Made by a program: the position numbers and the translations under genes. Below the pieces are notes generated by a model, which had not been told where the DNA came from, did not search any database, and saw only the letters and a program-made list of their open reading frames with translations. 64,000 nt of DNA from a phage. Shown here one piece after another: positions 1-64,000 of this stretch. Numbering within the stretch: the first letter of the stretch is position 1; each line of letters begins with the position of its first letter. Location of the stretch: assembly GCA_024449565.1 (NCBI GenBank), contig GCA_024449565.1_4810.1. One strand, given 5' to 3'.

Positions 1-239
1 AGGTCTATCCAGTAGACAACATCGACTCAATTCAAGGCGAAACAGTATACTTTGAAGATGAATGCGTTCGCGGCATCGGCAAATTTATGGGATTGTGCCC
101 ATCTTCATCCAAAAATAAATTCTATCGTATTCAAGTTGAAGAAAACGATATGTTTGATAAAGTCACGCGCTCGATTGTTCCTGGCGGCGGAACTCCAATC
201 TTTATGGCAGAATCAGACATCAAGGGGATTATCAAATGA
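1..239 (+). CDS. 3-prime end of a hypothetical protein gene truncated by the window start
   Basis: Frame open from base 3 to TGA at 237-239; stop overlaps next start (ATGA). No start codon for this frame inside the window. Confidence 0.35.
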   Translation, partial: VYPVDNIDSIQGETVYFEDECVRGIGKFMGLCPSSSKNKFYRIQVEENDMFDKVTRSIVPGGGTPIFMAESDIKGIIK

Positions 240-475
240 GAACTTTAACCGAACTCGATGTTTTGAAAGACGTTGCAGCGGCGCTGGGCGTTGAAGTCTC
301 TGAAAAGTCGACACTGGGTGCTCTGCGTCGTGATTTACTCGAAGCCGTCGACCGCAACGATTTTGATCGTAAGTGTTTGCAAAAGAAGATTCGACAGGCA
401 GTAAGGGCGGGTAAGCGATTCCGTGCCAGGTCGTTTGCCGCAAGAAAGCTCGACCTTCAGCACGGAATGCTTTAA
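236..475 (+). CDS. hypothetical protein (79 aa)
   Basis: ORF track; AAGGGG purine-rich RBS upstream of ATG; convergent with terminase gene. Confidence 0.45.
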   Translation: MRTLTELDVLKDVAAALGVEVSEKSTLGALRRDLLEAVDRNDFDRKCLQKKIRQAVRAGKRFRARSFAARKLDLQHGML

Positions 476-478
476 TTG

Positions 479-1939
479 TTAAAGGTTAGAGAAGAAGCCG
501 GATGCTGCAACAATTGGTTTCATCAACGCCATGATTGCTGCGTCCGCTTTGTTAGGCGATTTGACTCCACGCTTTGCCATATCCTTTTTCGATTCAACTT
601 TAAACTTACCAAGCACAGACGTGTCTTTGCGCGGCGCTGACATCTCAAAAAGAAATGTCTCAATTTCTTCCGCAGACCAAGCAGGAATCCCAAGTTCTGG
701 AATGCCGTCTGTGTCGATGGAAATCAGCTCATCAGTCGGGTATACGGCCTGCCCTGTTGCATACTCATATGTCTTCCTGAATCGTTCGGCAATCTCAGTC
801 CATTTTTGCGCTTTTATGTTTGCGAAATGGTCTTTATTGAGTATTTCAACGTGTGGTAACTCAAGGAAGACGTCATCAGGATCATCAACAGCACCTTGCG
901 CGTTGAACGCATTAAATTCGATTCTTGGGAATGTTGGATTTTCATGGATTGCATACTCATTAAGCTCATCAAATTTTGAACCAGCAAATGCACCAACACC
1001 GATGGCGTCATAGGTAATTGATGCGCCGAATGTTAATGCATCTTTCCAAACTCCGCTTGCGGACTTAAGCAATTCATCTTCCAGACCTTCCCATGTCTTG
1101 ATGCCGCGCAATACGTTGCCCGTGACAAATGCTGTGGCGTTTAAGTCGTCGCCGTCGTCCGCCACGTCGAAGCCTATACGGTTAGACCCTGACAAGCTCC
1201 ATCCCAGCGTAGGGTGTTTGTGGAGGTTTAGCGCGGCTTTGACGAATGCACGGTTGATTACAGATTTGTCGCCGCCAGTCTTCGGAACGCCGCCATAAAC
1301 GTGCTCTGCCTTTTTTGGGTCGCGCTCGTACATGCCTGCGATAACGTCCAGCATTGTTTGCGACAAGAATGGATTATCTTGCCAGTTTATCTTTTTAACA
1401 ATGGCATTCTTCGGCGGTCGCATAACAAAGTTCTGGTAGACAAAATCGGCCTCTTCATCAGGGTTAAAGATGATCCATATTTCTGACCCTTCTTTACGGA
1501 TTGTTGGCTCAATAATGTCCCACTGTTCTTCAGTAAGCGCGTGCGCTTCTTCCAGCCAAAGTACGTCAACACCTTCCGTTGATTTGATTTCATCAACATT
1601 ACGTGCGATACCATAAAATAGAAATTCAGATTTAGTTCTTTTATGTTCGATAGAGTTCTTTAATAAATTGAACTCATCTTTGAAATCAGAAATTTCTATT
1701 TTGTCTTTTAATAGAGTATATACAGATTCAGAAATCTTGTTCTGGAATTGTCGAACGCAAAGGAATTTTAATTTGAAGTTTGCCGCCAAATAAATAGCAA
1801 AACCAGCGGCATCATGCGATTTGGAAGATGCACGACCGCCGTATATTACTTTGTATCGCGCTTTCGTCTTCCAGACTTCTTTTAAAGCAGGATTCAACTG
1901 GTACATGACTTTCCAATTATGTGTTAGTATTTTATTCAT
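479..1939 (-). CDS. terL: terminase large subunit
   Basis: 486 aa; N-terminal ATPase region (KVIYGGRASSKSHD Walker A-like, VLWLEEAH Walker B-like) and C-terminal nuclease-like acidic region typical of phage large terminases. Confidence 0.8.
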   Translation of the reverse strand: MNKILTHNWKVMYQLNPALKEVWKTKARYKVIYGGRASSKSHDAAGFAIYLAANFKLKFLCVRQFQNKISESVYTLLKDKIEISDFKDEFNLLKNSIEHKRTKSEFLFYGIARNVDEIKSTEGVDVLWLEEAHALTEEQWDIIEPTIRKEGSEIWIIFNPDEEADFVYQNFVMRPPKNAIVKKINWQDNPFLSQTMLDVIAGMYERDPKKAEHVYGGVPKTGGDKSVINRAFVKAALNLHKHPTLGWSLSGSNRIGFDVADDGDDLNATAFVTGNVLRGIKTWEGLEDELLKSASGVWKDALTFGASITYDAIGVGAFAGSKFDELNEYAIHENPTFPRIEFNAFNAQGAVDDPDDVFLELPHVEILNKDHFANIKAQKWTEIAERFRKTYEYATGQAVYPTDELISIDTDGIPELGIPAWSAEEIETFLFEMSAPRKDTSVLGKFKVESKKDMAKRGVKSPNKADAAIMALMKPIVAASGFFSNL

Positions 1940-2015
1940 ATTATAGTTTGCTTGTACAATCTATATCAAGTAAAATTATGATTCCAGCTTAGTAGTGGAT
2001 AAAGGGTGATCTTTC

Positions 2016-2043
2016 GGCCAGATTCTTTCTGGCCATTTTTTTT
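2016..2043 (+). terminator. intrinsic terminator-like hairpin (ggccaga/tctggcc stem, T9 run)
   Basis: 7-bp perfect stem, 5-nt loop, followed by atttttttt on the plus strand. Confidence 0.45.
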
Positions 2044-2063
2044 GATTAAAATTCACAAAAAGT

Positions 2064-2091
2064 TTGCCTTTCTGAAATTCTGCATTATAAT
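2064..2091 (+). promoter_or_regulatory. sigma70-like promoter (TTGCCT - 16 bp - TATAAT)
   Basis: -35 TTGCCT at 2064-2069, -10 TATAAT at 2086-2091, about 27 bp upstream of the 2118 start. Confidence 0.45.
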
Positions 2092-2117
2092 CATATTAAC
2101 TCAAAACCGGAGGTAAT

Positions 2118-2333
2118 ATGAAACTCATCGACCGCGCCATCAAAGCCATTGATAATCACTCCACAGCGATTGCTTTCGTAATGGGATTTTGTTTCACTGC
2201 TGCGTTTGGCGACGTTCACACATTCAAGTCTGTCATCTTGTGTTGGTCCATTTGGTCACTTATTTCTCTGGTTTTGATTCTTCCGATGACGTGGCTTGTT
2301 CTTACTTGTCTTGAATCTCAAGGTGAAGACTGA
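2118..2333 (+). CDS. small hydrophobic membrane protein (71 aa)
   Basis: GGAGG RBS 6 nt upstream; two predicted hydrophobic helices. Confidence 0.6.
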   Translation: MKLIDRAIKAIDNHSTAIAFVMGFCFTAAFGDVHTFKSVILCWSIWSLISLVLILPMTWLVLTCLESQGED

Positions 2334-2554
2334 TGAGACTATCAATCAAAGAGCGGGCAAAGCGGCCCAAAAGGAGTGAGCCAAAGGCCAAATACACATG
2401 CGTTGGCGGACCGTTCGACGGTCAAGTGGTGTGGCTTTCAAAATCTAATCCATCGACGGTTGAGTTCAGCCTTCGTGGAATGCGCGGCAGATACCTGCTA
2501 AATAGAGAAACAAGTGGCAGCACATTTGTGGAGTGGAAAGAAAATGGCAAATGA
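2333..2554 (+). CDS. hypothetical basic protein (73 aa)
   Basis: ORF track; start overlaps upstream stop (TGATG). Confidence 0.5.
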   Translation: MRLSIKERAKRPKRSEPKAKYTCVGGPFDGQVVWLSKSNPSTVEFSLRGMRGRYLLNRETSGSTFVEWKENGK

Positions 2555-2777
2555 ATTAACCTTAACGGTGCCAAAAGAAGTGCTAGACAAGGCATATGCA
2601 GATTCTGTAAAAGAATTAGCCGTAGTGCTTGGAATTGAAAGTGAATTCAACGTTCAGCTTCAATTCCTAAAAGATACTCTTCAAATCAAAGAGAATAGAG
2701 AGGCTGGCGGCGGTGCGCCTTTAGCTTTGGCAATAATCTATGCGGGATTAATTTTGAAGTCTGGAGATGAACTGTGA
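2544..2777 (+). CDS. hypothetical protein (77 aa)
   Basis: Start moved to internal ATG at 2544 preceded by GGAAAG; the longer track ORF 2514 has an implausible N-terminus. Confidence 0.45.
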   Translation: MANELTLTVPKEVLDKAYADSVKELAVVLGIESEFNVQLQFLKDTLQIKENREAGGGAPLALAIIYAGLILKSGDEL

Positions 2778-2929
2778 ATCGTTGGTGCAGTTGGAAGTTG
2801 AAACGTCTTGCCTGGGCCAATGCCGCCAATTCTGCTGGTGTCATCACCGCTGGCGTTGGGTCGGTATGGGATGGCGAAGGCCGTTGGGACTCGCTGTGTG
2901 GCACGCGCCTATTCTTTCGCGTAAAATAA
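2774..2929 (+). CDS. possible small Trp/Gly-rich protein (51 aa, GTG start)
   Basis: GTG start overlaps upstream stop (GTGA); GGAG 9 nt upstream; followed by 8-bp perfect hairpin cccttccc/gggaaggg. Not in ORF track (below size cutoff). Confidence 0.3.
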   Translation: MNRWCSWKLKRLAWANAANSAGVITAGVGSVWDGEGRWDSLCGTRLFFRVK

Positions 2930-2973
2930 TTATCGCCCTTCCCGAAATGGGAAGGGAATTTAAAGAGGTTATC

Positions 2974-3315
2974 ATGAACAACACTTTGTCACAACTGTTA
3001 ATCTGGACTATCGCTGCTATCATCGGCACCGTTATTATGATGTCAAGTGCAAAGGCTGAAACGGATATTTGCGGCAGACTTATTTCTGAAAACGGCGAAA
3101 TTTATTATGGCAACTCAAAAGGTGATTATATATCGCCTGAAGTTTGCGCTCAGAAGAAAGCAGAAATGCAAAAGCAGTATCATGAAGATCAATCTATATC
3201 TCAAGCCGCGCTGATTGAATTAAGTATATCAGCCATCATCTTTCTAATCGTTTTTATGCTCATTATTAAACCAAATAATGGCAGCCACCGTCATATTCCT
3301 CTCAAAAGAAATTAA
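2974..3315 (+). CDS. secreted or membrane-anchored protein (113 aa)
   Basis: Start at internal ATG 2974 with AAGAGG RBS; N-terminal signal-peptide-like segment and C-terminal hydrophobic helix. The longer track ORF 2767 has a junk-like N-terminus. Confidence 0.55.
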   Translation: MNNTLSQLLIWTIAAIIGTVIMMSSAKAETDICGRLISENGEIYYGNSKGDYISPEVCAQKKAEMQKQYHEDQSISQAALIELSISAIIFLIVFMLIIKPNNGSHRHIPLKRN

Positions 3316-3353
3316 GGTTATAATACGGTTGTCGACAAAACGAGGACCGTAAA

Positions 3354-5264
3354 ATGCCAAGGCTAATATTCAAAAACAACTTTGAGGTCGCGCTCGCTCA
3401 GCCAGCGACGACTTCAGACACCACAATCACAATCCGCTCAGGGTCGGGCTTTCCGACCTTGGGCGCAAACGAGCGTGTAGTGGCGACAGTCGTCGACGCT
3501 GCAACAGGCCTCCAATTCGAAATCATCACTGTAACAGCCGTGGTTGGAAACGTGCTAACCGTGCAGCGTGCACAGGAAGGGACTGCAGCGCGTGCATGGA
3601 GCGTCGGAGATTTTTTATCCATAAGGGTGACGGCTGCCATATTGACAAGCACAGTAAGGAATTTTGGAGAATTACCTTCTGGAATAAACTTAAATGCCCT
3701 TACTGGTTCTTGGTTCGGTCAATACCAGCAGTCTTCTAATTCTGCGGCTTCGCAAGTTCTGAATTATCCTGTAGCCCAATCAGGCAGCCTTGAGGTTATT
3801 TGCTCGGCAAACAACTCTGGTGACCAATCTTGCACGCAAATATACAGCACGAATCCTGACAACAAGCAGTACAAAAGAACTTATAATTCAGAAACAAGCA
3901 CATGGTCTACTTGGGCTAAAATATATAACTCTTCCGACGTGATTCCAGTCTCCAATGGAGGGACTGGTGTTTCAGACATAGGATCAATAAGAAGAGCAAT
4001 ATTGGTGCAAGGACTTGAATGTAATGATCAAACTGGTCCCCAATCATACAACAGCTATCGTTCACCAAATTCAGCATACACATGGAAAATAGATAACTCA
4101 GGACTTGTGCAAGTCATAAAGACTTCTGATGGTTCTGCAGTGCCAATACCTATTGAATCAGGAGGGACTGGTGGAATAACTGCTTATAGTGCAAGGGTTA
4201 ATCTCTCTTTGGATAGGCTGCGCCAAGAAGGTGCTTATACAGAACTGAATTCTGCGAACGGAAGATATAGATTTCTTGTAAATGATTCAGGAGATTGGGG
4301 AGGTTTTGATGGTTCCACAAACGGCTGGAAGCCATTGGCAATAGCGCAGGGAGGGACTGGATCAACCACGTTGGAAGGAGCAAGAACGAATCTGAAAATT
4401 GACAGGTTCTTGCAAGGTGATATTGATACAAAAATATCAACGCCTGATTCGCAATACAACTTTTTCATCACTGACGCTGATTGGGGTCTTTATGATGTAA
4501 CATCACTAAATAGAGTTGCACTCCCAATTGTCAGCGGCGGCACAGGCGGAGTAACTGCTGTTGAATCTTGCAAGTCTCTCGCAGCGATGCATTATAAATA
4601 CCCAGCGCAAACATCATTTGGGCAGCAATACATGGAGACTGGGGTTGGATATTACAGCACTGATCAGTCACCAAGTCCAGGTGGAAGCGGTTCTCCATAT
4701 AACTATGCCGAGATACTTACTATATCTGAATTTGGTAATGGAGCTAACTATTCTCAAATCGCATTTTCAGTGTTGACGGAACAACCGCCGCGATACAGAC
4801 AAAGGTTTGACTCTAATCCAAGGTTGACTAATTGGCGAGATTTCCTTATTCGCGATTTGAATACCAGCGTAGACAGCAACGGATTCATAAAAATTGCTTC
4901 ACCAATAGTCAAAATAAGATTTGATGGATCATTTGAGCTGAACAGCGAGTCAGAAGGCTGCACAGTGTCAAGAGAAGGAAAGGGGCACTATTTGATAAGC
5001 GGTTGCCTCGGATTAAATAGTGATGCCGCCTGGGGAGGCGTTAACGGCGGCTTTGAAATTCCAGTTGATGTGAATAAACAGCCTAGAATTTGGCTTGACT
5101 ATAAAGTGAATGAAGATGGATCAGTTGACGTATTCACATATCACAGGGTGCACAATGATGCCCCAGTTTTTGCAAGGAATAACCTTGAAGGTTATGCAGA
5201 CGGAGACCCAATAGACATACCAAAGGATGCATTTATCTCTGTGAGGGTGCAAATGCCAAAATAA
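3354..5264 (+). CDS. tail fibre-like protein with repeated GGTG motifs
   Basis: 636 aa; GAGGA RBS; four copies of [IV]xxGGTG[GAS]x(6-8)AR.NL motif typical of phage tail fibre shafts; Ser/Asn/Gly/Thr-rich. Confidence 0.7.
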   Translation: MPRLIFKNNFEVALAQPATTSDTTITIRSGSGFPTLGANERVVATVVDAATGLQFEIITVTAVVGNVLTVQRAQEGTAARAWSVGDFLSIRVTAAILTSTVRNFGELPSGINLNALTGSWFGQYQQSSNSAASQVLNYPVAQSGSLEVICSANNSGDQSCTQIYSTNPDNKQYKRTYNSETSTWSTWAKIYNSSDVIPVSNGGTGVSDIGSIRRAILVQGLECNDQTGPQSYNSYRSPNSAYTWKIDNSGLVQVIKTSDGSAVPIPIESGGTGGITAYSARVNLSLDRLRQEGAYTELNSANGRYRFLVNDSGDWGGFDGSTNGWKPLAIAQGGTGSTTLEGARTNLKIDRFLQGDIDTKISTPDSQYNFFITDADWGLYDVTSLNRVALPIVSGGTGGVTAVESCKSLAAMHYKYPAQTSFGQQYMETGVGYYSTDQSPSPGGSGSPYNYAEILTISEFGNGANYSQIAFSVLTEQPPRYRQRFDSNPRLTNWRDFLIRDLNTSVDSNGFIKIASPIVKIRFDGSFELNSESEGCTVSREGKGHYLISGCLGLNSDAAWGGVNGGFEIPVDVNKQPRIWLDYKVNEDGSVDVFTYHRVHNDAPVFARNNLEGYADGDPIDIPKDAFISVRVQMPK

Positions 5265-5338
5265 TTCACTCAAGGCGCTGAAAAGCGCCTTTACTTTATG
5301 CGCTATTAAGTTATACTCATTATACGTTAACAAGTGAG

Positions 5339-5629
5339 GTGAATGAAATGAAATTTGAAGACATCGACAAGGCCCAAAAAGCAAAGGCGCTGCCTAAATA
5401 TGTCATCTGTGGTATTGACCCTGAAGATAACCGCTTGGTTTTCTTAAAGCAAGTTGATAGCAATGAATCTGGCGACGCAGCTAATTGGTGCACCCCTTTG
5501 TTTGAGACAGCAGAAGAAGCCCAGAAGGTATTGTCAGAAAGCAATTTACCTAAACACTACAGTGTCGTTTCACAAGATGACATGGCAAAATTAGTGTTTA
5601 ATTTTTATGGATATGGGAGAAGATTCTAA
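5339..5629 (+). CDS. hypothetical protein (96 aa)
   Basis: ORF track; AAGTGAGGTG RBS upstream. Confidence 0.5.
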   Translation: MNEMKFEDIDKAQKAKALPKYVICGIDPEDNRLVFLKQVDSNESGDAANWCTPLFETAEEAQKVLSESNLPKHYSVVSQDDMAKLVFNFYGYGRRF

Positions 5630-5838
5630 TGGAAATTAAATTATTGTCTGATTTCGTAAAAAGTATTGAAGCCAAAGGCATGACAATCAAGGCTAAGAAA
5701 GGCGGCCTTGTTTGCATCGATAAGCAACAAAGTGATCAGAGTATATCTCTTGATGATATCAAGACAATGCAAAAGCTCAATAAGAAAGGTGATTTACACA
5801 AGTTCTTAACGGATATTGGAGCGGTGGACAATGGATAA
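5629..5838 (+). CDS. hypothetical protein (69 aa)
   Basis: ORF track; start overlaps upstream stop (TAATG). Confidence 0.5.
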   Translation: MEIKLLSDFVKSIEAKGMTIKAKKGGLVCIDKQQSDQSISLDDIKTMQKLNKKGDLHKFLTDIGAVDNG

Positions 5839-5929
5839 AGAGGCACGGCGCTTTGCATTTTGGGGCACGGTTTGTGTTGTCGCGCTGTTTGGAATTGCTT
5901 ATGCAATTGTTTACGCTGCAGCGGCATAG
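5831..5929 (+). CDS. possible small hydrophobic peptide (32 aa)
   Basis: ATG 5831 to TAG 5927-5929 encodes MDKEARRFAFWGTVCVVALFGIAYAIVYAAAA (single TM-like helix); fills the gap before the next gene. Below track size cutoff. Confidence 0.3.
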   Translation: MDKEARRFAFWGTVCVVALFGIAYAIVYAAAA

Positions 5930-5931
5930 TT

Positions 5932-6327
5932 ATGATCATCGATATTGAAAAGGCACTCAAGCGTGAATTGACGCCAGGTGCGACCCCTGGCGAAGAAGCC
6001 TACTACCGACCGAAAGCGCAGCGCACCAATGAGATTCCGGTTGTTAAGCGGACAGTGAATAAGAACGGTCAGAGGTCGCGACCGCGCTCTATCCGGTCCG
6101 GTGAAAGGCTGAAAACGATTCGCCAGTGTCTACAACGACTCGAAATCATGGGTTGCCGCGCTTATATCGACCCTGATGGAAAGGTTCTGGTGAGAATTGG
6201 CAATAGTACACAACTACAAGACGGATTGCCCTGTGGCGAATCCAGACCCATAGCAAAGACCGACCGTGTGGCTACTGGCCGCGAGATTGAGGAAAGTTGG
6301 TTGGGTGCTTTCTTATTAAAATATTGA
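5932..6327 (+). CDS. hypothetical Arg-rich protein (131 aa)
   Basis: Start moved to ATG 5932 (MIIDIEKALK...); the longer track ORF 5860 has a Cys-rich junk-like N-terminus. Confidence 0.5.
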   Translation: MIIDIEKALKRELTPGATPGEEAYYRPKAQRTNEIPVVKRTVNKNGQRSRPRSIRSGERLKTIRQCLQRLEIMGCRAYIDPDGKVLVRIGNSTQLQDGLPCGESRPIAKTDRVATGREIEESWLGAFLLKY

Positions 6328-6334
6328 GGATTAT

Positions 6335-6583
6335 ATGAATCAAAATGAATCAGTAGCGTTCTTACAATGGCTGGAAGGTGTTGTGGAGTATTACGCTCCA
6401 AAAGACCGTTTCATCTTTCAAGGCAAAAGTTATAAGCGCAAAGGACAGGCCCAGAAAGCTGCGCGCAAGTACTGGAAAGAAGTTTATTCAGAGTTCTTTC
6501 AGCAGATGGGCATCATCGGCTCGACCGTATCCGGCGACCCAGCACAGTTGGTATCGATTGATGAATCCAATCGTCACAATTAA
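6335..6583 (+). CDS. hypothetical protein (82 aa)
   Basis: ORF track; GAGGA RBS upstream. Confidence 0.5.
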   Translation: MNQNESVAFLQWLEGVVEYYAPKDRFIFQGKSYKRKGQAQKAARKYWKEVYSEFFQQMGIIGSTVSGDPAQLVSIDESNRHN

Positions 6584-6658
6584 TAAATCGATTTGAATGC
6601 CGCGCTATGCGGCTTTATTATAGTTATTGTTAATCACCCAAATATTGAAGGTAATGAT

Positions 6659-7039
6659 ATGTCAAATAAAAATGATTCTGTGAGTCACACATATACTAAA
6701 GGCAGCGGCATTGCTTTTGGTTCCAGCATCAAAATTGACGCTCCACCTTGCTATTCTGATGGATTGGAAGTTGGCAACCGCGACTTAACATGGGTTTTAC
6801 GTCGCCAATCCGATTTAGAAGAGAAGCTGGAAAATATTGAGCGTTCTCTTGAAAGTCTTCGCGACCAGCTTTTTGGTTGTCCTGAAGATGAGTCAAAACC
6901 TGAATCATATGCAGCCAATCGCGGTTTGATTGATAATATGCTTGCTATTACCGCTCGATCAATTGGTAAAACTGTGTCCATTGAATCATTGATCAGCCAG
7001 ATTGCGGATGGCTTTGGTGATGCCCATAAGAGCGAATAG
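6659..7039 (+). CDS. hypothetical coiled-coil protein (126 aa)
   Basis: Start moved to ATG 6659 preceded by GAAGGT; the longer track ORF starts at 6593. Confidence 0.5.
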   Translation: MSNKNDSVSHTYTKGSGIAFGSSIKIDAPPCYSDGLEVGNRDLTWVLRRQSDLEEKLENIERSLESLRDQLFGCPEDESKPESYAANRGLIDNMLAITARSIGKTVSIESLISQIADGFGDAHKSE

Positions 7040-7069
7040 TGGGTGGATGTTGCTTTAACCGTGAATCGT

Positions 7070-7096
7070 GGGTCGCTTAGTGCGGCCCTTTATTTT
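7070..7096 (+). terminator. intrinsic terminator after the 6659-7039 gene
   Basis: gggtcgc/gcggccc stem (one G-U pair), loop ttagt, then tttattttg. Confidence 0.5.
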
Positions 7097-7098
7097 GC

Positions 7099-7174
7099 CT
7101 GCCGCGCAGGAGTGTACTGCCGCGCAGGAGTGTACTGCCGCGCAGGAGTGTACTGCCGCGCAGGAGTGTACTGC
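7099..7174. repeat. tandem repeat, 18-bp unit ctgccgcgcaggagtgta x4 plus partial fifth
   Basis: Four perfect head-to-tail copies at 7099-7170 followed by ctgc; each unit is a near-palindrome. Confidence 0.9.
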
Positions 7175-7551
7175 AAATTTCCTGTGGGTACAAAATAGTA
7201 CGGTACTGTCTAGGACTTTTTCTTTGAAAAGTTAGTGGACCAAATGTGTCGTATTTTGATTAGTGTACCGCAAATTCCATCAAGTAGCAAAACGCACCAA
7301 AAGACCCATGCCCTAAAAACCACACGAACGCAATAATCAATCGCCGTTACAGTTTCCAGCGTTACAATTAGAAAGCGAATGATTCGATGCATAATAATAT
7401 GAAGCATAATGATTCGAAAGCTAATGGTTGCGCGTAGGATGATATCGGGAGGGATTATTCGAGATGCGTGTAATTTCGCATGCGTACTATTTTCGGGCGA
7501 AGGGTCGGCATATTCTTCGTTTTAGCTCGGAACGAAGGGAAAGTTTTGCGC

Positions 7552-7628
7552 CTTTATAAAACAACGACTTACGCGACCCGCCTTAACGGTCCGATATAGG
7601 TGTCTATATAAAACAAGGACTTACGCGA
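7552..7628. repeat. two 25-bp direct repeats (ctttataaaacaacgacttacgcga / ctatataaaacaaggacttacgcga)
   Basis: Copies at about 7552-7576 and 7604-7628, 2 mismatches, inside a ~570-bp non-coding stretch. Confidence 0.7.
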
Positions 7629-7750
7629 TGTTCTCCATTTAACGTAATACCTGTTATGCGAACTAAGGCGCATCTCGACGAAGATTGTGCGACGACGAAG
7701 GGAAGGATAAAGGAGTTTTCGCGTAGGAGCTCATCGAGATAGGGACGAAG

Positions 7751-7772
7751 AAAAGCCGCGACTAAGCGCGGC
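7751..7772 (-). terminator. terminator-like hairpin downstream of the 7793-8083 minus-strand gene
   Basis: gccgcg/cgcggc 6-bp stem, loop actaag; T-run on the minus strand (aaaa on plus at 7751-7754). Confidence 0.4.
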
Positions 7773-7792
7773 CTATTAGTAACGGAAGGGTA

Positions 7793-8083
7793 TTATAAGG
7801 AGACGATTTTAAAGAAAGAGTAACGGCCTTCGCCTTCGGATACCGCGATATATTCGCCGCCGAACTCCGTAGCAAAATAAACCTTGCCTTCGATAGTAAC
7901 GCGGAAGGTAGAAATATCTTCCTCTTCGAGTTCCGTAAATTCGCTAAAATCGATAGGACTATGAAGCTCCTCGATAGTCGCATCTACGTTAAAGAGATAA
8001 ACGTTTTTAAGTTTTTCGCCAAATACGTTAGAGTTTTCGGAAGTTTCGACGCGAGCGGAACGGATAGCGGCCAAAGTAATCAT
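7793..8083 (-). CDS. small acidic protein, paralog family member 1 (96 aa)
   Basis: AGGAGA RBS; CpG-rich codon usage; aligns with the 8719-9003 product (IRxAxVE, VYxxNVDxTIE, C-terminal GxxYFxAxE). Confidence 0.6.
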   Translation of the reverse strand: MITLAAIRSARVETSENSNVFGEKLKNVYLFNVDATIEELHSPIDFSEFTELEEEDISTFRVTIEGKVYFATEFGGEYIAVSEGEGRYSFFKIVSL

Positions 8084-8190
8084 AATATTCTCCTAGTTAG
8101 TCGGGAGGGTAGCGACCTATTCGCTACCTCATCCCCTCTCGATATAAAACATTATAGTCTTAGTGTACGAAGAAGTAAAGCACTTTTTCG
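8084..8190 (-). promoter_or_regulatory. upstream control region with AGTGTACGAAGAAGTAAAG element
   Basis: 19-bp element at 8162-8180 recurs at 8560-8578 (direct) and 8621-8639 (inverted, 2-3 mismatches); ctcgata(t/c)aaa also shared with the 8494-8560 region. Confidence 0.4.
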
Positions 8191-8493
8191 TTATTCTGCG
8201 ATAAAATATTTATAAGCTTTATCGCCTTCTACGTCGATATACTCGACGATAATTAACGCTTCGCCGCGCGGCGTAACCGTCTCGATAAGGGTAACGGCTT
8301 CGTCGTCGGTCTTCGCGAAGCGGATTGCGCTACGTTCGGCGTACTTAATATCATCGAAGGAAAGGCCGACGAAAGCGACCGCGCGGACCTTAATAATGGT
8401 AGATTCTAGTTCCGCGTTAACGGCAGCGATAAGAGAGCGAACGGTTAAACGGTCTTCGTCGTAAGTAAGGATAGAAGAGATTAAAGTAGTCAT
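8191..8493 (-). CDS. small acidic protein, possible distant paralog (100 aa)
   Basis: Start moved to ATG at 8493 with GGAG RBS (MTTLISSIL...); the longer track ORF ends at 8550. Confidence 0.55.
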   Translation of the reverse strand: MTTLISSILTYDEDRLTVRSLIAAVNAELESTIIKVRAVAFVGLSFDDIKYAERSAIRFAKTDDEAVTLIETVTPRGEALIIVEYIDVEGDKAYKYFIAE

Positions 8494-8718
8494 AATAAAA
8501 CTCCCGATGCTAGTAGAAGGAAGGGCCATCACCCGTCTCGATACAAACAAGTATACGCGAGTGTACGAAGAAGTAAAGAAAAAAGATAAAATAATTTATC
8601 TCATTTTTATCGAAAAAGTGCTTTACTTTTTTCTACACTATATTATAATGTACTCATATCGGGACGGGATGAGTTAACGAATAGGTCGTTAACGCCCGTC
8701 GAGAACTAGGAGTTTAAA
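8494..8718. promoter_or_regulatory. divergent intergenic control region
   Basis: Lies between divergent starts 8493 (minus) and 8719 (plus); contains inverted pair of the AGTGTAC...GTAAAG element and a tattataat -10-like box. Confidence 0.45.
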
Positions 8719-9003
8719 ATGGCTATTCTTAACGTTTCTTCCATCCGTAACGCTATCGTCGAGAACTACGGCGTAAAACAAATTTTATCCGAAGTTTACG
8801 CCGCGAACGTAGACCAAACTATCGAGGCGGGTGGGGTAACGGTCGCCGAGGCTTTTAAACTTTACGCGGCGCTACCGGAATCGGACCGCGAAGCCTTCGA
8901 AGTAAACGTTAACGGATACTTCTTCGAAGCGGTCGAAATCGGTAACATCTTACTCGTTATGGGCGAAGAAGAATTTGATACCTTCTCCCTCGTCGAAGCG
9001 TAA
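8719..9003 (+). CDS. small acidic protein, paralog family member 2 (94 aa)
   Basis: AGGAG RBS; CpG-rich codon usage; homologous to the 7793-8083 product. Confidence 0.6.
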   Translation: MAILNVSSIRNAIVENYGVKQILSEVYAANVDQTIEAGGVTVAEAFKLYAALPESDREAFEVNVNGYFFEAVEIGNILLVMGEEEFDTFSLVEA

Positions 9004-9083
9004 GAGAGGATTTTTAGAGCGTCGTGCGCGGCGCTTTAATAAAATTCTTTCGCGCCTAGCGCCCTAACAAATAGGAGTTCATT

Positions 9084-9710
9084 ATGGTTAGCTTAAATCG
9101 TTTCTCGACTAGCGGCGACGTTATCGCAACTAAGACCGCCGACCTCGTTGCATTTTATAATGCAAATTCAGGTTCGAAGCCGATTAAAAAATTTGCGGAC
9201 CGCCGGACCGCCGAGACTCGCGTAATCGCGCTAATCGAGTCCTTAAACGCGCTCGATGAGCCGTCCAACGAATCGCCAATCCCCGACGCGAAGCCGCGCG
9301 AGGAAGTGTCCAGCGATGTAAAAACGCATAAGGCGCGTGCGGTCGTTAAAAAGGCAGAGCCGACGCAGGAAGAACTCGACGCGATGAGCGATGAAGAGTA
9401 TGAAGCCTTCGTTAAGAGCGGCTTAAACGATAGTGCAAATTGCGTAGTGCAAAATGGAACTCCTTCCCATCGCCGTTCGAATAGCGAAGGTATTGCAAAA
9501 AGTTGGGACAATAAGGAAGTGGCGCAAAAGCGTCTCACCCGTAACGGCGTTATGGTCGAGGGTGTAGGAGAGTTCAAATCGGTCCGCGCAGCTTTCGCCG
9601 CGCTGGGATTACCGGATAGCAAGCACATTCGCTTCCGTATGAAGCTTAAGGAAGCTGGGCGCTTGAACTTCGAGTTCGGCAACAAGTCCTTTACCTTCCA
9701 GATTATCTAA
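9084..9710 (+). CDS. hypothetical protein (208 aa)
   Basis: AGGAG RBS; CpG-rich codon usage; two internal copies of the TAGTGCAAA(T/A) motif. Confidence 0.6.
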   Translation: MVSLNRFSTSGDVIATKTADLVAFYNANSGSKPIKKFADRRTAETRVIALIESLNALDEPSNESPIPDAKPREEVSSDVKTHKARAVVKKAEPTQEELDAMSDEEYEAFVKSGLNDSANCVVQNGTPSHRRSNSEGIAKSWDNKEVAQKRLTRNGVMVEGVGEFKSVRAAFAALGLPDSKHIRFRMKLKEAGRLNFEFGNKSFTFQII

Positions 9711-9760
9711 TCGAATGGCGGCCCTTCGGGGTCGCTTTTCATAGTGCAAATTGGTGGCTT

Positions 9761-10024
9761 ATGAATACGCTTATTCTCATCGCTACGTTGTCCATCGGAA
9801 GTGGTCGCACCTTATCCCTTTATGACCATAGTGCAAATTGCGCCTATCCTACGCGCGTTGCGGCGATAGTTAATAGTGCAAATAAGATGCTATTCGAGAC
9901 TTGCTGGAGGGTCGATAACGAGAAAGGTCGGGTAGTCTTAGGCTATAGTGCAAATCTGCTGGTGGAGTCGTTCGATTGGACGGTTGAAGGTCGTAAATTG
10001 TTACGTAAAGTGACTAAAAGATGA
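9761..10024 (+). CDS. questionable ORF (87 aa) carrying three in-frame motif copies
   Basis: Weak RBS; three in-frame AGT-GCA-AAT (Ser-Ala-Asn) copies of the motif; may be non-coding. Confidence 0.3.
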   Translation: MNTLILIATLSIGSGRTLSLYDHSANCAYPTRVAAIVNSANKMLFETCWRVDNEKGRVVLGYSANLLVESFDWTVEGRKLLRKVTKR

Positions 10025-10085
10025 CTTATAATAATACACTTTCTAACGCGTTTATGGTTACAACCTTCCCCGTCGTATTACCGAT

Positions 10086-10125
10086 GGCCCTAGAAGTGGA
10101 GAAAATGTGTTCTAGGGCCGTTTTA
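10086..10125 (+). terminator. terminator-like hairpin (10-bp perfect stem) between convergent genes
   Basis: ggccctagaa ... ttctagggcc with 14-nt loop, then gtttta; immediately followed by a motif copy. Confidence 0.45.
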
Positions 10126-10138
10126 TAGTGCAAATTGG

Positions 10139-10612
10139 CTAGTGGCGGGAGAATTGCTCTCCTTCTTTGGCCGCCTCTCCAAAATCCTTGTAGAAATCAT
10201 CCATGGAACGGCCCATTTTACTATTGCCATTTTCATCAATCATCGTGATGCCGTAGATGATATTCAGTTCACGAATGGCATTAAGTTTGGCTGATGCCGC
10301 GACTTCTGGATCACGCACAAGCTTCACTAGATTGTGGATGGAACTCTTTACGCTCCACAATTCCTTCAATGGCATCTCTTCCATACGCTTTTTGTAGCGC
10401 ATCTTGTAGTACGGATTGCGCTGAGTGCACAGGATTCGCTGGCCAGTGTAGTTATCGGTCGCAACCTCCATGCCAAATACTAGTGCAAAAGCTGCGCGCA
10501 TGTCATGGCCTTGAATAACAAGGTCAATGAACTCATCGAATAATGCCTGATTATGCTCTGCAAATCGCGGGTCTTCAAAGTCTTCAGGCATTGCTACATA
10601 ATCTTGACTCAT
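10139..10612 (-). CDS. hypothetical acidic protein (157 aa)
   Basis: Start moved to internal ATG at 10612 (MSQDYVAMPEDFED...); two motif copies abut the start on the other strand. Normal (non-island) composition. Confidence 0.5.
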   Translation of the reverse strand: MSQDYVAMPEDFEDPRFAEHNQALFDEFIDLVIQGHDMRAAFALVFGMEVATDNYTGQRILCTQRNPYYKMRYKKRMEEMPLKELWSVKSSIHNLVKLVRDPEVAASAKLNAIRELNIIYGITMIDENGNSKMGRSMDDFYKDFGEAAKEGEQFSRH

Positions 10613-10693
10613 AGTGCAAATCCCATAGTGCAAATTAATAGTGTGAATTATACAATGAATGAACATTATATTCAAGTGCAGATTGATGTTCAA

Positions 10694-11453
10694 ATTGGCT
10701 GTAAACGTACATAAATCATAGTGCTAAATGAATAGCGGACCGTGATGCGTGGTGTACTGTTTGATACGTATAAAAGAAATCCATCCCTTTCGCCGCTTGC
10801 TATGCAAATCAATGACTTAGCCGCTGCTGGCTGGTTGAAGCGTATCATGACGTATCATCCGTATTGCCGCAAGTCTTTGTTTTTACTTATATCTTACGGA
10901 TAATACGTATAAATATAAGTTCAGTATAAGTATGAGGATGTAGAAAAAAATTAATTTAAATTAATTCAAAATGGAGTTAATTGTTTTTTTCAAAGTTGTA
11001 TAAAGTATAGCGGCGACGCGTATCATCCGTATCATCCGTAAGATGTACCATTGAACCCAGTCGCGGCGCACCATAGAAGTGTGTGGAGTGAACTACGGAT
11101 AGGTCCAAATCTTACGTCATTATACGTTTAAATTCTATGCGTAAGGTTAGCCAGCTAACTATATCTCCTTTTTAATTTCAAGCGGCAATCCCAGAGACGG
11201 CGCACCATGTACACAAACACACCACGGTACACGCTCCAATTCCTAGTGATTTCCTCTCCAATCCCACAACACCACAGTACAATAATCTTCCAAAACCGCA
11301 CACATATTCAAGACGCAAAATTCACGTCACAATCCTCACTACCAACGACACTCTAATAGATTTACACAAATCAATCGATTTATCCGATAATAAAGACTCA
11401 CATTCCACAGGCAAATAAAAAGGGCCAATCGGCCCTCTTAACATTAATCATAA
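10694..11453. other. 760-bp non-coding region with iteron-like repeats, AT-rich dyad and strand-skewed CA-rich tract
   Basis: No ORF of 60 aa or more on either strand; CGTATCATCCGTA-type repeats at 10841-10870 and 11018-11040; AT-rich tract 10943-10991; CCCAGnnnCGGCGCACCAT at 11056-11074 and 11189-11207; G-poor tract about 11208-11400. Confidence 0.5.
11408..11437 (-). terminator. intrinsic terminator downstream of the 11454-11906 gene
   Basis: gggcc/ggccc stem with T-run on the minus strand (ctttttatttgcctg). Confidence 0.5.
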
Positions 11454-11906
11454 TTAAAATATAAAATTCTTCACTCCAAGCCTTTTAAATTCTTTCCTTA
11501 ACATCATATTAAACTTCTTCAATTTAGTTTTATTCATCCTTAGCGGATTGTAGGTGAACACCTTTTCTATTACTTCCTCACTCATTTTTGAGCGCATATT
11601 AGTTGCGTAATAGTTCTTGAACGTATAAATAAGGTAATTTGCTTCAAGCTTAAGTTCAATTACTTCCTCCGATTCATCAAGCTCAAGCAATCCTCTTTGC
11701 GTAAGAATATCTCTTAATATATCCTGACATTTCTTGCAATCACCTTTGCCTAAAAGCGAGTCGATGTAATCGCCGCTGACGCGCTCATCACCGAAGTATG
11801 TTGCGCGACCACAAAGGCTTTGCACTTCTCCTTCGTCAAAGTAGTGCGCGCGATGAGCCCACTTCGGTATGGCCCAACCAGCGGCGATAAGCTTATTACC
11901 CATCAC
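11454..11906 (-). CDS. hypothetical protein (150 aa)
   Basis: ORF track; 4-bp overlap with upstream gene. Confidence 0.55.
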   Translation of the reverse strand: MMGNKLIAAGWAIPKWAHRAHYFDEGEVQSLCGRATYFGDERVSGDYIDSLLGKGDCKKCQDILRDILTQRGLLELDESEEVIELKLEANYLIYTFKNYYATNMRSKMSEEVIEKVFTYNPLRMNKTKLKKFNMMLRKEFKRLGVKNFIF

Positions 11907-12502
11907 CCCTCCTTAACGACCCGATAAGCGATGATGTCTGAACCATAGCCAAGCAACGTTCTGTTCCAACCGATGCAGTCAGAAAAGACATCGTTAGCGA
12001 CAATGCCGTCTCTGTATTTGACGTCTACCCGTTTCCCAGGCACCGGATTCTCACCGCCATGCCACGCTGTCCAAGCATCACCATCATTGCTCTTGACAAC
12101 ACGATAAGCAGCAATGTCGCTGCCATTTAACGCTCCTATATGGCCCCAGTGAAGATGGTCAGAAAGTCTTGATAAAACTTTATCAGCCCCATCACGCAGC
12201 TTGTATTCAACAATCTCGCCAGGCACCGGATTCAAGCCACCAAACCACACATTCCACGCTTCTTCCTTCGGCGCATCCTCATCCACGCCTATAGTAGCAA
12301 CGACGTCGTGCAACTGCTTAACAAGCGCCGACGCATCACGGACCTGTGAGCGTAATGCAACCAACTCGCGTTGCGCTTCACTGTATTTCGCTTCCAGCGC
12401 GGCATAGTCCTCATATTCAACATAGCCGCCTTCATCATCCTTTACAACTTCGCAGGTGCAAGCGTGCTGCGTGCAATAATCAACATCGTAACGTTGTATC
12501 AT
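11903..12502 (-). CDS. hypothetical protein with two copies of a GGxNPVPG...DIIAYRVV repeat domain (199 aa)
   Basis: Internal ~55-aa duplication; N-terminal coiled-coil-like segment. Confidence 0.6.
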   Translation of the reverse strand: MIQRYDVDYCTQHACTCEVVKDDEGGYVEYEDYAALEAKYSEAQRELVALRSQVRDASALVKQLHDVVATIGVDEDAPKEEAWNVWFGGLNPVPGEIVEYKLRDGADKVLSRLSDHLHWGHIGALNGSDIAAYRVVKSNDGDAWTAWHGGENPVPGKRVDVKYRDGIVANDVFSDCIGWNRTLLGYGSDIIAYRVVKEG

Positions 12503-12993
12503 TTTAACTTCTCCAAAATTCCAATAGCGATTTGCGTCTGTTTCTCAAGCGCAAGACGCAGTATGTCAATTTGCAAGTCACGATGGGCCAGTTCAGCGGC
12601 GATGTCAGACTTGCTGTAAAGTCCTTCATGAGTCATGGCATAGATGTGGCGTGTATAATAGCCGCCCTCGTCGAGTTGCTCGATGTCACGTTGCCCGACT
12701 GCGTATTGGTCATCGGTCGATGGCGCTTGGTCCTGAATTTTAATTGCCGTCACTTCCTTTAATGAATCGCGTGATGCTGGCCTGTTCTCTTCGAACATCT
12801 TTCCATCACCAATTTGCTTGCACCAAAGCGAATCGCCGATTGCGTATCCCCACTGGCCGCAACAATCGTTCCATGCAGGCTTCCCCTCATACGCCCAGAT
12901 GGTTCCGTTAGAGTCACGTGCAACGAATTTTGCACGAGCGTCTATTTCGTATTCTTTGCCTTCAAAATTGATGCGTTGCGTTTTGTTAGTCAT
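12499..12993 (-). CDS. hypothetical protein (164 aa)
   Basis: ORF track; 4-bp overlaps with both neighbours. Confidence 0.55.
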   Translation of the reverse strand: MTNKTQRINFEGKEYEIDARAKFVARDSNGTIWAYEGKPAWNDCCGQWGYAIGDSLWCKQIGDGKMFEENRPASRDSLKEVTAIKIQDQAPSTDDQYAVGQRDIEQLDEGGYYTRHIYAMTHEGLYSKSDIAAELAHRDLQIDILRLALEKQTQIAIGILEKLK

Positions 12994-13322
12994 GATGCAT
13001 CCTTAGTTGGATAGAATTTAGGGTTTTTCTTATAGAACGCCTTGAGCCATGCCTTTGCTTCGGCAATGCTGCTGAACTCTTCCTTGGAGAGTCCGGTGCG
13101 GTCCTCGCCTGCGACCTTGAAATGGATGCGCACCTTGAGCCGAAGGTTGGTTGCTCTCGCGTAGTGGCCTTCATAGCCGTCATGATTAAGACTTACTATC
13201 GCGGCGAGCATCTCGCAGTCTTCTTTATCGGGATTGCCGCTGTAACAAATCGGCCAGCCGCGACGTTGGAATGACCTGTATTGGCCTGTCGGCTCAGGGT
13301 CCACGTACCATTTCAATTTCAT
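12990..13322 (-). CDS. hypothetical protein (110 aa)
   Basis: ORF track; 4-bp overlaps. Confidence 0.55.
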   Translation of the reverse strand: MKLKWYVDPEPTGQYRSFQRRGWPICYSGNPDKEDCEMLAAIVSLNHDGYEGHYARATNLRLKVRIHFKVAGEDRTGLSKEEFSSIAEAKAWLKAFYKKNPKFYPTKDAS

Positions 13323-13642
13323 TCAAATTTCTCCGTCTCTTTAATGCACTGTAATACCTCTTCGATGCCCACTTCAACTTGCACATCGCTTTGACGCATC
13401 TCATCGATGAATTCATCTTCACAGCGTATCGGGTTATGCATCGTTGATATTTCAAACACCTCAACGTGACTGACCAGCGGCAAAAGGTGCTTCCTTACTA
13501 ATTTGATTAAAACGTCGTGCGAGTCCTTGTCTTTTATTTCTGATTCAATATTATTTTCTTCACAGAAAAGTGACACTGTGTCACCATCCATGAATCCGAA
13601 CTTAGATGCAAGCGATTGCGCGCGCAAGTTAAGAGTTTTCAT
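13319..13642 (-). CDS. hypothetical acidic protein (107 aa)
   Basis: ORF track; 4-bp overlaps. Confidence 0.55.
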   Translation of the reverse strand: MKTLNLRAQSLASKFGFMDGDTVSLFCEENNIESEIKDKDSHDVLIKLVRKHLLPLVSHVEVFEISTMHNPIRCEDEFIDEMRQSDVQVEVGIEEVLQCIKETEKFE

Positions 13643-13980
13643 TTGACCTTCTCCAATTGGAATCTTGTTTCTGGAAAGCCTGCGACAAACATGTCACGGC
13701 CCTCGACATCACGCTTCACGAACCAACGCATTCCGCTTACTACCGTGAAGACAATTTGCCTTCCATCAATAATAAGTCCTTTTGCTTCATAAAGCAAATA
13801 GGTCTGACCGACTTTGAAGCTGGACAGCTCTTTGCTTGCGCTGGTGCACTTGAGCCGCCACTGGGTGAGATTGGATTCGCTCGCCTCGATGTCAACAACC
13901 TTACCGCGCAGCGGCGATGTGCGCTGAAGTTCGGCCATTTGTTCATCAAATGTCAGCTCACGGCCTTCTTGCTCTTCCAT
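13639..13980 (-). CDS. hypothetical protein (113 aa)
   Basis: ORF track; overlapping neighbours. Confidence 0.55.
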   Translation of the reverse strand: MEEQEGRELTFDEQMAELQRTSPLRGKVVDIEASESNLTQWRLKCTSASKELSSFKVGQTYLLYEAKGLIIDGRQIVFTVVSGMRWFVKRDVEGRDMFVAGFPETRFQLEKVK

Positions 13981-14480
13981 TATTCCTCCACGACGCGATA
14001 AGCAATGATGTCATACCCCGATTCTTTATGACTCCAACGGCATTTTTCGGATTCTGAAGGAAAAATCGTCTTTGTGCCTTGCCTTATTGCCACGCGGACT
14101 AATTTACCAGGCACAGGATTGCAGCCGCCAGCCCATTCAATCCAGCCGTCACTCGCCATCGGTTTATCCTTCAAGCACTCATGCTTCTCACCGATGTGGG
14201 CGACAGGTTGACGGCTTCCGTGATAGAATGCAAGCGCAACATCATGGCTTGGGTGAGTATTAGAAAGGCAAATGTCATCACACCAAAGCTCCATGGTGCG
14301 CGACTTAAGGGTCATGATATTGATATACCACTCGATGGTGTAGTGGTCATTAAGGTTGCCAACGATATAGAAGTTGCGACAAAACACCTTATCGCTATCT
14401 GACTTCTCGCGACGATAGCTTTTGATTGCGCCTGCCTTTACGGCCATTTCCAGTACTGCTTCGAGTTGTTCGATTTTCAT
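13980..14480 (-). CDS. hypothetical protein with one C-terminal GGxNPVPG...DIIAYRVV repeat domain (166 aa)
   Basis: C-terminal 55 aa match the repeat in 11903-12502. Confidence 0.55.
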   Translation of the reverse strand: MKIEQLEAVLEMAVKAGAIKSYRREKSDSDKVFCRNFYIVGNLNDHYTIEWYINIMTLKSRTMELWCDDICLSNTHPSHDVALAFYHGSRQPVAHIGEKHECLKDKPMASDGWIEWAGGCNPVPGKLVRVAIRQGTKTIFPSESEKCRWSHKESGYDIIAYRVVEE

Positions 14481-14713
14481 TTCTTTACTCCGAGTTCAAT
14501 TTGATAGCCGATTAACAATTCATTTTCGCCGATGGTAAATGCATCGACTGGCTGCGACATCACCGCTTTTAAATATACCTTCTTGCGCCGCTTTGCCTTG
14601 TACAAACAACGGTCGCCGCTGCGGTTGTAAATATTAAGCCAGGTGCGTTTACTAATCTTATGAGGCACATGCGGCTTGATGAATAATAAACGGGCTTTAA
14701 GATTTGATGTCAT
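14477..14713 (-). CDS. hypothetical basic protein (78 aa)
   Basis: ORF track; 4-bp overlap with downstream gene. Confidence 0.45.
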   Translation of the reverse strand: MTSNLKARLLFIKPHVPHKISKRTWLNIYNRSGDRCLYKAKRRKKVYLKAVMSQPVDAFTIGENELLIGYQIELGVKK

Positions 14714-15005
14714 AATATTTCCCTCCAGCCATATTCTCTTTAATTTCTTTTAATGCTGCACGACCTTTCTTTGTCATCACGACTGATGAATATCGGGTGG
14801 GGTCTTTCTCTCCTGGCACTTTCCAGTCAACAAGGCCCAGCCGGAATAAGACAGGAATTGATGGCGCGTTAACGTCGTGAAACAGTGAAGGCCGTTTCTC
14901 ATAAGCCTTCTTGCAGTCGCCGCGCAACATGTATGATGTGCTGTCTTCCATGCGATATAAGGTCTGAATCTGGGCTAGGCTTAATCTCATTGCTGTCTTC
15001 TCCAA
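14697..15005 (-). CDS. hypothetical protein (102 aa)
   Basis: ORF track. Confidence 0.5.
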   Translation of the reverse strand: MEKTAMRLSLAQIQTLYRMEDSTSYMLRGDCKKAYEKRPSLFHDVNAPSIPVLFRLGLVDWKVPGEKDPTRYSSVVMTKKGRAALKEIKENMAGGKYYDIKS

Positions 15006-15172
15006 ACTGCGTGTAATGTTTTCTGGTCGAACTTGGACAACGTTTCACGCTCCGAAGCCTTAAGGAATCGCGTGCCAAAGAACAGCATGCCTTGCGGCGT
15101 TTTAACGAGAGACACGCCTTTGTTACGGTAAAAGCTTACCATTGCTGAAGCGTTATGGACTTCGGTACTCAT
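14987..15172 (-). CDS. hypothetical protein (61 aa)
   Basis: ORF track; short, overlaps neighbour by 19 nt. Confidence 0.4.
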   Translation of the reverse strand: MSTEVHNASAMVSFYRNKGVSLVKTPQGMLFFGTRFLKASERETLSKFDQKTLHAVWRRQQ

Positions 15173-15174
15173 AA

Positions 15175-15477
15175 TTAAATCCCCTTAAAAACAAAGCCGC
15201 TGATAACAGATTGATAGTAGGTCACGCCGCGCACCTCTACAACCTTGCAGCGATGGGCCTGGCCCTTATATTCTATCCACCAGACTTCCATATCAGGCAA
15301 GTTGTTGCGACGCGTCAACCAGCCGTGAAACAGCTTGTATGTTTCGCCGACCTTAAAAGGTTTCAGCGTACCGTAAGAATCAACCTTGAATGCGCAGACA
15401 ACATCTTTGCTGTCTTTGTGTACAGCGTCATGAAATAATCCGCTTCTGCCAAACCTTTCGTCGTAACTCATAATCAT
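15175..15477 (-). CDS. hypothetical protein (100 aa)
   Basis: AGGAGA RBS; preceded by the 29-bp repeat element. Confidence 0.55.
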   Translation of the reverse strand: MIMSYDERFGRSGLFHDAVHKDSKDVVCAFKVDSYGTLKPFKVGETYKLFHGWLTRRNNLPDMEVWWIEYKGQAHRCKVVEVRGVTYYQSVISGFVFKGI

Positions 15478-15516
15478 TCTCCTTTGCTTGATGAACTAAG
15501 TATAATACAGGCAAAT

Positions 15517-15545
15517 AAAAAGGCAAGCATTTAGCTCACCTTTTT
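15517..15545 (-). promoter_or_regulatory. 29-bp repeat element: imperfect terminator hairpin with sigma70-like promoter (copy A)
   Basis: Minus strand reads aaaaaggtgagctaaatgcttgccttttt then tgcctgTATTATACT; identical 28-29 bp at 16770-16797. Confidence 0.45.
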
Positions 15546-15548
15546 GAA

Positions 15549-15809
15549 TTAAATATTCTTCGCCTCTTCGTGAAGTCCGACCGACCTTAGTTTGCGCCGC
15601 AAGTAAGCTTTCTTTTCGCTCTCCCGCCCTTTCGGAGTAACGCGCCAGCGTAATGTGTTCTCCAGATTCTTGCGTCGGTTGTGCTCGTCGAGTAGCTCTA
15701 CCAGTGCCTTTGCGTCGTCGAGTGTTAACACCACGGGCCGCGACCCATTAACGGCTTGTCGAAGCTTCCGCGCGGCAACGGCCAACTTGGTCATCGGACC
15801 CTTGTTCAC
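15549..15809 (-). CDS. hypothetical basic protein (86 aa)
   Basis: ORF track; 4-bp overlap with upstream gene. Confidence 0.5.
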   Translation of the reverse strand: MNKGPMTKLAVAARKLRQAVNGSRPVVLTLDDAKALVELLDEHNRRKNLENTLRWRVTPKGRESEKKAYLRRKLRSVGLHEEAKNI

Positions 15810-16189
15810 GGCAACTCCTTATTCATAGGCGTGATAGACAACACCTTCACTTCAGTGATGTCACGGTTGTATTGGCGCTTGATTTGTAGAATCTGAGATT
15901 GGATGCGCGCAATAAAGTGCGACGTGATTCCTTCCTTAACGTTAATCAAGGCCGCAAGCTGAATTGAGTCGATGTCGCTTCTCAATGTTGTTGGACAGTA
16001 AATCGTACTTGGTGCGCCGTAAGCCCGTTGCACTTCATAAGCAGAAGCTTTGAATGACACAAGAAACATTCTTTCTTCAAGTTGGCTTTCGCTTCTTGGA
16101 TTCTTATCGCAACCAGACATGTGTTTCACAAACTCTTCATGCGGAAGGTGCATGACGTCGTGGCAATAAGGGCAGCGTTTCATTCTCAT
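15806..16189 (-). CDS. hypothetical zinc-finger-like protein (127 aa)
   Basis: N-terminal CPYCHx(n)HxxxxC cluster. Confidence 0.5.
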   Translation of the reverse strand: MRMKRCPYCHDVMHLPHEEFVKHMSGCDKNPRSESQLEERMFLVSFKASAYEVQRAYGAPSTIYCPTTLRSDIDSIQLAALINVKEGITSHFIARIQSQILQIKRQYNRDITEVKVLSITPMNKELP

Positions 16190-16422
16190 TTTGCATACTC
16201 CATAGCATATTGCTGCAGCTTAAATGCAGCCTTGTTCAATTGTTTGTGCCTTGCGTACAAGCGCTCACGTTCTTCTTCAGGGCAATCGGCACGAAGAATA
16301 GTCATGGCAATACTTGACATCGCATTAAGGGTGCGCTGAAAAGCCGACACCATGCGCAGCTCATTACGCTTGTTGAAAGACAACTTACCCAGCGCGACAT
16401 TCATAATTGCACCTCGACACAC
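16186..16422 (-). CDS. hypothetical protein (78 aa)
   Basis: ORF track; 4-bp overlap. Confidence 0.5.
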   Translation of the reverse strand: MCRGAIMNVALGKLSFNKRNELRMVSAFQRTLNAMSSIAMTILRADCPEEERERLYARHKQLNKAAFKLQQYAMEYAK

Positions 16423-16718
16423 GATTCACTAGCCTTGAAGCTCCATCCTTCCAGACCGACTTCGCCGCAACAGCGCACCTTTGCCCATCCAGTCATGAGC
16501 CATTGGTGATACTTTTCGAAGTAGGTCGGCTTTTCTGAATAACAATGTATGAGGCCGTCATTGTCAATGGCCACGTAACGCGTCCAAGGCGCAACGGGTA
16601 CAACTACGTCGCCGTGGTCCTCTGGCCAAGGCTTGATGTGTACAGCTGTGTTCAAGTCTACGTTTAACACGCTTCCTAACCGCTCGTCTTGTTCCTGGTC
16701 GATGCCTAAGTAAATCAT
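16401..16718 (-). CDS. hypothetical protein (105 aa)
   Basis: Start moved to ATG at 16718 with AGGTGA RBS; the longer track ORF ends at 16778. Confidence 0.5.
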   Translation of the reverse strand: MIYLGIDQEQDERLGSVLNVDLNTAVHIKPWPEDHGDVVVPVAPWTRYVAIDNDGLIHCYSEKPTYFEKYHQWLMTGWAKVRCCGEVGLEGWSFKASESCVEVQL

Positions 16719-16769
16719 AATCACCTCACTTGTTCGTCTTGATGAAAAGAGTATAATTATTGATAAAAG

Positions 16770-16797
16770 AAAAGGCAAGCATTTAGCTCACCTTTTT
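16770..16797 (-). promoter_or_regulatory. 29-bp repeat element: terminator hairpin plus promoter (copy B)
   Basis: Same sequence as 15517-15545, followed on the minus strand by AATTATACT -10-like box. Confidence 0.45.
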
Positions 16798-16802
16798 GAT
16801 AT

Positions 16803-17135
16803 TCATTTTACATAGTGGAGTAGGTCAATCTCTATCTGTTCACGTGTCCTTGTTATCTTTGTATCACCCGTCCGGTGAGAGAATCGATAGATGGTCAACT
16901 CTCCGTCATTTCCTCTGTCAAACTTCATGCTGGCTAGTCTACAAGCATATATTGCATTAAGCCTTTCGCCATAAGACAGAAGATTGAAGGTCAATACTGT
17001 GTTGCCCATTCTTGCATTTTCTTTTATGCACTTCTTTAAGAAGTAATAAGAATCAGCAAATGCATTGGCCTTCTTCCACACTTCCTTTATCAATCCACGC
17101 TCATGCGCGGCGAGTATTTGATCACGGGTCATCAC
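16803..17135 (-). CDS. hypothetical protein (110 aa)
   Basis: ORF track; 4-bp overlap. Confidence 0.5.
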   Translation of the reverse strand: MMTRDQILAAHERGLIKEVWKKANAFADSYYFLKKCIKENARMGNTVLTFNLLSYGERLNAIYACRLASMKFDRGNDGELTIYRFSHRTGDTKITRTREQIEIDLLHYVK

Positions 17136-17368
17136 TGCACCTCTGTTATTCCGGTGATACGAACGATTACGGTGTCATCTAAATTGAACTGCTGCCGCGC
17201 GACGCGCTTGATGTCGTCCTTAAGGTCCGCAATCAACTCCCTTGTTAACACTGTACGCTCTGAAACGTCATATTGAACGTCAAAGGTATACTCGCCATAA
17301 AATACCGCGCCATTGGGAAGTTGCACGACATAGAATGCCATATACATGGCGTTAATATAATCTTCCAT
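17132..17368 (-). CDS. hypothetical protein (78 aa)
   Basis: Start moved to internal ATG (MEDYINAMYM...) overlapping upstream stop (TAATG). Confidence 0.5.
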   Translation of the reverse strand: MEDYINAMYMAFYVVQLPNGAVFYGEYTFDVQYDVSERTVLTRELIADLKDDIKRVARQQFNLDDTVIVRITGITEVQ

Positions 17369-17715
17369 TACACATTCTCCACGGGTCGACGGATGAGTTT
17401 GCGTAATCCTTCGGGCCAGACCTTCTTGATGACGGCTTTTGCTGGGCTGGATGAAAGCTTCTTCAGCTTCAATAGGACACACCCTTCATCATCGTTCGGT
17501 TGCACCTGGATAACGACTCGCGCTTGTCGGTCGATGACCATGACATCCCCAACGCGGATGTCTTTCACCAACACGCCCATCTCTTTCGTACCGGATATGC
17601 CAATCACGTGGTCGCAACGGACTCGCGACGGTATCAACGTACCGCCTTCAGCCATCTCACGCACGCGCTTCTTAATCTCTGCGCCATACAACGTTTCATC
17701 TTTAACATGAGCCAT
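17368..17715 (-). CDS. hypothetical protein (115 aa)
   Basis: ORF track. Confidence 0.5.
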   Translation of the reverse strand: MAHVKDETLYGAEIKKRVREMAEGGTLIPSRVRCDHVIGISGTKEMGVLVKDIRVGDVMVIDRQARVVIQVQPNDDEGCVLLKLKKLSSSPAKAVIKKVWPEGLRKLIRRPVENV

Positions 17716-18196
17716 GGTCGAGTACCTTATAAAGAGTGCAAGAAGGACTGCTGAATTCCCTTAATGCATAAGCCACGTTCAAGCTGCCAGGTTCTTTCTT
17801 TGCGTTTGTCACTTCCATGCATTGGCAGCCGTTTATGCTGTATCGTCTTACTACAACAGCATTGAAAATCTGACTGCCGTAATAGACGCAGACGATAACA
17901 TCACCGACTTCTATTTTATCAGCCGGAACAGGCTTAAGGCGCGGCTTTTTATCAACATAAGTCTTGATAGGAACTTGTACGCAACGAGATTGATGGTAAA
18001 TAGGTCTTGTTGCACCCTTGACGTTGCGCTTCAGCAATTCATCAATGGCATAGTCAACATCATCACTTTCAAACTCCTTCATGATGAAGTCTCTTACCCT
18101 TACACGAAGGTTAACATCTGCTTCTGCACGTCTCAATGCGTGTAAAATTTCTTCAGCTTCTTCTTTGTTCAACATTAAAGGGCGATGTATGATCAT
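17702..18196 (-). CDS. hypothetical protein (164 aa)
   Basis: ORF track. Confidence 0.5.
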   Translation of the reverse strand: MIIHRPLMLNKEEAEEILHALRRAEADVNLRVRVRDFIMKEFESDDVDYAIDELLKRNVKGATRPIYHQSRCVQVPIKTYVDKKPRLKPVPADKIEVGDVIVCVYYGSQIFNAVVVRRYSINGCQCMEVTNAKKEPGSLNVAYALREFSSPSCTLYKVLDHGSC

Positions 18197-18198
18197 AA

Positions 18199-18462
18199 TT
18201 AACCTCTGATTTGTGACACAAAACGTTTATAATGTTCTTTGGCCAGGACGCGTGCGCGCTCTTTCGTATGGCCGCTGGCTTCAAGTACGCGGCGAAGCTG
18301 CTTGATTGCGTCTGCCTTGCTGATTTTATTATTGCTAAATTGATATTTATTCATTTCTTCATCTTCTCTCAATTCTGATTCAAAATCCAAACAATCTTCT
18401 TCGCCACTTCTCGTTTCGAGAAATAATTTGCACTTGCCTTTTATCATAAGTTTGTTATTCAT
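18199..18462 (-). CDS. hypothetical protein (87 aa)
   Basis: ORF track; 4-bp overlap with upstream gene. Confidence 0.5.
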   Translation of the reverse strand: MNNKLMIKGKCKLFLETRSGEEDCLDFESELREDEEMNKYQFSNNKISKADAIKQLRRVLEASGHTKERARVLAKEHYKRFVSQIRG

Positions 18463-18680
18463 GCTTCACAAGCCGCCTTAATTTGACGTGGAGTAACGAT
18501 GACCACTTCACCAACCAGTGACTTGTCATCTTCTTTTACCGTATCGATTCGAACGCGATAGTGATTGCGACCGCGCGAATCAGTAAGGTGTTGATCCAGC
18601 TCAAGGATGGTTCCTGCACGCATGTGATGTCCTGATATCCAACGGATACGGTCGCCAGCCTTAAGGGTTTTCTTGCTCAT
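18459..18680 (-). CDS. hypothetical protein (73 aa)
   Basis: Start moved to internal ATG at 18680 (MSKKTLKAGD...); track ORF extends to 18845 with a junk-like N-terminus overlapping the upstream gene. Confidence 0.45.
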   Translation of the reverse strand: MSKKTLKAGDRIRWISGHHMRAGTILELDQHLTDSRGRNHYRVRIDTVKEDDKSLVGEVVIVTPRQIKAACEA

Positions 18681-18687
18681 CTTCAAC

Positions 18688-18966
18688 TCACTTATAATAT
18701 TTAAACATAGCCGCGCAAAAGTCTTGCATGGCATTCTTAATTTGCTTCTTAAACAACGGGTCATGCATCGTTTCAACATTCGTCTTAATCCGAACGTGAC
18801 CGATAACATCAAACGCAGTCGCTGGCATCGGCTCATAGATTTCATGATCGTTCAAGATTATATCTAGCTTTGACTCAGAAATCACGGGATAATTCTTGCC
18901 AGCAGTAAATTGGTCATCAATAGGTGATGTGCACTTGACAAAGAATACTTTGTATGTAGTAATCAT
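18688..18966 (-). CDS. hypothetical protein (92 aa)
   Basis: ORF track. Confidence 0.5.
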   Translation of the reverse strand: MITTYKVFFVKCTSPIDDQFTAGKNYPVISESKLDIILNDHEIYEPMPATAFDVIGHVRIKTNVETMHDPLFKKQIKNAMQDFCAAMFKYYK

Positions 18967-19172
18967 AGAGAATCCTTCGGGCCGCAGTAGCGCCCGTCCA
19001 GGTAGCGGTCATATTGGATTAAAGCGAATGTTTTCAGCGAAAGGTTACGGCGCTTAAACAGATGACCAGTTGCTGGATTCTGCTCGTGCGCCGTTGGATA
19101 AAGGCGTGACAGGTAGTGGATGAGGACTTGCAAAGCCCTACGTTGATTTGTTATTCTCCCCTGTGTATTCAT
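18963..19172 (-). CDS. hypothetical protein (69 aa)
   Basis: ORF track; 4-bp overlap. Confidence 0.45.
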   Translation of the reverse strand: MNTQGRITNQRRALQVLIHYLSRLYPTAHEQNPATGHLFKRRNLSLKTFALIQYDRYLDGRYCGPKDSL

Positions 19173-19362
19173 GGCTGAATCTACCCTCTGTCAATATCCG
19201 GTCATGGATGACTATACCAGTACAGCGCAGGCGGTTGGCATTGCTTCGCGCCTTTGCTGCTTGATGAGGATTGAACAAGCCAAACAAACTAGCCTTAAAA
19301 GCAAACTGGTAATATTTGATTAAGGTACTAAGTGCTAACTCAATCCTGTCTAAATTAATCAT
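19138..19362 (-). CDS. hypothetical protein (74 aa)
   Basis: ORF track; first gene of the minus-strand run. Confidence 0.45.
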   Translation of the reverse strand: MINLDRIELALSTLIKYYQFAFKASLFGLFNPHQAAKARSNANRLRCTGIVIHDRILTEGRFSHEYTGENNKST

Positions 19363-19401
19363 AATATCACCTCGTCAGAAAAGCAAATATTTTGATGATA
19401 A

Positions 19402-20049
19402 TTATCCTGTGGCCTGCATATTGCGTACATACTTCTGCTCTAATGAATAGATGAAGTCGGCGACAGTCAATCCCTTCGTGTGCCATTCATACATGGTGAA
19501 GCCTGTATTCAGGAAATAGCCGCGCACTTTATCCATTGCTTCAGCTTCCTCCATTGAAGCCATCAGCGCGGCGACGTTGTCATAAGAAGGCACAAATCCC
19601 TTCTTGCGTAGCGCATTGCGCAAATCTTTAGTTCTGAATCCAATCTTGCAAGGGTCATCACGACCAGTAGATGATGCAACCTTTGGTAGCGCAAGGAACT
19701 CTTTAAGGAACATTGCAATGTTCAAGTCGCCTGCGTCATCAAGCTTCTGGATTCGGTTGCGACCGCGACCCTTGAATTCACTTGCGCGAGGGTGAGTGCC
19801 AAAACAGTGCGCACCTTCCAGTTTAGGGTCGATGATCATTACATCTTTACCAATGCGCAGCTCTACGTAGTAAAGATAAGACTCATCGACAAGCTTTGTA
19901 CGCTTGCAAGTGATTGAGTCCTTATCATAACCAAAGCCACGCAACACGGTTGAAATCATCCGGTTCATTTCTTCGCCGTGAACATCACTTTCTTTGTTCA
20001 GTTCACCAAGATGTTGAAAGAATTTAGCGATGTTGATTGCTTTATTCAT
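19402..20049 (-). CDS. hypothetical protein (215 aa)
   Basis: ORF track; stop overlaps helicase gene start by 1 nt. Confidence 0.55.
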   Translation of the reverse strand: MNKAINIAKFFQHLGELNKESDVHGEEMNRMISTVLRGFGYDKDSITCKRTKLVDESYLYYVELRIGKDVMIIDPKLEGAHCFGTHPRASEFKGRGRNRIQKLDDAGDLNIAMFLKEFLALPKVASSTGRDDPCKIGFRTKDLRNALRKKGFVPSYDNVAALMASMEEAEAMDKVRGYFLNTGFTMYEWHTKGLTVADFIYSLEQKYVRNMQATG

Positions 20050-21719
20050 CAGAATTCATCCTTATCTCTTCCCAAAGAACGTTTACGTTCAATAACCTTC
20101 TTCAAGAACTCAATATCTTCAGGGTCAGACTCATCGCGGATAAGATACGCTAAGATGGTCATCAAGTCAGAAATGTATTCCCCTGCTTCATTCTTAATCA
20201 GCGGCGTAAAGTAACCGCGCTGGTTGCGATAGGTCGCAGGTTCAAAGCCAAGCTTTGACATGTGCGGCGCAAGGGTACGAGAGAAAGGCGACTTGCCGCA
20301 CTTCGCTCTGAATCCCATAGCGATAGCACCACTGGTAATGTGCCAGCGTCCGCTGTGATGTCGGTCATAAGGCGCGGTGATGACGACTTCAACAAGGTCG
20401 TTGTCAACCATCTCATCACGGATAACGCCTCGCGCACGTTCCATTTCATTCTTGCTGAACTCAGTAAGCATGCGAGATGTTTCACCAACAAACGCGTTAT
20501 AGCCTGCTTCGCCGTGCTTCTCCATCCACGCAGCACACTCAGCCATCAACTGCCAAACGTCTTCTTTCAAAGTAGAAAGGTCAGCTTGGAAGTCTTTCGA
20601 CCAGTTCGGTTGCCCGTCCTTATCAGCGAGTTGGCCAACAAAGATAGGATACACACGACGGTTGCCTGTGTCATCACGTTGCATGCCTGCGTATTCGTTG
20701 CCGTCCATGATAGCAATCCACTGGCGTGGTTTCACCTGCGTATCTTCAAATTTGAAGTCCAGGTCGTCTTCCGTCTTAGTCAGGAATGCTTTCATGTTTT
20801 CGATGTCGGCCTTTTTAAAGCCTGTCATCTCGCCGACGTTCGCGATAATTGAGCGACCCGTAATAGCTCGCAAGAACGGGTTGAAGTTCTGCGCGGCTAA
20901 GTTCAACGGAATCGGTGTTGCGTGGCGGTCGTTCATAATAGCTTCGCAAAGCAGCTTGCTAAAATAACTCTTGCCTGCGTTCTGGCCGCCGATGAGCGCG
21001 ATGGAGATTGGCGCTTGACAGCCAGGGTTGGTCAGGCGGTTGTAGAGCGATAGCCAAAAATACACACCGATTTGTCGGTTTAACTCTGTATCGAACGGTC
21101 GGAATAGCTCGATAAGGTATTTCTCGATGCGCGCAGTACCGTCCCATTCAGGCAGCTTCTTGTAGAAGAAGTCCATCAGGTCGTCACGCTGATAACGCAT
21201 GGCCCATTCCTTATAGGATTGAGCGACCTGACGTGAGTTTGGGTTGGACAGTCCTGCTGCGTCGACAGCGGCAACTATCTCTGTGACTTCTAAGGTACGG
21301 TCAGTGAATGTTTCGCCGCGATGGTCGACTAAGCGCCCACGAAAAGTATCTTTGTGAGGGAATGGAACAACGCCACTTCCCTTATCAAACAACGCGTCGA
21401 AAACCGCATAACGGTTCATGTCACTTGTCCGGTCTGCCTGTAGAACGAAGTCATCTTTGGTCGGCTTGTAGTGAGGGAACTTGATTACCTGAAGTGAGGC
21501 GAGCAAGCGTGCTCTTTCAACCAAGTCTTCTTCACCGTAGCATTCCATGCGCTCTGAATCTTTTTCAACGGCTTTATGTTGAAGGCTGATTTTAGCTCTG
21601 GTGCCTTGCTGCTCTGCTGCCTGCATTTCTTCCGAAACGCCTGCATCTTGAATTTCGTCAAAGATTGCACCAAATTCATCACCTGTATCCTCTGGAAGAT
21701 TGTCATTATTAATTGACAT
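20049..21719 (-). CDS. P-loop NTPase, putative primase-associated replicative helicase (VirE/D5-like)
   Basis: 556 aa; Walker A IALIGGQNAGKS; Walker B-like hhhhDG region; size and context of phage primase/helicase proteins. Confidence 0.6.
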   Translation of the reverse strand: MSINNDNLPEDTGDEFGAIFDEIQDAGVSEEMQAAEQQGTRAKISLQHKAVEKDSERMECYGEEDLVERARLLASLQVIKFPHYKPTKDDFVLQADRTSDMNRYAVFDALFDKGSGVVPFPHKDTFRGRLVDHRGETFTDRTLEVTEIVAAVDAAGLSNPNSRQVAQSYKEWAMRYQRDDLMDFFYKKLPEWDGTARIEKYLIELFRPFDTELNRQIGVYFWLSLYNRLTNPGCQAPISIALIGGQNAGKSYFSKLLCEAIMNDRHATPIPLNLAAQNFNPFLRAITGRSIIANVGEMTGFKKADIENMKAFLTKTEDDLDFKFEDTQVKPRQWIAIMDGNEYAGMQRDDTGNRRVYPIFVGQLADKDGQPNWSKDFQADLSTLKEDVWQLMAECAAWMEKHGEAGYNAFVGETSRMLTEFSKNEMERARGVIRDEMVDNDLVEVVITAPYDRHHSGRWHITSGAIAMGFRAKCGKSPFSRTLAPHMSKLGFEPATYRNQRGYFTPLIKNEAGEYISDLMTILAYLIRDESDPEDIEFLKKVIERKRSLGRDKDEF

Positions 21720-21794
21720 TTAATCCTCCTGATACGGCTTTGTTATATTGTTGCATGGATATATCCTTTCAGGGTGCGGTAAATAAACGCCAGA

Positions 21795-21814
21795 AATCTG
21801 GCGTTGTATATTAA
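21795..21814 (-). terminator. hairpin (aacgccag/ctggcgtt) between minus-strand genes
   Basis: 8-bp perfect stem with 4-nt loop; weak T-run on the minus strand. Confidence 0.3.
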
Positions 21815-21855
21815 TATAGTAAAACTCAATTTAAAGCAATATAACTGGTGAACTA

Positions 21856-22146
21856 TCAGCAAGGAAATTGGTCAGCGTATGCCTTTCTCAATTTGTTTAC
21901 TGATTGAACAGCATGAAGGTATTGGCAATCGGTGAAGATGCGGCGCAAATGATCCATAGAAGACAGGTCATCGTTAGTAACCACCAGAATCTCTTCCGAA
22001 GGGCAGCCAGCTTCTTTGACAATCTCATTAAGATTTTCGCCACTAATTTCTTCAACACGTTTCACCTCATCGATACCGTAAACATCAACGGCAACTTCGA
22101 TGTCGTCATCGCTGATATTTTCACCATAAAGAATTACAATATTCAT
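21856..22146 (-). CDS. hypothetical acidic protein (96 aa)
   Basis: ORF track. Confidence 0.5.
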   Translation of the reverse strand: MNIVILYGENISDDDIEVAVDVYGIDEVKRVEEISGENLNEIVKEAGCPSEEILVVTNDDLSSMDHLRRIFTDCQYLHAVQSVNKLRKAYADQFPC

Positions 22147-22247
22147 TTACTCACCCCTGCCAAATAATATGCCATATCCAATACATATAATAGCCCCAGG
22201 ATGATAACAAGGGAAATGATTAATGTGTATTTCTTTACGGCTTTCAT
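22143..22247 (-). CDS. possible small membrane peptide (34 aa)
   Basis: ATG to TGA overlapping downstream start (ATGA); encodes MKAVKKYTLIISLVIILGLLYVLDMAYYLAGVSK. Below track size cutoff. Confidence 0.3.
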   Translation of the reverse strand: MKAVKKYTLIISLVIILGLLYVLDMAYYLAGVSK

Positions 22248-22265
22248 AAGTATCTATACCTAAAT

Positions 22266-22529
22266 TTACTGTTGAGGATCACCAATGGAGTCTGTCGCAT
22301 CCCATTCAACGCGTGCTGTGCGTTCTGCTGGTGGGCAACCTTCGCCAGCTTGAAGCTCAACAACACCTTCATGAGAGCAGCACTGGCACTCTACAAGGTC
22401 GCCATCTTCCCAGGCACCTTCCTCCGCGTTGCGATGCTGCCGCACCTTGATAACATCGCTTGCACAGTTAGGACAAGTCGAGAGATTGCTGGTAACGTTC
22501 CAGGTGAACTCGTTACGGAAAGCACCCAT
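22266..22529 (-). CDS. zinc-ribbon protein (87 aa)
   Basis: Start moved to internal ATG (MGAFRNEF...); CPNC and CQCC pairs. Confidence 0.45.
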   Translation of the reverse strand: MGAFRNEFTWNVTSNLSTCPNCASDVIKVRQHRNAEEGAWEDGDLVECQCCSHEGVVELQAGEGCPPAERTARVEWDATDSIGDPQQ

Positions 22530-22530
22530 G

Positions 22531-22821
22531 CTACACCTCTTGATCTCTTTGCTGTTGAATCGCGGCTGAAGCTTCGTCAAAATTGACTGGCTCAACGGTG
22601 AACGTTGCACTGACCGTAAGGTTTTTAATAGTCAGCAGCGTATTGAATCGTTCGGCCTGAAGATTCATAGCGACATGCGTGGATACGTTAAGGATTGCCC
22701 CAACAACTTCCTCCACTGCGTAGCCTGCAAACAAAGGAAGAATCTGGTTGACAAGCTTAAGCTCGTTTTCAACACGAAGATTTTGTGCTTCTTCAACGGT
22801 CATCATTTTTGGTTCGTTCAT
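22531..22821 (-). CDS. hypothetical protein (96 aa)
   Basis: ORF track. Confidence 0.5.
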   Translation of the reverse strand: MNEPKMMTVEEAQNLRVENELKLVNQILPLFAGYAVEEVVGAILNVSTHVAMNLQAERFNTLLTIKNLTVSATFTVEPVNFDEASAAIQQQRDQEV

Positions 22822-22823
22822 TT

Positions 22824-22970
22824 TTATTCCTTAACAAATTCAGAGTAGTGTTGGGCCGCAGCCGCTTGATGGTGAGCCATGACTCCTTGAAGGGTCGGAA
22901 GCTCTGCTGGTTTAGGTTCTAACGACTTTAACAGACATTCAACCTCGATGTTCAATTCTTCGCTTTGCAT
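22824..22970 (-). CDS. possible small protein (48 aa)
   Basis: GAGGTG RBS before ATG; encodes MQSEELNIEVECLLKSLEPKPAELPTLQGVMAHHQAAAAQHYSEFVKE. Below track size cutoff; coordinates approximate. Confidence 0.3.
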   Translation of the reverse strand: MQSEELNIEVECLLKSLEPKPAELPTLQGVMAHHQAAAAQHYSEFVKE

Positions 22971-23028
22971 GAATCACCTCTGCTTCAGTTCATAAAATGA
23001 TTATAGTTGCTATGAAAATAAAAGCAAA

Positions 23029-24111
23029 CTATTTTATGCCACCTGCACGACGATTTATCATGTCAAGTTGATTCTCAATATAAGGCATGACGATTGCTTC
23101 AACAAAAGCAGTCCAACCTTTCTTGCCTTCCCCTTTCCGGTGACAGTCGTGGGCGCAACCGAACACAAACTCATGTTCTGCACCAGGAATAGGGCCGCGA
23201 AAGTAAGCGCCATACGGGTCGCCGTTGGTGTGTTCTTCACCCCAAGGACAGATTATGCGGCACTTGCCTGACATGTTCTCGATGACGTCGCCATCAGACC
23301 CTTCACCCATTTTGTTGCGCGATAGAATCTGCTGGGCTATTTTATACCAAACAGCATCATACTTGTATTCATCGACGTCAATTTGAATCTCACGCTTTTG
23401 CGGCATGACGACGTGAAAGCCAAATGCCTGACAAATGTCTTCGATGGTGTAGCGCAATGAGTAGTCTGCATGGACAAGTCGGCAGCGGAACGGGTCGCCG
23501 TTCTCATCGACATATTTATAGGGGCCGTCGTGAGTCACACGCTTGTTGTTGATGCACCCAGGAACACGGCCCACGCGCGTTACGTCTTTAATCGTGTTGT
23601 CGCCGCCCTTCTTGAGTACCATGTTAACGAAAGACCCAAGGAACGCTTTGAACTGAATAAGATGGTCAATCGGTTCTTTAAAGAAGTACCAAAGCTGGTG
23701 GTTGTTCGGTGAAGTCTCGACGATGACAGTCGGCTTCAGTCGCTCAAAAAAGAATTCCAAATCTAAATCGCCTTTGGACCCTTTACCGTGACCGATGTCG
23801 TCGACCATCATCGCCATGCCATGGCCAAAGGCCGACTCTGTACGCCAGTATCGCATCTCACCCGTCTTTGGGTTGGGAGACTTACGCATTGAACTTATGC
23901 AGGCGTAACCGTTCTGATGTTGCATCAGCGGCTTTCCCAACTTCCAAGGCTTAGGCCAGAAGCTACTGTTAATCTTCTTGCCGCGCTCGTCAGTCTGCAC
24001 CGTTGCTTCAGGCGCAAACACCGTCATGACGCGCTCATCTTCTGGAATGCCTCTTTGGAGTTCTGTTAAAAACTCTTCGATTATTTTTGCTTCTTCTCTT
24101 AAACTAGCCAT
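23029..24111 (-). CDS. putative DNA primase / primase-polymerase-like protein
   Basis: 360 aa; acidic hhhVDDIGHG motif; Cys/His cluster CPWGEEHTx(n)FGCAHDCH; adjacent to P-loop helicase. Assignment by motif and context only. Confidence 0.4.
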   Translation of the reverse strand: MASLREEAKIIEEFLTELQRGIPEDERVMTVFAPEATVQTDERGKKINSSFWPKPWKLGKPLMQHQNGYACISSMRKSPNPKTGEMRYWRTESAFGHGMAMMVDDIGHGKGSKGDLDLEFFFERLKPTVIVETSPNNHQLWYFFKEPIDHLIQFKAFLGSFVNMVLKKGGDNTIKDVTRVGRVPGCINNKRVTHDGPYKYVDENGDPFRCRLVHADYSLRYTIEDICQAFGFHVVMPQKREIQIDVDEYKYDAVWYKIAQQILSRNKMGEGSDGDVIENMSGKCRIICPWGEEHTNGDPYGAYFRGPIPGAEHEFVFGCAHDCHRKGEGKKGWTAFVEAIVMPYIENQLDMINRRAGGIK

Positions 24112-24271
24112 CTTTCTTTCCTTCGGTGATCAATACCTGCAGTATAATATTGAGTGATACAAAGTCAACAATATTTACCATTTAGTTCACAATTTCGATT
24201 TACTTTGCTTTATACTATATCTGCAATTATACTATCAGAAAATATTTCCGCACTAACAAAGGTCGCCTGAA
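24112..24271. promoter_or_regulatory. divergent promoter region between primase-like gene and plus-strand replication block
   Basis: AT-rich 160 bp with several TATAAT/TATACT-like boxes on both strands. Confidence 0.4.
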
Positions 24272-24598
24272 ATGAACGAAAAAGAGACGAAGCAACGCGA
24301 ACGTGCAACACACGTCGGAATCGTTGAGTCCTTCCTTAATACAAGATTGAATTCAAGCCTAACAATCATGCGATTCCTGGGTCAACCAGACAGAATCAAA
24401 TTTATTTTTGCCGCAAATCCGGTATCGCTGTACATCCCTGTTGAATCCATGGCGTACTTAGTGCGCGACGAGAAAGGATGGAAGATACCAAACACAACTG
24501 TTTTCTTCAGTCATGTTGATGGTGAGATGTTTGAACGAAAAGAAGATTGCCATTTTATTCCAGTATATCTGGACCTTGACAGCGTAGTGGAGTTATAA
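24272..24598 (+). CDS. hypothetical protein (108 aa)
   Basis: ORF track; stop overlaps helicase start. Confidence 0.5.
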   Translation: MNEKETKQRERATHVGIVESFLNTRLNSSLTIMRFLGQPDRIKFIFAANPVSLYIPVESMAYLVRDEKGWKIPNTTVFFSHVDGEMFERKEDCHFIPVYLDLDSVVEL

Positions 24599-25782
24599 TG
24601 AACATTCCAGAATTTAATGATGAGCCAGTGATTCAGTTTAACGCGCAACAAATCGATGCCATCGAGAAGGCCGTTGCATGGTACAAGCGGTTGCAGGACG
24701 GTAAAACGACGAAGCGTGTGTTTTTCATTGCTGGCTATGCAGGGACTGGTAAAACCTCTATTGCTCGCGAGATTGTGCGTCGCTGTGTCGGTGAGTACGG
24801 CGCTATCTATATTGCGCCGACCGGAAAGGCTGCAAGCCGATTAAAGCAAAAAGGCTGTCGTGGCGCTAAGACCCTTCACCAGTTCATCTATAACGTGCGC
24901 GGCGTAAATGACGACAATGAGCCAATCTTTTCGAGAAAGTCAAAGCTGGATGAAAGGCCGCACCTTGTTGTACTCGATGAAGCGTCGATGGTTGGCGAGT
25001 GGGACACAGAGCGCCTTCTTGATCACCGCATCCCTGTCCTGGCATTAGGCGACATTGGACAAGTCCCTCCGGTAAAAGCCGCTGCCTACTTTACTGAAGA
25101 TGCCGTTGACGTGCTGTTAACAGAAATCATGCGGCAAGGGAAAGAGTCCAATATAATCCGCGCCTCCTTCTTCGTGCGCCAAGGCAACCGCCTTCCTCCG
25201 CGTGAATACGATGACGTCAAAGTATTGGCAGAATCGCCGCGCGTTACTGCATTGAAGAAATTCATGGGCGAAGATGATCAAATTATTTGCTCCTATAATA
25301 GCACCAAAGATAAATGGAATTCGTTATTACGGCAAGTGAGCGGACGTATAACGCCAATGCCAGGAATCGGCGAGAAGGTTATTTGCACCTTCAACCAACA
25401 CGGTCCAGGATTCTGTAATGGCGAGCAGGGGATTGTTATTAGCTATGAGCCAGTGCCGGACTTTGAAAGGGATGAAGACGAGTCGAATGAAATGATGTAT
25501 GTCAACTTGCGCTCATTGACTGATGGTAAAGATATAAAGGTAAAGATTAATCCTCTTTCCTTCTCTACTGATCAGGAAGTGCGCAAAGAAGCGCAACGTG
25601 CTGTTGGAGGCATGGACTATGGATATGTCATCACGGTGCACAAATCGCAAGGCAGCGAGTGGGACAATGTGTGCGTGCTGGAAGAAATCTTGCGCGGCGT
25701 TCCGTACTCCAAGATGATGTACACCGCAATCACCCGTGCCAAGAAGAATCTGACCGTGTACCGTGATTTGAAAGCGCGTTAA
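24598..25782 (+). CDS. SF1 DNA helicase, Dda/RecD-like
   Basis: 394 aa; Walker A GYAGTGKTS, DEAS box VVLDEASM, C-terminal VHKSQGSEWDNV and TAITRAK motifs. Confidence 0.8.
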   Translation: MNIPEFNDEPVIQFNAQQIDAIEKAVAWYKRLQDGKTTKRVFFIAGYAGTGKTSIAREIVRRCVGEYGAIYIAPTGKAASRLKQKGCRGAKTLHQFIYNVRGVNDDNEPIFSRKSKLDERPHLVVLDEASMVGEWDTERLLDHRIPVLALGDIGQVPPVKAAAYFTEDAVDVLLTEIMRQGKESNIIRASFFVRQGNRLPPREYDDVKVLAESPRVTALKKFMGEDDQIICSYNSTKDKWNSLLRQVSGRITPMPGIGEKVICTFNQHGPGFCNGEQGIVISYEPVPDFERDEDESNEMMYVNLRSLTDGKDIKVKINPLSFSTDQEVRKEAQRAVGGMDYGYVITVHKSQGSEWDNVCVLEEILRGVPYSKMMYTAITRAKKNLTVYRDLKAR

Positions 25783-25940
25783 TGTTGACGTAAATTTACG
25801 AAAAATAAAACTGAAAATCAGTTTAATTAAAGTGGCATTGCCGCCATAGTTTTTAGTTGCTACTGGCGGCGACTGAAGGCATAATTAAGTTATCCCAAAC
25901 GGGGAATATAAAATAAACTAATTTATTTAAGGACTGTCAA

Positions 25941-26780
25941 ATGGCCGAAGCAATCAAAGTATTATCTAAAGAAGAAAAACAAGCCGCTGCAGCAGAACGT
26001 CGTCGCGTAGCTGAAGAAAAACGTTTGGCTAAAAAGAAAGAAGCCGAAGAAAAGCGCCAGAAGCGCGAACAGGAAAAACAAGCCAAGCGTGAAGAAGCCG
26101 CGCTGAAACGCAAGCAGGCTGCTGACGAGAAGGCTCAGAAGCGTGCTGAAGAAGCAGCTAAGAAAGCTAAAGAGCGTGCAGAAAAGGCCGCTGCTAAGAA
26201 AGCAGAGCGTGAAGCCGCTAAAGCAGCAAAAGAAATCGAAAAGGCAAAGGCTAAAGAAGAAGCCAAGCGCCTGAAAGCCGAGCAGGCTGCGGCCAAGAAA
26301 GCAGAGCGTGATCAAGCCCGTGCTGCAGCGAAGGCCGAAAAAGAGAAGGCCAAAGAAGAAGCTAAAGCGAAACGCAAGGCAGAGCGTGAAGCTGCTAAGA
26401 TTGCGGCGAAAGAAGCTGCAGAACAGCAGAAAGAACAGCGTAAGAAAGAAGCTGAAGAACGTCGCAAAGCCATCGCAGAACGTAAGGCTGCTAAAAAGGC
26501 AAACGGTCAGCGTCGTGCAAAAGCCACTCACTTCATCTACACTGGCAATGGCCTGAGCCAGCCGCAAGAGCATTCCACCCGTGGACGCGTTCTGGCGGCG
26601 ATCAAAGAAGGCGAAGTTGGCGTGGCACAGTCTATCGATGAGCTGGGCGAAAAAGTTAAAGATCAACTGTTTGGCGCTTCCGTTCGCTCCTACCTGAGCA
26701 AGCTGGAAGAGATGGGACACATCGAGTTTGTCGATGTTGAATCCAACGACGATGCTGAAGACGGTGATCAAGCGGAATAA
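25941..26780 (+). CDS. Lys/Ala/Glu-rich low-complexity coiled-coil protein with globular acidic C-terminal domain
   Basis: 279 aa; ~190 residues of KAE-rich repeats (EEKRxAKK, AEREAAK) then ~80-aa non-repetitive acidic domain. Confidence 0.65.
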   Translation: MAEAIKVLSKEEKQAAAAERRRVAEEKRLAKKKEAEEKRQKREQEKQAKREEAALKRKQAADEKAQKRAEEAAKKAKERAEKAAAKKAEREAAKAAKEIEKAKAKEEAKRLKAEQAAAKKAERDQARAAAKAEKEKAKEEAKAKRKAEREAAKIAAKEAAEQQKEQRKKEAEERRKAIAERKAAKKANGQRRAKATHFIYTGNGLSQPQEHSTRGRVLAAIKEGEVGVAQSIDELGEKVKDQLFGASVRSYLSKLEEMGHIEFVDVESNDDAEDGDQAE

Positions 26781-26808
26781 CCTGTAGGACGGTTATATAG
26801 CGGTAATT

Positions 26809-26836
26809 GACCCACACTTGATGTGGGTCTTTTTTC
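26809..26836 (+). terminator. intrinsic terminator after the KAE-rich gene
   Basis: gacccaca/tgtgggtc 8-bp stem, loop cttga, then ttttttcg. Confidence 0.6.
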
Positions 26837-26914
26837 GTCTGTACTAAATAGAAATGACTTGTTGCTGTAAATTAATTTAGCTATTATACTTCTCATATCA
26901 CCCACAAAGGAAAA

Positions 26915-27910
26915 ATGAACATGAAACAACCTGTAATGATTATCGGCGGCGGCTTGGCAGGACTTATTACCGCGTGTCACTTCCCGAACTCCATTGTGTA
27001 CGAAGCAGGGGAACGAGCGCCACAGCACAAGGCGCTGCTACGCTTTCGCGGCGAAGAAGTAAGCCGTATTACCGGAATCCCTTTTAAGGCCGTGACAGTT
27101 GACAAGGCTGTGTATTTTCGCGGTAACTACTATAACGACCATTGCCCAATCAACCTTGCCAATATGTATTCGATGAAGGTCACCAATCAGTTTGGTAGCC
27201 GTTCAATCATGAAGCTTAAAACTGCAACGCGTTATATTGCGCCGGACGACTTCTATGATCAGCTTGTCGATAAACTGGGTGATCGCATATTCTTCAATAC
27301 TCCGGTTGACACGCTTTGCGGCTATAGCGAGACGCCAATCATCAATACATCGCCGCTGCCAGTCATGATGAAGCTGGCAGGAATTGATCAAAATATTGAC
27401 TTTTCATTCGATAAAGCAAACATTCGCGTTTACCGCTTTAAGATTAAACGTAAGTGTGAACTGTATCAAACCATTTACTTTCCTGATTGCTCCGTCAGAA
27501 CTTACCGTGCATCAATCACTGGCGACACATTGATCATTGAAACAATTCCTTTGGTTAGCGTAAGTGAAGCCGCAGTTGAAGCCGCTGGCGGCATTACTCG
27601 TTACCGTGACATTAAGTTGCGTGCAGAAGTTGACGAAGTGTTGACGGCCTTTGGTCTTTCATGGAGTGACATTTCTCTCGAAGAAGTTGAAAAGGTCGAC
27701 CAGAAGTATGGCAAGATTGTCGACATTCCGAAAGACTTGCGACACGCTCTACTCCTACAGCTGACCATGGATTTGAACGTATTCAGTGTCGGTCGATTCG
27801 CTACTTGGCGAAACATTTTGCTTGATGACGTTGCTCATGACCTTGTTGAAGTTGAAAAACTCATCAAAGCAAATAACTATCAAAAATTTGCTTATATTGC
27901 TAATAAATAA
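26915..27910 (+). CDS. FAD/NAD(P)-binding oxidoreductase-like protein
   Basis: 331 aa; N-terminal dinucleotide-binding fingerprint VMIIGGGLAGLITA. Confidence 0.55.
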   Translation: MNMKQPVMIIGGGLAGLITACHFPNSIVYEAGERAPQHKALLRFRGEEVSRITGIPFKAVTVDKAVYFRGNYYNDHCPINLANMYSMKVTNQFGSRSIMKLKTATRYIAPDDFYDQLVDKLGDRIFFNTPVDTLCGYSETPIINTSPLPVMMKLAGIDQNIDFSFDKANIRVYRFKIKRKCELYQTIYFPDCSVRTYRASITGDTLIIETIPLVSVSEAAVEAAGGITRYRDIKLRAEVDEVLTAFGLSWSDISLEEVEKVDQKYGKIVDIPKDLRHALLLQLTMDLNVFSVGRFATWRNILLDDVAHDLVEVEKLIKANNYQKFAYIANK

Positions 27911-27918
27911 TTTGCTTT

Positions 27919-27955
27919 CTGCTTCAATGGGCGTATACTTTAATCATTGAAGCAG
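27919..27955 (+). other. 11-bp perfect inverted repeat (possible RNA processing or attenuator hairpin)
   Basis: ctgcttcaatg ... cattgaagcag with 15-nt loop; no T-run. Confidence 0.4.
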
Positions 27956-27976
27956 AACTCATAAGAGGAAACGAAA

Positions 27977-28423
27977 ATGAAACGCATCACTGGAATCGCG
28001 CTTGCCGCAACTGCTATTCTCGGAACCATGTATATGGAAGCGACTGAAGCTGCCATCCGTACTTCCGATTCAATCGCTGTTTACGATTGCGAAGCGATGG
28101 ACGGCAAGACCGCAGCGACGACTGGCGCAACAATTACCACTTACATCGGTGTGAACGAGCAGGAAGGTCTGAATATTCAGATTCAGGGATTCACCGGAAA
28201 AGGCGCCAACCGGACTCCGTGGATGCAGCGTTTCACTTTCGTTCAGCCTCGTTCGACTGGCGACTTTATTAACCTGATTGGTGAAAACCGTTCTGGTGCA
28301 GAAATCTTTACCTCAATGAGTTCTAATAATGAACCAAAGAAAAGTTTTCAGTTGCTTTATAACGCACAATTCGTTTATCATTGCACCTTCTCTGGTGATC
28401 AGCAACTAGTGAATTACCGTTAA
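27977..28423 (+). CDS. secreted protein with signal peptide (148 aa)
   Basis: AAGAGG RBS; N-terminal signal-peptide-like segment MKRITGIALAATAILGTMYMEATEAA; two Cys in the mature part. Confidence 0.6.
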   Translation: MKRITGIALAATAILGTMYMEATEAAIRTSDSIAVYDCEAMDGKTAATTGATITTYIGVNEQEGLNIQIQGFTGKGANRTPWMQRFTFVQPRSTGDFINLIGENRSGAEIFTSMSSNNEPKKSFQLLYNAQFVYHCTFSGDQQLVNYR

Positions 28424-28436
28424 TAGGATAATTAAA

Positions 28437-29246
28437 ATGAAAGTTGAATTAATTCGATACACCCAAGATGCACTTGACCTTTTGCTGGAAACAAAGAACA
28501 CGCGCATGACTGGTAAGCCAGTCTCTGAGATGACAGAATCAGAGAAGCAAGAGCACTGGCGCTACATGCTTGATACAATCAAGTCTCCTTTTGACTTTGT
28601 GGACTATATCTTTGATATCACAGCTGTATCAAAGAACATGACCCATCAGATGGTACGCACACGCACAGGCGCATATCAAGAACGCACCAGCCGCGCTCAG
28701 GAGTCGTCTGCATTTGATGCGATTCGTCCGAAGGCATTCGAGCACCCTTCTGACTGCAATGATGAAAATGCATTTGATGATGTGCACATAAGAAATCACT
28801 CATTGGCAGAGAAGTGGGATGATGCGATGGCCACGATTGACGCTCTATACCAAGAGCTTCGCGCGGCTGGCGCAGAGATTCAAGATGCACGTGCCGTGTT
28901 GCCTTCTAATATGCAAACGCATATCATGGCAAAGTTCAACTTGCGCACTCTACAACAAATGGCCTCTAACCGCTTGTGCACGCGTACTCAAGGCGAGTAT
29001 CAAGAAGTATTCCGTGCAATGGTTGCGGAAGTCCTTAAGGTGCACCCGTGGGCCAATCCTTTACTACAGCCGCAGTGCATCGGTATGGGTAAGTGTGCAT
29101 TTCCTCGTCACGGTAAGGCCCATTGCCCATGGTATCGTGATTGGATGGATACGACTGCACAGCAAGAAGAATTGCGCATTCAGTTTTGGGATGCCGCGCC
29201 AATCACCAACAATCCAGTTGCTAAAGATGGAGTATCAAAAGGATGA
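28437..29246 (+). CDS. thyX: flavin-dependent thymidylate synthase (ThyX)-like protein, divergent active-site motifs
   Basis: 269 aa; SPFDFVDYIFDITAVSKNMTHQMVRTRTGAYQERTSR matches the ThyX core, with RHR as RTR and SPFEH as SPFDF. Confidence 0.6.
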   Translation: MKVELIRYTQDALDLLLETKNTRMTGKPVSEMTESEKQEHWRYMLDTIKSPFDFVDYIFDITAVSKNMTHQMVRTRTGAYQERTSRAQESSAFDAIRPKAFEHPSDCNDENAFDDVHIRNHSLAEKWDDAMATIDALYQELRAAGAEIQDARAVLPSNMQTHIMAKFNLRTLQQMASNRLCTRTQGEYQEVFRAMVAEVLKVHPWANPLLQPQCIGMGKCAFPRHGKAHCPWYRDWMDTTAQQEELRIQFWDAAPITNNPVAKDGVSKG

Positions 29247-30115
29247 GCATTAAAAACAGCGAAATCTTAAATGTATTCGACCTTGACGGAACGCTGTTTG
29301 ATGACCGTTGGCGCTTAGACCGCATTAAGGTGGCAGGTCCGTTGTCAGACTATGATGATTATCACAGCGGTATTGGTTATGATCAGTTCTATCCTCACAT
29401 TGCATCAGCAGTAGAGTCGGCATCTCTTCGCGGTGAGGCGGTTGAATATTGGACTGCAAGGCCAGAAAAATACAGACAAGTGACTTTTGAACGTCTGGAC
29501 AATGTTTTTCCTTTTGATGAATTTACAATCAAGATGAGAGACTATGGCGACAAACGTCCATCAACTATTATGAAATCTGCATGGCTATCGCACGCATTGC
29601 GGCACGGCGATTATCGAATCATCAACGTATTCGACGACCGACAAGACGTACTCGCGCGGATGCAAGATGAAGCATTGTATTATAATTCCGTTGCTCAAAA
29701 TAAAATCGCTTTTACATTTAATCTTTGCAAGGCAGGTGAAGTGGTGCAACAATTAGCAATTGATCCAAGCGCAACAGGGCAAGAAGAGACTAAGGCTGTG
29801 GAAGTTGAACAATCTCCGGCAACTGCCGCCGATATTCTTGATGCAATGGCAGCAACCTTCCGTGAGCGCAACGCTGTCTATGGCGATAACGCTGTGATGG
29901 TAGGTCAGGTTATGCAAGTGCTTTTCCCTAATGGCGTGACGTTGAAAACGCCGGAAGACTACCACATGTGGCATCTGTTCGAGCTTAAGATTGTCAAGCT
30001 TACACGCTTCGCAATCAGCGGCCTGAAGCACGAAGACTCTATACACGATGATGGTGTTTACAGCGCCATGTGTGAACGTCTTGTTAACACCCATAATATT
30101 AATTTCAATAAATAG
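29243..30115 (+). CDS. HAD-superfamily phosphatase-like protein with unknown C-terminal domain
   Basis: 290 aa; HAD motif I FDLDGTLFDD at the N-terminus; start overlaps ThyX-like stop. Confidence 0.55.
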   Translation: MSIKNSEILNVFDLDGTLFDDRWRLDRIKVAGPLSDYDDYHSGIGYDQFYPHIASAVESASLRGEAVEYWTARPEKYRQVTFERLDNVFPFDEFTIKMRDYGDKRPSTIMKSAWLSHALRHGDYRIINVFDDRQDVLARMQDEALYYNSVAQNKIAFTFNLCKAGEVVQQLAIDPSATGQEETKAVEVEQSPATAADILDAMAATFRERNAVYGDNAVMVGQVMQVLFPNGVTLKTPEDYHMWHLFELKIVKLTRFAISGLKHEDSIHDDGVYSAMCERLVNTHNINFNK

Positions 30116-30144
30116 TTTACTTGTGCGTTTCGATGAGTTATATT
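30116..30144 (+). promoter_or_regulatory. sigma70-like promoter (TTTACT - 17 bp - TATATT) within conserved element
   Basis: Shares ~26 nt (GAGTyATAwTTAyyTCATCGAAACGAA) with the element upstream of 37108; overlaps an 11-bp perfect inverted repeat. Confidence 0.45.
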
Positions 30145-30180
30145 TATCTCATCGAAACGAAGTCCAAAAAGGATAAATAA

Positions 30181-30864
30181 ATGAAAAAAGTAATTGTTGT
30201 AACTGGCTGCAATTCCGGTCTTGGTAAGTCCATTTTTGACACCCTTGGCGCTTACGGTCATGAAGTTGTCGGTATTGATTTGGAGAACGGCTATGACATC
30301 CGTAACGCGAAACAGATGAAAGAGCTTCTCTCTCAATACGACGTAGAAGGCTTGATCAACTGCGCTGGCGTCAACTCCAACAACTGGTTCGAAGATGTTA
30401 ACTACGAAGAGTTCAATCGCGTTATGCACACCAACGCCTTCTCTTTCGTCAACACGACTCAGGCCGCGCTGAAAAGTCTTATTGACAACAAAGGTTTTGT
30501 GATCAACATCGTTTCCAACGCTGCGCATATTCCTATGACGTCCAGCTTGTGTTATAATGCTTCCAAGGCTGCTGCGCTCATGATTAGCAAGCAGATGGCT
30601 CACGAGCTTACGCCTAAATACGGGATCACGGTATTCTCTATTAGTCCTAACAAGCTACGTGGTACTGGCATGTCCAAACAGATTGAAGATGCTGTTTGCG
30701 CGACTCGCGGCTGGACTCCTGAATACGCTGCTGAATACCAGAAAAAGGCACTGATGAATGGATTGGAGACTGAGCCGCAAGTAATTGCTGACTTCATTCG
30801 CCATATCTTAATTACGGGCGCATGGCGCTTTATGTCTGGTACTGATATTCCATTTGGGAAATAA
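30181..30864 (+). CDS. short-chain dehydrogenase/reductase (SDR)
   Basis: 227 aa; cofactor motif VTGCNSGLGKS; catalytic YNASK (YxxxK). Confidence 0.75.
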   Translation: MKKVIVVTGCNSGLGKSIFDTLGAYGHEVVGIDLENGYDIRNAKQMKELLSQYDVEGLINCAGVNSNNWFEDVNYEEFNRVMHTNAFSFVNTTQAALKSLIDNKGFVINIVSNAAHIPMTSSLCYNASKAAALMISKQMAHELTPKYGITVFSISPNKLRGTGMSKQIEDAVCATRGWTPEYAAEYQKKALMNGLETEPQVIADFIRHILITGAWRFMSGTDIPFGK

Positions 30865-30867
30865 ATC

Positions 30868-31038
30868 ATGACTATCAAAGTTGTTGTAGAAGTGATTGGC
30901 GACGTAGCAGAAGTGAAGATTGATCAAGAAGGTGTTGGATTTGAAGTAATAAGAATCGAAAACGCAAAGATTAACCACGAGCGCGTCGGTTCCATTGAGA
31001 CTTATTCCATCGAAGGCAACACAGTAATTAATCAATAA
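30868..31038 (+). CDS. possible small protein (56 aa)
   Basis: ATG 30868 to TAA 31036-31038 encodes MTIKVVVEVIGDVAEVKIDQEGVGFEVIRIENAKINHERVGSIETYSIEGNTVINQ. Below track size cutoff. Confidence 0.4.
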   Translation: MTIKVVVEVIGDVAEVKIDQEGVGFEVIRIENAKINHERVGSIETYSIEGNTVINQ

Positions 31039-31058
31039 TATTTAATTAAGGAAACAAA

Positions 31059-31610
31059 ATGCCACATTTTAAAATTGAACAAATCGCCCTGTCAATCCCA
31101 GATGCTCAACGCGCTCAGGACTTCCTGGCTAAAATAGGCCTGACAGAATGGTTCCATGATCACGTTGTTGCTACTGGTCGCGTATTTGAAGCTGATTACT
31201 TTAAAGGTCAGCGCGGCGATTGCACCAATGAAGCTAACTTGCGCTTCAACTATCAGGCTGGCAACGGTACTGATGGCGGCGCTGGTAAGCCTCTTGAGCT
31301 TGAAATCCTTGACTATACAAAAGGTTGCAACTGGATTCGCGAAAACATCGAATACATCGATGCGCACGACAATCAGGTTAGCCATCTTGGTATGCACGTG
31401 ACTGCCGCTGAACTTGCTGAATGGCGCAAGTTCTTTAAAGAAGAAGGCATTCAGGTTGCGCAGGAAGTTGTGACCGACTCTCACACCAACCCAAACATTG
31501 CTGGTCAGCGTCGTTACAACTATGTAATCTTTGATACGCGTGAAATCATCGGCGTTGATTTGAAGTTTATCGTGCGGTTGAATCAAGACGGTACTCCGTA
31601 CACTGCATAA
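31059..31610 (+). CDS. VOC (glyoxalase/dioxygenase-like) family protein, tentative
   Basis: 183 aa; AAGGAAA RBS; N-terminal HFKIEQIALSIPDAQRAQDFLAKIGL resembles the VOC beta-alpha-beta-beta-beta signature. Confidence 0.45.
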   Translation: MPHFKIEQIALSIPDAQRAQDFLAKIGLTEWFHDHVVATGRVFEADYFKGQRGDCTNEANLRFNYQAGNGTDGGAGKPLELEILDYTKGCNWIRENIEYIDAHDNQVSHLGMHVTAAELAEWRKFFKEEGIQVAQEVVTDSHTNPNIAGQRRYNYVIFDTREIIGVDLKFIVRLNQDGTPYTA

Positions 31611-31626
31611 CGAATCTTGAATCTGT

Positions 31627-31651
31627 GGCCGTCCTAATGGGCGGCCTTTTT
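31627..31651 (+). terminator. intrinsic terminator after the enzyme cluster
   Basis: ggccgtcc/gggcggcc stem, loop taat, then ttttt. Confidence 0.55.
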
Positions 31652-31664
31652 GTAGGAGGCCAAT

Positions 31665-32207
31665 GTGTTATTTCTCCCTTATGACTTCGAAACAACAGGA
31701 TTAACCGTGCACCCGAAAGCGCCGCTTGGAATGCAGCCGCGCCCTATTGAATTTGCAGGGTTGTTGACGGACGGCAAAGAGATTCTTGAAACGTTCGAGT
31801 TCATAATTAATCCTGAAATTGTGATTGAAGAAATCATCACAAAGATTACCGGATTGACAAATGAAGACCTTGAGTGCAATCCACCATTCATCAATTTTGT
31901 CCCGCAGCTAAAAGAAATCTTCAAGAAGACGGATGCCACTATCGCGCACAACCATGCGTTCGATAAAAACATTCTTGATTATGCACTACAGCGCGAAGGA
32001 CTTACGCTTGATGATGTTAATTTTCCAGAAATAAACATTTGTACAGTTGAGCAAACCTTGCCTATTTTTGGCCGAAGAGTTAAGCTTCAAGAGCTGTATG
32101 AATTATATTTCGGAAAATATGAACAGAAACACCGTGCATTAGACGACGTAATATTACTGCACAAAGTCTGCCAACAAATTGGCGTATATGACATCTGGAG
32201 TAAATAA
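31665..32207 (+). CDS. DnaQ-like 3-5 exonuclease (DEDDh family)
   Basis: 180 aa; GTG start with AGGAGG RBS; Exo I FLPYDFETTGL, Exo II HNHAFDKNIL, Exo III HRALDDV. Confidence 0.8.
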   Translation: MLFLPYDFETTGLTVHPKAPLGMQPRPIEFAGLLTDGKEILETFEFIINPEIVIEEIITKITGLTNEDLECNPPFINFVPQLKEIFKKTDATIAHNHAFDKNILDYALQREGLTLDDVNFPEINICTVEQTLPIFGRRVKLQELYELYFGKYEQKHRALDDVILLHKVCQQIGVYDIWSK

Positions 32208-35104
32208 TGTTTCCACAATTGAGAGTTCGCAGCGGTTACACGTTCAAAGAAGTTTATGGACGGCATCCTGAAATTATAGCACGGCTCAAAGAGTTGGGCT
32301 GCGAAGTCGCGGCATTAGTTGATAACAACACATGGGGTCACGTTCGCTGGGAAAAGGAATGCCAGAAAAATGATATTAAGCCTATGTTTGGAATGGAGAT
32401 TCCAATCATCGACCCTGATGCGGACCCGAAAAAGGGATTCAAACCGAAGGCTTGGATATTGGCCCTTGACTTAAAATCTTTTTACAACGCTACAACACTT
32501 GCAACGCAGCGCGGTGGACTTACCCGTGCAGAGTTCGGTGCGCTTGATGGCGTCGTTAAATTCTGTGGCGGTGCCGTGGAGTTGCTGCGGCCAGAGGACT
32601 ACGACTATATAGACGTCAACCCATCATCGTTCCTTTTGGCAAAGCGCCAGGCATTGGCTCATCGTAGCAGTGGAAGGCCGCTGGTTTTAACCGGATACAA
32701 CCACATGCCTTCACCTGAGCACGTTGACTTTGCTTATGCGTGGGAAGTGCGCGACACGGTCAAGCCGCACTGCATCGTTGACGCGGAAGACTTGCGAAAA
32801 CAGCTTAAAGGCATCTTGACTGAAGATGAACTTGATCAGGCAACGGCCAATGCTGTTGACATAGCAAACGGCATAGTCGGACTTGACCTGAAATTACGCA
32901 AGGCACCGATTATTCACCTTGCTGGTGACATGGTAAAGCTTGCTCGCGAGGGTATGGAGTACCGTCTAAAAGCAGGTCACATCAAAGAATGGACTCAGGA
33001 ATACGAGGACCGCTTCAACGAAGAAATTCACCAGATTCAGCTGAAAGATTTCGACTCATACTTTCTGGTGGTAGCGGACCTTGTACGATTCGCAAAAACA
33101 AAAATGCTCGTCGGTCCTGCGCGCGGCTCATCGGCTGGTTCACTTGTTTGCTATTGCCTCGGCATCACGGAAGTGGACCCAATCCCGTATAAGCTGCTGT
33201 TTGCCCGATTCATCGACGTAAGCCGCGCCGACCTTCCTGACATCGACATCGACTTTGAAGATACCAAACGCTATATGGTGTTTGATTATCTTAAAGAGAA
33301 ATATGGCGAAATGAACGTTGCAAAGCTTGGCAACATCAACACGCTTAAGGCCAACTCAGTAATGGCTCAGGTTGGTAAGAAGTTCAACATTGGATATCAC
33401 GAAACAGCCAACATCAAAAACGCATTGCTTGAATACTCATCCGGTGACGCCCGTTATGGTCACGGTCTGGAGGATACCTTTGCAACAACGACCACGGGCC
33501 AAGAGTTCGTGGCGAAATATCCTGACGCCGCGCGATGCATGGGTGACCTTGAGATTCACCCTTCCCACACTGGCGTTCACGCAGCGGGAATCATTGTGTG
33601 TAATGACCCAATCTCTGATTACTGTACTGTAACTGCAGAAGGGATTGCGCAAATCGATAAGCCTGACAGCGAATACCTCAACCTTTTGAAGCTTGATGCG
33701 CTGGGCCTTCGTACTCTCGGTATTATTTCTGATACAGGCGTTATTGATGCTGAAACGCTCTACGGAATCAAGCTTGATGATCAAAGCGTCCTTGACATTC
33801 TTAACGAAAACAAGATGTCAGGCATCTTCCAGTTTGAAGGTGATGCTGTACGCTCAGTAACAAACTTTGTTCATGTCGATAACTTTAACAAAATCGACAA
33901 CCTGACAGCTTTGGGTCGACCTGGCCCGTTGTCATCCGGTATGGCCCAGAAATACATTGAACGCGCGGCAGGGCGTGCGCCGATTGAATACGACGTGCCG
34001 CAGCTTGAGCCGTACTTAAAAGAGACTTACGGCGTGTTTCTTTACCAAGAGCAAATCATGGCCGTGGTTAAAGAGATTGGTTCATTTGACTGGGCGAAAA
34101 CGTCCGCTGTGCGTAAGGCGATGTCAGGCCGTAAGGGTGAAGAATACTTTAACAAGCTTGGCGAGGACTTTGTTGCAGGCGCAATCAATAACGGCGTACC
34201 GGAAGCGGATGCAAGAAAGCTTTGGCAAGCAATGGCTACGTTCGGGTCATGGGGCTTTAACAAGTCGCACTCCGTGTCATACGCGGTCGTGACCTACTGG
34301 ACATTGTGGCTTAAGCGACACTACCCGTTGGAATTTGCCGCTGCCTGCTTACGCGCTGCTAAGGACGAAGACCAGACGATTGCGATATTACGTGAACTTG
34401 CGAAGGAAGGCGTGGATTACGTTCCAATCGACCCTGATCACTCTTCGATGAACTGGACCATCGCGAACGGAAAGCTAATCGGCGGCATTATGAACGCGAA
34501 AGGGTACGGAATGGTGAAGGCGATGAAGTACATCGAAGCGCGTGAAGCCGGAACCTTAACGCAGAAGCAAAAGGACGCATTGGCCAATGCTGAAGTAAAA
34601 TATGGCGACCTTACAGAGATGCACACAAAGTTCGGCTGGGCGTATAATGACCCGTATCTGATTGGCGTGACGTCCGGCGCTTCAATACGCCAGATGAAGG
34701 AAGTCGGTGATGACGAGCGCGCAATAGTAATCGGCAAGTTGACAAAGAAAGTGCTTGCGGACGAGAACGAAGCAACACGCATCCGTAAACGACTTGAGCG
34801 CGGCATCTATACAAAGCAAGGCAAGCTTAAAAAGGGTCTTCAAGCTGATGGCCGCTACGCAGAGTTTGACCAGTACGGGAACAAGCTTGAGACTCAGTTC
34901 ATCGACCTTATGTGCAAAGACGACTCGACCGACTCGCCAATGCGCTTCAGGATTCGTCCAGAGAAGTTCCAGAAGTACGGGAAGTACATCGCTGAAAACG
35001 TCGGGAACGGCGCATTCTTCCTGATGAAAGGTCGTAAGCTTGAAGGCATTGACATGTTCATCGTTGACGTGATCAAACAGGTGTATCCAGATGGCAACAA
35101 ATAA
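32207..35104 (+). CDS. dnaE: DNA polymerase III alpha subunit-like replicative polymerase (DnaE family)
   Basis: 965 aa; degenerate N-terminal PHP region; polymerase core GPARGSSAGSLVCYCLGITEVDP ... DLPDIDIDFE matches the DnaE palm motifs. Confidence 0.85.
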   Translation: MFPQLRVRSGYTFKEVYGRHPEIIARLKELGCEVAALVDNNTWGHVRWEKECQKNDIKPMFGMEIPIIDPDADPKKGFKPKAWILALDLKSFYNATTLATQRGGLTRAEFGALDGVVKFCGGAVELLRPEDYDYIDVNPSSFLLAKRQALAHRSSGRPLVLTGYNHMPSPEHVDFAYAWEVRDTVKPHCIVDAEDLRKQLKGILTEDELDQATANAVDIANGIVGLDLKLRKAPIIHLAGDMVKLAREGMEYRLKAGHIKEWTQEYEDRFNEEIHQIQLKDFDSYFLVVADLVRFAKTKMLVGPARGSSAGSLVCYCLGITEVDPIPYKLLFARFIDVSRADLPDIDIDFEDTKRYMVFDYLKEKYGEMNVAKLGNINTLKANSVMAQVGKKFNIGYHETANIKNALLEYSSGDARYGHGLEDTFATTTTGQEFVAKYPDAARCMGDLEIHPSHTGVHAAGIIVCNDPISDYCTVTAEGIAQIDKPDSEYLNLLKLDALGLRTLGIISDTGVIDAETLYGIKLDDQSVLDILNENKMSGIFQFEGDAVRSVTNFVHVDNFNKIDNLTALGRPGPLSSGMAQKYIERAAGRAPIEYDVPQLEPYLKETYGVFLYQEQIMAVVKEIGSFDWAKTSAVRKAMSGRKGEEYFNKLGEDFVAGAINNGVPEADARKLWQAMATFGSWGFNKSHSVSYAVVTYWTLWLKRHYPLEFAAACLRAAKDEDQTIAILRELAKEGVDYVPIDPDHSSMNWTIANGKLIGGIMNAKGYGMVKAMKYIEAREAGTLTQKQKDALANAEVKYGDLTEMHTKFGWAYNDPYLIGVTSGASIRQMKEVGDDERAIVIGKLTKKVLADENEATRIRKRLERGIYTKQGKLKKGLQADGRYAEFDQYGNKLETQFIDLMCKDDSTDSPMRFRIRPEKFQKYGKYIAENVGNGAFFLMKGRKLEGIDMFIVDVIKQVYPDGNK

Positions 35105-35513
35105 CCGTGAGCAGAAATACATATTCGTGCCTTTGAAGAAGCATTCAGAATCGGTATTGAAGCTTCAACGAATCGAGTCGATGACTGGTGATGGCGTGCC
35201 GGACGTAATCGGCACCAACCGGAAAGGGCGCGGCTTTTGGCTTGAAATGAAGTTCTTTGAATCGTGGCCTGCAAGGGCCACCACTGCACCTTTTAGAAAT
35301 GCATTTGAGAAAGGCCAATGCAGCTTTCTTTCTTCGTGGAATGATTGGAAATACCCATCATTTGTTCTGCTTAAGGTTGATTCTGAGAAGATGTTTTATT
35401 TAGTCCACCCTTCTATTGAATTAAAGCGTTATAATATTGCAGACGTTCAACGTGAGATAATCGTGAAGGGAACTATTCATCACATCATCAAGTATTTAGA
35501 GGAATTGTCATGA
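35091..35513 (+). CDS. PD-(D/E)xK nuclease-like protein (VRR-NUC-like), tentative
   Basis: 140 aa; GVPDVIGx(n)FWLEMK fits the PD...ExK pattern; overlaps DnaE end by 14 nt. Confidence 0.45.
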   Translation: MATNNREQKYIFVPLKKHSESVLKLQRIESMTGDGVPDVIGTNRKGRGFWLEMKFFESWPARATTAPFRNAFEKGQCSFLSSWNDWKYPSFVLLKVDSEKMFYLVHPSIELKRYNIADVQREIIVKGTIHHIIKYLEELS

Positions 35514-37033
35514 AAACACAAGGGATGCGCCACCAATTATTGGCGCTTGATAAAGCAGGTCGCAGAAAATACTTTGCTTATTTTATGGAGCAGGGTCTTG
35601 GCAAAACCTGGACTGCTTTGGCAGAGTTTGAAAAACACTTCGCCGCTGGCGCATTTGATGCCATGGTTATCATCGCTCCTAACGGTGTACACTCAAACTG
35701 GATTCGCCGTGAAGCACCAGAGCACCTTTCCATCAAATGGATTGGTCATTACTGGCGCGGCAATGACAAGATGAAAACTAAAAAGGGCAAAGCAATTTGG
35801 GAGAAGATGTTTGCTGATCACTATCCTGAAGGTGAAGTGCCTGCGCGCATCTTCTCATTCAACATTGACACGGTGAATACGCCAGTCGGTTATCAACACA
35901 TCGAATCGGTCCTGAAGAAGTATCGCTGTTTGATGATCATTGATGAATCGACGCGTATCAAAAATAACACAGCCAAACGCTCCATCAAGGTTGTAGAATT
36001 GGGACGGCTGGCAAAGGCCCGTCGAATCCTTTCTGGCACGCCGCTGCCACGCTCGCCTGCTGATATTTACATGCAGTATCACTTCCTTGAAGCTGGCTTG
36101 CTTGGCACCAAATCGTTCCGTGCATTCAACTCTGAATTCACAGTACTGCTTGAAGCGCACGACCCAGAGATGCAGGCCATTCTCAAGAAAATCGGCGGCA
36201 ACGGTTATGGCATTCCGCAAGTGCCGCGCAAAGACCAGTTTGGTCGACCGATGTACAAAAACCTTGACAAGCTTATCCGGCTGATGGAGCCGCACTATTT
36301 CCGCGCGACAAAAGCGGAATACTTGCCGGACCTTCCAGAGAAGGTGTACAAGTTTATCGACTTCGAGTTGTCGCCTAAGCAGCGCGATGTCTACGATGAA
36401 CTCAAGAATGAGTACAACTATCTGATGGAGTACAAAGGGGAAGAAGAAAACGTTAAGTTTGAGATGATCGCATCTCGCACTAAGATGAAGCAGGTGACAT
36501 CAGGCTTTGTTAAGGTATATGATGAGATGGTCTACATGGAAGACAACCCACGATTCACAGCCTTTAAGGATTATGTGGAAGGGGTGCTGGAAGACGACCC
36601 AGAGCGCAAATTCATTGTTTGGGCCATCTTTAAGGAAGAGATGAACCAGATTAAGGACTGGCTTGAGTCTGAAGGCGTGGTCACTGGTGTGTATAACGGT
36701 GAGACATCAAAAGAGCAGCGTGAGTTCTTGATTGATGATTTCCAGAAGAACACAGTCGAGAACGGTGGGACGCAAGTGTTGGTTTGTCACGCTGCAGCGG
36801 CAGGCATCGGGATCACGCTTACCGCCGCCGACTTGGCAATCTATTATTCTTGCAACTATGACAACGAGTTGCGCAAACAATCCGAAGACCGAAATCACCG
36901 CATCGGCACCAAATCAAGCGTGTTGTATGTTGATTTTATTGGGGTTGATACCATCGACGAAGAAATTCAGCGTTCATTAAGTATGAAGTCTATGCTTGCT
37001 GATCACATCCTCGACGGCAAAAAGATGAATTAA
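35510..37033 (+). CDS. SNF2/DEAD-like superfamily 2 helicase
   Basis: 507 aa; motif I EQGLGKT, motif II IIDESTRIKN, C-terminal helicase region. Confidence 0.8.
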   Translation: MKTQGMRHQLLALDKAGRRKYFAYFMEQGLGKTWTALAEFEKHFAAGAFDAMVIIAPNGVHSNWIRREAPEHLSIKWIGHYWRGNDKMKTKKGKAIWEKMFADHYPEGEVPARIFSFNIDTVNTPVGYQHIESVLKKYRCLMIIDESTRIKNNTAKRSIKVVELGRLAKARRILSGTPLPRSPADIYMQYHFLEAGLLGTKSFRAFNSEFTVLLEAHDPEMQAILKKIGGNGYGIPQVPRKDQFGRPMYKNLDKLIRLMEPHYFRATKAEYLPDLPEKVYKFIDFELSPKQRDVYDELKNEYNYLMEYKGEEENVKFEMIASRTKMKQVTSGFVKVYDEMVYMEDNPRFTAFKDYVEGVLEDDPERKFIVWAIFKEEMNQIKDWLESEGVVTGVYNGETSKEQREFLIDDFQKNTVENGGTQVLVCHAAAAGIGITLTAADLAIYYSCNYDNELRKQSEDRNHRIGTKSSVLYVDFIGVDTIDEEIQRSLSMKSMLADHILDGKKMN

Positions 37034-37046
37034 TATCAAAAATAAT

Positions 37047-37075
37047 TTGACTTGTCACGGAAGATGAGTCATAAT
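37047..37075 (+). promoter_or_regulatory. sigma70-like promoter (TTGACT - 17 bp - CATAAT) within conserved element
   Basis: Near-consensus hexamers; followed by TCATCGAAACGAA as at 30145-30160. Confidence 0.5.
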
Positions 37076-37107
37076 TACTTCATCGAAACGAAACAGAGGA
37101 ATACAAA

Positions 37108-37371
37108 ATGGTACGCATCCTTGAACGTTACAAAAATGAATCTACTGGCGCAATCGCTTTCAAACGTCTTTTGGTCAAAGAAATTGACGGTATGTTCCGC
37201 GTTGTTAAAGAGTTTGATTATGGCAACGGTGCTGGGGTGAATACCGTTATTATGCCTGGTATCAAGGCATATAAAACATTAAAAGGCGCTGAGAAGGCTT
37301 TGGCGGCTTGGAAGTCTGAACGTTATCAAATGACCCGTGTTGAAGGTCTAATGCAAGAAGGTAAAATATGA
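37108..37371 (+). CDS. hypothetical protein (87 aa)
   Basis: ORF track; AGAGGA RBS. Confidence 0.5.
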   Translation: MVRILERYKNESTGAIAFKRLLVKEIDGMFRVVKEFDYGNGAGVNTVIMPGIKAYKTLKGAEKALAAWKSERYQMTRVEGLMQEGKI

Positions 37372-37619
37372 GCAACAAAGTATTGTTAATTGGTCCGCCA
37401 GCTTGCGGCAAAACGACTAGCGCAAAGAATATTGCTGAAGTCATGGGATTGAATAACATTTACGACATAGGAAAGGGTGGAGAAGACAATTTTAAGTCCG
37501 CACTCAAAGATGACAAGGAAGGTCTTTATGTCACTGTGAAATTACCGCGCGGCATTCGCCGTGAACAATTTGATATTGTAATTGAAGTCAACAGAGGATT
37601 TATCGATGTCAGATATTAA
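37368..37619 (+). CDS. small P-loop-containing protein (83 aa)
   Basis: Walker A LLIGPPACGKTT; too short for a complete kinase or ATPase. Confidence 0.5.
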   Translation: MSNKVLLIGPPACGKTTSAKNIAEVMGLNNIYDIGKGGEDNFKSALKDDKEGLYVTVKLPRGIRREQFDIVIEVNRGFIDVRY

Positions 37620-38163
37620 TTGGGAAGATGATTTGCCGCAGGTTGCTCCTGAGAGCATTCAAGAGCGCCTTGCGCGCTTAGTATCGGAATTGGCAGAACG
37701 CCAAGAAGCTTTGACAGAGCTTGAAGATGAAGCTGATATGCAAAAGCAGCGCATCAGTGAAATCAAAACTGTTCTGCTTCCTGGTGTTATGGATGAGCTT
37801 GGCGTGTCCGAAATCAAGCTTGAAGACAAGACCAAAATCAAGGTCGAGTCAAAAGTGAATGCTTCAATCAAGAAAGAAAACGAATTAAAAGTTTTCGATT
37901 GGCTTGTCAACAACGGTTACGGCGGCCTGATCAAGTCCAGCGTCACGGCTGAGTTCGGTCGCGAAGAAATCGAACAGGCGCAAGAGATTGTTGCCGCACT
38001 GCGTGAAGATGGTGTTGAAGCCACATTGAAACAAGGCGTTCATTCTGCTACACTGAAGTCGTTTGTAAAAGAACAGCTGGAAGCAGGCAATCCAGTTAGT
38101 GAAGATATTAGCGTTTTTGAATACAAAGAAGCTAAAATAACCTTGCCTAAAAGCAAAAAGTAA
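37606..38163 (+). CDS. hypothetical acidic coiled-coil protein (185 aa)
   Basis: Start moved to ATG 37606 (MSDINWEDD...). Confidence 0.5.
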   Translation: MSDINWEDDLPQVAPESIQERLARLVSELAERQEALTELEDEADMQKQRISEIKTVLLPGVMDELGVSEIKLEDKTKIKVESKVNASIKKENELKVFDWLVNNGYGGLIKSSVTAEFGREEIEQAQEIVAALREDGVEATLKQGVHSATLKSFVKEQLEAGNPVSEDISVFEYKEAKITLPKSKK

Positions 38164-38222
38164 TTTAACCTTTATCTTGAAATCAGGTTGCCACGAAACT
38201 TGATACTATAGGAAAATATCAA

Positions 38223-39083
38223 ATGTCTAAGAAAGAAACTACCGAAGTTGCAGCGAAAAACACCCAGATGTCCGCTATGGCTGATTTTGTCGACATGACC
38301 GATTTTGGCGCTGGTTTTGAAGGTGCCGATGCCGATGCGTATGCCATTCCTTTTATCGTCGTACTGCAAAAGATGTCTCCGATGGTCGACGAAGATGATC
38401 CAAAACACGTGCCTGGCGCAAAAGCTGGTATGCTGTACAACACCGTTACTGGTGAGTTGTATGACGGCAAGAAAGGCGTGCAGATCATCCCTTGTGCATT
38501 CAAACGCACCTTCATCCTTTGGGGCGGTCGCGAGTCCGACGATAAAGGCTTTAAAGGTGAATTCACCAAAGAGCACGTTGATGCAGAAGTCGCGGCAGGC
38601 CGCGCTGTTGAAATCAACGGTAAGGTGTTTGTTCCAGACGAAAACGGCAAAGTGCACGAGAAAAAATCTCCTTACTATGCAGATACACGTAACCACTTCG
38701 TCATTCTGTTGAATGAAGAAACGGGTGAATTTGGCAGCGCCATGTTGTCTTTGACTTCTTCAATGATCAAGCCGTCTCGAATGCTGATGACCGCGCTACA
38801 GCAGAAGAAAGTTCAGACTCCGCAAGGTCTGAAAACGCCGCCGACCTTTATGAACATCGTTCGCATGGGTGCTGCATCCCAGTCCAAAGACGGCAACACC
38901 TGGTCCGTTCTGAAGTTTGAGCTGGAAGGTCTGGTGCAGGACAAAGGTCTGTACGAAGTCGCCAAAGCATTCCACAACGACGTGGTTGGCGGCAACGTTA
39001 ACATTGACCGCAGCAAGCAGGAAGAAGCAAGCGGTGCCGCTGGTCCTGTCAATGAAACTCCGACCGACGCAGAAGAGTTTTAA
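38223..39083 (+). CDS. putative single-stranded DNA-binding or annealing protein (acidic C-terminal tail ending in Phe)
   Basis: 286 aa; C-terminus ...NETPTDAEEF resembles SSB-type acidic tails; position within replication block. No fold-level evidence. Confidence 0.4.
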   Translation: MSKKETTEVAAKNTQMSAMADFVDMTDFGAGFEGADADAYAIPFIVVLQKMSPMVDEDDPKHVPGAKAGMLYNTVTGELYDGKKGVQIIPCAFKRTFILWGGRESDDKGFKGEFTKEHVDAEVAAGRAVEINGKVFVPDENGKVHEKKSPYYADTRNHFVILLNEETGEFGSAMLSLTSSMIKPSRMLMTALQQKKVQTPQGLKTPPTFMNIVRMGAASQSKDGNTWSVLKFELEGLVQDKGLYEVAKAFHNDVVGGNVNIDRSKQEEASGAAGPVNETPTDAEEF

Positions 39084-39099
39084 TCGACAATCAAATCAA

Positions 39100-39130
39100 C
39101 AAGGCTGCCGATTGGCGGCCTTTTATTTAT
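39100..39130 (+). terminator. weak terminator-like hairpin after 38223-39083
   Basis: gccg/cggc stem region followed by cttttatttatc. Confidence 0.3.
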
Positions 39131-39140
39131 CTGGTGCATC

Positions 39141-39659
39141 ATGATAGAAAGAATTGTACCGCTCCTGAAGATTCTGGCCCTTGTCGGCGCGTTTGCCGCT
39201 GGATCATACGTTGAAGACCTTAAGCAAACCAACGCATCACTGGCCAAGGATAATCAATATCTGACATCGCTTAATGAGCGTAAGGACAAGATAAATGCAC
39301 TCGAAGAGCAAATTGCAACTTTACAGGTTGAATCGGCATCGGCATATGAGAAGGGTCGCCAGGAAGCGCAACTGGTTGCTGATGACACTATTGCTCGTTA
39401 CAAGTCTGGGAATATCAAGCTGCGCGAGCAACTCAGCTGCTCCCGTGAGTTACTCAGGAGTGTGCCCGACTCTGCGACCACTGGACGCCTCTCTATCCCA
39501 GAAGGAAACTGTGGACTATCAGAAGAAGATGTCAGATTTCTTGTTCAGTTCGCCGCAGAAACAAATCGATTAAAAGAGAAAGTTAATAGCTTGATTGATA
39601 CTTATAATCAGGCTAAAATAAAAATCGATCAATTCAATGCATCAAAGGAAAATAAATGA
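39141..39659 (+). CDS. i-spanin-like protein (Rz-like): N-terminal TM anchor plus coiled coil
   Basis: 172 aa; TM helix IVPLLKILALVGAFAAGSYV then coiled-coil region; contains embedded lipoprotein ORF in another frame. Confidence 0.5.
   Translation: MIERIVPLLKILALVGAFAAGSYVEDLKQTNASLAKDNQYLTSLNERKDKINALEEQIATLQVESASAYEKGRQEAQLVADDTIARYKSGNIKLREQLSCSRELLRSVPDSATTGRLSIPEGNCGLSEEDVRFLVQFAAETNRLKEKVNSLIDTYNQAKIKIDQFNASKENK
39346..39573 (+). CDS. o-spanin-like outer-membrane lipoprotein (Rz1-like), embedded in alternate frame
   Basis: Track ORF 39295-39573; lipoprotein signal with lipobox-like LVTSLGISSC; entirely inside the i-spanin-like gene. Start codon uncertain. Confidence 0.45.
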   Translation: MRRVARKRNWLLMTLLLVTSLGISSCASNSAAPVSYSGVCPTLRPLDASLSQKETVDYQKKMSDFLFSSPQKQID

Positions 39660-40279
39660 AACAGATTTATGCAAACATTCGCCATTGGGCTTCTGACCGT
39701 AACATCATCCAAGGTTGCGACCTTAAGGACCAATACCCGAAGCTTATCAGCGAGTTTGGGGAGTTAACCGACCACGTTGATCAACTCCATGACCTTGTGT
39801 TCTTCGACCCTGAAATTGGCTATACAGAGCAGGCCATCTGTGACTTGCAGGCCGCAATTAAGGACGACATTGGCGATTGCCTTGTTGTGTTGACCATCCT
39901 GGCAGCGCAAAACGGTACTGAAATCGAAAACATTAATGGCGGCGGTTGCGCTGATAAAGGTGCTCACCCTCATTCATTTATCCTTCGCCTGGCAAAGACC
40001 CTTGGACGACTTGGTGATGCTATTGCCAAGAATCAGACCATGGATATTGACGTCACCATCATGGCCGCAGTCGATTACCTTTCCGGCGTAGCTCATGATT
40101 ATGGCCTTCGCTTATCCGACTGTGCGCAAGCGGCCTACGAAGACATCAAGGACCGCAAAGGTGTCATGTACAACGGAACGTTCATCAAATCTACTGATCC
40201 AGCTTATGAGCACTCCTGCAAAATGGTAAAGAAGCTGGAACTTGAAGACCGTGTGATCAGAGAAGTTACAGGACAATAA
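39656..40279 (+). CDS. MazG-like nucleoside triphosphate pyrophosphohydrolase
   Basis: 207 aa; EFGELTDH motif (ExxGEL) typical of all-alpha NTP-PPases. Confidence 0.5.
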   Translation: MKQIYANIRHWASDRNIIQGCDLKDQYPKLISEFGELTDHVDQLHDLVFFDPEIGYTEQAICDLQAAIKDDIGDCLVVLTILAAQNGTEIENINGGGCADKGAHPHSFILRLAKTLGRLGDAIAKNQTMDIDVTIMAAVDYLSGVAHDYGLRLSDCAQAAYEDIKDRKGVMYNGTFIKSTDPAYEHSCKMVKKLELEDRVIREVTGQ

Positions 40280-40281
40280 TT

Positions 40282-41244
40282 ATGACAGCATTAAAACCAA
40301 TGAAGGGTTGCCAACGTAAGCAGATTATCGAGCGCGGCGAAGATGTGCCGCTGCCTTGCGGACTTTCATTCAAGGTCGATGGCATACGCGCAATGGCGTA
40401 TGACAACTTGCCAATGGGCACATCCGGCATGGCGCTGAGAAACGTTCAAATCAAAAAAGAGTTCCTCTTTTTGGGTGAACTAATTCACGGACTTGATGGA
40501 GAGCTAATCGACGGCAATCCAAATGACAAGAACGTCATGCAACAGGCCTATACTGCATGCATGAATACTGATGCAATCACTAACTTTACATGGTGGGTGT
40601 TTGATGACTTCAGCGACCCTGATTTGCCTTTTGAAAAGCGTTATGCAAACTATCGAGCTAGAGTTGCTGAAGTTAATCAACATCTCATCAACCATGGTCG
40701 ACGCCCATTCCTTCGCGCTCTCGAATATCGCAACATCGAAAATATGGAGCAGTACGCGGCAATGCAAATCGAAGCAGACCAGCTTGGCTATGAAGGCTTG
40801 TATGGCAAGTCTTGGACGGGCAAATACAAGCATGGCCGCGCAACGCCAAAGTCACGTGATGTGTGGAAGGACAAGCCGTGGACAGATGAAGAAGGGTTGA
40901 TCATAGACTTCGTTGAGATGATGGAGAACAACAACGAAGCATTCATTGACGAATTGGGTCGCACCAAGCGTTCAAAAGAGGCTGAAGGCTTAGTTGCAAA
41001 AGGATACCTTGGATCATTTGTAGTTGTCAATCCAAAATATGTTGATGAGAAAGGTGAAATGATTCCTTTCCGCGTCTCCGCTGGTTCAATGCCTATGGCA
41101 GAGAGAAAAATGCTTTGGGAGAATCGCGAGAATTATCGAAACAAGTATTTGACATATAAATTCTTTAACTTTGGCATAGTTGACGTGCCGCGCTCTGCCT
41201 TGTATAAGTGCTTCCGTGATATTACCGATATGGAGTATTTTTAA
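40282..41244 (+). CDS. ATP-dependent DNA ligase (nucleotidyltransferase superfamily)
   Basis: 320 aa; motif I SFKVDGIR (KxDG), motif III LDGELI, motif IV YEGLYGK, motif V-like VWKDK. Confidence 0.65.
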   Translation: MTALKPMKGCQRKQIIERGEDVPLPCGLSFKVDGIRAMAYDNLPMGTSGMALRNVQIKKEFLFLGELIHGLDGELIDGNPNDKNVMQQAYTACMNTDAITNFTWWVFDDFSDPDLPFEKRYANYRARVAEVNQHLINHGRRPFLRALEYRNIENMEQYAAMQIEADQLGYEGLYGKSWTGKYKHGRATPKSRDVWKDKPWTDEEGLIIDFVEMMENNNEAFIDELGRTKRSKEAEGLVAKGYLGSFVVVNPKYVDEKGEMIPFRVSAGSMPMAERKMLWENRENYRNKYLTYKFFNFGIVDVPRSALYKCFRDITDMEYF

Positions 41245-41318
41245 CACACTGGATAAATAATTGTTGCGTATAATCTATCGCGCCGTTTTCTAGAATTTAA
41301 TATACAGTGTATACATAA

Positions 41319-41344
41319 AGCCGGAAATTTCCGGCTTTTCTTTT
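41319..41344 (+). terminator. intrinsic terminator after ligase gene
   Basis: Palindrome agccggaaatttccggct then tttctttt. Confidence 0.55.
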
Positions 41345-41419
41345 ATTTACTTTCGGCGTATTTACTTTCAAAACCTTGAGCCTATACTATTAATATTCAT
41401 AATCAAAAGGTGAATTATA

Positions 41420-41962
41420 ATGAAAGCGAACAAATTAAAGATTGTTTTGATCATCATCATGGCTATGCTGACAGTTATATTCTTCACCAAGACTGCATCG
41501 GCTGAAAATATGTTTACGCCGCCGAATGGAAGTGCAAAAGTTTTGACAAGATATTTCAACAATGGGCAGTCATTTGAGTTTTGCTGGAATAAATACGACG
41601 TAATAAAAGAAAGATTTGACAAAGAAAAGATGTGCGTAATGAATGATCGCGGTCGGCAGGTCGTGTCGTTTGTGTTCGGAATGTCAATGGCAAAAGTTGA
41701 TGCCCCTGAAATCGTTGTCAGGTATAATACATTGGACAGCGGCCTTGTCGACAAGACATACCCTGTTGCAGTAGACAGCAGGACAGGCGGCGCACTAATA
41801 CTCACTCCAGAAGATAAATCAGATGTCGTTAACATGCTCATCAACAGCAAAGACGTAATCGTGTTTTATCACATTGAAGGCGTATCAGACTACCAAATGG
41901 CCTACTATCCACTGCCCTTGAGAGATGCTTCAGGTAATGTTAAGACACAGGAAGTGCGTTGA
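41420..41962 (+). CDS. secreted protein with signal peptide (180 aa)
   Basis: N-terminal KLKIVLIIIMAMLTVIFFTKTASA signal-like segment; AAAGGTG RBS. Confidence 0.55.
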   Translation: MKANKLKIVLIIIMAMLTVIFFTKTASAENMFTPPNGSAKVLTRYFNNGQSFEFCWNKYDVIKERFDKEKMCVMNDRGRQVVSFVFGMSMAKVDAPEIVVRYNTLDSGLVDKTYPVAVDSRTGGALILTPEDKSDVVNMLINSKDVIVFYHIEGVSDYQMAYYPLPLRDASGNVKTQEVR

Positions 41963-42189
41963 CATGGGTGGTAGTTATGCAGAAAGATTTGGAAGAAAAC
42001 AAAAGGCTGAAAAAGGCTTTGACGTCTCAAATCTTATCCCTGTTGGTAAAGCTTATTGGGGAGTCAATTAGCAACAAGGTGGCACGGGCCGCGATTGTGG
42101 GTGCAATTGGTATGGCGGGGTATTATTTCGACTTACCAGACATTGATACAAGTTCCGCTCCGCCCGTCCAAGTTGAAGCCGTAAAATAA
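41959..42189 (+). CDS. small membrane protein (76 aa), possible holin-like
   Basis: One hydrophobic helix AAIVGAIGMAGYYF; convergent with the endolysin gene. Function is inference. Confidence 0.4.
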   Translation: MTWVVVMQKDLEENKRLKKALTSQILSLLVKLIGESISNKVARAAIVGAIGMAGYYFDLPDIDTSSAPPVQVEAVK

Positions 42190-42191
42190 AC

Positions 42192-42213
42192 AAAGGCCCA
42201 TATGGGCCTTTTT
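42192..42213. terminator. bidirectional terminator between convergent genes
   Basis: Palindrome aaaggcccatatgggccttttt with A-run before and T-run after. Confidence 0.6.
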
Positions 42214-42214
42214 C

Positions 42215-42859
42215 TTACATAACTGCTAGTGCATCTTTGTAACGCTTTCTTCGCAACTCACCGTGGTTTGCTGCGTTCGGCGCGGCCCCGTTAATCCGCT
42301 TAACGGTTGAATCAAAATTTCCTGCATCCGCAAGAGGAATACAGCCGCTATTCTTAAAGAACCATGCCGCGCTGTCAGCAATGTATTTTGGTTCAGTCAG
42401 AATATCAGGATTGTTCAATGCATCATAGCCTGATTGACGCGTATATTCCGCATAGTTGGCCTTTCCAGTCAGCTGAATGGCACCACGGCCACGGTACTTC
42501 CAACCGTCGCCAGATGCTACTGAACCGTTGCCCATGCGGTTTGCATATGTATTATTGGCGATTTCCACAGGTTTACGGGCAATCGACAGTGCCAATGAGT
42601 TCGGGGCACTTCCAGAGCGACCGTTGACGCTGTAACGACTAGGCCATGTATTGGCAAGACCTTGAGCGGAATAATTCAGATTTTCCACAAAGGTCTTCAG
42701 ACTGCCTGTTTCCACTCCTACGTTTGCAAGCAGCGCCGCGACGGCATTCTTGCTTTTGATTCCGTAGTGCTCACAAGCCTGCTTGAAGGGGTCGACCCAT
42801 TTTTCAGCAACATCCATGCTGCATCCGGTCCCTTTAGATATTACGTTTGCATTAATCAT
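42215..42859 (-). CDS. endolysin, glycoside hydrolase family 19 (chitinase-like) type
   Basis: 214 aa; GVETGS and RGAIQLTGKANY motifs characteristic of GH19 phage lysins. Confidence 0.7.
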   Translation of the reverse strand: MINANVISKGTGCSMDVAEKWVDPFKQACEHYGIKSKNAVAALLANVGVETGSLKTFVENLNYSAQGLANTWPSRYSVNGRSGSAPNSLALSIARKPVEIANNTYANRMGNGSVASGDGWKYRGRGAIQLTGKANYAEYTRQSGYDALNNPDILTEPKYIADSAAWFFKNSGCIPLADAGNFDSTVKRINGAAPNAANHGELRRKRYKDALAVM

Positions 42860-42867
42860 AAATCACC

Positions 42868-44652
42868 TTATGCGCTTCTGTACCAGCCGTTCAAGACGAC
42901 ATATCGCGGCAGAGTTGAAACAGCCGTCGGCACGGACTGTCCTGCATCGCCAGTGTTACCGACCACATCGTGAGTGTGAGCGGGAAGTGTATAGCTGTGG
43001 CTGTGATTTCCGGAAAATTGAATATTCAAGCCATGGGTGTGTGAACCAGAAGATTGAATATTGTGGACATGGTTGCCGTTAGTTGAAGTGTTGAATTTGT
43101 AGTTATCATAATCCGTCTTTCTGCTTCCAATGTTGTTGTTTGTTCCATCATAAACTCCGTATCGAGCTTGGTCGGCAAACGCCTCGCCCCATCCGCTGTC
43201 GTGATGGTGGTTACCAGCTGCATCCATACCGTGAGAGTGAGCACCGTTTTGGCTTGTATCACCTATGTGGTTATGGTTGCCTGCGTCTCCAGTGGTATTT
43301 GACCATGGACCACTTTGTCGCGTGGTAATGTTCACGCTGTGATTGTGGAGTGGAAGCATTGCAGCGGTAAGGGTAACAGAGTCTGCACCGCCTGTATCAA
43401 GACCGTTTCGCGCCGTGCCAGACGTGCGAATCACCATGTTATCAGGCAACCTTGTCCATACCTGACCGTAAGCGCCCAGTTTAGTATTTGGGTTAGTCCC
43501 GTTGGTAAGGAATCGAGTCTCACCAACTTCGAATACGTCGCCCATGGTAATCAACTTCGCGGCAAGCGCGTCAAGTTGCCTTTTGGTAACAAATTGCTGC
43601 GGCTCCGTAGCATCAACGCCGATTTGCGCCGCGCCGAATGCCTGAAGAAGACGCCAAACAGTGCCGTCATAGATGATGGTGAATGGCAACAGGCCTACGA
43701 TAGCGCCAGCTGGCAACTCGCTGCCGTCGAATCCAAGAACGGCAACTTTGTTTACACCAATGGTCACGGTGACAGGTCCGGTAGTCGTCACATCATTGAC
43801 GATTGTCAGGCGACTACCTGCTGACGGAGGCCATGAATACCCTGCTGGAACGGTAAGGATTATGTCTTGCGCTCCTTTACCTGATGCAAGATTCGGCGTT
43901 CCAATTTGCACGTCTTGAACAGTGGCATTTTGAATCCAAGCACTCCAAGCACCAGAAGTATAAGAGCGAGTAAACAAATAGCCATTCATTGATGTATATT
44001 GCTGCAAGGCAAAGGTTTGCGCATCGACCTGCCAAGCGCAGACCTGCAGCCGACCTGCAACCTTCGTTGCGCCAACTGCATTCGGGATGTTAGAGCACAG
44101 AGCGGCGACGGAATCGGATTGAATCACGATAGTTGTGGAAGTCGTGATATTATCGAAGTCCACAAAACTTGAAATCAATCCACGAACAAAGTACGGGTTT
44201 TGCGCATCGCCGCCAGCAGGCATCGGAATGTATTTTCGCGCTTCGCTGGGCAGCGTTAATTCCTGCCAAGATTCCGTTTCTCCGTTGGCTGGCACGGCGC
44301 TTGTGTTGCCGTCGACCACGCTTTGAAAGATGCGCCACTCAGGCGCTGAAGGCGTTCCAGAGTTGCTTACTACGATGGCGTTTTTCGGGTATCCATCCGG
44401 CTTCAAGTCAGAAGAGAAATATTGTTGAGCGCCATGATCTTGAATAAACATAAGGTTGTCTGTAATCAAATTCAGCAACCAGTTCATGGATTCGCGCTCA
44501 ACAGCTTTCGCGGCGACGTTTCCAGCCTCCAGGGCAAGCGCATAGTCAGGGGTGTAGCCGCGCTGGAAGTTCACATAACCACTTGGGCTTGCATCCGGCA
44601 CCACGGATACATCACCGCTTTGCGCGAAAGGTCTGTTAATAAGTGTTGGCAT
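42868..44652 (-). CDS. tail fibre protein with C-terminal His-x-His repeat region
   Basis: Start moved to internal ATG with GAGGA RBS (MPTLINRP...); C-terminal 150 aa contain many HxH motifs as in metal-binding tail-fibre tips. Confidence 0.65.
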   Translation of the reverse strand: MPTLINRPFAQSGDVSVVPDASPSGYVNFQRGYTPDYALALEAGNVAAKAVERESMNWLLNLITDNLMFIQDHGAQQYFSSDLKPDGYPKNAIVVSNSGTPSAPEWRIFQSVVDGNTSAVPANGETESWQELTLPSEARKYIPMPAGGDAQNPYFVRGLISSFVDFDNITTSTTIVIQSDSVAALCSNIPNAVGATKVAGRLQVCAWQVDAQTFALQQYTSMNGYLFTRSYTSGAWSAWIQNATVQDVQIGTPNLASGKGAQDIILTVPAGYSWPPSAGSRLTIVNDVTTTGPVTVTIGVNKVAVLGFDGSELPAGAIVGLLPFTIIYDGTVWRLLQAFGAAQIGVDATEPQQFVTKRQLDALAAKLITMGDVFEVGETRFLTNGTNPNTKLGAYGQVWTRLPDNMVIRTSGTARNGLDTGGADSVTLTAAMLPLHNHSVNITTRQSGPWSNTTGDAGNHNHIGDTSQNGAHSHGMDAAGNHHHDSGWGEAFADQARYGVYDGTNNNIGSRKTDYDNYKFNTSTNGNHVHNIQSSGSHTHGLNIQFSGNHSHSYTLPAHTHDVVGNTGDAGQSVPTAVSTLPRYVVLNGWYRSA

Positions 44653-44662
44653 TGCCGTTCCT

Positions 44663-47401
44663 CTACACGATGTATTTAATTTTTGATAAAAGGGTTGATG
44701 CCCAATCACCAGTTAAGTCAGTTATGTTCATGCTTGAAACATAACCGCCAGCAGCACTTCTTGGAAAGTTTACTGTCGCTACAACATCCCCATTCGAAGC
44801 TATCAATTGAACTCCAGTCGCCAGTGACCCTGGGTTTTTGATGTATATAGAAGTTGCAGTTTTCTTTGCAAAGTCTTCGCTTGTTGAAATCGCAAGCGCA
44901 TTCATCGTATTACCAGAAACAAGCATCAAGCTTAAAATATCAAGTTCAAGAGTCGTACCAACTTCGGTCGGCAAGTCTTTCCCTGATATCAAGCCAATGC
45001 TTATTCCACCTGTCGAACCATCCCAAGTCGTTCCTGCAACAATCTCAGCGGCAAGGTCAACTTCGATACGTTGCAAATCACCTGCGCCTATGCTGTAGAA
45101 TTTAGGGATATAGCCGCCCATACCATCCGGTACGGTTACGAAAAGTTTTTGACCGTTTACCGTGTTGTTTTTAACTATTGCGATAAATGACAAAGGACCA
45201 GTCAGGCTGCCAGTGTATTTAGTAGCAAGTACAGCGCGTGCATAACCGGACGCTGGCACAGTTCCTATTGTAGCGGAAAGCTTGAATGATGGGAACTGGT
45301 TGGGCGCACCGCTGATTGGCGTCGCCGTTACCGTGTTATCTCCGTCCTTGACGATATTGCCAAAAGATGTGCCGTCATTGGGCTGTGTGTATCGCCAGTA
45401 GTTTGTGATCGCGGCACGTGGGATTTCACGACCAAAGTCATCTCTTGATGCTTTTGAGATTGAATAGTCGTTGACAAGTGCGCCGTCGATAACTTGGTTC
45501 ACACCTTTCAGAGATTCAAGCTGTCGTATTACGCCTTTAAAGTTGTTCAGCGGCCACTCGTTTATGCCGCCAACTCTGATGATGCCGTCAGTGTTAATCC
45601 ATGCGACACCTTCCGTTTCGAATCCTACTCGCGTGTCTGTTATGTTGCTGACAGTCAAATCAATATCAGATAAGTCTGCGACTTCTTGGTAAAGCTGCCA
45701 ACGTATTCCGGCATTTGCTGGCAAGAATCCTTCATTCCTGTCGCCAACTAGCGTCTTAAAGTTGTCGGATAAGTTGTTGGCGAAATAAGGCCCGATGACA
45801 TATTCCATGTAATAGTCAGCGGTCGGCGGCGGCGGTACGCCGTCCAATCGGCTAACGTTCCATGAGCGTCTGATGCCGTCAGTCTCTGCAATCAATGTTG
45901 CGTTTCCTGGGTACGGGTAGCCGCCGATTGAACCAGAGTATGCAAGCGATGAACCAGGCTGCATGAATGATTCACCTACCACGCCATCCCTTGTTGTCAA
46001 CGGACCGTTTGCGCAAGATATGTTGTTGAGCGTTCCTGCCGTAACAGACAGGATTGCCGTTCCATCTGCAGGAGGATTTTGAGTCCCATAGAAATAAGGC
46101 TCAGGCCCATTAGGATTTTGAACAGGGTCGCAAACACAAATGGAGTATCCAAAAAGAAGCGCATCAGACCCTTCAGGCAATTCGCGAGTCTGGGTTGATC
46201 CAGCGGCAGTTGCTTTCAACTCAATTGAAAAGCTTGTTTTCACCCCAGCCGTCGCGTTTGCAGTTTGCTCTACAATCCAGATTCTGTACCAATCGCCGCC
46301 GATTGCCTTGATGCCACCACGATTTGATTCCCTTCTCACACCGTCGAACTTGCCTGTGATGAAATAACTCAAAGAAGAGTCAAGGTTGAACTGCCCAGTC
46401 ACTGGGTCGAAAAGTTTTCCATTACTCGATGCATCACTGTTCTCTGTTACGGAAACAGAAGCCACGTTTTCAGAAAGCACTTTTATGTAGAAGCTATAGC
46501 AAACGTTGACACCAGCCTGAGAAGGAAGCGCAATAGATTGGGCGCTTGGATTATTGGCCAAAGAATACACAGGCTCGCCGCTGGAAGCGGTCTTGATGAC
46601 CCGTACTGCGTTGGCGAAATTCTCTATGGCCTCTCCTGGGTAGTCACCGCACAGTTGTCCGTAATAGTCAGGGCCGCCATATTGTCGTGTATCGCCGCCG
46701 ACAATACCAGCGCCGGAACCATTGCCCCATGAATACCAGTCTGGGTGCGCCATCCGTGACACGGTGCCTGACACTCCGCTGATGGTAAGTCCTGCGTTGT
46801 TGCCATGGCTTAAAAGTATCTGCTTATAATCGTGCTGAATCTCAGTTGACCCTTGCCAGTCGTACAGAAGGAATGAGCCATTGGTTGATTCAGACGAAGA
46901 CACCGCGCCTTGAGTATTGTCGGTCACATATGCGTAGCGTGATGAAGAATAATCCCAAGCCTCTCCACGGTTGAAAATCCACTTAAGCATGCGGTTGATA
47001 CTTTCGATGCGGCCATCACTTGTAAGCGTCAGATAACGAAGCTTAAGAAGTATGCGTGCTTCTTCGATATTCTTTACAACCTTCCCGCCAGCACCAAAGA
47101 AGTTGCCGCCGATGTTGTCCGCACCTTCAAAGTTGTCGCGCGTCGGTCCAAACGCCCAGTTGTGCTCATAATTGCTTAAGTCCACAAAGTCTCTTGGTAT
47201 GCAAAGAATGTCGCACCAAATATAAATGCCCATTGCATCACAAGTATCAATGTTGAATATGTTCTTGTACCAGTCAATCCAAAACTGATCTTGATATCGC
47301 TCGTACCAGTCACTTTTCTTTTGCACCAAAGATGTGATGTTTGGCGCATTGTTCTGCATCCACTTAAGGTTTTGCAACAGGTTTGTGTCAAACTTTTGCA
47401 T
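44663..47401 (-). CDS. large tail fibre or baseplate-associated structural protein (912 aa)
   Basis: Position between baseplate-like gene and tail fibre; Gly/Ser/Asn/Thr-rich. Confidence 0.55.
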   Translation of the reverse strand: MQKFDTNLLQNLKWMQNNAPNITSLVQKKSDWYERYQDQFWIDWYKNIFNIDTCDAMGIYIWCDILCIPRDFVDLSNYEHNWAFGPTRDNFEGADNIGGNFFGAGGKVVKNIEEARILLKLRYLTLTSDGRIESINRMLKWIFNRGEAWDYSSSRYAYVTDNTQGAVSSSESTNGSFLLYDWQGSTEIQHDYKQILLSHGNNAGLTISGVSGTVSRMAHPDWYSWGNGSGAGIVGGDTRQYGGPDYYGQLCGDYPGEAIENFANAVRVIKTASSGEPVYSLANNPSAQSIALPSQAGVNVCYSFYIKVLSENVASVSVTENSDASSNGKLFDPVTGQFNLDSSLSYFITGKFDGVRRESNRGGIKAIGGDWYRIWIVEQTANATAGVKTSFSIELKATAAGSTQTRELPEGSDALLFGYSICVCDPVQNPNGPEPYFYGTQNPPADGTAILSVTAGTLNNISCANGPLTTRDGVVGESFMQPGSSLAYSGSIGGYPYPGNATLIAETDGIRRSWNVSRLDGVPPPPTADYYMEYVIGPYFANNLSDNFKTLVGDRNEGFLPANAGIRWQLYQEVADLSDIDLTVSNITDTRVGFETEGVAWINTDGIIRVGGINEWPLNNFKGVIRQLESLKGVNQVIDGALVNDYSISKASRDDFGREIPRAAITNYWRYTQPNDGTSFGNIVKDGDNTVTATPISGAPNQFPSFKLSATIGTVPASGYARAVLATKYTGSLTGPLSFIAIVKNNTVNGQKLFVTVPDGMGGYIPKFYSIGAGDLQRIEVDLAAEIVAGTTWDGSTGGISIGLISGKDLPTEVGTTLELDILSLMLVSGNTMNALAISTSEDFAKKTATSIYIKNPGSLATGVQLIASNGDVVATVNFPRSAAGGYVSSMNITDLTGDWASTLLSKIKYIV

Positions 47402-47407
47402 AGTTCC

Positions 47408-48679
47408 TCACACAAATTTAACGTTGATGAAGCCGCGCATAGTATTCGCCTTATCCCAAGGGTTGGCAATCCACTCGCTGCCGTAATCGGATGGATAATT
47501 TGGCGCTGCCTGTCCGCTTTTTACTGCTGCAATTTTGCAATCTTTGATATAAAGTCCTGGATATTCGCAGGATACTGCTGAAGCAATTTCAAAAGAAGAT
47601 TGAGATTGACCCACTGCATATCCTTGCTCGCCGTTAAAATTGCCATTGCCGTAATTCAGTACAGCGGCAATAATAGACTCTGCATCAGCGGTCGCCGTTC
47701 CTCTTGAAACGGTTATGTCAACATACAAGTCATATATCACTGCAGTATTAAATTTGACAAAATAAGACAGTTGCGATTCTTCGTCGACAACTTCTATTCC
47801 ATCAGGCGAGTTGACTGGATCACCTTGATTAGCAGCGCCAAAGTCCCAAGGTTGACCGCCCATCTTCGCCTTGAATATCGTCTCCGCAAACACTTGCTTG
47901 TCAAATGTTCCGCTTGCGCACACCCAAACACCGTTAGGCGTTGAGAAGGTGATGCCGCGCACCGTTCCAGGCGCTCCTGTGTCGTTCTCAACGACCATCA
48001 CAGATTCTACACCGTCGACCGACATGGCGCGAGCGCGAATGGCACCAAGCGATGCAATGCCCTGCTGGTAAAGACGCTTAACACGAGCGGCCTTTAATGC
48101 TCCGTCGCTCATGTATTGTGTTCCTGGCACGGTCGTTGTTGCCGACGTTGAATAAGTTCTTGACCATCCGATGACATCATAACCTTGCACCACTGTAAAC
48201 TCTTCATCAGGCGCAACAGTGAATGATCCATAATCTTTTGACGCAAGAGTCATATTGCTTGTCTTGCCAGTCGAAGTGATTTGAACGTCTTCCAGAACAT
48301 ACCAGTATGTACCATTTGAATCAGTAAGAAGACTTCCAGCAGGAATTTCCAGCAGCGGCGTTCCCTCTGCAGTCACACCTTTCAACATCGTGCTTACGTT
48401 CTTTGTGCGCTCGATACCAAGAAGCGCCGCGATTGCATCAAGATATACTCCATATGAGTAGTTAGGGTTGATGAGACTTCCCAATTCGGCATTGTTCTTC
48501 ATCACTGAAGTTCTTGCCAACGTTTCTGTTGCGATTAGAGTGCCTTGCGGCGTCGAAGCATCAACATCAAGCCCGACCCCTAAAGACTCAATCCATTCAC
48601 CTTGAACATCAGCCAATAAATCTGCCGTGTCAATGGTGATCACACCAGTGCTTACTATGTAAGAATATTGTGCACTCAT
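47408..48679 (-). CDS. baseplate protein, putative baseplate J-like wedge
   Basis: 423 aa; size and position upstream of fibre genes. Context only. Confidence 0.4.
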   Translation of the reverse strand: MSAQYSYIVSTGVITIDTADLLADVQGEWIESLGVGLDVDASTPQGTLIATETLARTSVMKNNAELGSLINPNYSYGVYLDAIAALLGIERTKNVSTMLKGVTAEGTPLLEIPAGSLLTDSNGTYWYVLEDVQITSTGKTSNMTLASKDYGSFTVAPDEEFTVVQGYDVIGWSRTYSTSATTTVPGTQYMSDGALKAARVKRLYQQGIASLGAIRARAMSVDGVESVMVVENDTGAPGTVRGITFSTPNGVWVCASGTFDKQVFAETIFKAKMGGQPWDFGAANQGDPVNSPDGIEVVDEESQLSYFVKFNTAVIYDLYVDITVSRGTATADAESIIAAVLNYGNGNFNGEQGYAVGQSQSSFEIASAVSCEYPGLYIKDCKIAAVKSGQAAPNYPSDYGSEWIANPWDKANTMRGFINVKFV

Positions 48680-49428
48680 TCTATCATATTCCCAGTTCTG
48701 TTTCCAGGCCCGTTACCGATATGCCCGTGAGTGGATACATCAATGCCGCCGACCGTTGTGCCAGTCGGAAGCGTTGCCGTCGTTCCTTCTTTGCCTTCTA
48801 TCCCACCATTGAATGTTGCCTTTCCATTTACTATCAATTGTTGATCGATAGTGGTTATCGGGGTCTTGACGTTTACTCCAGCAGACGCAGTTATGTTTAT
48901 TGAGTCATCGCTTAGTGCAATTCTCACAGCGCCGCTGAGGGATTGAATTACCATTGACCCTGCATCCTCTCCGCTTATGGTGTATTTTCGGAATACATCC
49001 GGTATGAACAGTCCATCAGCGAAAGTTTTTACACGGCCATTGGTAGGCGCGGTCGGCTTCAATTCTTCAAGGAATGTCGACAACTCGCGGTCGCCAGCGA
49101 ATATCCAGCCCAAGTCGCCTTCCTTCAAAGGGAAGTTGATCACGAATCCGCCGCCGCCGATTGCCAGTACCGGAATTGACACCAAAGGTTGACGCTCCAC
49201 TGGCTTATCATCAAGACTTACGAAATGAATAACAGGTTTTATGACTGCTAAATTTTTCTTGCGGTCATAAGATATTACTTGCGCAGGAATCATACCATCA
49301 GTGGTATACTTGCCACGGTCCAGCATTCCCTGAAGCGCGGCAAACATACTTGATTTGTCAGTTTGGTTGGGGCTTGTAAGTTGGGTTAACTTTTCTGCCA
49401 TCATAGACTCCTTATATCTGATCAACAA
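48676..49428 (-). CDS. baseplate component, tentative (250 aa)
   Basis: Gly/Thr-rich C-terminus; position in baseplate block. Context only. Confidence 0.4.
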   Translation of the reverse strand: MLIRYKESMMAEKLTQLTSPNQTDKSSMFAALQGMLDRGKYTTDGMIPAQVISYDRKKNLAVIKPVIHFVSLDDKPVERQPLVSIPVLAIGGGGFVINFPLKEGDLGWIFAGDRELSTFLEELKPTAPTNGRVKTFADGLFIPDVFRKYTISGEDAGSMVIQSLSGAVRIALSDDSINITASAGVNVKTPITTIDQQLIVNGKATFNGGIEGKEGTTATLPTGTTVGGIDVSTHGHIGNGPGNRTGNMIE

Positions 49429-49461
49429 ATTATAATCTATAAGGAGTCTATAAGCAATATT

Positions 49462-49983
49462 TTAGCGATTTGACTTTGATTCTTTAATGGCAGCTTCGTT
49501 TGAGTAGGCTTCATTAAGTGATTTTGCTATTAAACCATCAAACATGGCAAATGCATCACGCAGTGAATAGTATTCTTCCAACTCCTTTAAAGATGCAAGG
49601 CCGTTATTTATTAGACTTGCAACCATTGGCTCAAGATAATTAGGCTCTACTGTCGGTGCATCCGCCAAGAATCTATTTGGAATTTTGGTGCTTTTCCAAT
49701 CGCTAAGGAATCCAAAGTTGTGCTTTTTAACGGCTTCCATCAATACTTTCAACACAAGATTAGGCGGCAAGTGATTAGGAATACTTTTCACTTCCTCACT
49801 AATTACTTTTTCAGAATTAAGCCTTACTTTGGACCCGTCGTATTTGATTACATAACATTCACTCAATAATTCAAGTGGGGTTAATATACTTATGTCATCG
49901 ACCATTTCAAATGCATCTATTGCGCTGAATTGATGAATTTCATAAGTTACGCCAAACAAGTCGATTATTTTATTCTTTCTCAT
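49462..49983 (-). CDS. hypothetical structural-module protein (173 aa)
   Basis: ORF track; within tail/baseplate block. Confidence 0.5.
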   Translation of the reverse strand: MRKNKIIDLFGVTYEIHQFSAIDAFEMVDDISILTPLELLSECYVIKYDGSKVRLNSEKVISEEVKSIPNHLPPNLVLKVLMEAVKKHNFGFLSDWKSTKIPNRFLADAPTVEPNYLEPMVASLINNGLASLKELEEYYSLRDAFAMFDGLIAKSLNEAYSNEAAIKESKSNR

Positions 49984-49985
49984 AT

Positions 49986-50858
49986 TTATGCCGATGGTGC
50001 AACGCCGCCCGTCACCGTAAATATATCATCACGACTCGCTAAATCATATTCAAGTTGCATGATGACAAATGTGGTGTCGTTCAAGCTTGGGTTTAAGACT
50101 GATTTGAATTTAACACCTTGTGCAAGCTTCAAATCTGCGTTATACATACAAGTGAAGTCTGCACCCCACTCGTTCCACATCGGTATTCCGACAAATTCCT
50201 CAATGACTGTAATCTGGTCTGGATTTAGAATTTTGTCTTTATCCTTAACAATTAACGTATCGTCATCAATGTATGCCGCGATTGAGTTGCGTTGATAGTT
50301 CTGGATCTCAAGCAGCAGCGCAGCAGCAACATATGTTGTTCTTCCTGGGTTCACAAGTCGCTGATTGTTAATCGACGTGTCACAAATAACAGTATCGATG
50401 CCCATTTGTTTTGCAGACCATTCCACAAACTCTTTGAAAGTCGGGTTGGATGGCGCGGCTTGAGTTATGAACTTCGTTCTGTTTATTTGGTTGGTGTAAC
50501 AAGTGATTCTGATGACAATATTCGGCGGCGGTGCTGTGATCTCAACTGTCGTCACCTGTCCCTTGTATACCAAGTTGCTGCTGATTACGCTCCCTTCTCT
50601 GTATCCAGCTTCAATAGTCACGTTAACATAGTTCGCCGCCAACTGACCTTGATCACGCAGACGTTTGTTGAATGCCGTGAAGTTGGAAAGCAGGTACTCT
50701 CTCAAGTACCCTGTCAATCCTGCGACTTCAATCGTGGCCTTATTCTGAACGGAAAGTGCTGCCTTTTTGATTCGGCATCTAAGCATCAATCCTTCATCAA
50801 GCACTTGGCTTGTGCCATCCGGCATAGATAAGGTGACTTTAAGGATTCTCTTTTTCAA
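49986..50858 (-). CDS. tail/baseplate hub-like protein, tentative (290 aa)
   Basis: Immediately downstream of the tape measure gene. Context only. Confidence 0.4.
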   Translation of the reverse strand: MKKRILKVTLSMPDGTSQVLDEGLMLRCRIKKAALSVQNKATIEVAGLTGYLREYLLSNFTAFNKRLRDQGQLAANYVNVTIEAGYREGSVISSNLVYKGQVTTVEITAPPPNIVIRITCYTNQINRTKFITQAAPSNPTFKEFVEWSAKQMGIDTVICDTSINNQRLVNPGRTTYVAAALLLEIQNYQRNSIAAYIDDDTLIVKDKDKILNPDQITVIEEFVGIPMWNEWGADFTCMYNADLKLAQGVKFKSVLNPSLNDTTFVIMQLEYDLASRDDIFTVTGGVAPSA

Positions 50859-50862
50859 ATTA

Positions 50863-53043
50863 TCACCACTTCAAAGGTGTAGCAGTAAGGTTGTTTATGT
50901 CATTGATATCATCTTGTTCAAGCACTCGTTTCGTTTCGAATGCCGTGCTGCGTGGGTCTTGAGCGCCGTTGACGTTGATGACAACGTTTTTCTGACCCAT
51001 AGTAATATCACGCCCACCAGGTCGACTATTCGCGGAAAGGTCGCCGCCGTATTTCTGGAATGCCTCAAGTTGGAATGCAGCAAGACGAGCATTCTTCATC
51101 GCTTCGGCTTGAATGTTCGGTCTTACACCTGGAGTTGAAGCCAGTTGCATGTTTTTAATATAATCCCTTTGCGTTCCAAGTTTAAGGTAAGTTTGAGCAA
51201 AGTCAATATCGCCTTTGTTAACTTGCCCTTGCATCAACTGCTCAACTGGCACGTTTAGGTATCCTGCAACGGCTTCTTGCAACTGTCTGTATTGCACCGT
51301 TTGGCGGGATTGGCCTTGTACTGGTGCATAACGGCCCTTTGGTGCTTCCGCTCCGCTACCGCTAAGTACTGGAGTAACTGGTGCACCTTGCGGCGCTCCT
51401 GTGGCGTATTCTCCATTCGCCTGTCGGTCGAGAGCGGCCATTACCTTGCCAGGGTATGCACGGGTGTTCTTTCCCCATCCGCTTCGGTCATATCCACCGT
51501 GATACATAGTCAGCGCAAGATTCCAATCGCCATTGGCAGCTGTTAAATATTCCTTGAGAAGTTGAGCGCCGCCCATAATGTTTTGTCTTGGGTCGTTACC
51601 GTCTGTGATACCAAGTCCCTTGAAGTTGGAAGGCATTATTTGCATCAATCCGGTCGCGCCTGCTCCGCTCACAGCGTTAGGGTTGAATCCAGATTCGACT
51701 TCTGTGACGGCCTTCATCATCGCAACAGGGATTCCATAACGCTTGGAAGCTTCCTCATAGATTGAGTCATATGCAGTCGGATTTCCTGACCCCAAGTTGT
51801 TGCCTACGGTCGCACCAGTGCTTAGTGCTGGTGTGCCAGGCATTGCGGATTGGCCTGCGCTTCGTCCTATCTCACCAGCCCATGCAGCCCACGCTTGTCG
51901 CTCATCAATAACACCAGCAAAGGTTGAAACGGCGCTTGAAAACAGGTTGATGTCGCGAGTGAAAAGTGCTTGCGCAGAGCGTTGTTCAGCCGCGTTTTGC
52001 TCCTGGTTCCTCTGGCGCTTCACATCGCCGTCAGCCATCTGAGTTATCCATCTATCAACGGCACGCTCGTGACGCTCGTTAACAGCCGCCTGTTTATCGA
52101 ACGGGTGTTTCAAATCAGCGATGAAATTGTCGACAAATTCAGACCATCCATCAGACATCCTTTGGAACATCATCTGGAATCCTTCGACTGTATCGGCAGT
52201 CTTGCTGACAAGCGTCGAGAATGCTGGCATCACGTTCTCGCCGATTACCAGTTCAATGCGTCGCCAGTCTTCTTGAATTTGGCCCATGCTGTTTCGTATC
52301 GTTTCAAGCGCAGCCTGCTGTCTTTGCAGCTTCGCCGTTTCTTCGTCGCTTATACGGGTGCTTTCTTTGACTGATTGATTTCGCTCACGAAGCGCACGGA
52401 CTTCATCGGCGGTAAAACCTGCCAGAGCACCAATAGCACGAGCGGTTTGCTCATTCACACTTCTCAGCTTTGTGCCAATTTCATCAAGCAGCTGGTTTGT
52501 GTCTTTGATGCCGCCGTTACTGTTGAAAGGACTGGTCCCCATCTTGTTCAGCAGCAAGTTATCCTTGTTCATCACATCTGGGTTGGTGTATGCGTTGAAT
52601 GCGAGATTAGAAGCCTTGCTGATTAAATCCCTTGACCCTTGCGCACCAAGAACTCCGCCTGAACTTTCATTCAATTGTCGCTGTAATTGCTCTACGCCAA
52701 TTGGTGAAAGACCTGCTTCAAATCCAAGCTTCCTTTGCGCTTCGTATTCTTTTCGAACATCAACGATAGATTTGACTACGACAGCCAATCCTGCGACAAC
52801 AGGGACGAGCGCGGCAAAGCGATAAGTAAGCCGCGCAAGGATTCCGTCAATAGACCCCAGTTCAGCTGTGAGAGGCTTCAACTCACCAAACACATCCTTG
52901 AATGCTCCAGTGAAGTCTTTGCCAGCGGACTTTGCCTTTTTGTTTGTCTGATCAACCTTATCTTGCAATTGCTCAAGACGATTGATGGACTCTTTCAAGT
53001 CCACCGTATATTGAAGAACAAATTTTTCTAATGAGTCAGACAC
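50863..53043 (-). CDS. tail tape measure protein with lytic transglycosylase (SLT) domain
   Basis: 726 aa; N-terminal coiled-coil-like region; SLT signature VTEVESGFNPNAVSGAGATGLMQIMP; position between tail and baseplate genes. Confidence 0.7.
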   Translation of the reverse strand: MSDSLEKFVLQYTVDLKESINRLEQLQDKVDQTNKKAKSAGKDFTGAFKDVFGELKPLTAELGSIDGILARLTYRFAALVPVVAGLAVVVKSIVDVRKEYEAQRKLGFEAGLSPIGVEQLQRQLNESSGGVLGAQGSRDLISKASNLAFNAYTNPDVMNKDNLLLNKMGTSPFNSNGGIKDTNQLLDEIGTKLRSVNEQTARAIGALAGFTADEVRALRERNQSVKESTRISDEETAKLQRQQAALETIRNSMGQIQEDWRRIELVIGENVMPAFSTLVSKTADTVEGFQMMFQRMSDGWSEFVDNFIADLKHPFDKQAAVNERHERAVDRWITQMADGDVKRQRNQEQNAAEQRSAQALFTRDINLFSSAVSTFAGVIDERQAWAAWAGEIGRSAGQSAMPGTPALSTGATVGNNLGSGNPTAYDSIYEEASKRYGIPVAMMKAVTEVESGFNPNAVSGAGATGLMQIMPSNFKGLGITDGNDPRQNIMGGAQLLKEYLTAANGDWNLALTMYHGGYDRSGWGKNTRAYPGKVMAALDRQANGEYATGAPQGAPVTPVLSGSGAEAPKGRYAPVQGQSRQTVQYRQLQEAVAGYLNVPVEQLMQGQVNKGDIDFAQTYLKLGTQRDYIKNMQLASTPGVRPNIQAEAMKNARLAAFQLEAFQKYGGDLSANSRPGGRDITMGQKNVVINVNGAQDPRSTAFETKRVLEQDDINDINNLTATPLKW

Positions 53044-53046
53044 AGT

Positions 53047-53463
53047 TTACCCCTTGTTTGGAGTCTCGCCGCTGAGGAATGGCGCGATTAATCGCATCGA
53101 TTCGCCAATAAATGCTGCAGCCATTTCGCCGCCAACCTGTTCCCAGTATCCTTCACGTTCAGCGTGAGTCTCTGGGTTGATTCCGTTTTCCATCAACACC
53201 GCTTCGAAAACCAATTTTAAGTTTTCCCAGTCGCCAAGATGGTTGTCAATAAGTGCGCCAGTGCTCAGAGGAATTTCTTGCCCGACATCAAGTTCAACCT
53301 TCGCAAAGCTTAATACTTCCATTGTGTATTCTGAACGAAAGGCGGGGTCTTTTGACATCGCAAATTCGATGAATCGGCGCTGTATGTTCCAACCTTCCAT
53401 CGCAGTCATTTTGCTGATTTTAATTTCTACTTTGCGACCAGTTTGTTTATTGGTGATCTTCAT
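53047..53463 (-). CDS. tail assembly chaperone-like protein, tentative (138 aa)
   Basis: Directly upstream of tape measure gene. Context only. Confidence 0.35.
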   Translation of the reverse strand: MKITNKQTGRKVEIKISKMTAMEGWNIQRRFIEFAMSKDPAFRSEYTMEVLSFAKVELDVGQEIPLSTGALIDNHLGDWENLKLVFEAVLMENGINPETHAEREGYWEQVGGEMAAAFIGESMRLIAPFLSGETPNKG

Positions 53464-53464
53464 T

Positions 53465-54025
53465 TTATATTCCTACTGTTGATTTTATTTTATTATATAA
53501 CGAACTCACAGTTGTAGTCAAACTGACTGGCTCTTTAATAGCCACGCCATTTGACGATTCATCTGCGGACTGTTTAGGGTCAAAGCTTCCTTGAATACTA
53601 AATGACGTCTGTTCAAATGTTATTACAATTGAGACTCCATTCAGGTTTTCTTCTGACTGAGTTATTTCGACATCAGACATCGACATTTTGCTTGCAATTA
53701 TGCTTCGAGAAGTTATTGAAAATGTAACTTCATCATTGTCGAATGTATTAATTATGTTTTCAATAGTCGATTGGTCATTGCAAATTACGTTTAGCGCCAT
53801 GTGCGCTGGCATTATTACTTTTGCCGCCTGTAGATTGCTTACTGAGGATATGCTTGATACTTCCACCACCTGCATTGCCGTTCCAGCAAGTGGAAATTGA
53901 GTGGTTTCTGCTGGTGATGTTATTTCTGCAGATACTGGAGAAAGCTTTGTCCATACAGGAATCCCTGTTGACTCATTCGTTATGGTCAAAGATTGACCAG
54001 AGAGCAGAATCGAAACAAAGTCCAT
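53465..54025 (-). CDS. hypothetical tail-module protein (186 aa)
   Basis: ORF track. Confidence 0.5.
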   Translation of the reverse strand: MDFVSILLSGQSLTITNESTGIPVWTKLSPVSAEITSPAETTQFPLAGTAMQVVEVSSISSVSNLQAAKVIMPAHMALNVICNDQSTIENIINTFDNDEVTFSITSRSIIASKMSMSDVEITQSEENLNGVSIVITFEQTSFSIQGSFDPKQSADESSNGVAIKEPVSLTTTVSSLYNKIKSTVGI

Positions 54026-54558
54026 CAGAACATCCCCTTGATGCCATTCATCACCTTTGTTGCAACGCCAGTGACGCTGGCAGTGGTTTCTTTTATATAA
54101 GCTATGCCGCGCTCGATGACAGTTGAGTCGGCTGCTTGCGCTGTTTGAATAGACACATCCTGCTGTGTTAATATTTCGTGGAATACCAGTTGTATGGGTT
54201 GTGAAGTTATATTGTCAGCATCTTGGCTGAAATTGTTATTTTGCAGCACCATACGTTCAAATATTAGCCCACGAGAATTTATTGTGTATATCGTGGACCT
54301 GTTTTGCAACATCTTTGCGATTGCGTCGGACGCGCTTTTTGTCTGTGCTATTACAGTCACAGTCAATATTCTAGGCATTTTGACTCTGCCATCGACGATA
54401 TAGCTTCCGTCTTCCCTTTGGTTTTTGAATATCTTTGCTTGGAGTCTTATTTTAACGTTAACAATCGCCCAACCAAGCGTTGACACTTCCCCAAGGTTGA
54501 AGCTTCTTATTGTGAAGCTTCTGTTGGAAAGACTATATGACAATAAATCGATAGCCAT
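54025..54558 (-). CDS. hypothetical tail-module protein (177 aa)
   Basis: ORF track; start overlaps upstream stop. Confidence 0.5.
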   Translation of the reverse strand: MAIDLLSYSLSNRSFTIRSFNLGEVSTLGWAIVNVKIRLQAKIFKNQREDGSYIVDGRVKMPRILTVTVIAQTKSASDAIAKMLQNRSTIYTINSRGLIFERMVLQNNNFSQDADNITSQPIQLVFHEILTQQDVSIQTAQAADSTVIERGIAYIKETTASVTGVATKVMNGIKGMF

Positions 54559-55055
54559 TAAATTGACCCCAATATGCTCTGCACCACGCCTTTTGCAATT
54601 TGCGATGTGCTCTGTGCGCCGCCGTAGCTGGCAAACACGAATGTGTATCTGTTTGTCTTACGACGACCGGACTGCTCAATGGAGTCGCCAAGCGGACCGC
54701 TGATGATGGTCCCGTTCGAAAACGCCACTCTGCCGCCATCAGGATATGTAATAAGCATTGATGTGACATCCTGGATAGGAAGCCACTTGAATCCGCCTTT
54801 ACGAGCGGAAAGCAAAAGCTTTAGGTTTATGTCGTCTTCAGTGTTTGGGATCACTGCAATGGATACGCGAACGACGGCGGCCTTGTCATAAATACAAATG
54901 CCGCCGTCATAAGTAAGTTGATAGCCTACTGATTCAACTTCCTCAATAATTAGCGAATCCTGGTCATCAGACAAAGAACTGATATTCAGCCCAACAGGAA
55001 AAGATTGGAGAGCGACAATTCTAATGCTTGTGCCAAATCCACTAATATTGACCAT
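54558..55055 (-). CDS. tail tube-like protein, paralog of 56006-56473 product (165 aa)
   Basis: N-terminus MVNISGFGTSIRIVALQSFPVG versus MINVSGFGASIRLVASNTFPNG; similarity continues along the protein. Confidence 0.5.
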   Translation of the reverse strand: MVNISGFGTSIRIVALQSFPVGLNISSLSDDQDSLIIEEVESVGYQLTYDGGICIYDKAAVVRVSIAVIPNTEDDINLKLLLSARKGGFKWLPIQDVTSMLITYPDGGRVAFSNGTIISGPLGDSIEQSGRRKTNRYTFVFASYGGAQSTSQIAKGVVQSILGSI

Positions 55056-55057
55056 GT

Positions 55058-55324
55058 TTACTCCGCAGATGCAGATTTAACTGCTGCAAGAATTTCATCC
55101 TTATAAGAAAGACCTTTGATGTCAATCTCATGTTCCTTTGCATAAGCCTTCAATTCAGAGACGCTCATTGAATCAAAATCAACTTTCGATTCTACTGCCT
55201 TCTCTTCAACCTGTTCTTTCTTCTCCGCAACAGGGTTTGAAGTCTTTTTGAATAATTCCGATGCGTCTTCAAATTTTTCTCCAAATTTCATGACGCCATT
55301 AGCAAAATGAATTACTTGTGCCAT
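55058..55324 (-). CDS. hypothetical protein (88 aa)
   Basis: ORF track. Confidence 0.5.
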   Translation of the reverse strand: MAQVIHFANGVMKFGEKFEDASELFKKTSNPVAEKKEQVEEKAVESKVDFDSMSVSELKAYAKEHEIDIKGLSYKDEILAAVKSASAE

Positions 55325-55680
55325 TATTGATTACTCACCTTTATACGTTCGCCATAAATAGTCACCACTTCAGCGGTGAATCCAAGAATACCGTTTTGGA
55401 TGGTGACAGTCAATGAGTCGATTCCGGCAACGTCTGCTTTCTTCAGAATAGCATCTGCAATCGACTTTCTCGCACCGTCTTCATCAACGGGCGATTTGAA
55501 AACAGTGCCCAAATAATCGACTCCGTTTTCAACATCGTACAAGTCTTCACCAAGTCGCATTTGATGCGCCGCCTTGATAACTTGTACCATGGCCTTTTCT
55601 CCTGACAGAATATTCAAATTTCTTCCATCAGGCAGAAACAGGTCATTGTTATCATTAACTTCAATCGTTAGAGTTGTCAA
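55324..55680 (-). CDS. hypothetical protein (118 aa)
   Basis: ORF track. Confidence 0.5.
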   Translation of the reverse strand: MTTLTIEVNDNNDLFLPDGRNLNILSGEKAMVQVIKAAHQMRLGEDLYDVENGVDYLGTVFKSPVDEDGARKSIADAILKKADVAGIDSLTVTIQNGILGFTAEVVTIYGERIKVSNQ

Positions 55681-56006
55681 ATTGCAAACTCCGCTTCAGC
55701 AGTTTTCTGGAATTCAGCCAACTCAGATTCTGACATGTAATATAAATTACAGCCGCCAGAGTTAAAATGCTCATAATCGGGTACGCTGTCAAAAATAAAG
55801 TTGCCGTACCCAATCATGAGATATTTATAAGGCACCATTGGTATACCACCAAAACAACGTACCCCCTGAATCAACAATTCGCCATTGCGGTAAACATCTG
55901 CGCACATGTGCTCAATTGCGGCGAATATGTGCAGCTGCCAATAAGCACCGTCAACGTTAAAGCTGATATTCTGGTTAGGTACACTGTCAAGTGGTATTTG
56001 ATACAT
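55677..56006 (-). CDS. hypothetical protein (109 aa)
   Basis: ORF track; 4-bp overlap. Confidence 0.5.
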   Translation of the reverse strand: MYQIPLDSVPNQNISFNVDGAYWQLHIFAAIEHMCADVYRNGELLIQGVRCFGGIPMVPYKYLMIGYGNFIFDSVPDYEHFNSGGCNLYYMSESELAEFQKTAEAEFAI

Positions 56007-56473
56007 TATAAAATCTCTTGGTTGCTCACGCCAGTTTTGACTACGTTCTCAAACTTAAAGCGATATTGACGTGTTTTTACACGACCCTGAGACTGGATGC
56101 CAGGAATCACTGAACCAGTCGTCAAAGTTCCCTTGTTCAGTGTGATGACCATGCCAGAAGGGTAGGTCAGAATAAGGGTGATCACGTCTTTCGCAGAGTT
56201 CTTGCGCTTGCCTACACGGTTAGCCGCTGCCAGAACATCTAAGTTTACATCGCTTTCAGAAGTAGGGATGATGTTGACGCCTACTTCAAGAGGGTTGGCA
56301 CGGTTCCAGACTACCAAGTCACCGTTCAATCCCATTGCCGCTTCAGAGATTTGAAGATCAGGCGCGTCAATCGGATCAGCATCATCTGCGAAATCAGAAA
56401 GAGTTACACCATTTGGAAAAGTGTTTGATGCCACTAAACGAATCGAAGCGCCAAAACCGGAAACGTTAATCAT
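56006..56473 (-). CDS. putative tail tube protein (155 aa)
   Basis: Directly downstream of the putative sheath gene; paralog of 54558-55055. Confidence 0.5.
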   Translation of the reverse strand: MINVSGFGASIRLVASNTFPNGVTLSDFADDADPIDAPDLQISEAAMGLNGDLVVWNRANPLEVGVNIIPTSESDVNLDVLAAANRVGKRKNSAKDVITLILTYPSGMVITLNKGTLTTGSVIPGIQSQGRVKTRQYRFKFENVVKTGVSNQEIL

Positions 56474-56520
56474 TACAGATTCCTCTCAGAGAGATGGCCG
56501 CCAGTTACGGCGGCAATTAT

Positions 56521-58059
56521 TTAGATAAGAACGTCACGACCTTCAACGCGACGCACAGCATCATCTTTAGAGTAGATTAGCGTGTATGTTGCATAGTATT
56601 CGGTGCGCCCATCGGAGGTGGTTTCAGTATCAAAGTCTACAGTCAGCCAGTAACCGATAGTTTCAACCTGCCGCCAAGCAGTGTTGTCACCGGAAGTTTG
56701 CGTGATGTATTGTTTCTGAATCTCAGTCAGCGCCTTGCCAACAGAGATGGTGCCGTTAACCTTTGCATTGTCAACAGCAACTTGAATCATGGCTTGTACA
56801 GTCGCTTTACCTTCTTCGTTTGCAGGCACGCGACCAAGATTCAAGAACATGCTGAACAGCTGAGAAGTGATAGCAGATTTAAGCCACATCTCGTTGGCAT
56901 AAGTATTCATGTCAACTGCTGCGGTAGACCCGCCCATCAATACGCCGCGCTGGAAGAATGCCAAGGTTTGTCCGGCCTGCTGAGTTGCACCGATGTAGTT
57001 AGCACGGTTTTGATCAGCAGTATCTGCGCGAGAGTCAGTTGAAACAGTCACATTGCGAGTATCAAACTGATAATACATGTAGTTTTGAGTTGCATTCACA
57101 GTATTATAGTTTGTTGCCGCGAGGATTTCAGCAGGTGCTTGGTCGATGTAATCGTTTGCAAGGTTAGTTGCACGAATCATCATGCCAACGCCTGAGTACC
57201 CTTTCAGAGCGGTATAGTATGACCCGATATTAGCGAACGAAGTCGAGAATAAATACATGTACATATTATTCTGCGAATGAGTCCACGCTGCCACAGCGGT
57301 AATCTCTTCCAGAGTTCGGTCTGCTCCAGCGAAAAGGAATGAGCCGAAGTTGTTGGAGATTTCCACAGATGCTGCGATTGCTTCTACCGGACTTGAAACG
57401 CCCTGGCCTGCAACGGTTACGGTGCCAGTGGTGGTCCAACCCAATGCTTGAGACGGGTCTGTCGGTTGGCCTGTGACGTTGATAGACAGATTGCCTGCAC
57501 CAGCAGTCGACGGCGCTGCTTCCAGCGTGAACTGCTGAGTATTAGCGTTCCAATACACTTCTGCATCAGCAAGTGCAGGCACCGACGTACCGCCTTCTGC
57601 TGCAAATTTAGTATTGATTGCCGTTTCCAGAAGTTCAGCCACATTCGCCAGACTTGTTGCCGCTGAAAGGTTAATTGCGTCAGTCAGGTAGTCTGTGCCA
57701 TCATAAGTAATGCTTAAGATAGCGCCAGTGAATGCTTGAAAAGTAGCAAGCACTTTAGGCTCAGTATCACCGATTACCATTGCTGGAATCGCAGTTGAAA
57801 CAATTCGCGAGAAGCTGATTGAATCAGGCGAGTTAATTTGCTTGCTGATGAATCCAAAATATGATGCTGCGCGCTTATATTCTTCGGAAGAATAACCGAA
57901 ATATGATCCAACAGCATCAGCCGTTGAAAATTCTGCTACAATGCCTGGCGGCAGAACTGTATTAGAAGTCATGACGCGAAGCGACAGTTTGCGAACTGCA
58001 ACAGCCGCGCCTGCTCCGACCCCTGATACAATTTTAATATAACGAGATTGACTGATCAC
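56521..58059 (-). CDS. putative tail sheath protein (512 aa)
   Basis: Large Ala/Thr/Ser-rich protein immediately upstream of tube-like gene. Inferred from gene order and size. Confidence 0.45.
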   Translation of the reverse strand: MISQSRYIKIVSGVGAGAAVAVRKLSLRVMTSNTVLPPGIVAEFSTADAVGSYFGYSSEEYKRAASYFGFISKQINSPDSISFSRIVSTAIPAMVIGDTEPKVLATFQAFTGAILSITYDGTDYLTDAINLSAATSLANVAELLETAINTKFAAEGGTSVPALADAEVYWNANTQQFTLEAAPSTAGAGNLSINVTGQPTDPSQALGWTTTGTVTVAGQGVSSPVEAIAASVEISNNFGSFLFAGADRTLEEITAVAAWTHSQNNMYMYLFSTSFANIGSYYTALKGYSGVGMMIRATNLANDYIDQAPAEILAATNYNTVNATQNYMYYQFDTRNVTVSTDSRADTADQNRANYIGATQQAGQTLAFFQRGVLMGGSTAAVDMNTYANEMWLKSAITSQLFSMFLNLGRVPANEEGKATVQAMIQVAVDNAKVNGTISVGKALTEIQKQYITQTSGDNTAWRQVETIGYWLTVDFDTETTSDGRTEYYATYTLIYSKDDAVRRVEGRDVLI

Positions 58060-58071
58060 GTCGGTGTCCTC

Positions 58072-58557
58072 TTATTTAATGACTTGGCTGCTGACAGATT
58101 GCCACATGAGGCTAGTGTGAATCAAAGGCTTGTCGAATCCCTTCACACGTACAGTATATCTGGCGTTTGGTTGCCACGGTCCGTTTTTAATTGATTCGAC
58201 AATCTTTGCTTCCATCGCAAGCCCAATTTGACCCAATGCCTGTCTAGCGTCTATTTTACCGGAAAAAATCTTTTTAGCAATTTTATTCTCTATTTCACTG
58301 CGCTCACTAACGAATAATTCATAGGCATATCTCATGAATGGTCTGGGTGGCACTTCTACCCTGACTGGGCCTTGTCCAAAGTTCAAAACGGCTATGTGAC
58401 CAAACTCGTTAAGCCGCGCGACTTCTGACACCAGTATGCCTTCTCCACCAGTTTCTGAAGGGTATCTGGTAGAATCAAACCATCCTGCCTCAACAGTAAG
58501 ACCCTTCATAGATTGAAGTGCCTTAATCTGTTTTTCTATCATTTTTGATTTTGTCAT
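58072..58557 (-). CDS. hypothetical head-tail joining region protein (161 aa)
   Basis: Start moved to internal ATG (MTKSKMIEKQ...); the longer track ORF overlaps the upstream gene. Confidence 0.45.
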   Translation of the reverse strand: MTKSKMIEKQIKALQSMKGLTVEAGWFDSTRYPSETGGEGILVSEVARLNEFGHIAVLNFGQGPVRVEVPPRPFMRYAYELFVSERSEIENKIAKKIFSGKIDARQALGQIGLAMEAKIVESIKNGPWQPNARYTVRVKGFDKPLIHTSLMWQSVSSQVIK

Positions 58558-58558
58558 A

Positions 58559-59140
58559 TTACACCGGAACGTCACCCAAATCATTATTAACAGCTCTTGC
58601 CACTGCAGGAGTATCAATTGAAATTGCGTTTCTGTGAAGTATTACCAAATCAAAAGAAGGGAATGATTCAAACTGCGACATGTCATCATAAAACTTTTCA
58701 TTATTATTCATGTCGATTCGATATACTGATGCTTGATGCTTTTTGAACCAATCTCTCAGATTGGCTTTATGAGTTATGAATCTTGCTAAATAAGTCAAAA
58801 CATCATTAGCTGTAGGCTTTTCTGGATTGCCAGGGACTTCTGGAAATAAGCCGCTAATTTGAAAACGTGTTGCGTATATTTGATCTTCAATATCTTTAAA
58901 TTTGCCATTGACGAATTGAGATTCATCATTGACAAATTCATTCTTTCTCATCGACCAACCGAATGGAACTGAGAATAAAAGGTTAAACCAAATCTGATCA
59001 CCAGTCGGAATGCCCTGTTGAGTCGGTTGATACTTTTTCTGGACCGGAACAGCAGAAAGGTCTGCACGACTATACGCCGCCAGACCTTCTTCAATTCGCG
59101 TCGCCAGCATGTCAATCAGGTCGACATCTGTCATATACAC
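58559..59140 (-). CDS. hypothetical virion-module protein (193 aa)
   Basis: ORF track. Confidence 0.5.
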   Translation of the reverse strand: MYMTDVDLIDMLATRIEEGLAAYSRADLSAVPVQKKYQPTQQGIPTGDQIWFNLLFSVPFGWSMRKNEFVNDESQFVNGKFKDIEDQIYATRFQISGLFPEVPGNPEKPTANDVLTYLARFITHKANLRDWFKKHQASVYRIDMNNNEKFYDDMSQFESFPSFDLVILHRNAISIDTPAVARAVNNDLGDVPV

Positions 59141-59141
59141 C

Positions 59142-59528
59142 TCAAGTAGACACTGGAAAGCTTTGTTTTACTTCCACGGCAAGGCAAGACGTCCAACCAT
59201 CTTGGTCAAACCATGTCGTTTCATCTTCCATCTTGTACGTTTTGCCACCAAACACAAAATAGTCGCCGGAAGCGTCGCGGTCAAGGTCAACAATGTCTTT
59301 GTCCACCCAGATTTTGACATAGTTCTTTTGAAGCTCTAATCCAAGCTCAACGTATTGGTTTCGAAGAACAGCCTGCACCGAAGCAAGTAGGGTGATTGGT
59401 TCTTCATATGTAGTGACATAGTTGCGCATCTTATCAAGGGTGCGCCCCTTGTACATGTAATATTGAATCGGTTGGCGACCGATGACCTTTGTCGCAACTC
59501 GATATAAGTTTACGCCAGGAATCCTCAC
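59142..59528 (-). CDS. hypothetical virion-module protein (128 aa)
   Basis: ORF track. Confidence 0.5.
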   Translation of the reverse strand: MRIPGVNLYRVATKVIGRQPIQYYMYKGRTLDKMRNYVTTYEEPITLLASVQAVLRNQYVELGLELQKNYVKIWVDKDIVDLDRDASGDYFVFGGKTYKMEDETTWFDQDGWTSCLAVEVKQSFPVST

Positions 59529-59989
59529 CAGAATACCCCACCAATTTTACGAAAGCCTTCGCGCTCTGGAAGCCCACCGAATGACAAGCCGCCAACGGCC
59601 AGTGCTTGCAGAAGCGCCCAAAGCGCCATGCCATAAGGAGTGCTTGAAAGCCAGTATTCCCAACCATCACTCGCAGGCGGCGCTACCTTATTCACGGTGA
59701 TGTCACCGATTGTTGCACCAGTCACGAAGCCGCCTTGTTCAACTCCGTCACCAGAAGACACAGACACCTGTTGGTCTGCGGCTATGCATAAAAGATGAGC
59801 CGTCATATATTCCAATGCCAGCTCCAATTTACTGCCATTTAAAACACGACAAGGACTGTCTTGTGATTCAATAAATTCACATGCCATGTCATAGAATACT
59901 TGAAGCGTTGTGTCAGGGAATTTGACCTGATCAGCAAACTGTGGAAATTTTATTCTGAACTTTTCGTAATCTAATGACATGGCATTCAC
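59525..59989 (-). CDS. hypothetical virion-module protein (154 aa)
   Basis: ORF track; 4-bp overlap. Confidence 0.5.
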   Translation of the reverse strand: MNAMSLDYEKFRIKFPQFADQVKFPDTTLQVFYDMACEFIESQDSPCRVLNGSKLELALEYMTAHLLCIAADQQVSVSSGDGVEQGGFVTGATIGDITVNKVAPPASDGWEYWLSSTPYGMALWALLQALAVGGLSFGGLPEREGFRKIGGVFW

Positions 59990-59994
59990 CTTAT

Positions 59995-60459
59995 TTAAAC
60001 GCGGAACAAATCATCTTCTTGTTCGCCGCTCAATTTAACCTTGATGCGCTTGTCAGCCGTCTCACGCGTCATAGGTGCGAACGGGTCATCTGACATGCCG
60101 CGCACTTCTTTAGCGACAGCTTTATGATTGCCAACGATGTCGTGGTTAACCACTTTAACCAGACCTTTTTCAAGGTGCTGCTTGAATACGTGATGATCTT
60201 TTAAATGTTCAAAATCAGCATCGCTTACAACGGTGACGATTCCTTCAGGAGTCCACAAAGGTGCACCATCAGCGCCTTTTGCCATTTCACCAAAGCCGGA
60301 AGTTGCCGAAGTAAGACCAGCACCGCCCTTGATCAGAATCTGTTTGCGAATATTTGGAAGAGCGCCTGAACCAGCTTTTGCATTCGGGTTTTCTTTCACT
60401 TCCGTATAGAAAGTGTAGTTGACTGACATAGACATAGTTGAAACGATGTATTTTGGCAT
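59995..60459 (-). CDS. hypothetical virion-module protein (154 aa)
   Basis: ORF track; downstream of capsid gene. Confidence 0.5.
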   Translation of the reverse strand: MPKYIVSTMSMSVNYTFYTEVKENPNAKAGSGALPNIRKQILIKGGAGLTSATSGFGEMAKGADGAPLWTPEGIVTVVSDADFEHLKDHHVFKQHLEKGLVKVVNHDIVGNHKAVAKEVRGMSDDPFAPMTRETADKRIKVKLSGEQEDDLFRV

Positions 60460-60520
60460 TTTGTAGTCCTATTTATATAAGCCTCAGATAAGCCCCTACA
60501 GCCCTTGAGGTCTATTGATA

Positions 60521-60546
60521 TGGGGCGAAGCCTTTCGACCACGCCC
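60521..60546 (-). other. stem-loop downstream of the major capsid gene
   Basis: ggggcg ... cgcccc inverted repeat in the 115-bp gap after the capsid stop; no clear T-run. Confidence 0.3.
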
Positions 60547-60574
60547 CATGTGTTTTACTGTGTAATCACAGCAA

Positions 60575-61714
60575 TTAAATACCAGTCATACGGACGACTG
60601 CGAACGGACGCTTGAGCAGAACGCCTGCTGTTGCGTTTGCGTAGTCTTCAACGTAGCTCTTAGCACGCTTTTCAACGCCCAGAGTCATGAACTTGGTTTG
60701 AACCAGCTGACTGAATACGGAACCATCATCGCTTGAACCATCGATTGAGGAATCGATGTGATCAGCGTACAGGTATGCCACGTTCAAGAAAGTCGGGTCG
60801 CTGCCAAGTGCGCCGTTGAGTTCCGGTGCAGACTTGATCTTCATCTTCGGATAAGTCTGGGTGATCCAGTCACGTACAGAAATACCGAAGTCAGTGGTGT
60901 TGGACAGCCAATCGATAGAGTTAGTCGGCAGCGCAAGAGTCATGTCAACCTTCTCTGGATCAATCTGGTCCTGAGAGTTCACACGAATTTGACGAACCAT
61001 CAAACGGATGTCTGCAGTCACCTGTTGGAAAGTCGCAGTGGCCCAGCCGGAAGTGGTGGTGGAAGTCATCGCCGCTGGCAGGTTTGGATCATTCAGGAAG
61101 CCGAACGTGCGGTTGTTCCCGTTGTACCAACCATAGAAGCCGATTGCGTTACGCATGATTTCCAGAGATACAGCAGCCTGCTGGCGTTTGGTTTCTGCGG
61201 AGTTCAGACGCATCGCAGACGCGCGGCCTTCTTCCAGCATACCAACTGCCATGCCCATTTCACCGCGAACGATAGAGCGACGTTCAAAGTTTACGTTCCA
61301 GCTTGCCAGAGGAATAGAGGTGAAATCACCATATTCAACTGCGGTGCCAGCTGGTTCAACGATGCCCTGAACGATTTCTGCATCTTCCCACTGACCAACG
61401 GTATCAATACCAACCAGCTCGTCGATTTTACGAGCAGCTGTCATGATTTTGACGAAGCCAGGCAACCACTGCTGCAGGAACTGCAACGGGGTCGGGATTG
61501 ACGGAGTAGTCTGCGGCGCAGTAAACGCGGCATCACCTACGCGGAAAGCGCCTGCACGGTTTAAGTGCTCAATCTGATCACGCACAATCGCGGAATCAAA
61601 CACAATACCGATACGAGCAAGCTGGGAAACAGCCGCGTCGGTGACGGATTGCATATCAAAAGGGCGCACCTTGCTCGCTGGGAGGCGAGAGTGTGTTTGG
61701 CTAATGCGAGTCAT
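60575..61714 (-). CDS. putative major capsid protein (379 aa)
   Basis: Size and position downstream of scaffold/protease-like gene and upstream of tail genes; followed by long gap with stem-loop. Not confirmed by homology. Confidence 0.55.
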
Positions 61715-61728
61715 TATTCACCTGCCTA

Positions 61729-62367
61729 TTAACGAGTCAATTGTACAATGGTATAAGTGGAAGACTGGACGCTTGGGCCGGAAAGGGCAATAGCAGTCGG
61801 GTCAATCACGATACCGCCTGGAATGGCAACCATGCCAGTTGGCAGTGAGCCAGTATAGGCGATAATTGCACCAATAGGCAAGTTGTTCGGGTTATCCGTG
61901 CTGGAGATGCCTTTAGGTACATAAGCGAGCAAATCGCCATAGTTAAGCGTCTGCGGGCTGGTGCTTGGGTTGAATACTTCAACTACGAGGCCCGTGCACA
62001 TGTCGTAGAACTCGCCTTCGCTGTATTGAGGCAGAACCATGCTGGCGCCCAAAGGACCAGTAGAGTTGCCATACAGCGCGTAACGCTTGCTATTGCCGAG
62101 GATGCCGTAGTAGTTGGTGCCGCCCAGCTCAACTTCAAAGTCCTGCGCGCCCAAAGTTTTGGTTTGACCAGTGCCCATTAAGGATACGTCAGCCTTAAAA
62201 CCGAACACACGGCTGATGGCGTTTACGTTTGCGCCTTCGTTGGCGTTGGCAATTCGACCTGGCTTCCCACGCTGTGGGCCGTCGCGAACGATGTCGCCAG
62301 GAAAGCCAGTTGTATATTGACGGCCTACACTAGTTTGGAAAGTCATGTTTATTCCCCTTTCAACCAA
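61729..62367 (-). CDS. head-module protein, possible decoration or accessory capsid protein (212 aa)
   Basis: Gly-rich; between scaffold-like and capsid genes. Confidence 0.45.
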   Translation of the reverse strand: MVERGINMTFQTSVGRQYTTGFPGDIVRDGPQRGKPGRIANANEGANVNAISRVFGFKADVSLMGTGQTKTLGAQDFEVELGGTNYYGILGNSKRYALYGNSTGPLGASMVLPQYSEGEFYDMCTGLVVEVFNPSTSPQTLNYGDLLAYVPKGISSTDNPNNLPIGAIIAYTGSLPTGMVAIPGGIVIDPTAIALSGPSVQSSTYTIVQLTR

Positions 62368-63767
62368 GCTTCAAATGCTTCGTCAGTTGCTGCAGAATCC
62401 GCAGCGGCCTTTTGTTTTGCGACTACACGCTGTTTTTGACCGTGTTCAACGCCACGCAGATAATTATCCACCACGTCAAACTCAGCACCATCAACGCACT
62501 TCAAGCCTAACTTTTTAGCGCCATATTTCGCTACGGACTTGGAGTCCATAGTTGCATGATCAAAGGCACCAACAACTTTAGACAGGCGCTGGTAGAGGCT
62601 ATTCTTACGAGCAGAATCAGCGTAGAAAGCAGCAACTGCTGAATCAGATGCCATTGAGTGTTCCCCTTTTGCTGGACCTGGCGACGCTTTCGCCGCTTTT
62701 GTCGGTTTGTCATCTTTTTCGACCGAAGCCCCCTTTACGTTGCTGTTTTGCAGGCCGCTAACCACATCTTCAGCTTTGTCGCAAGGTGATACATCTTCAG
62801 CCTTGACTTCAACTTCTTCGTCTTTGACTTCGGCTTCAACTTCTTCTTCATCACCTACCGCGCCACCTTTCAGTTTTGCAATAAGTGCTTCGATTTGGCT
62901 GATCAATTGCGGAAGTTCGCCGCCAGCGTTAGATTCAGTTTCAACTTCAAACTTCTCTTCACCTTCTGGGGTTTCTTCTGCTTCTGCCTTGACTTCTGGA
63001 TCAACCATTACTTCTTCACGATTTTCGGTTGAGTCCTTCTCTTCTGCTTTCACTTCAACTTCGTCCTGATGAGCAGCTTCAGTACTCTCTTCATTCAGAA
63101 ATTGTTCGAGCGCAGGGATCAGTGATTTCAGCTGTTCAACAGCATTATCACGCGCTTTACCTTTTAACGGTTTTAGCATGTCTAAATCCTCGTTGGATGG
63201 TGTTACAGTCGTCAAACAAAGATGGTCAAAGCAACGACCATCCAGCACCCGTGCACCTGGTACTCGACCAACGTCCACGAGAGCAATGTGGTTGCCGCGA
63301 AGAGTTGTCTGCACCACTTCATACGGCTGCCCGTCAAACTCTCCAGACTGTATGATGAATTCACAGTCATATCCCAAAGACAAGTCAACCTTTCCAGAAT
63401 CAATGGCCTTCTTCAGACGACGGCTAAACACTTTAAGGTCGCCGCGCATCCATGGCTTGTCATAATAAACATTGCCAGTCAGAACGCCATCAACTCCATA
63501 CTCTTCGGGTGCTGTGTTATCCTCATCACCTTCGAATCCAGAAAGCATTTCGTGATTGTCGATGAAAGGGATATTTTTGAATGAATCTATCGCTTCGGGG
63601 TCTTTCACCGCTGACTCTGGGCGATAAACTTTTACGATGCGATTCGGATCACCATCAAGTCCAACCTGACCTGCAGAATAATCAAAAATGCCAAATGACG
63701 AAATGGGACAACCCACAATCATCAAGAATCCATTTTTGTCAATTTCGCGTGCCGTTTGCATTCGCAT
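62349..63767 (-). CDS. putative prohead scaffold/protease fusion protein
   Basis: 472 aa; N-terminal globular domain, highly acidic Glu/Val/Lys-rich middle typical of scaffolds, C-terminal domain; first gene of structural operon in the window. Confidence 0.45.
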   Translation of the reverse strand: MRMQTAREIDKNGFLMIVGCPISSFGIFDYSAGQVGLDGDPNRIVKVYRPESAVKDPEAIDSFKNIPFIDNHEMLSGFEGDEDNTAPEEYGVDGVLTGNVYYDKPWMRGDLKVFSRRLKKAIDSGKVDLSLGYDCEFIIQSGEFDGQPYEVVQTTLRGNHIALVDVGRVPGARVLDGRCFDHLCLTTVTPSNEDLDMLKPLKGKARDNAVEQLKSLIPALEQFLNEESTEAAHQDEVEVKAEEKDSTENREEVMVDPEVKAEAEETPEGEEKFEVETESNAGGELPQLISQIEALIAKLKGGAVGDEEEVEAEVKDEEVEVKAEDVSPCDKAEDVVSGLQNSNVKGASVEKDDKPTKAAKASPGPAKGEHSMASDSAVAAFYADSARKNSLYQRLSKVVGAFDHATMDSKSVAKYGAKKLGLKCVDGAEFDVVDNYLRGVEHGQKQRVVAKQKAAADSAATDEAFEAWLKGE

Positions 63768-64000
63768 CCACCCTCAAATAAGTATTGTGTATTATATCTA
63801 ATGAAAAAAACTTAGGCAAACAATAATTATGGTTTGAATATGTATAACAACCGATATAGCCGCGCCTTAATTAGTGTGATACGGATGATACGGATAAAAT
63901 GAGGCGTATTTTTATCCGTATCGGTGTATAAGCCGCGCTATCACTGGTGTGCTACGGATGATACGGATGATACGGATACTTTTCATATATAAGAGTTTAT
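63768..64000. promoter_or_regulatory. upstream region of the structural operon with TACGGATGATACGGA iteron-like repeats
   Basis: Repeats at about 63878-63896 and 63954-63980 are reverse complements of the CGTATCATCCGTA repeats at 10841-11040; AT-rich. Confidence 0.45.

Follow-up and report, generated by a model that had tools for sequence, protein, structure and literature searches.

The small terminase gene (terS) of a Wifcevirus, an E. coli myovirus with a direct terminal repeat (DTR) of about 3.7 kb, is surrounded by an array of 10–14 copies of a 12-bp word that all point the same way and lie inside the DTR, near the physical end of the genome. Judged from the sequence, this place makes a packaging signal the best supported reading of the array, which gives the packaging machinery of this phage family its first concrete candidate for a DNA signal; a literature search for the motif found nothing.

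A polar array encloses the small terminase gene

The DNA analysed is a stretch of 64,000 nucleotides (hereafter the window). Counted on both of its strands, TAGTGCAAA occurs ten times between 9431 and 10634, always on the plus strand (starts at 9431, 9445, 9742, 9829, 9874, 9946, 10126, 10481, 10612 and 10626), and zero further copies are found on either strand in the rest of the 64,000 bases, whereas dinucleotide-preserving shuffles of the window average 0.81 copies and reach 4 at most. The ten starts are exactly those listed in the first-pass annotation, and the count on both strands that it had called for, made over the window, confines the word to this zone. The full 11-mer ATAGTGCAAAT is present in eight of the ten copies. 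A position-weight scan of the window adds four weaker copies on the same strand, at 9157, 10638, 10673 and 10718; its top-scoring site outside the array, at 31978, is on the opposite strand and scores below the strong array copies (at least 14 bits). Read on the TerS-sense strand, the motif is rATTTGCACTAy, and the array extends from −112 to +1176 relative to the terS ATG, that is, 10–14 sites over about 1.3 kb with spacings of 14–355 bp (Table 1). Helical phasing or regular spacing of the copies was looked for and not found.

The gene enclosed by the array is, by homology, an E217-type small terminase. Residues 3–147 of its product align by phmmer with the decameric TerS of phage E217 (PDB 7UXE; E = 9e-33), the same structure is the best Foldseek match (probability 1.00, 39% identity), and the homologous gene of phage Mansfield is annotated as TerS. 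The last two copies had been described as a tandem pair at the start codon of this minus-strand gene, and this is so: they are 14 bp apart, and the 11-mer at 10611–10621 overlaps the start codon (CAT, 10610–10612) by 2 nt. The copy within terS uses a CTA codon, which makes up 4.4% of the Leu codons in the genome, and its GCA-CTA pair is also present in the terS genes of lineage L025 and phage Kyle. The earlier remark that copies inside open reading frames favour one codon phase stands as a count, four of five copies reading AGT-GCA-AAT, but not as a bias (p ~0.4), because its TAG closes one of the three frames to the motif and leaves only two.

The window holds one collapsed copy of the DTR, whose boundaries were placed from relatives: the WFH record has an exact 3,701-bp repeat at both ends, the DTR of Mansfield measures 3,673 bp by PhageTerm, and in WFH, Mansfield and Kyle the left terminus, defined independently for each, falls 361 bp upstream of terS. 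The array lies inside this repeat, 250–1,540 bp from the physical left end (~10973). Positions 10635–11450 form a non-coding AT-rich stretch.

At the far edge of the array lies a conserved gene for a 208-aa protein, with an intrinsic terminator included in the WFH annotation. This protein matched no Pfam, PDB or named homologue, a large protein search gave near-identical copies only, and a homologue is present in Pbunavirus JG024, which lacks the array. We considered it as the reader of the array and rejected it, since it has no recognisable domain and occurs also in an array-less phage.

Table 1. Positions in the window of the array, of terS and of the elements around them
Feature	Position	Strand	Details
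Elements just past the inner DTR boundary	7099–7282	−	AAATTTGCGGTACACTAATCA at ~7255–7282; AAATTTGCAG, then four tandem TACACTCCTGCGCGGCAG units, at 7099–7188
DTR, one collapsed copy	7300–10973		Inner boundary ~7300, left physical end ~10973; mapped from relatives
Conserved 208-aa gene, PHROG 4730	9084–9710	+	Far edge of array, convergent with terS
Weak outlying motif copy	9157–9167	−	ATAATGCAAAT, 13 bits in position-weight scan; variable within genus
Distal tandem motif pair	9430–9454	−	14 bp apart, inside plus-strand gene 9084–9710; ATAGTGCAAAT, GTAGTGCAAAA on plus strand; AATTTGCACTAT, ATTTTGCACTAC on TerS-sense strand
Intergenic motif copy	9741–9751	−	Directly 3' of intrinsic terminator of gene 9084–9710, 10 nt upstream of ATG of gene 9761–10024
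Conserved 87-aa gene	9761–10024	+	Overlapped by three motif copies; homologue comparison
Three motif copies	9828–9838, 9873–9883, 9945–9955 (9828–9955)	−	Within 87-aa gene; encode H-S-A-N, N-S-A-N, Y-S-A-N
Motif copy	10125–10135	−	Between terS stop codon (10139–10141) and terminator hairpin 10085–10120
terS, small terminase subunit, 157 aa	10139–10612	−	phmmer, Foldseek, Mansfield annotation
Motif copy within terS	10480–10490	−	TTT GCA CTA GTA = F-A-L-V
Proximal tandem motif pair	10611–10635	−	14 bp apart, between predicted terS transcription start and ATG
Three degenerate same-strand copies	10638–10649, 10673–10684, 10718–10729	−	AATTCACACTAT (first), ATTTAGCACTAT (third); overlap terS promoter region
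Two overlapping terS promoters, predicted	10647–10693	−	Sigma-70-like, 10/12 matches each
terS promoter 1, predicted	−35 10693–10688, −10 10670–10665	−	Sigma-70-like
terS promoter 2, predicted	−35 10675–10670, −10 10652–10647	−	Sigma-70-like
ACGGAT/ATCCGTA repeats bracketing terminus	10851–11047		Inverted arms 10888–10910 and 11025–11047, centre ~10967
Family-wide TTGCGGCAA element	10865–10870	−	~100 bp inside left terminus

The array recurs where the surrounding DNA cannot be aligned

A motif search in related phages, as the first-pass annotation had suggested, was made with a matrix derived from the window copies alone and applied to the zone around terS. Eight other lineages, in which TerS is 44–70% identical and the other DNA unalignable, carry 9–13 sites on the terS-sense strand and 0–1 on the antisense strand, although a few of these matches follow from peptides conserved in the tail of TerS (H-Y and K-H-stop); shuffled controls gave about 0.4 sites (maximum 3), and 17 more distant TerS lineages gave 0–1 sites with the same matrix. 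By their TerS, the nine lineages with the array group as a single monophyletic clade. This TerS has [K/Q/R]-R-N at a place in the N-terminal helical domain that is taken by an acidic E in each of the 19 other lineages, a clade-specific substitution that counts as a single evolutionary event, and comparison of subtle motif variants with TerS subclades gave no clean pattern of co-variation. In the array-less lineages, a mismatch-tolerant k-mer search for a dispersed array of another word gave no such array beyond the level of shuffles; it turned up only small clusters upstream and Chi-like clusters.

The matrix scan found no array in Salmonella phage PCSE1 or Serratia phage MTx, although their hosts are close to E. 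coli, so that the reader is more likely to be encoded by the phage than by the host. This absence also argues against a conserved host reader, and we know of no host-factor site (IHF, Fis, CRP, LexA, TrpR or others) that matches the motif. In an information profile covering ±45 bp around 62 sites, only positions −5 to +6 stand out from a flat baseline; with no other conserved position in this interval, the element is a single 12-bp site.

Within the genus, 21 of 132 motif columns vary among seven Wifcevirus genomes (~95% identity) against 146 of 1229 background columns (p = 0.2), so that the motif is not better conserved than its surroundings, in a comparison with little power. The intergenic copy is invariant in these seven genomes. 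Single copies are dispensable: two are missing from ECML-117, where unrelated sequence replaces the distal pair, which is therefore not required.

The copies leave their mark on the proteins they overlap. They impose xSA or xVQ tripeptides on the conserved overlapping protein at positions that turn over between lineages; in the 87-aa gene, only the middle copy (N-S-A) is positionally conserved, and the outer two fall at unrelated residues in the homologues. Since the copies shift position and alter the amino acids of the overlapping protein, selection acts on the DNA. The view that the single orientation reflects a functional array and not chance is thus upheld, polarity and place recurring in nine lineages and the overlapping protein being reshaped.

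A candidate packaging signal

In phages with a DTR, the terminal repeat occurs once per junction in the replicating concatemer. We tentatively propose, with a confidence that stops just short of calling it probable, that the terminase recognises the polar array on the packaged side of its cut, in the way of lambda cosB but dispersed over 1.3 kb, and that the reader would most likely be the ring-shaped TerS. The terminase would (i) cut at the left boundary of the repeat (window position ~10973, the end mapped in relatives) and (ii) send the DNA into the capsid in the terS-sense direction, as Pbunavirus relative JG024 suggests. Given this cut and this direction of entry, the early-translocated DNA would hold the array, 10–14 co-oriented 5'-rATTTGCACTAy-3' sites falling in the first 0.25–1.5 kb. 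On these sites, (iii) TerS rings may slide along the DNA or bridge it, and (iv) bound TerS could mark the DNA as viral, retain the terminase at the proper side of the cut, and set the direction of packaging. Through the copies that lie over the terS promoter or 5' leader in five of the nine lineages, the same protein could also restrain its own synthesis.

Place, direction and pattern each bear on this proposal. As for place, a terminase recognition site of the pac or cosB kind should adjoin the small-terminase gene or lie within it, near the mature genome end, and the array adjoins terS in the window, occupies the same zone in the eight other lineages and begins about 250 bp from the left terminus. 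It is not compact as such sites are, however: known pac and cosB sites extend over at most ~300 bp, with few sites, against 10–14 sites over ~1.3 kb here. As for direction, reads of the headful phage JG024 start 600 bp upstream of terS (PMC10913387), and its pac fragment of ~15 kb fits rightward packaging only (14,627 bp versus 20,954 bp); if the direction carries over from this headful relative, the array would be on the packaged side and co-oriented with translocation. As for pattern, strict co-orientation with irregular spacing would fit a cyclic reader that is threaded on or slides along the DNA, and not a dimeric repressor. A correspondence between ~10 sites and the TerS decamer varies with the score threshold. 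It also speaks for the proposal that no DNA target is known for this TerS family (PMC9611059). Against it, E217 TerS did not bind DNA appreciably in vitro (PMC9611059), although E217 itself is without the array, and sister clades that share the TerS family manage packaging with no array.

A bolder version, which we consider rather unlikely, would make the array the viral counterpart of chromosome-orienting polar sequences, its dispersed co-oriented 12-mers being read by a threaded TerS ring or terminase holoenzyme moving away from the cut. The 12-mers might then serve to check that the DNA is viral and to settle which way it is translocated, and perhaps also to prime the second cut, 3.7 kb downstream at a boundary with motif-like sequence. 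That second cut must occur at the inner DTR boundary, and the sequence there speaks for the main proposal as well: motif-like AAATTTGCAGTACACT lies 24 and 125 bp beyond it. The elements at 7099–7282 have ATTTGC and CACTA in common with the array motif, and both Kyle and lineage L035 retain AGTACACTAAT at an unchanged offset. Towards the left end, most lineages across the TerS family have a sense-oriented GCGGCA 160–290 bp upstream of terS, and the ACGGAT repeats are found also in L026 and L028, weakly in L027, and are absent from L025 and Kyle. Note that GCGGCA, the terminus-symmetric ACGGAT repeats and the inner-boundary GTACACTAAT all lie nearer the cuts than the array does and could be the true terminase signals.

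Alternative readings

The first-pass annotation, in which neither the small terminase nor the terminal repeat was recognised, had offered a regulator, a replication initiator or a packaging protein as the ligand of the array. Packaging emerges as the best supported of these; the replication initiator is without support, and a regulator fits in a secondary role only, for the copies at the terS promoter.

Beyond these three, another sequence-specific protein, most likely phage-encoded, might act at the genome end in a role distinct from packaging, which we regard as conceivable though unlikely. Monomers on these sites could act as a polar roadblock or as a coat that protects against exonucleases or helicases entering the left end, or the sites could promote recombination between the terminal repeats. 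The array zone of seven of the nine lineages, plus MTx, contains a same-polarity Chi cluster (CCACCAGC, terS-sense strand) in the orientation active for RecBCD entering at the left end, which indicates selection for end-related processes in this part of the repeat; the lineages without Chi clusters (Wifcevirus and L025) have the most uniform motif copies, and strict polarity with irregular spacing would suit a directional barrier of the Tus-Ter type. The motif itself, however, is neither Chi nor Chi-like: it differs from GCTGGTGG, shares only TAGTG with the weak Chi variant GCTAGTGG, and Chi is not enriched in the window (3 GCTGGTGG versus 1.3 expected by chance). No candidate protein for such an end role was found, the flanking 208-aa protein being domain-less and present in the array-less Pbunavirus, and an end role leaves unexplained both the close tracking of terS and the motif-like sequence at the inner boundary.

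It is improbable that the copies serve as operators through which a transcriptional regulator, perhaps TerS itself or an early protein, controls terS and the convergent DTR genes. This reading would account for the copies nearest terS: a TATAAT lies 37–58 nt upstream of the terS ATG in all nine array-bearing lineages, in five of them motif copies lie across this box or come straight after it, filling the 5' leader, and two copies stand directly after terminators, ahead of the next gene. Excess TerS is harmful in E217 (PMC9611059), which makes autoregulation plausible. Four lineages, however, lack copies in the interval from the −10 box to the ATG, most copies are intragenic and distant from promoters, and operators rarely require 10–14 co-oriented copies across 1.3 kb. 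Nor are the copies promoters themselves, since no second element stands at a fixed distance: a bipartite promoter was rejected as no conserved partner was seen within ±45 bp of the 62 sites, and six of the ten copies are antisense to local genes.

Very improbable is a replication origin, with the copies as iterons for a phage initiator or, weakly, for host DnaA, beside the AT-rich region 10635–11450. Direct repeats in one orientation near AT-rich non-coding DNA recall such an origin, and the motif matches the relaxed DnaA box TTWTNCACA at seven of nine positions; the spacing is irregular (14 to 355 bp), though, most copies lie in genes and outside the AT-rich stretch, the primase gene is 10 kb distant, and the array is absent from the Salmonella and Serratia relatives. 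The DnaA box was rejected because, in the 62 sites, the two mismatched positions are invariant or nearly so and the position that DnaA ignores is always G. Even less probable is an RNA-level motif (a processing or protein-binding site in terS or convergent transcripts), for which polarity would be natural and which the proximal copies within the predicted terS leader could suit: the motif strand is sense for terS and antisense for the two convergent genes that hold six of the ten copies, so that one RNA motif cannot serve both, there is no conserved flanking structure, and an Rfam 15 covariance-model scan of 7000–11600 gave no match at E ≤ 0.1.

Implications

How small terminases recognise viral DNA is a long-standing problem, the site being unknown or its binding irreproducible in vitro for most phages. 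If the bolder version is true, the E217/PB1-type small terminase family, which includes therapeutic Pseudomonas phages, would have its first defined DNA target, one that is recognised in a mode unlike that of the compact cos or pac sites and that evolves by site turnover inside genes. A dispersed polar architecture, if confirmed, would widen the known repertoire of packaging signals and provide a case of an overlapping protein reshaped by selection on a DNA signal. The candidate is a precise, conserved and easily mutable 12-bp word near a mapped genome end, together with three boundary elements, so that binding, packaging and transduction assays can be designed directly. In practice, rebooting or engineering these phages requires that termini and packaging signals be kept.

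Comparison with known systems

In lambda, the R1–R3 sites of cosB, bound by gpNu1, lie between cosN and the Nu1 gene, the last site abutting the gene, and packaging runs from the cut through the cosB sites into the small-terminase gene. The Wifcevirus arrangement would be similar in that repeated sites (here predicted) would lie on what is probably the packaged side, between the end and the small-terminase gene. It differs in that lambda has three 16-bp sites in ~120 bp, in mixed orientation and with an IHF site, whereas the array has 10–14 12-bp sites in one orientation over 1.3 kb and three genes, and in that the ends are 3.7-kb direct repeats instead of cohesive.

The parC locus of plasmid R1 consists of ten 11-bp direct repeats to which ParR binds cooperatively, with autoregulation. 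The array likewise has about ten direct repeats of 11–12 bp that flank or overlap a promoter; parC, however, is contiguous, forms two blocks of five and serves plasmid segregation, whereas the array is dispersed, and no partition genes were found in this lytic phage. The sequences read by moving machines (KOPS/FtsK, Chi/RecBCD, Ter/Tus) are short asymmetric words, orientation-dependent, irregularly spaced and tolerated in genes. The array is also polar, irregular and intragenic, and same-polarity Chi clusters share its zone in most relatives, but KOPS, Chi and Ter are chromosome-wide and read by the host, whereas the array is confined to 1.3 kb beside a viral end and its sequence matches none of them.

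As in SPP1, with its pacL/pacC/pacR sites, and in P22, whose pac is in the small-terminase gene, the candidate signal here overlaps or flanks that gene; theirs is read by a ring-shaped TerS, for which the array has a candidate counterpart only. Both are headful phages with two to four short boxes in sites of at most ~300 bp, whereas in Wifcevirus the ends are fixed, the terminal repeat is long and the array is far larger and strictly polar. In SPP1, multiple contact points flank the cut on either side, and the channel of the E217-type TerS is wide enough for duplex DNA (PMC9611059). Finally, the circular TerS of HK97 has been proposed to be threaded on DNA and to check the sequence while sliding (Chechik et al., PMC10370121). 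HK97 has one minimal site in cos and the Wifcevirus TerS is of a different family (E217 type, decamer), in which threading is hypothetical; sliding of the HK97 kind would make orientation matter and spacing irrelevant, and this is the pattern that the array displays.

Position and polarity of the motif array

The motif TAGTGCAAA occurs ten times in the window, always on the plus strand and exactly where the first-pass annotation had placed it (9431, 9445, 9742, 9829, 9874, 9946, 10126, 10481, 10612 and 10626), and no further copy was found on either strand of the 64,000 bases. That annotation had suggested comparing the count with shuffled sequence: dinucleotide-preserving shuffles give a mean of 0.81 copies and a maximum of 4, and its view that such a polar cluster does not arise by chance holds. 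Eight of the ten copies match the full ATAGTGCAAAT; read on the TerS-sense strand (the minus strand of the window), the motif is AATTTGCACTAT, and one copy overlaps the ATG of terS. A weight-matrix scan added weaker same-strand copies at 9157, 10638, 10673 and 10718 and found sites of at least 14 bits in the array only, the best site elsewhere in the window (13.9, at 31978) being on the other strand. The annotation's remark that copies within open reading frames tend to share a codon phase is factually correct but lacks significance: one of the three frames is barred by a TAG that the motif contains.

The window comes from a Wifcevirus, a myovirus that infects E. coli, has a genome of ~68 kb and counts the PB1-like Pseudomonas phages among its relatives. 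The record of phage WFH carries an exact direct terminal repeat (DTR) of 3,701 bp, given as "about 3.7 kb" in the literature (PMC6563267), and that of phage Mansfield begins at a repeat for which PhageTerm predicted 3,673 bp. The left ends of both records map to ~10973 in the window and the inner boundary to ~7300; therefore, the array lies inside the terminal repeat, at a distance of 250–1,540 bp from the point where the virion DNA physically ends on the left. Note that two long inverted repeats in the middle of the DTR (8110–8193 and 8608–8691; 33–36 nt, 86–88% complementary, arms ~410–510 nt apart) contain outward-facing sigma-70-like promoters (TTTACT...TATAAT, with GTACACT in the spacer), and so resemble a duplicated pair of divergent promoters that drive the two gene sets of the repeat.

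Features of the window and of related phages (window coordinates unless a phage or contig is named)
Feature	Position	Strand	Remark
Large terminase gene	491–1906	minus	same strand as terS
18-nt tandem repeat CTGCCGCGCAGGAGTGTA, 3.5 copies	7099–7188		just outside the inner DTR boundary (~7300)
Gene of the 208-aa protein (PHROG 4730)	9084–9710	plus	borders the array on its far side in all cases
terS, small terminase gene	10139–10612	minus	match to PDB 7UXE, fold, Mansfield annotation
ATCCGTA/TACGGAT (ACGGAT) repeats	10851–10864, 10888–10910, 11019–11047		bracket the left terminus
Family-wide TTGCGGCAA element	10865–10870	minus	~100 bp inside the terminus
Chi cluster, phage Kyle (L006)	255–1972
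Chi cluster, contig L026	323–1824
Chi cluster, contig L028	411–1836

Conservation of the array

A search in related phages, also proposed in the first-pass annotation, bore the array out. In a non-circular test, a matrix built from the window's ten copies only was applied to the terS zones of other lineages: each of eight other lineages displayed 9–13 sense-strand sites and 0–1 antisense sites, against a mean of ~0.4 and a maximum of 3 on shuffles. In the Pantoea phage Kyle, whose TerS is 44% identical to that of the window and whose DNA can be aligned over only ~120 bp, 14 copies of the GCACTA core lie on the TerS-sense strand at 477–1478 of the genome, the only two found elsewhere in 7 kb being on the other strand. 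The same pattern is present in contigs with a TerS 45–70% identical and in three more metagenome contigs. Pooling 62 sites gave the consensus rATTT-GCACTA-y, with no information at other positions within ±45 bp. The 17 more distant TerS lineages, including Pbunavirus, Serratia phage MTx and Salmonella phage PCSE1, contain 0–1 sites. A TerS tree groups the nine lineages with the array into a single monophyletic clade. TerS of this clade reads [K/Q/R]-R-N in place of the E-x-N of all other lineages, at a position that closes helix 56–65 and directly precedes the basic helix 67–79 in the AlphaFold model; since this substitution represents a single evolutionary event, its tie to the array is only suggestive.

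The array also has a cost in coding sequence. Within a real, conserved gene encoding 87 aa (9761–10024), the alignment positions of the copies differ between lineages, and the copies yield tripeptides, xSA(n/d) or (I/V/L)VQ, at places where the residues of homologues are unrelated; the sole positionally conserved copy gives N-S-A. The copy inside terS encodes Ala-Leu as GCA-CTA, CTA making up only 4.4% of the Leu codons of the genome, and a few matches follow from conserved peptides in the tail of TerS (H-Y and K-H-stop). Judging from these coding sequences, selection acts on the DNA of the array. Within the genus, a low-power test detected no extra conservation of the motif (21 of 132 columns variable, versus 146 of 1229 in the background). 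The distal pair is missing from phage ECML-117, and single substitutions occur in other genomes, so individual copies are dispensable. The ECML-117 loss is due to a ~30-bp patch in the 208-aa gene (counterpart of window 9425–9460) swapped for unrelated sequence between flanks still ~95% identical, which suggests a small recombinational replacement.

Terminase genes and direction of packaging

The product of 10139–10612 matches the decameric TerS of Pseudomonas phage E217 (PDB 7UXE, E = 9e-33), which is also the top Foldseek match (probability 1.00) of its AlphaFold model (mean pLDDT 72.7), and its Mansfield counterpart is annotated as TerS. The large and small terminase genes are ~8 kb apart, with many small genes between them; the "58 kb apart" spacing reported for E217 is an effect of where the linear map is opened, the two genes being neighbours at ~8 kb on the concatemer, with terS first in the presumed packaging direction. 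The 208-aa protein is conserved out to Pbunavirus (34% identity to JG024 gp81); no Pfam, PDB or named homologue was found, and its sequence suggests two small helical domains and an acidic, proline-rich linker.

In JG024, a headful relative, the preferred start of long reads is 59,376, which lies ~600 bp upstream of terS, and a pac fragment of ~15 kb was observed (PMC10913387). The next XbaI site lies 14,627 bp rightward and 20,954 bp leftward, so packaging in JG024 runs in the terS-sense direction; the record of Pbunavirus Ab27 opens at the same nucleotide as the JG024 read start. By homology, packaging of the window would proceed from ~10973 toward lower coordinates, in which case the array would be the first 0.25–1.5 kb translocated, the motif pointing along the direction of travel.

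What reads the array?

Among the regulator, replication initiator and packaging protein offered by the first-pass annotation, the last is best supported. The sequences establish the array and its location, polarity, conservation and coding cost, from which the reader protein, the direction of packaging in this genus and the mechanism are inferred. As the leading interpretation we tentatively favour a polar array of terminase-recognition sites, with TerS as the most likely reader. TerS would be a cyclic reader sliding on or bridging DNA, as proposed for HK97 TerS (PMC10370121), which fits both the co-orientation and the irregular spacing of the copies. According to a review, DNA binding by E217 TerS in vitro was not appreciable (PMC9611059). 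Co-orientation with irregular spacing does not fit a dimeric repressor, and against a conserved reader from the host speaks the lack of the array in the Salmonella (PCSE1) and Serratia (MTx) relatives.

The main rival, rather unlikely in our view, is that another end-related DNA-binding protein reads the array. In its favour, MTx and seven of the nine lineages have same-polarity Chi clusters in the array zone. Within the initial ~2 kb of the terminal repeat, CCACCAGC (E. coli Chi GCTGGTGG in reverse complement) is clustered, always on the terS-sense strand (10 copies in Kyle and 7, 5, 4, 7 and 8 in contigs L026, L028, L034, L035 and L036, respectively; 4 copies at 179–1276 in MTx if exact, or 12 if one mismatch is allowed). 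RecBCD that enters from the left end of the genome meets these sites in their active orientation, suggesting that they serve to protect the end or to promote recombination between terminal repeats by RecBCD. No such cluster is present in Wifcevirus or L025, the window containing one copy in the zone (9958–9965) and three in 64 kb, with no enrichment. An operator, the regulator of the first-pass annotation, is a weaker and improbable reading. All nine lineages have a TATAAT 37–58 nt upstream of terS, and five, the window among them, have motif copies that overlap this box or come after it and take up the leader. This arrangement allows a secondary, autoregulatory role, which cannot account for the copies inside genes. 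Weaker too, a replication origin is very improbable and an RNA function marginally more so; no Rfam family matches the array region.

Besides the array, there are other candidates for a terminase signal. Most lineages across the entire TerS family have a sense-oriented (T)TGCGGCAA located 160–290 bp upstream of terS. This element has equivalents from Pseudomonas to E. coli phages (L007 (MTx), L008, L009, L019, L037, L039, L047, L055 and others) and several copies in Pbunavirus, and is a candidate family-wide core terminase signal. At the left terminus, 23-nt inverted ACGGAT arms are centred at ~10967, within ~5 bp of ~10973; this layout (plus-oriented pair, terminus, minus-oriented pair) is shared by the window, L026 and L028, but neither L025 nor Kyle has it. 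Immediately outside the inner boundary are AAATTTGCGGTACACTAATCA (~7255–7282), AAATTTGCAG and then tandem TACACTCCTGCGCGGCAG units (7099–7188), as well as two copies of a 16-mer resembling AAATTTGCAGTACACT; the AGTACACTAAT part is retained at the same offset in Kyle and L035. The CTGCCGCGCAGGAGTGTA unit is present once in WFH and Mansfield and four times in the window, and Mansfield has a different short repeat, CCCACGA, expanded near this boundary. The inner-boundary element and the array motif have ATTTGC and CACTA in common, a resemblance that connects the array with the site at which the second cut has to be made. It also follows that a signal different from the array may position the cut.

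Relation to known packaging signals

A text search did not find the motif in the papers that it covered. Repeated terminase sites beside a small-terminase gene are an already known kind of signal; new here is a strictly polar array whose 10–14 copies are dispersed across 1.3 kb of a long terminal repeat and overlap genes. If read by the terminase, the array would be the first target to be proposed for TerS of the E217/PB1-type family. The succession of cut, array and terS that we infer for Wifcevirus would have the same geometry as cosN-cosB-Nu1 in lambda.

What the first reader, a model, noticed from the sequence alone, without database searches (positions are those of the whole stretch)
10694..11453. 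760-bp non-coding region with iterons, AT-rich dyad and strand-skewed CA-rich tract (origin or packaging-site candidate)
This is the largest non-coding region in the window. It contains CGTATCAT(G/C)CGTA iteron-like repeats at 10841-10870 and 11018-11040; an AT-rich dyad-symmetric tract at 10943-10991 (aaaaaaattaatttaaattaatt...ttaattgtttttttc); two copies of CCCAGnnnCGGCGCACCAT at 11056-11074 and 11189-11207; and a roughly 200-bp tract that is almost G-free on the plus strand (about 11208-11400). Iterons flanking an AT-rich unwinding element is the classic layout of a replication origin. A pac or cos site, or a long structured leader RNA, are alternatives.
Basis: partly seen in the sequence, partly recalled or inferred. 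Interest (0 to 1): 0.6.

Follow-up and report, generated by a model that had tools for sequence, protein, structure and literature searches.

The report
Phage genome end beside small terminase
This non-coding stretch holds the physical left end of a Wifcevirus phage genome, cut in the middle of an AT-rich, repeat-flanked element just upstream of the small terminase gene, so it is most likely the DNA-packaging cut site rather than a proven replication origin.

Summary
The features are real and non-random. The window is a Wifcevirus (E. coli myophage, about 95% identical to WFH, ECML-117, Mansfield). Read-based terminus calls from three laboratories, covering four relatives (WFH, WFC, Mansfield, Ro157lw), all map the start of a 3.5-3.7 kb direct terminal repeat (DTR) to window 10972|10973. 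The DTR is window 7300-10972.

The first gene inside it (10612..10139, minus strand) is the small terminase (E = 1.8e-45 to phage E217 TerS, PDB 7UXE). So the region is the concatemer junction and packaging cut site lying 360 nt upstream of terS, laid out like lambda cos-Nu1.

New details:
- The motifs form a roughly 500-bp degenerate palindrome with the cut at its axis.
- Conservation collapses 10 bp beyond the cut, yet the short motifs persist in four divergent versions.
- A paralogous repeat/AT-rich element sits upstream of the head-maturation-protease gene. This two-locus arrangement, with genus-specific repeats, recurs in Pantoea phage Kyle and in Pbunavirus Ab27.

What binds the 9-mers (TerS, a replication initiator or a regulator) is not settled. 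The origin reading is not excluded, but it lacks an adjacent initiator gene and a skew minimum. The terminus itself is already published for relatives; the architecture appears undescribed.

The parts
7300..10972 (-). Direct terminal repeat (one copy in this window; 3,673 bp). In virion orientation, the minus strand of the window, it starts at 10972 and ends at 7300.
   Evidence: WFH record: exact 3,701-bp repeat whose first base aligns to 10972 and last base to 7300. Mansfield record, opened at the PhageTerm DTR boundary, ends at 10973, has terS at 361..831 and a 3,673-bp DTR. Ro157lw PhageTerm DTR of 3,533 bp fits the same two boundaries.
10972..10973 (.). Inferred left genome terminus / concatemer-junction cut. 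In virion orientation: ...CAATTAACTCC|ATTTTGAATTAATTT...
   Evidence: Mapped by homology from four relatives and three laboratories. The sequence is identical to WFH for more than 40 nt on each side. Not measured for this phage itself.
10943..10991 (.). AT-rich dyad (86% A+T) containing the cut. Innermost arms are GA(A/G)TTAAT and T(A/G)TTTTTTTC.
   Evidence: Conserved in 12 phages up to 10982, after which conservation collapses.
10841..10864 (+). 9-mer array on the DTR side (CGTATCATG A CGTATCATC CGTAT).
   Evidence: Nearly invariant in 12 phages.
10895..10910 (-). Inverse 9-mer copies on the DTR side (TACGGATAATACGTAT).
11019..11041 (+). 9-mer array on the unique side (CGTATCATC x2 + CGTAA), 47-69 nt from the cut.
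   Evidence: Kept in all four divergent versions of the unique side, within about 5 nt of the same distance.
11094..11126 (-). Inverse 9-mer-like copies on the unique side (TACGGATA; TACGTCATTATACG).
11056..11074 (+). CCCAGTCGCGGCGCACCAT, copy 1 of CCAG-N3-CGGCGC.
   Evidence: The motif is retained in the Ro157lw and RCIP0319 versions, and one of the two copies in the Bas98/99 version.
11190..11208 (+). CCCAGAGACGGCGCACCAT, copy 2.
11208..11400 (+). G-poor, C/A-rich tract (G 8.3% on the plus strand), variable in sequence between lineages.
   Evidence: the extreme of the window. G is 7-9.5% in 11 of the 12 phages compared; the Bas100 figure (14.5%) comes from a mis-anchored cut position and is not usable. 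An RNA from the plus strand would be essentially unstructured.
11413..11435 (-). Intrinsic terminator of the upstream operon (GGGCC GATT GGCCC followed by a T run on the minus strand).
   Evidence: Read from the sequence. Annotated as a terminator at the equivalent position in WFH.
11454..11906 (-). Last gene of the long operon that ends at the junction (150 aa, phrog_2358, unknown function).
10807..10819 (+). Perfect IHF core consensus AATCAATGACTTA (a lead only).
   Evidence: 6 in the window against 4.1 expected. Invariant in 12 phages.
10647..10693 (-). Two overlapping near-consensus sigma-70 promoters (TTGAAC-17-TATAAT and TTGAAT-17-TATAAT) reading into terS.
   Evidence: Invariant in 12 phages.
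10139..10612 (-). Small terminase gene (terS, 157 aa), the first gene inside the DTR, starting 361 nt from the terminus.
   Evidence: Profile against the PDB: 7UXE (phage E217 TerS), E = 1.8e-45. Foldseek top hit 7uxe_A, E = 7.9e-6. Annotated 'terminase small subunit' in Mansfield.
63766..64000 (.). Paralogous repeat/AT-rich element ('locus 2'), cut off by the window end. It is the intergenic region upstream of the head-maturation-protease gene.
   Evidence: Full length (about 415-422 nt) seen in Bas99 and WFH. At least 94.8% conserved in 29 records.

Best explanation
The region is the junction between the right end of the unique sequence and the direct terminal repeat of a Wifcevirus genome. 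In other words, it is the site where replicated concatemers are cut to make the left end of the packaged DNA.

The cut falls at 10972|10973, in the spacer of an AT-rich dyad. That dyad is the axis of a roughly 500-bp degenerate palindrome built from short motifs: 9-mers ATCCGTATC in direct and inverse arrays, CCAG-N3-CGGC, and CACCACGG. Two strong sigma-70 promoters and the small terminase gene follow within 361 nt, the same order as cosN-cosB-Nu1 in phage lambda.

Shown:
- the position of the terminus (by homology to four phages with read-based termini);
- the identity of terS;
- the non-randomness, symmetry and selective retention of the motifs.

Inferred:
- A ring-shaped TerS, possibly with a host bending protein, binds the 9-bp-phased arrays on both sides.
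- This bends the AT-rich centre and presents it to the large terminase nuclease.
- A second cut at 7300|7299, together with copying of the 3.67-kb segment, gives each virion a repeat at both ends.

The G-poor tract and the terminator belong to the variable unique-side spacer; their role is not established.
For: Terminus position. The WFH exact DTR starts at the base aligned to 10972. [quoted passage not shown] The Ro157lw PhageTerm DTR of 3,533 bp equals the distance from the same base to the record end. terS starts at 360-361 in records opened at the DTR.

terS identity..

Same offset in other genera. terS lies 357 nt (Kyle), 346 nt (MyoSmar) and about 443 nt (MTx) from the DTR start.

Motif statistics. 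8 matches against 0.89 expected.

Dyad layout. 12 collinear seeds reading outward from the cut, against 5.2 +/- 1.1 (maximum 8) in shuffles. The direct orientation is at chance. Repeated in Bas99 (12 vs 5.7) and Ro157lw (11 vs 6.3).

Conservation. The DTR side plus 10 nt beyond the cut is conserved in 12 phages. The rest of the unique side exists in four non-alignable versions that still keep the 9-mers at about +45-70, with the CCAG-N3-CGGC and CACCACG motifs kept in most of them.

Kyle. The exact 3,603-bp DTR boundary also lies in an A/T-run tract flanked by its own 9-bp-phased repeats.

Precedents from general knowledge. Repeats flanking a cleavage site next to terS occur in lambda cosB/cosN, P1 pac (hexamers on both sides) and SPP1 pacL/pacC/pacR.
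Against: No reads for this phage were available, so the terminus is inferred by homology.

No binding data exist. E217 TerS, the solved homologue, showed no appreciable DNA binding in vitro (review PMC9611059).

A near-identical 45-nt 9-mer block plus AT-rich tract exists at a second locus that is not a terminus. The element alone therefore cannot specify cutting.

The paired elements persist in Pbunavirus. Members of that genus are reported as headful, circularly permuted and without read-start peaks, so the family-wide role of the element is not terminus formation as such.

MyoSmar's terminus has no such repeats or dyad.

The dyad test is not significant in two Wifcevirus versions (RCIP0319, Bas100).
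Confidence: 0.6

Rival explanations
1. The repeat/AT-rich element is a replication origin. A phage initiator or helicase binds the inverted 9-mer arrays and opens the AT-rich centre. The two paralogous loci would act like SPP1 oriL/oriR or P4 ori/crr. In the DTR genera the left terminus is made at, or because of, one of these origins, for example by a nick or fork that starts copying the repeat.
For: Inverted arrays flanking an AT-rich centre are the classic bidirectional-origin layout (HSV oriS, archaeal ORB-DUE-ORB, SaPI ori; general knowledge). The dyad symmetry is significant.

There are two paralogous copies per genome in three genera, with genus-specific repeats.

The element is kept in Pbunavirus, whose members are reported to lack fixed ends.

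In Pbunavirus Ab27 the element lies directly downstream of a large 'DNA primase' gene.
Against: No initiator gene is adjacent in Wifcevirus; the neighbours are terS and small ORFs with no Pfam match, three of which match only PHROG families of unknown function.

Cumulative GC skew has a local maximum here. The minimum lies near 24 kb, between the divergent helicase and primase units. For Pbunavirus Banzai the published skew minima lie in the replication-gene region, not at terS. Skew in phages mostly follows transcription, so this evidence is weak.

The second copy lies in the middle of the late structural operon.
Confidence: 0.25
2. The 9-mer arrays are operator or enhancer sites for a phage transcription regulator that controls the promoters of terS and of the head-protease/scaffold/capsid operon. 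The terminus merely happens to lie in the same upstream region.
For: Both loci lie upstream of near-consensus sigma-70 promoters of late-function genes: TTGAAC-17-TATAAT before terS, and TTGCCT-17-TATAAT before the head protease gene, read from the sequences.

Short repeats in mixed orientation with 9-bp phasing are typical of ribbon-helix-helix and HTH repressor arrays (general knowledge).

Pbunavirus 14-1 has promoters that need phage factors.
Against: The arrays lie 150-350 nt upstream of the terS promoter and on both sides of the physical end. On linear virion DNA, the unique-side half is therefore not connected to the left-end copy of terS.

The exact placement of the cut at the axis of symmetry would be a coincidence.

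CCAG-N3-CGGCGC is not a genome-wide promoter motif.
Confidence: 0.12
3. The region encodes a structured leader or non-coding RNA (a GU-rich transcript from the minus strand or a CA-rich one from the plus strand).
For: A weak promoter-like site (TTGCCT-16-TATTAT, 11414-11387, minus strand) follows the terminator. The minus-strand fold has z = -2.0. The G depletion is conserved.
Against: No Rfam family is hit at gathering threshold. The only weak hit, mcrA at 16 bits against a threshold of 57.6, is noise.

The plus-strand RNA is essentially unstructured, z = -0.7.

The tract is not alignable between close lineages, so no structure is conserved.

The 49-aa ORF at 11207-11356 loses its ATG in ECML-117, FEC19, kaset and WFH.
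Confidence: 0.03

Closest known systems
Long direct-terminal-repeat genomes of Wifcevirus and relatives (Mansfield, WFC/WFH, Ro157lw; Serratia MyoSmar/MTx; Pantoea Kyle), the 'T5-like long DTR' class of PhageTerm
   Same: Same genus and the same boundaries to the base. A 3.5-3.7 kb DTR holding terS and small genes of unknown function.
   Different: The published notes give only the repeat length. None of the papers I could read describes the sequence architecture of the boundary, the second locus or the conservation break.
Phage lambda cos (cosQ-cosN-cosB, followed by Nu1)
   Same: The order is cut site, then repeated small-terminase sites with a bending-protein site, then the small terminase gene within a few hundred bp. 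There is partial two-fold symmetry around the cut.
   Different: Lambda makes 12-nt cohesive ends and no terminal repeat. Its R sites lie on one side only. Here the repeats lie on both sides, the product is a 3.67-kb DTR, and binding is untested.
P1 pac and SPP1 pac (pacL-pacC-pacR)
   Same: Clusters of short repeats on both sides of a central cleavage region, recognised by the small terminase.
   Different: Those phages package by headful from a single pac cut and yield permuted genomes. Here both ends are fixed.
T7/T3 concatemer junction (terminal repeat flanked by the SRL/SRR repeat arrays, strong early promoters near the left end)
   Same: An exact DTR, arrays of short repeats next to the repeat boundary, and strong host promoters reading inward from the left end.
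   Different: The T7 repeat is 160 bp, the arrays are not dyad-symmetric about the cut, and the terminase genes are far from the end.
Two-locus iteron systems: SPP1 oriL/oriR, P4 ori/crr, and T4 gp16 binding to homologous sites in genes 16 and 19
   Same: One DNA-binding protein is served by two homologous repeat-containing loci kilobases apart. In T4 that protein is the small terminase.
   Different: None of these places a genome terminus inside one of the two loci. Which protein binds here is unknown.
Pseudomonas phage E217 small terminase (PDB 7UXE)
   Same: The adjacent gene product is a clear homologue (E = 1.8e-45, about 39% identity by Foldseek). In both phages terS lies far from terL.
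   Different: E217 is a Pbunavirus, a genus reported to package by the headful mechanism without fixed ends. Its TerS showed no appreciable DNA binding in vitro.

Membership tests
Terminase cut/recognition site at a DTR boundary (concatemer junction) | Coincides with the physical end of virion DNA | tested here: met
   By homology only. Boundaries from WFH, WFC, Mansfield and Ro157lw all map to 10972|10973. This phage's own reads were not available.
Terminase cut/recognition site at a DTR boundary (concatemer junction) | Lies in or next to the small terminase gene | tested here: met
   terS (E = 1.8e-45 to 7UXE) starts 361 nt from the cut. A similar offset is seen in Kyle, MyoSmar and MTx.
Terminase cut/recognition site at a DTR boundary (concatemer junction) | Cut-site core conserved among relatives | tested here: met
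   About 30 nt on the DTR side and 10 nt on the unique side are conserved in 11 of 12 phages (Bas100 carries a few substitutions). Conservation drops abruptly after 10982.
Terminase cut/recognition site at a DTR boundary (concatemer junction) | Repeats are bound by the small terminase | not testable with these tools
   Repeats are present and non-random, but there are no binding data. E217 TerS did not bind DNA appreciably in vitro.
Iteron-type replication origin | Repeated short sites next to an AT-rich unwinding element | tested here: met
   9-mer arrays on both sides of an 86% A+T tract.
Iteron-type replication origin | Cognate initiator gene adjacent or overlapping | tested here: not met
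   The neighbours are terS and small ORFs with no Pfam match, three of which match only PHROG families of unknown function. Replication genes lie 8-30 kb away. In Pbunavirus Ab27, however, a primase gene is adjacent.
Iteron-type replication origin | Cumulative GC-skew minimum / strand switch | tested here: not met
   There is a local maximum at 10-11 kb and a minimum near 24 kb. This is a weak test, because skew follows gene direction here.
Iteron-type replication origin | Supports initiation of replication | not testable with these tools
   Needs marker-frequency, 2D-gel or plasmid assays.
Structured non-coding RNA / leader | Match to a known RNA family or a conserved structure | tested here: not met
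   No Rfam hit at gathering score. Only a 16-bit chance hit at E up to 1. z = -2.0 and -0.7. The tract is not alignable between lineages.
tRNA-derived attachment site (considered because of ...GGCGCACCA) | tRNA gene or 3' tRNA fragment, integrase nearby | tested here: not met
   ARAGORN finds no tRNA in the window. The relatives carry no integrase annotation in the records examined, and the genus is isolated and used as lytic phages.

The most novel reading that the evidence does not exclude
The pair of paralogous, dyad-symmetric repeat/AT-rich elements is a family-wide bipartite cis system. One copy lies at the genome end beside terS and one upstream of the head-protease operon. Both are conserved, with genus-specific repeats, in Wifcevirus, Kylevirus and Pbunavirus.

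The system could link packaging to replication or to capsid gene expression. Two examples: small-terminase-mediated synapsis of the two loci, or origin-primed copying of the repeat. If so, it would explain how long exact terminal repeats are made, a step the literature calls unknown (quoted from Casjens and Gilcrease).
Probability: 0.15. Interest if true: 0.7.

Novelty: new variant of a known kind. Interest (0 to 1): 0.45.

Why it matters
How phages with long exact terminal repeats (T5-like, several kb) cut and duplicate their ends is not understood. Wifcevirus and Pbunavirus phages are used or considered for therapy and biocontrol.

Knowing the exact end, the adjacent small terminase gene and the candidate recognition motifs helps in several ways. 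It allows correct genome orientation and annotation: most Wifcevirus records call terS 'hypothetical' and open the genome elsewhere. It supports the design of synthetic or rebooted genomes. It also gives a concrete set of sites to mutate.

The second, paralogous locus, conserved across three genera including one reported to package by the headful mechanism, is an unexpected handle on whether the element serves packaging, replication or late gene control.

Tried and rejected
tRNA-like attachment site. The motif ...GGCGCACCA suggested this, but there are no tRNAs and the phage is lytic.

Known RNA family. None found.

Coding potential of the gap. Small ORFs annotated in some records (Bas98-101, kaset) are not conserved. 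The ATG of the 49-aa ORF is absent in close relatives.

CCAG-N3-CGGCGC as a phage-specific promoter. This was prompted by the CTGGG-core motif of Pbunavirus 14-1. There are no further exact copies in 64 kb, and one-mismatch hits are at chance level.

Chi-site protection of the end. One correctly oriented Chi lies at 9958-9965, but three sites in the window is not above chance.

DnaA-box reading of TCATCCGTA. It fits only a very permissive consensus recalled from memory and differs from TTATCCACA at two positions I recall as important. Not pursued.

Pfam and PHROG searches of eight neighbouring proteins gave no function until the PDB profile search identified TerS.

Right versus left DTR boundary. 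No similarity between the two regions.

MyoSmar. Its junction has no repeats, no dyad and no paralogue within the 30 kb I fetched; the head region was not fetched.

Papers and supplements. The E217 terminase paper (PMC10026623) and the supplements of the 14-1 transcriptome paper are not held.

Full report
**What the window is.** The 861 nt around the finding match 29 phage records, all Wifcevirus-type E. coli/Shigella myophages such as WFH, ECML-117, FEC19, Mansfield and the BASEL phages Bas98-101. The best matches are about 95% identical. These are 66-72 kb relatives of the Pseudomonas PB1-like phages.

**Checking the observation.** Every feature is present.
- The interval 10694-11453 is exactly the largest stretch of the window without an ORF of at least 60 aa. 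The next two are 7040-7792 and 63768-64000+, and both turn out to be related to this story.
- CGTATCATCCGTA with up to 2 mismatches occurs 8 times against 0.89 expected. Seven of these fall in two clusters: this region and 63880-63974.
- The AT-rich tract is 86% A+T.
- The 'G-free' tract has 16 G in 193 nt. It is not G-free, but it is the most G-depleted and most skewed segment of the 64 kb.
- The two CCAG-N3-CGGCGC copies are the only exact ones in the window.

**The genome end lies inside the AT-rich tract.** Three laboratories determined termini for close relatives from sequencing reads.
- Korf et al. report about 3.7-kb terminal repeats for WFC and WFH. In the WFH record the repeat is exact (3,701 bp). 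Its first base aligns to window 10972 and its last to 7300.
[quoted passage not shown] The record's last base aligns to 10973, and the first gene starts at 361, as it would from 10972.
- Liao et al. report a PhageTerm DTR of 3,533 bp for Ro157lw. This equals the distance from the same base to the end of that record, and the right boundary again maps to 7300.

The left end of the packaged DNA is therefore, by homology, ...CAATTAACTCC|ATTTTGAATTAATTT... on the minus strand. The DTR is window 7300-10972. The finding straddles the junction between the end of the unique sequence (10973-11453) and the start of the repeat (10694-10972).

**The adjacent gene is the small terminase.** The first gene in the repeat (10612..10139, 157 aa) has no Pfam hit and only a PHROG family of unknown function.
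- A profile of seven homologues matches one solved structure, the small terminase of Pseudomonas phage E217 (7UXE), at E = 1.8e-45.
- A predicted model has the same top hit.
- Mansfield annotates the gene as small terminase; most other Wifcevirus records call it hypothetical.
- tblastn finds the family in 359 phage records. In records opened at a DTR boundary, terS starts 346-443 nt from the end: Wifcevirus 360-361, Kyle 357, MyoSmar 346, MTx about 443.
- Two overlapping near-consensus sigma-70 promoters (10693-10647, minus strand) read into terS and are invariant in 12 phages.

The order is therefore: cut site, repeats, promoters, terS. This parallels cosN-cosB-Nu1 of lambda (general knowledge).

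**Architecture around the cut.** Reading outward from the cut on both sides, 12 collinear 8-mers (up to 1 mismatch) correspond, against 5.2 +/- 1.1 (maximum 8) in 200 dinucleotide shuffles. The same test in direct orientation is at chance.

Outward from the cut, the matching elements run in this order: GA(A/G)TTAAT, a T7 run, (T/C)ATCCGTA, TACGGA / TACGTCAT(G/T)ATACG, CAGC...AGCGGC and CACCACGG. The whole of about 10740-11227 is thus a degenerate palindrome with the cut in its central spacer. The arms are too diverged to form a cruciform. The symmetry is one of protein-binding sites (inference).

The test is also positive in Bas99 (12 vs 5.7) and Ro157lw (11 vs 6.3). It is not significant in RCIP0319 or Bas100, and the pattern is absent in Serratia phage MyoSmar.

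**Conservation pattern.** In an alignment of 12 Wifcevirus phages, the DTR side is almost invariant up to the cut, and 10 nt beyond it (GGAGTTAATT). The sequence then breaks into four versions that cannot be aligned with each other. These versions nevertheless keep several features:
- the ATCCGTATC-ATCCGTAAG array about 45-70 nt from the cut (all four);
- CCAG-N3-4-CGGC copies and CACCACG motifs (most versions);
- inverse 9-mer copies;
- a terminator;
- a G content of 7-9.5%.

Retention of short motifs in otherwise replaced sequence argues that they are functional.

**A second, paralogous element.** The 9-mers recur at 63858-63977. In relatives this is a 415-422-nt intergenic region upstream of the head-maturation-protease gene. 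It carries a 45-nt block, CTTACGGATGATACGGATGATACGCGTYGCCGCKATACTTTATA, that differs by two bases from the unique-side arm at the terminus. An AT-rich stretch with the same TAATTTAA...TTTTTTT ending follows, then inverse 9-mers. This locus is at least 94.8% identical in all 29 records. It lacks the cut-core sequence.

The same arrangement exists in other genera, each with its own repeats.
- Pantoea phage Kyle (TerS 44% identical, exact 3,603-bp DTR) has its boundary in ...AAAAAAATGATAAATTC|ACTTAAAAAAAATAC. The boundary is flanked by GGTTATT/AATAACC (9-bp phase) and ATATCCGAA. A 158-nt stretch spanning the cut is 74% identical (E = 1e-19) to the region upstream of its head protease gene, the only paralogue in 50 kb.
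- In Pbunavirus Ab27, 306 nt upstream of terS is 68% identical (E = 2e-20) to the region upstream of its head protease gene.

Members of Pbunavirus are reported to be headful and circularly permuted, without read-start peaks. The paired element is therefore older and more general than the fixed terminus.

**What this means for mechanism.**

Firmly supported: the region contains the left genome end and the terS control region, and the cut lies at the axis of a conserved, symmetric array of short motifs.

Most likely, but inferred: the arrays are the terminase recognition site. Repeats on both sides of a cut next to terS are the pattern of lambda cos, P1 pac and SPP1 pac. A ring-shaped TerS (E217 TerS is a decamer) could contact 9-bp-phased sites. 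A perfect, invariant IHF core site lies at 10807-10819 (weak evidence).

Against this reading: E217 TerS did not bind DNA appreciably in vitro. The element also exists at a locus that is not cut, and in Pbunavirus, a genus reported to lack fixed ends.

**The origin reading remains a serious rival.** Inverted initiator sites around an AT-rich centre, present in two copies, resemble HSV oriS, archaeal origins, SaPI ori, and SPP1 oriL/oriR or P4 ori/crr (general knowledge). In Ab27 a large primase gene abuts the element. Three points count against it:
- No initiator gene is adjacent in Wifcevirus.
- Cumulative GC skew peaks here rather than dipping. The minimum is near 24 kb, between the divergent helicase and primase units.
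- The published skew analysis of a Pbunavirus places the candidate origins in the replication module.

**Other rivals.** A third possibility is that the arrays are regulator sites for the terS and head-operon promoters. A structured RNA is unlikely.

**The G-poor tract.** Its sequence is replaced between lineages but its composition is kept. In MyoSmar, Kyle and Ab27 a comparable C/A-rich, G-poor tract lies on the other side of the end, between the terminus and the terS promoter.

In all cases the strand read 5'->3' away from the cut is the G-poor one. The polarity relative to the cut is thus conserved even though the side is not; this is my own reading of those sequences. A C-rich, G-poor, unstructured RNA is what a Rho-utilisation site looks like. 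An insulating role against transcription leaving the junction is possible but untested.

**Novelty and verdict.** The terminal repeat and its length are published for relatives, and terS is annotated in one record. 'Packaging-site candidate' therefore resolves to a known kind of feature.

In the papers I could search and read, I found no description of the following:
- the cut at the axis of a 500-bp degenerate palindrome;
- the sharp conservation break 10 nt beyond the cut;
- the motif retention across replaced sequence;
- the paralogous element upstream of the head protease gene conserved across three genera.

I rate this a new variant of a known kind, of moderate interest.

Noticed in passing
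window 9431-10635 (also 9157 with one mismatch; related TACTGCAAAT at 7169): ATAGTGCAAAT occurs 8 times exactly, always on the plus strand, and only inside 1.2 kb of the DTR (9 hits against 1.67 expected in 64 kb). Two tandem copies overlap the terS start codon. The motif keeps one polarity relative to the genome end whatever the gene direction. Function unknown.
   Followed up: partly
window 7299|7300 and 7040-7792: The right DTR boundary lies in the second-largest non-coding gap. It has no 9-mers and no similarity to the left boundary. A motif (C/A)(G/A)GTACACTAATCA(A/G)AAT lies 25-45 nt outside the repeat in both this phage and Pantoea phage Kyle, making it a candidate signal for the right-end cut.
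   Followed up: partly
window 7099-7188: An 18-bp tandem repeat, CTGCCGCGCAGGAGTGTA, x3.5, lies 110-200 nt outside the right DTR boundary. Copy number differs from WFH, where the alignment breaks at this point.
   Followed up: no
window 10139-10612 (minus strand): The small terminase gene is labelled 'hypothetical protein' in most Wifcevirus GenBank records (including WFH, WFC, Ro157lw and Bas98-101) and lies inside the terminal repeat, so virion DNA carries two copies. BASEL records are opened at the large terminase gene instead.
   Followed up: yes
L016 1-160 (MyoSmar), L020 160-300 (Kyle), L024 300-600 (Ab27): Each relative has a C/A-rich, G-poor tract between its genome end (or record start) and the terS promoter. 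[quoted passage not shown]
   Followed up: partly
window 9958-9965: A Chi site (GCTGGTGG) about 1 kb from the left end, oriented to be active for RecBCD entering at that end. Only 3 Chi sites in the window (1.26 expected), so this may be chance.
   Followed up: partly
window 12036-12079, 12219-12262, 14107-14150: A 44-nt direct repeat family inside minus-strand genes. The 199-aa protein (11903-12502) contains an internal duplication (AWNVWFGGLNPVPGE / AWTAWHGGENPVPGK), and a further copy lies in a gene 2 kb away.
   Followed up: no
window 8161-8193 and 8608-8640: A 33-nt inverted repeat (88% complementary), 414 nt apart, inside the DTR, flanking the minus-strand ORF 8191-8550.
   Followed up: no
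window 15513-15547 and 16765-16799: Two 94%-identical 35-nt copies of AAAAAGGCAAGCATTTAGCTCACCTTTTTGA, a repeated element with a partial inverted repeat and a T run (possibly a terminator), in the small-gene operon.
   Followed up: no
OP172789.1 (ECO71P1) record start: This relative's record starts at the equivalent of window 10907, 65 nt inside the DTR rather than at the boundary. This is probably an arbitrary assembly break.
   Followed up: no

Follow-up and report, generated by a model that had tools for sequence, protein, structure and literature searches.

A block of small genes in a Wifcevirus looks like a phage accessory or host-interaction region of three operons

What does a tightly packed run of small genes, every one labelled "hypothetical protein" in the ~29 GenBank genomes that carry it, do for its phage? 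We analysed such a block in 64,000 nucleotides of phage DNA (the window), which has ~90% DNA identity to 29 Wifcevirus records; the genome hosting the block, ~68 kb long, belongs to a Wifcevirus, one of the PB1-like E. coli myophages. A preliminary description had placed about 25 ORFs of 60–215 aa in 11454–19362. We find 25 minus-strand genes of 61–215 aa in 11454–20049; 24 of them (g1–g24, 61–199 aa) lie within 11454–19362, and the 215-aa gene, g25, is at 19402–20049, just past position 19362. The block is the distal two-thirds of a leftward non-structural and replication-gene arm. It is not a separate early region: the RepB-primase and VapE-helicase genes lie upstream in the same orientation. 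The "origin-like region" does adjoin the block, but was found to include the predicted terminal-repeat boundary of the genome. Overall, the block appears to be an ordinary accessory or host-interaction region of a phage, made up of three operons.

The genes are real, small and soluble, and lack known homologues. The dense minus-strand chain is present as first described, with a coding density of 97.6%. "Most" of its genes were said to be joined by 1- or 4-bp overlaps, which is correct because ~62% of internal junctions (15 of 24) are of this kind: 4-nt overlaps (ATGA/GTGA) account for 11 and 1-nt overlaps (TAATG/TGATG) for 4. The others comprise three longer overlaps (14–35 nt), three tiny gaps (2–7 nt) and only three larger gaps (39, 71 and 84 nt). 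Within the region, 98% of the sequence is covered by sense-strand ORFs of 60 aa or longer; in Markov simulations (n=500) this coverage averaged 26% and never exceeded 46%. Shine–Dalgarno-like GGAG/GAGG sequences lie upstream of most starts. Pooled dN/dS, calculated with orthologues in 11 related phages, is 0.005–0.31 for every testable gene, a range that leaves out g2, which is without a testable orthologue pair. All testable genes are therefore under purifying selection, and 16 of the 25 were found in all 11 relatives. The products of g8, g10, g12, g14, g16, g18 and g23 are basic (pI 9–10.8), no block protein has membrane segments, and the g2 orthologue vB_Eco4M-7_16 was detected by mass spectrometry in a phage preparation.

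Three terminator-like elements punctuate the chain.

16750–16797, minus strand: cassette A, a 28-nt hairpin plus T-run (16770–16797), intrinsic-terminator-like, dividing unit A from unit B
15499–15545, minus strand: cassette B, a hairpin (15518–15545) with TTGCCT-N16-TATACT, dividing unit B from unit C
11415–11439, minus strand: terminator-like hairpin GGGCCGATTGGCCC plus T-run (−14.1 kcal/mol), closing unit C

The two cassettes cut the block, which thus falls into three units: A (g25–g16), B (g15–g12) and C (g11–g1). In cassette A (−13.7 kcal/mol, z −4.6), the TTGCCT of the hairpin's 3′ arm stands as the −35 element of a sigma70-like promoter, followed by N17 and a TATACT ending at 16750; the hairpin of cassette B has an energy of −14.7 kcal/mol (z −4.0). 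Judged from sequence, the cassette would be an intrinsic-terminator hairpin with a 3′ arm that doubles as a promoter −35. Exact copies of the 28-nt hairpin number two in the window, where none are expected, and the cassette is present at exactly two places in each of the 29 Wifcevirus records. Conservation exceeds that of the surrounding genes, with 0–1 mismatch in 11 relatives, and the cassette is kept in the sister lineage L014 (0 and 2 mismatches) although protein identity there is only 35–65%. The WFC and WFH records annotate terminators at the same two gaps. Three different genes stand after cassette B in different genomes, the cassette was not found in phages having genes in common with unit C, and recombination may occur at the cassette. 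Immediately 3′ of the unit C terminator is TTGCCT-N16-TATTAT (11387–11414). Sigma70-like promoters lie ahead of the units as consensus matches, promoter-like sites being no commoner in a promoter scan than in shuffled sequence (29 versus 24±6).

Unit A consists mostly of genus-core genes.

g25, 19402–20049, minus strand: 215 aa; 1-nt overlap between its start and the stop codon of the VapE-like helicase-primase gene (20049–21719)
g24, 19138–19362, minus strand: 74 aa, genus-core; 96–100% identity in 11 genomes
g23, 18963–19172, minus strand: 69 aa, genus-core, basic; dN/dS 0.115; 65% identity in L014
g22, 18688–18966, minus strand: 92 aa, genus-core; dN/dS 0.09; 48% identity in L014
g21, 18459–18680, minus strand: 73 aa, genus-core; dN/dS 0.146; 45% identity in L014
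g20, 18199–18462, minus strand: 87 aa; C-terminal ~51 aa alone conserved in most relatives
g19, 17702–18196, minus strand: 164 aa, mosaic; C-terminal beta-rich domain swapped between two alleles
g18, 17368–17715, minus strand: 115 aa, genus-core; dN/dS 0.21; 47% identity in L014
g17, 17132–17368, minus strand: 78 aa, acidic (pI 4.3), almost invariant; dN/dS 0.005
g16, 16803–17132, minus strand: 109 aa; in all relatives, divergent (66–100%); dN/dS 0.25

The predicted fold of g25 comprises a transglutaminase-like N-domain, a basic FKGRGR linker and a winged-helix C-domain. Because of these modelled domains, g25 is probably a replication accessory factor, a DNA-binding partner of the helicase-primase. 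Its dN/dS is 0.035, and its synteny with the helicase gene is found also in Kylevirus and L014, so that the two are coupled in three lineages. Conservation elsewhere in the unit takes several forms. The g17 protein retains 99–100% amino-acid identity in 11 of 11 relatives despite a dS of 0.22 (L014 homologue, 40%), while g24, which has no family matches, has a dN/dS of 0.13 and a 52% identical homologue in L014. For g21 the ATG at 18680 is preferred over a 128-aa ORF that overlaps g22, and the identical 222-nt gene is called in Mansfield and WFC. Coverage of g20 is 59% in 10 of 11 genomes, its C-terminal part being kept in L014. The domain swap in g19 has its breakpoint after KKPRLKP, with a conserved YKVLDHGSC tail; the gene is missing from kaset and WFH, and at its site L014 encodes a 178-aa protein and a Macro-domain protein instead.

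Unit B is likewise mostly genus-core.

g15, 16401–16718, minus strand: 105 aa, phrog_1972; N-terminal module in common with g3
g14, 16186–16404, minus strand: 72 aa, helical, basic, divergent (64–85%); dN/dS 0.31
g13, 15806–16189, minus strand: 127 aa, genus-restricted; N-terminal CxxC...HxxxC zinc-finger-like motif
g12, 15549–15809, minus strand: 86 aa, very basic (pI 10.8), genus-core; dN/dS 0.095

The "zinc-finger-like proteins" reported at 15806–16189 reduce to the single gene g13. The motif itself is there (C6-x2-C9...H23-x3-C27); across 32 sequences C27 never varies and conservation of the remaining positions is 90% or higher. The gene has no Pfam zinc-finger match, only a sub-threshold one to DUF7501. 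Its 31 clusters are all on Wifcevirus-size contigs. The g15 protein has 35–40% identity to Queuovirinae siphophages. Annotations disagree on the start of g12, which is either a GTG with AGGAG 5 nt upstream or the ATG at 15794 (81 aa).

Unit C is the most variable among close relatives, with 19 gene families across 12 genomes.

g11, 15175–15477, minus strand: 100 aa, variable (8/11 genomes); 38% identity to phage vB_Eco_AMO_3701M
g10, 14987–15172, minus strand: 61 aa, variable (4/11 genomes), phrog_22503; dN/dS 0.03
g9, 14697–14990, minus strand: 97 aa, variable (5/11 genomes), phrog_26489; ~44% identity to KW1E_UTAR-like phages
g8, 14477–14713, minus strand: 78 aa, basic, N-terminal part conserved; ~60% identity to Kagunavirus over 42–54 aa
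g7, 13980–14480, minus strand: 166 aa; phrog_21861 N-domain, then a single C-terminal W..W.GG.NPVPG...DIIAYRVV module
g6, 13639–13980, minus strand: 113 aa, core (91–98%); dN/dS 0.12
g5, 13319–13642, minus strand: 107 aa, acidic, variable (3/11 genomes); 56% identity to siphophage ChristophMerian
g4, 12990–13322, minus strand: 110 aa, phrog_14973; 82% identity to phage BRET
g3, 12499–12993, minus strand: 164 aa, mosaic; N-module phrog_1972 (as g15), C-module phrog_34533
g2, 11903–12502, minus strand: 199 aa; Cys-rich head, 40-residue helix, two tandem beta modules
g1, 11454–11903, minus strand: 149 aa, phrog_2358; final gene in the arm

Genes of this unit are held piecemeal in common with unrelated coliphages and Klebsiella phages. 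Among ~90% identical phages g5, g9, g10, g11 and, in unit A, g19 are polymorphic for presence, and domains or alleles are swapped in g1, g2, g3 and g19. The C-terminal module of g7 is paralogous to those of g2 (E 1e-11), which has two beta modules here versus one in most orthologues; the N-domain of g7 is 40–47% identical to rV5-like Phapecoctavirus. T5-like Klebsiella phages are among those with the C-module of g3, at ~50% identity. Three alleles of g1 have an H...C...CxxC motif in common, and the motif region weakly matches a 70-aa protein of Pbunavirus NH-4 (E 0.006).

As the preliminary description had stated, no function could be assigned from sequence. Searches of Pfam, NCBIfam, PADLOC and PDB sequences gave no matches for block genes, no known Rfam family was matched in the block, and PHROGs returned families of unknown function only. 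No block gene matches a structural or housekeeping family or resembles a known anti-defence or takeover protein. Of two proteins modelled, g25 gave the fold-level hints described above, and the AF2 model of g2 (pLDDT 68) had no PDB fold match and no functional match.

The best explanation, to which we assign a probability of about 0.55, is a three-unit leftward arm most of whose genes bind host or phage macromolecules and are made early or mid-infection. Leftward transcription would be driven from sigma70-like promoters, of which the first lies ahead of the RepB-type primase gene at ~24168; it would continue through the VapE-like helicase-primase gene and the 25 translationally coupled small genes, and stop at the hairpin ~480 bp before the predicted terminal-repeat boundary, the two cassettes re-setting it along the block. 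Units A and B are mostly vertically inherited genus-core genes, and unit C gains, loses and exchanges genes and domains, in part with unrelated coliphages. Host RNA polymerase would make the block genes early or mid-infection, with most products acting as binders rather than enzymes in takeover, counter-defence, or replication or transcription control.

A host-takeover or anti-defence role, to which the layout had been ascribed, is plausible for the block. The small, coupled, soluble genes, the variability of g11–g1, the swapping, the sigma70-like promoters and the Macro-domain gene of L014 all agree with it. The block's position downstream of replication genes and in their orientation, which sets it apart from classic separate early regions, does not, nor does the mostly genus-core character of g25–g12, more than half of the genes; being for the most part a vertically inherited core, they are unlike a typical variable anti-defence island. 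Nearly every defence system tested leaves Wifceviruses unaffected, and no mechanism protecting them is known (PMC11990801); this insensitivity, the L014 Macro-domain gene and the sigma70-like promoters of phage 14-1 were counted as context for counter-defence.

Genus-core genes in synteny with the sister lineage make up over half of the block, which suits conserved phage-internal functions no less well than an arms-race arsenal. It is conceivable, if distinctly less probable than the preferred reading, that most of the block, g25–g12 above all, serves phage replication, recombination and regulation rather than attacking host systems, for example as accessory factors for the origin or helicase, small regulators that bind DNA or RNA, or RNAP modifiers for middle or late promoters, with only a few unit C genes being host-directed. 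The block immediately follows the RepB-primase and VapE-helicase genes, with which it would be co-transcribed, and g25, translationally coupled to the helicase gene in three lineages, has a predicted winged-helix domain. Many proteins are basic (pI 9–10.8), g13 and g1 have zinc-binding-like motifs, ten genes are syntenic in a relative at 35–65% identity, and g17 is nearly invariant. However, the small genes have no homology to replication, recombination or transcription families, g14, g15, g16 and g19 evolve rapidly or exchange domains, and the distal unit is clearly exchangeable cargo. We consider it unlikely that the block is largely dispensable ORFan cargo of a recombination-prone region under weak or niche selection, in the style of T4 hyperplastic regions, and of little consequence for standard infections. 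The coming and going of g5, g9, g10, g11 and g19, the 19 families of unit C and the PeSL-like cassettes abutting replacements would suit such cargo, and its T4-like counterparts are described as plastic and largely non-essential (PMC2839356, PMC4122927), yet purifying selection acts on every testable gene (dN/dS 0.005 for g17, 0.03 for g10, 0.035 for g25) and 16 of 25 genes occur in all 11 relatives. Chance reading frames or mis-annotated non-coding DNA, favoured only by the lack of database homologues outside phages, are refuted by the conservation pattern, with orthologues in at least 29 genomes and many Wifcevirus-size contigs, ORF coverage far above chance, Shine–Dalgarno sites, dN/dS well below 1 and one peptide detection.

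The cassette-defined three-unit structure, the core/variable split and the predicted g25 fold are new; the gene block itself was already in GenBank. In published Wifcevirus genomes (WFC, WFH, FEC19, ECML-117, Mansfield, vB_Eco4M-7, Bas98-101, RCIP0319, kaset) the genes and their order are the same, DNA identity is ~90%, both terminator positions recur, and the block is likewise flanked by the VapE-like primase gene and the terminal repeat. The window differs from these records in its set of variable genes: it combines g5, g9, g10 and g11, its g2 has two modules and its g20 is long. The first half is covered at 80% or more by no single record.

Early and takeover clusters of lytic phages (T4 early, T5 pre-early, T7 class I and the SPO1 host-takeover module) likewise consist of numerous small genes of unknown function that overlap on a single strand, follow host-type promoters and adjoin a terminal repeat. 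The block differs in that it is not part of the predicted terminal repeat, comes after replication genes, has a large genus-core fraction and shows no homology to characterized takeover proteins. Pbunaviruses (PB1, 14-1, NH-4) have a RepB-type primase and a VapE-like helicase-primase homologous to those of the window (44% identity), but the g25 family is absent from their replication arm. In NH-4 the primase is followed by just two genes on its own strand; the 16 small genes close to that end of the genome are encoded by the other strand and, save for the weak g1-motif match, are not homologous. Phage 14-1 relies on host RNAP and sigma70-like promoters (PMC10914365). L014 keeps ten block genes in synteny at only 35–65% identity. 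The T4-like phages are a different lineage, and Wifcevirus genomes have only two cassette copies each; the likeness to T4 PeSLs (promoter-early stem-loops) is one of architecture. In both, a repeated, highly conserved terminator hairpin is combined with a sigma70-type promoter, one and the same cassette can precede different genes, and the cassettes border runs of small ORFans that differ between close relatives (PMC2839356, PMC4122927).

The small genes of the block, which we number g25 (first transcribed) to g1 (last transcribed), form an unbroken chain of minus-strand ORFs. Genes g1–g24 occupy positions 11454–19362 and g25 positions 19402–20049. The count of about 25 consecutive ORFs in the preliminary description is thereby confirmed, with the detail that 24 of them lie within 11454–19362 and that the 215-residue ORF it included is g25, outside that interval. 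Start codons were chosen by Shine–Dalgarno support and the annotations of relatives. Coding density is 97.6%, and most genes are indeed joined by 1- or 4-nt overlaps (15 of 24 junctions; 11 of 4 nt and 4 of 1 nt), with only three gaps in the block exceeding 11 nt. The chain is continuous with the VapE-like gene upstream, which g25 overlaps by 1 nt. Sense ORFs of at least 60 residues cover 98% of the region, compared with a mean of 26% and a maximum of 46% in 500 first-order Markov simulations. Pooled Nei–Gojobori comparison with orthologues in 11 related phages gave dN/dS values of 0.005–0.31 in all 24 genes with usable pairs. ORF coverage, overlaps and low dN/dS together indicate that the genes are real. 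Plus-strand ORFs within the block (for example 17273–17710 and 13657–14001) were treated as antisense artefacts, since substitutions fit the minus-strand frames and antisense ORF coverage is at chance level in the same simulations.

The phage belongs to the genus Wifcevirus, whose members are PB1-like and have genomes of 66–72 kb (PMC11990801; PMC6753283). Twenty-nine E. coli and Shigella myophage records of this genus match the 7.9-kb region at 80–95% DNA identity, including RCIP0319, Bas98-101, FEC19, WFC/WFH, Mansfield and vB_Eco4M-7, and every gene under the DNA match is annotated 'hypothetical protein' in those records. A protein identical to g2 was also found on a 67,963-bp contig labelled E. 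coli. Rather than a separate early region, the block is the far portion of the arm that holds the replication genes, co-oriented with and downstream of the primase and helicase genes.

20049–21719, minus strand: VapE-like helicase-primase gene, upstream of the block
23029–24111, minus strand: RepB-type primase gene, upstream of the block
24598 (start), divergent: SF1 helicase gene

The top σ70-like site of the promoter scan (TTGACT-N16-TATACT, 24168–24141) lies ahead of the primase gene. A terminator-like hairpin on the minus strand, ACGCCAGATTTCTGGCGT followed by a T-run (21785–21806; −12.4 kcal/mol, z −4.8), is found just upstream of the VapE-like gene, so the replication arm itself appears to be segmented too.

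At the far end of the block, what had been called an origin-like region contains a predicted terminal-repeat boundary. The Mansfield genome was opened at a PhageTerm-predicted direct terminal repeat of 3,673 bp (PMC6753283). Its position 1 aligns to position 10972 of the window, which places the end of the block ~480 bp from the predicted boundary. The predicted repeat spans ~7290–10972, and its boundary point falls within the non-coding stretch that follows g1 (10850–11450). An inverted repeat (10888–10910 and 11025–11047) flanks position 10972, and ACGGATGATACG-like motifs recur there. This stretch could be a terminase recognition site rather than a replication origin. It also holds two minus-strand copies of TGGTGCGCCG-N3-CTGGG (11056–11073 and 11190–11207), a count not above chance in a loose search; host-independent promoters of Pbunavirus 14-1 have been reported with a CTGGG-core motif (PMC10914365).

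Further features lie in or near the predicted terminal repeat. Near its other end, ~3.6 tandem copies of the 18-nt unit CTGCCGCGCAGGAGTGTA lie at 7099–7188. Multi-segment inverted repeats at 8110–8251 and 8608–8778, with arms of 22–36 nt that are 76–88% complementary, extend ~120–140 bp per side inside the repeat. Also inside the repeat, ATAGTGCAAAT occurs at least four times between 9430 and 10634 (at 9430, 9828, 10125 and 10611), surrounding a 208-residue gene and a small-terminase-like gene, and may be an operator or promoter-associated site. A 157-residue protein encoded within the repeat (10139–10612, minus strand, the same direction as the block) matches phrog_4783 and has no Pfam match; the Mansfield annotation is terminase small subunit by HHpred.

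As previously described, the block proteins cannot be assigned a function from sequence. All 25 proteins lacked matches in Pfam, except for a sub-threshold DUF7501 on g13, and in NCBIfam and PADLOC; across these three libraries, none of them a dedicated anti-defence library, no protein matched the profile of a known anti-defence or defence family. PHROGs matches were solely to families of unknown function, and a concatenated query of 2,805 residues gave no match at E≤1 against all PDB sequences. No block protein matches structural, replication or housekeeping families in any of these five resources. Rfam gave no match over 10000–24600, and membrane-like segments are absent from the block proteins. 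When large databases were searched with g25, g2 and g13, all matches were unnamed phage proteins lacking Pfam domains, and none of the papers searched reports a function, transcript map or knockout for these genes.

The block is divided by a repeated cassette. The gaps at 15478–15548 and 16719–16802 both hold one 28-nt sequence, AAAAAGGTGAGCTAAATGCTTGCCTTTT, of which there are two exact copies in the window and none expected. The corresponding RNA hairpins (−13.7 and −14.7 kcal/mol; z −4.6 and −4.0) are followed by a U-run, and two of their pairs are G·U, possible in the minus-strand transcript only. The 3′ arm of the hairpin, TTGCCT, is at the same time the −35 element of a promoter-like TTGCCT-N16/17-TATACT in both cassettes. 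These promoter-like sites are consensus matches, from a scan not enriched over shuffled sequence. Cassettes A (16750–16797) and B (15499–15545) split the block into unit A (g25–g16), unit B (g15–g12) and unit C (g11–g1), and a third hairpin with a T-run at 11415–11439 ends it. In the records of WFC and WFH, terminators are marked in the same gaps.

Both cassette sites are kept in 11 of 11 relatives with 0–1 mismatch. In L014, a more distant relative from a sister lineage, the copies have 0 and 2 mismatches, whereas the block proteins are just 35–65% identical. As the dS of the surrounding genes ranges from 0.07 to 0.96, the cassette is conserved far better than its neighbours. A search of the phage collection finds exactly two copies in each of 29 Wifcevirus records and no convincing one elsewhere. 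Being restricted to Wifceviruses, the cassette is not shared by the phages with which unit C exchanges genes. A T4 MotA box was ruled out by hand for the hairpin TGCTT, which lies 19 nt from the −10 element instead of ~12. Cassette B is followed directly by three different genes in different genomes, and extra genes adjoin a cassette in some relatives (B in RCIP0319; A in WFC and Bas100); other indels among the relatives are not beside a cassette.

Gene content differs along the block, as seen when the concatenated proteins were compared by tblastn with 50,697 phage records. For g12–g25, 13 records reach at least 80% coverage, at 78–89% identity, and the only matches outside the genus are those of g15 (Queuovirinae, 30–40%) and g25 (Pantoea phages, 28–30%). 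Coverage of g1–g11 stays below 80% in every record, and individual genes have their matches in unrelated phages: BRET for g4 (82% identity), ChristophMerian for g5 (56%), rV5-like phages for the g7 N-domain, T5-like Klebsiella phages for the g3 C-module and Kagunavirus for g8. Sixteen genes are present in 11 of 11 relatives; polymorphism affects g5, g9, g10, g11 and g19, and three alleles of g1 exist. In a rough pan-genome built from 12 genomes, units A, B and C comprise 11, 9 and 19 families, respectively. L014 retains the order of g25, g24, g23, g22, g21, g20, g18, g17, g15 and, weakly, g14, and has other genes throughout in place of g13 to g1. Variable content and horizontal exchange are seen for g1–g11 and g19; most of g12–g25 is genus core and syntenic in the sister lineage. 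L014 itself (a 72.5-kb Logan contig, SRR26188688) has the same primase/helicase/g25/small-gene architecture, and carries a Macro-domain protein (PF01661) in the place of g19 as well as a PF25180 Gp54-like protein (9666–10292, 12015–12305).

Among individual genes, constraint is exemplified by g17 (17132–17368), which encodes an acidic protein of 78 residues (pI 4.3) that is 99–100% identical in all relatives. Over 11 phages its differences number 104 synonymous and 2 non-synonymous (dN/dS 0.005), a constraint far above that on any neighbouring gene. Genes g2 and g7 have in common a ~60-residue module, W..W.GG.NPVPG...DIIAYRVV (E 1e-11), present in two copies in g2 of the window and in one in most of its 183 database relatives. 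The heads fall into three types that can be swapped, and the module keeps a conserved frame but is hypervariable in its middle. AF2 modelling of g2 (pLDDT 68) gives a long helix and two small β units with no PDB fold match (best E 2.6), so no fold is named. Two peptides of the g2 orthologue vB_Eco4M-7_16 were identified when a phage preparation was analysed by mass spectrometry. In g19, the C-terminal domain is swapped between alleles.

The 'zinc-finger-like proteins' of the preliminary description are borne out in part: g13 has the ligand spacing but falls short of a zinc-finger profile match (DUF7501, 16.8 bits against a cut-off of 27). In its motif, C6-x2-C9-x13-H23-x3-C27, Cys27 is invariant and the other ligands are at least 90% conserved among 32 sequences. 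Since all 32 are at least 70% identical, this conservation suggests only weakly that g13, which is genus-restricted in large-database searches, is a C2H2/C2HC-type zinc finger. In the predicted structure of g25, the N-domain resembles the transglutaminase-like/papain-like cysteine protease fold, and the C-domain may be a winged-helix DNA-binding domain. A catalytic Cys-His-Asp triad was sought, and no Cys or His in the N-domain is invariant among 7 family members; hence g25 is not classed as an enzyme, and papain-like protease activity is ruled out because the catalytic Cys is not conserved. An exhaustive HMMER search with g25 gave 6 clusters only. Genes g17 and g25 look like core factors that the phage cannot dispense with, and unit C, g19 and the g2/g7 module family like cargo for host interaction that can be exchanged.

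The layout of the block, its lack of matches to known families, its domain swapping and the mosaic nature of unit C fit a phage accessory or host-interaction region. Dense same-strand small genes with start/stop overlaps and a lack of structural, replication or housekeeping homology, both expected of accessory clusters, are found here, and TTGACT/TATACT (24168) and TTGCCT/TATACT in both cassettes are consensus matches to host-RNAP promoters that may be active early. The interpretation of the block as early host-takeover and anti-defence genes is supported in part, by the layout, the missing family matches and the mosaicism of unit C. It fits less well with promoters that are consensus matches from an unenriched scan, with the conserved core, which makes up over half of the block and could serve replication or regulation, and with Pbunavirus NH-4, which, though related, arranges its small genes differently. 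The Pbunavirus block was ruled out by comparison as a homologue.

Wifcevirus development is reported to be complete within ~10 min, with very fast replication, and these phages withstand nearly all tested E. coli defences without a known mechanism (PMC11990801). Undiscovered counter-defence genes are likely to reside somewhere in Wifcevirus genomes; the homologous L014 block encodes a Macro-domain protein, and some 25 uncharacterised genes are the obvious place to seek defence-resistance factors. Tentatively, with a probability of roughly 0.3, we propose jointly that at least one block protein is a new kind of inhibitor behind this insensitivity and that the 28-nt hairpin is a control site beyond a terminator. 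Such an inhibitor would be a candidate explanation for insensitivity that includes most restriction-modification systems, without known genome protection. The acidic, near-invariant g17 is one candidate inhibitor; others are g2 and g7, whose family carries hypervariable binding modules, and g19 and g1, which can be swapped. The hairpin, in turn, is a candidate sequence-specific site for a phage factor timing the three units.

As a genomic feature the block is an ordinary phage accessory region, real and of a known type, the accessory or hyperplastic small-gene region, and is deposited as hypothetical in many genomes. The analysis adds its organisation in three units around a PeSL-like cassette that is strongly conserved, and its partition into core and variable genes, together with a shortlist of candidates (g17, g2/g7, g19, g1 and g25). 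The conserved cassette is a practical entry point for studying regulation and for deleting modules cleanly. In T4-like phages, PeSL composite terminator/promoter cassettes border hyperplastic regions (PMC2839356, PMC4122927). The Wifcevirus cassette shares with PeSLs a stable stem-loop with a U-run joined directly to a σ70-type promoter (here a consensus match), and copies that are repeated and highly conserved within and between related genomes. T4-like phages have many PeSL copies, whereas the Wifcevirus cassette has only two.
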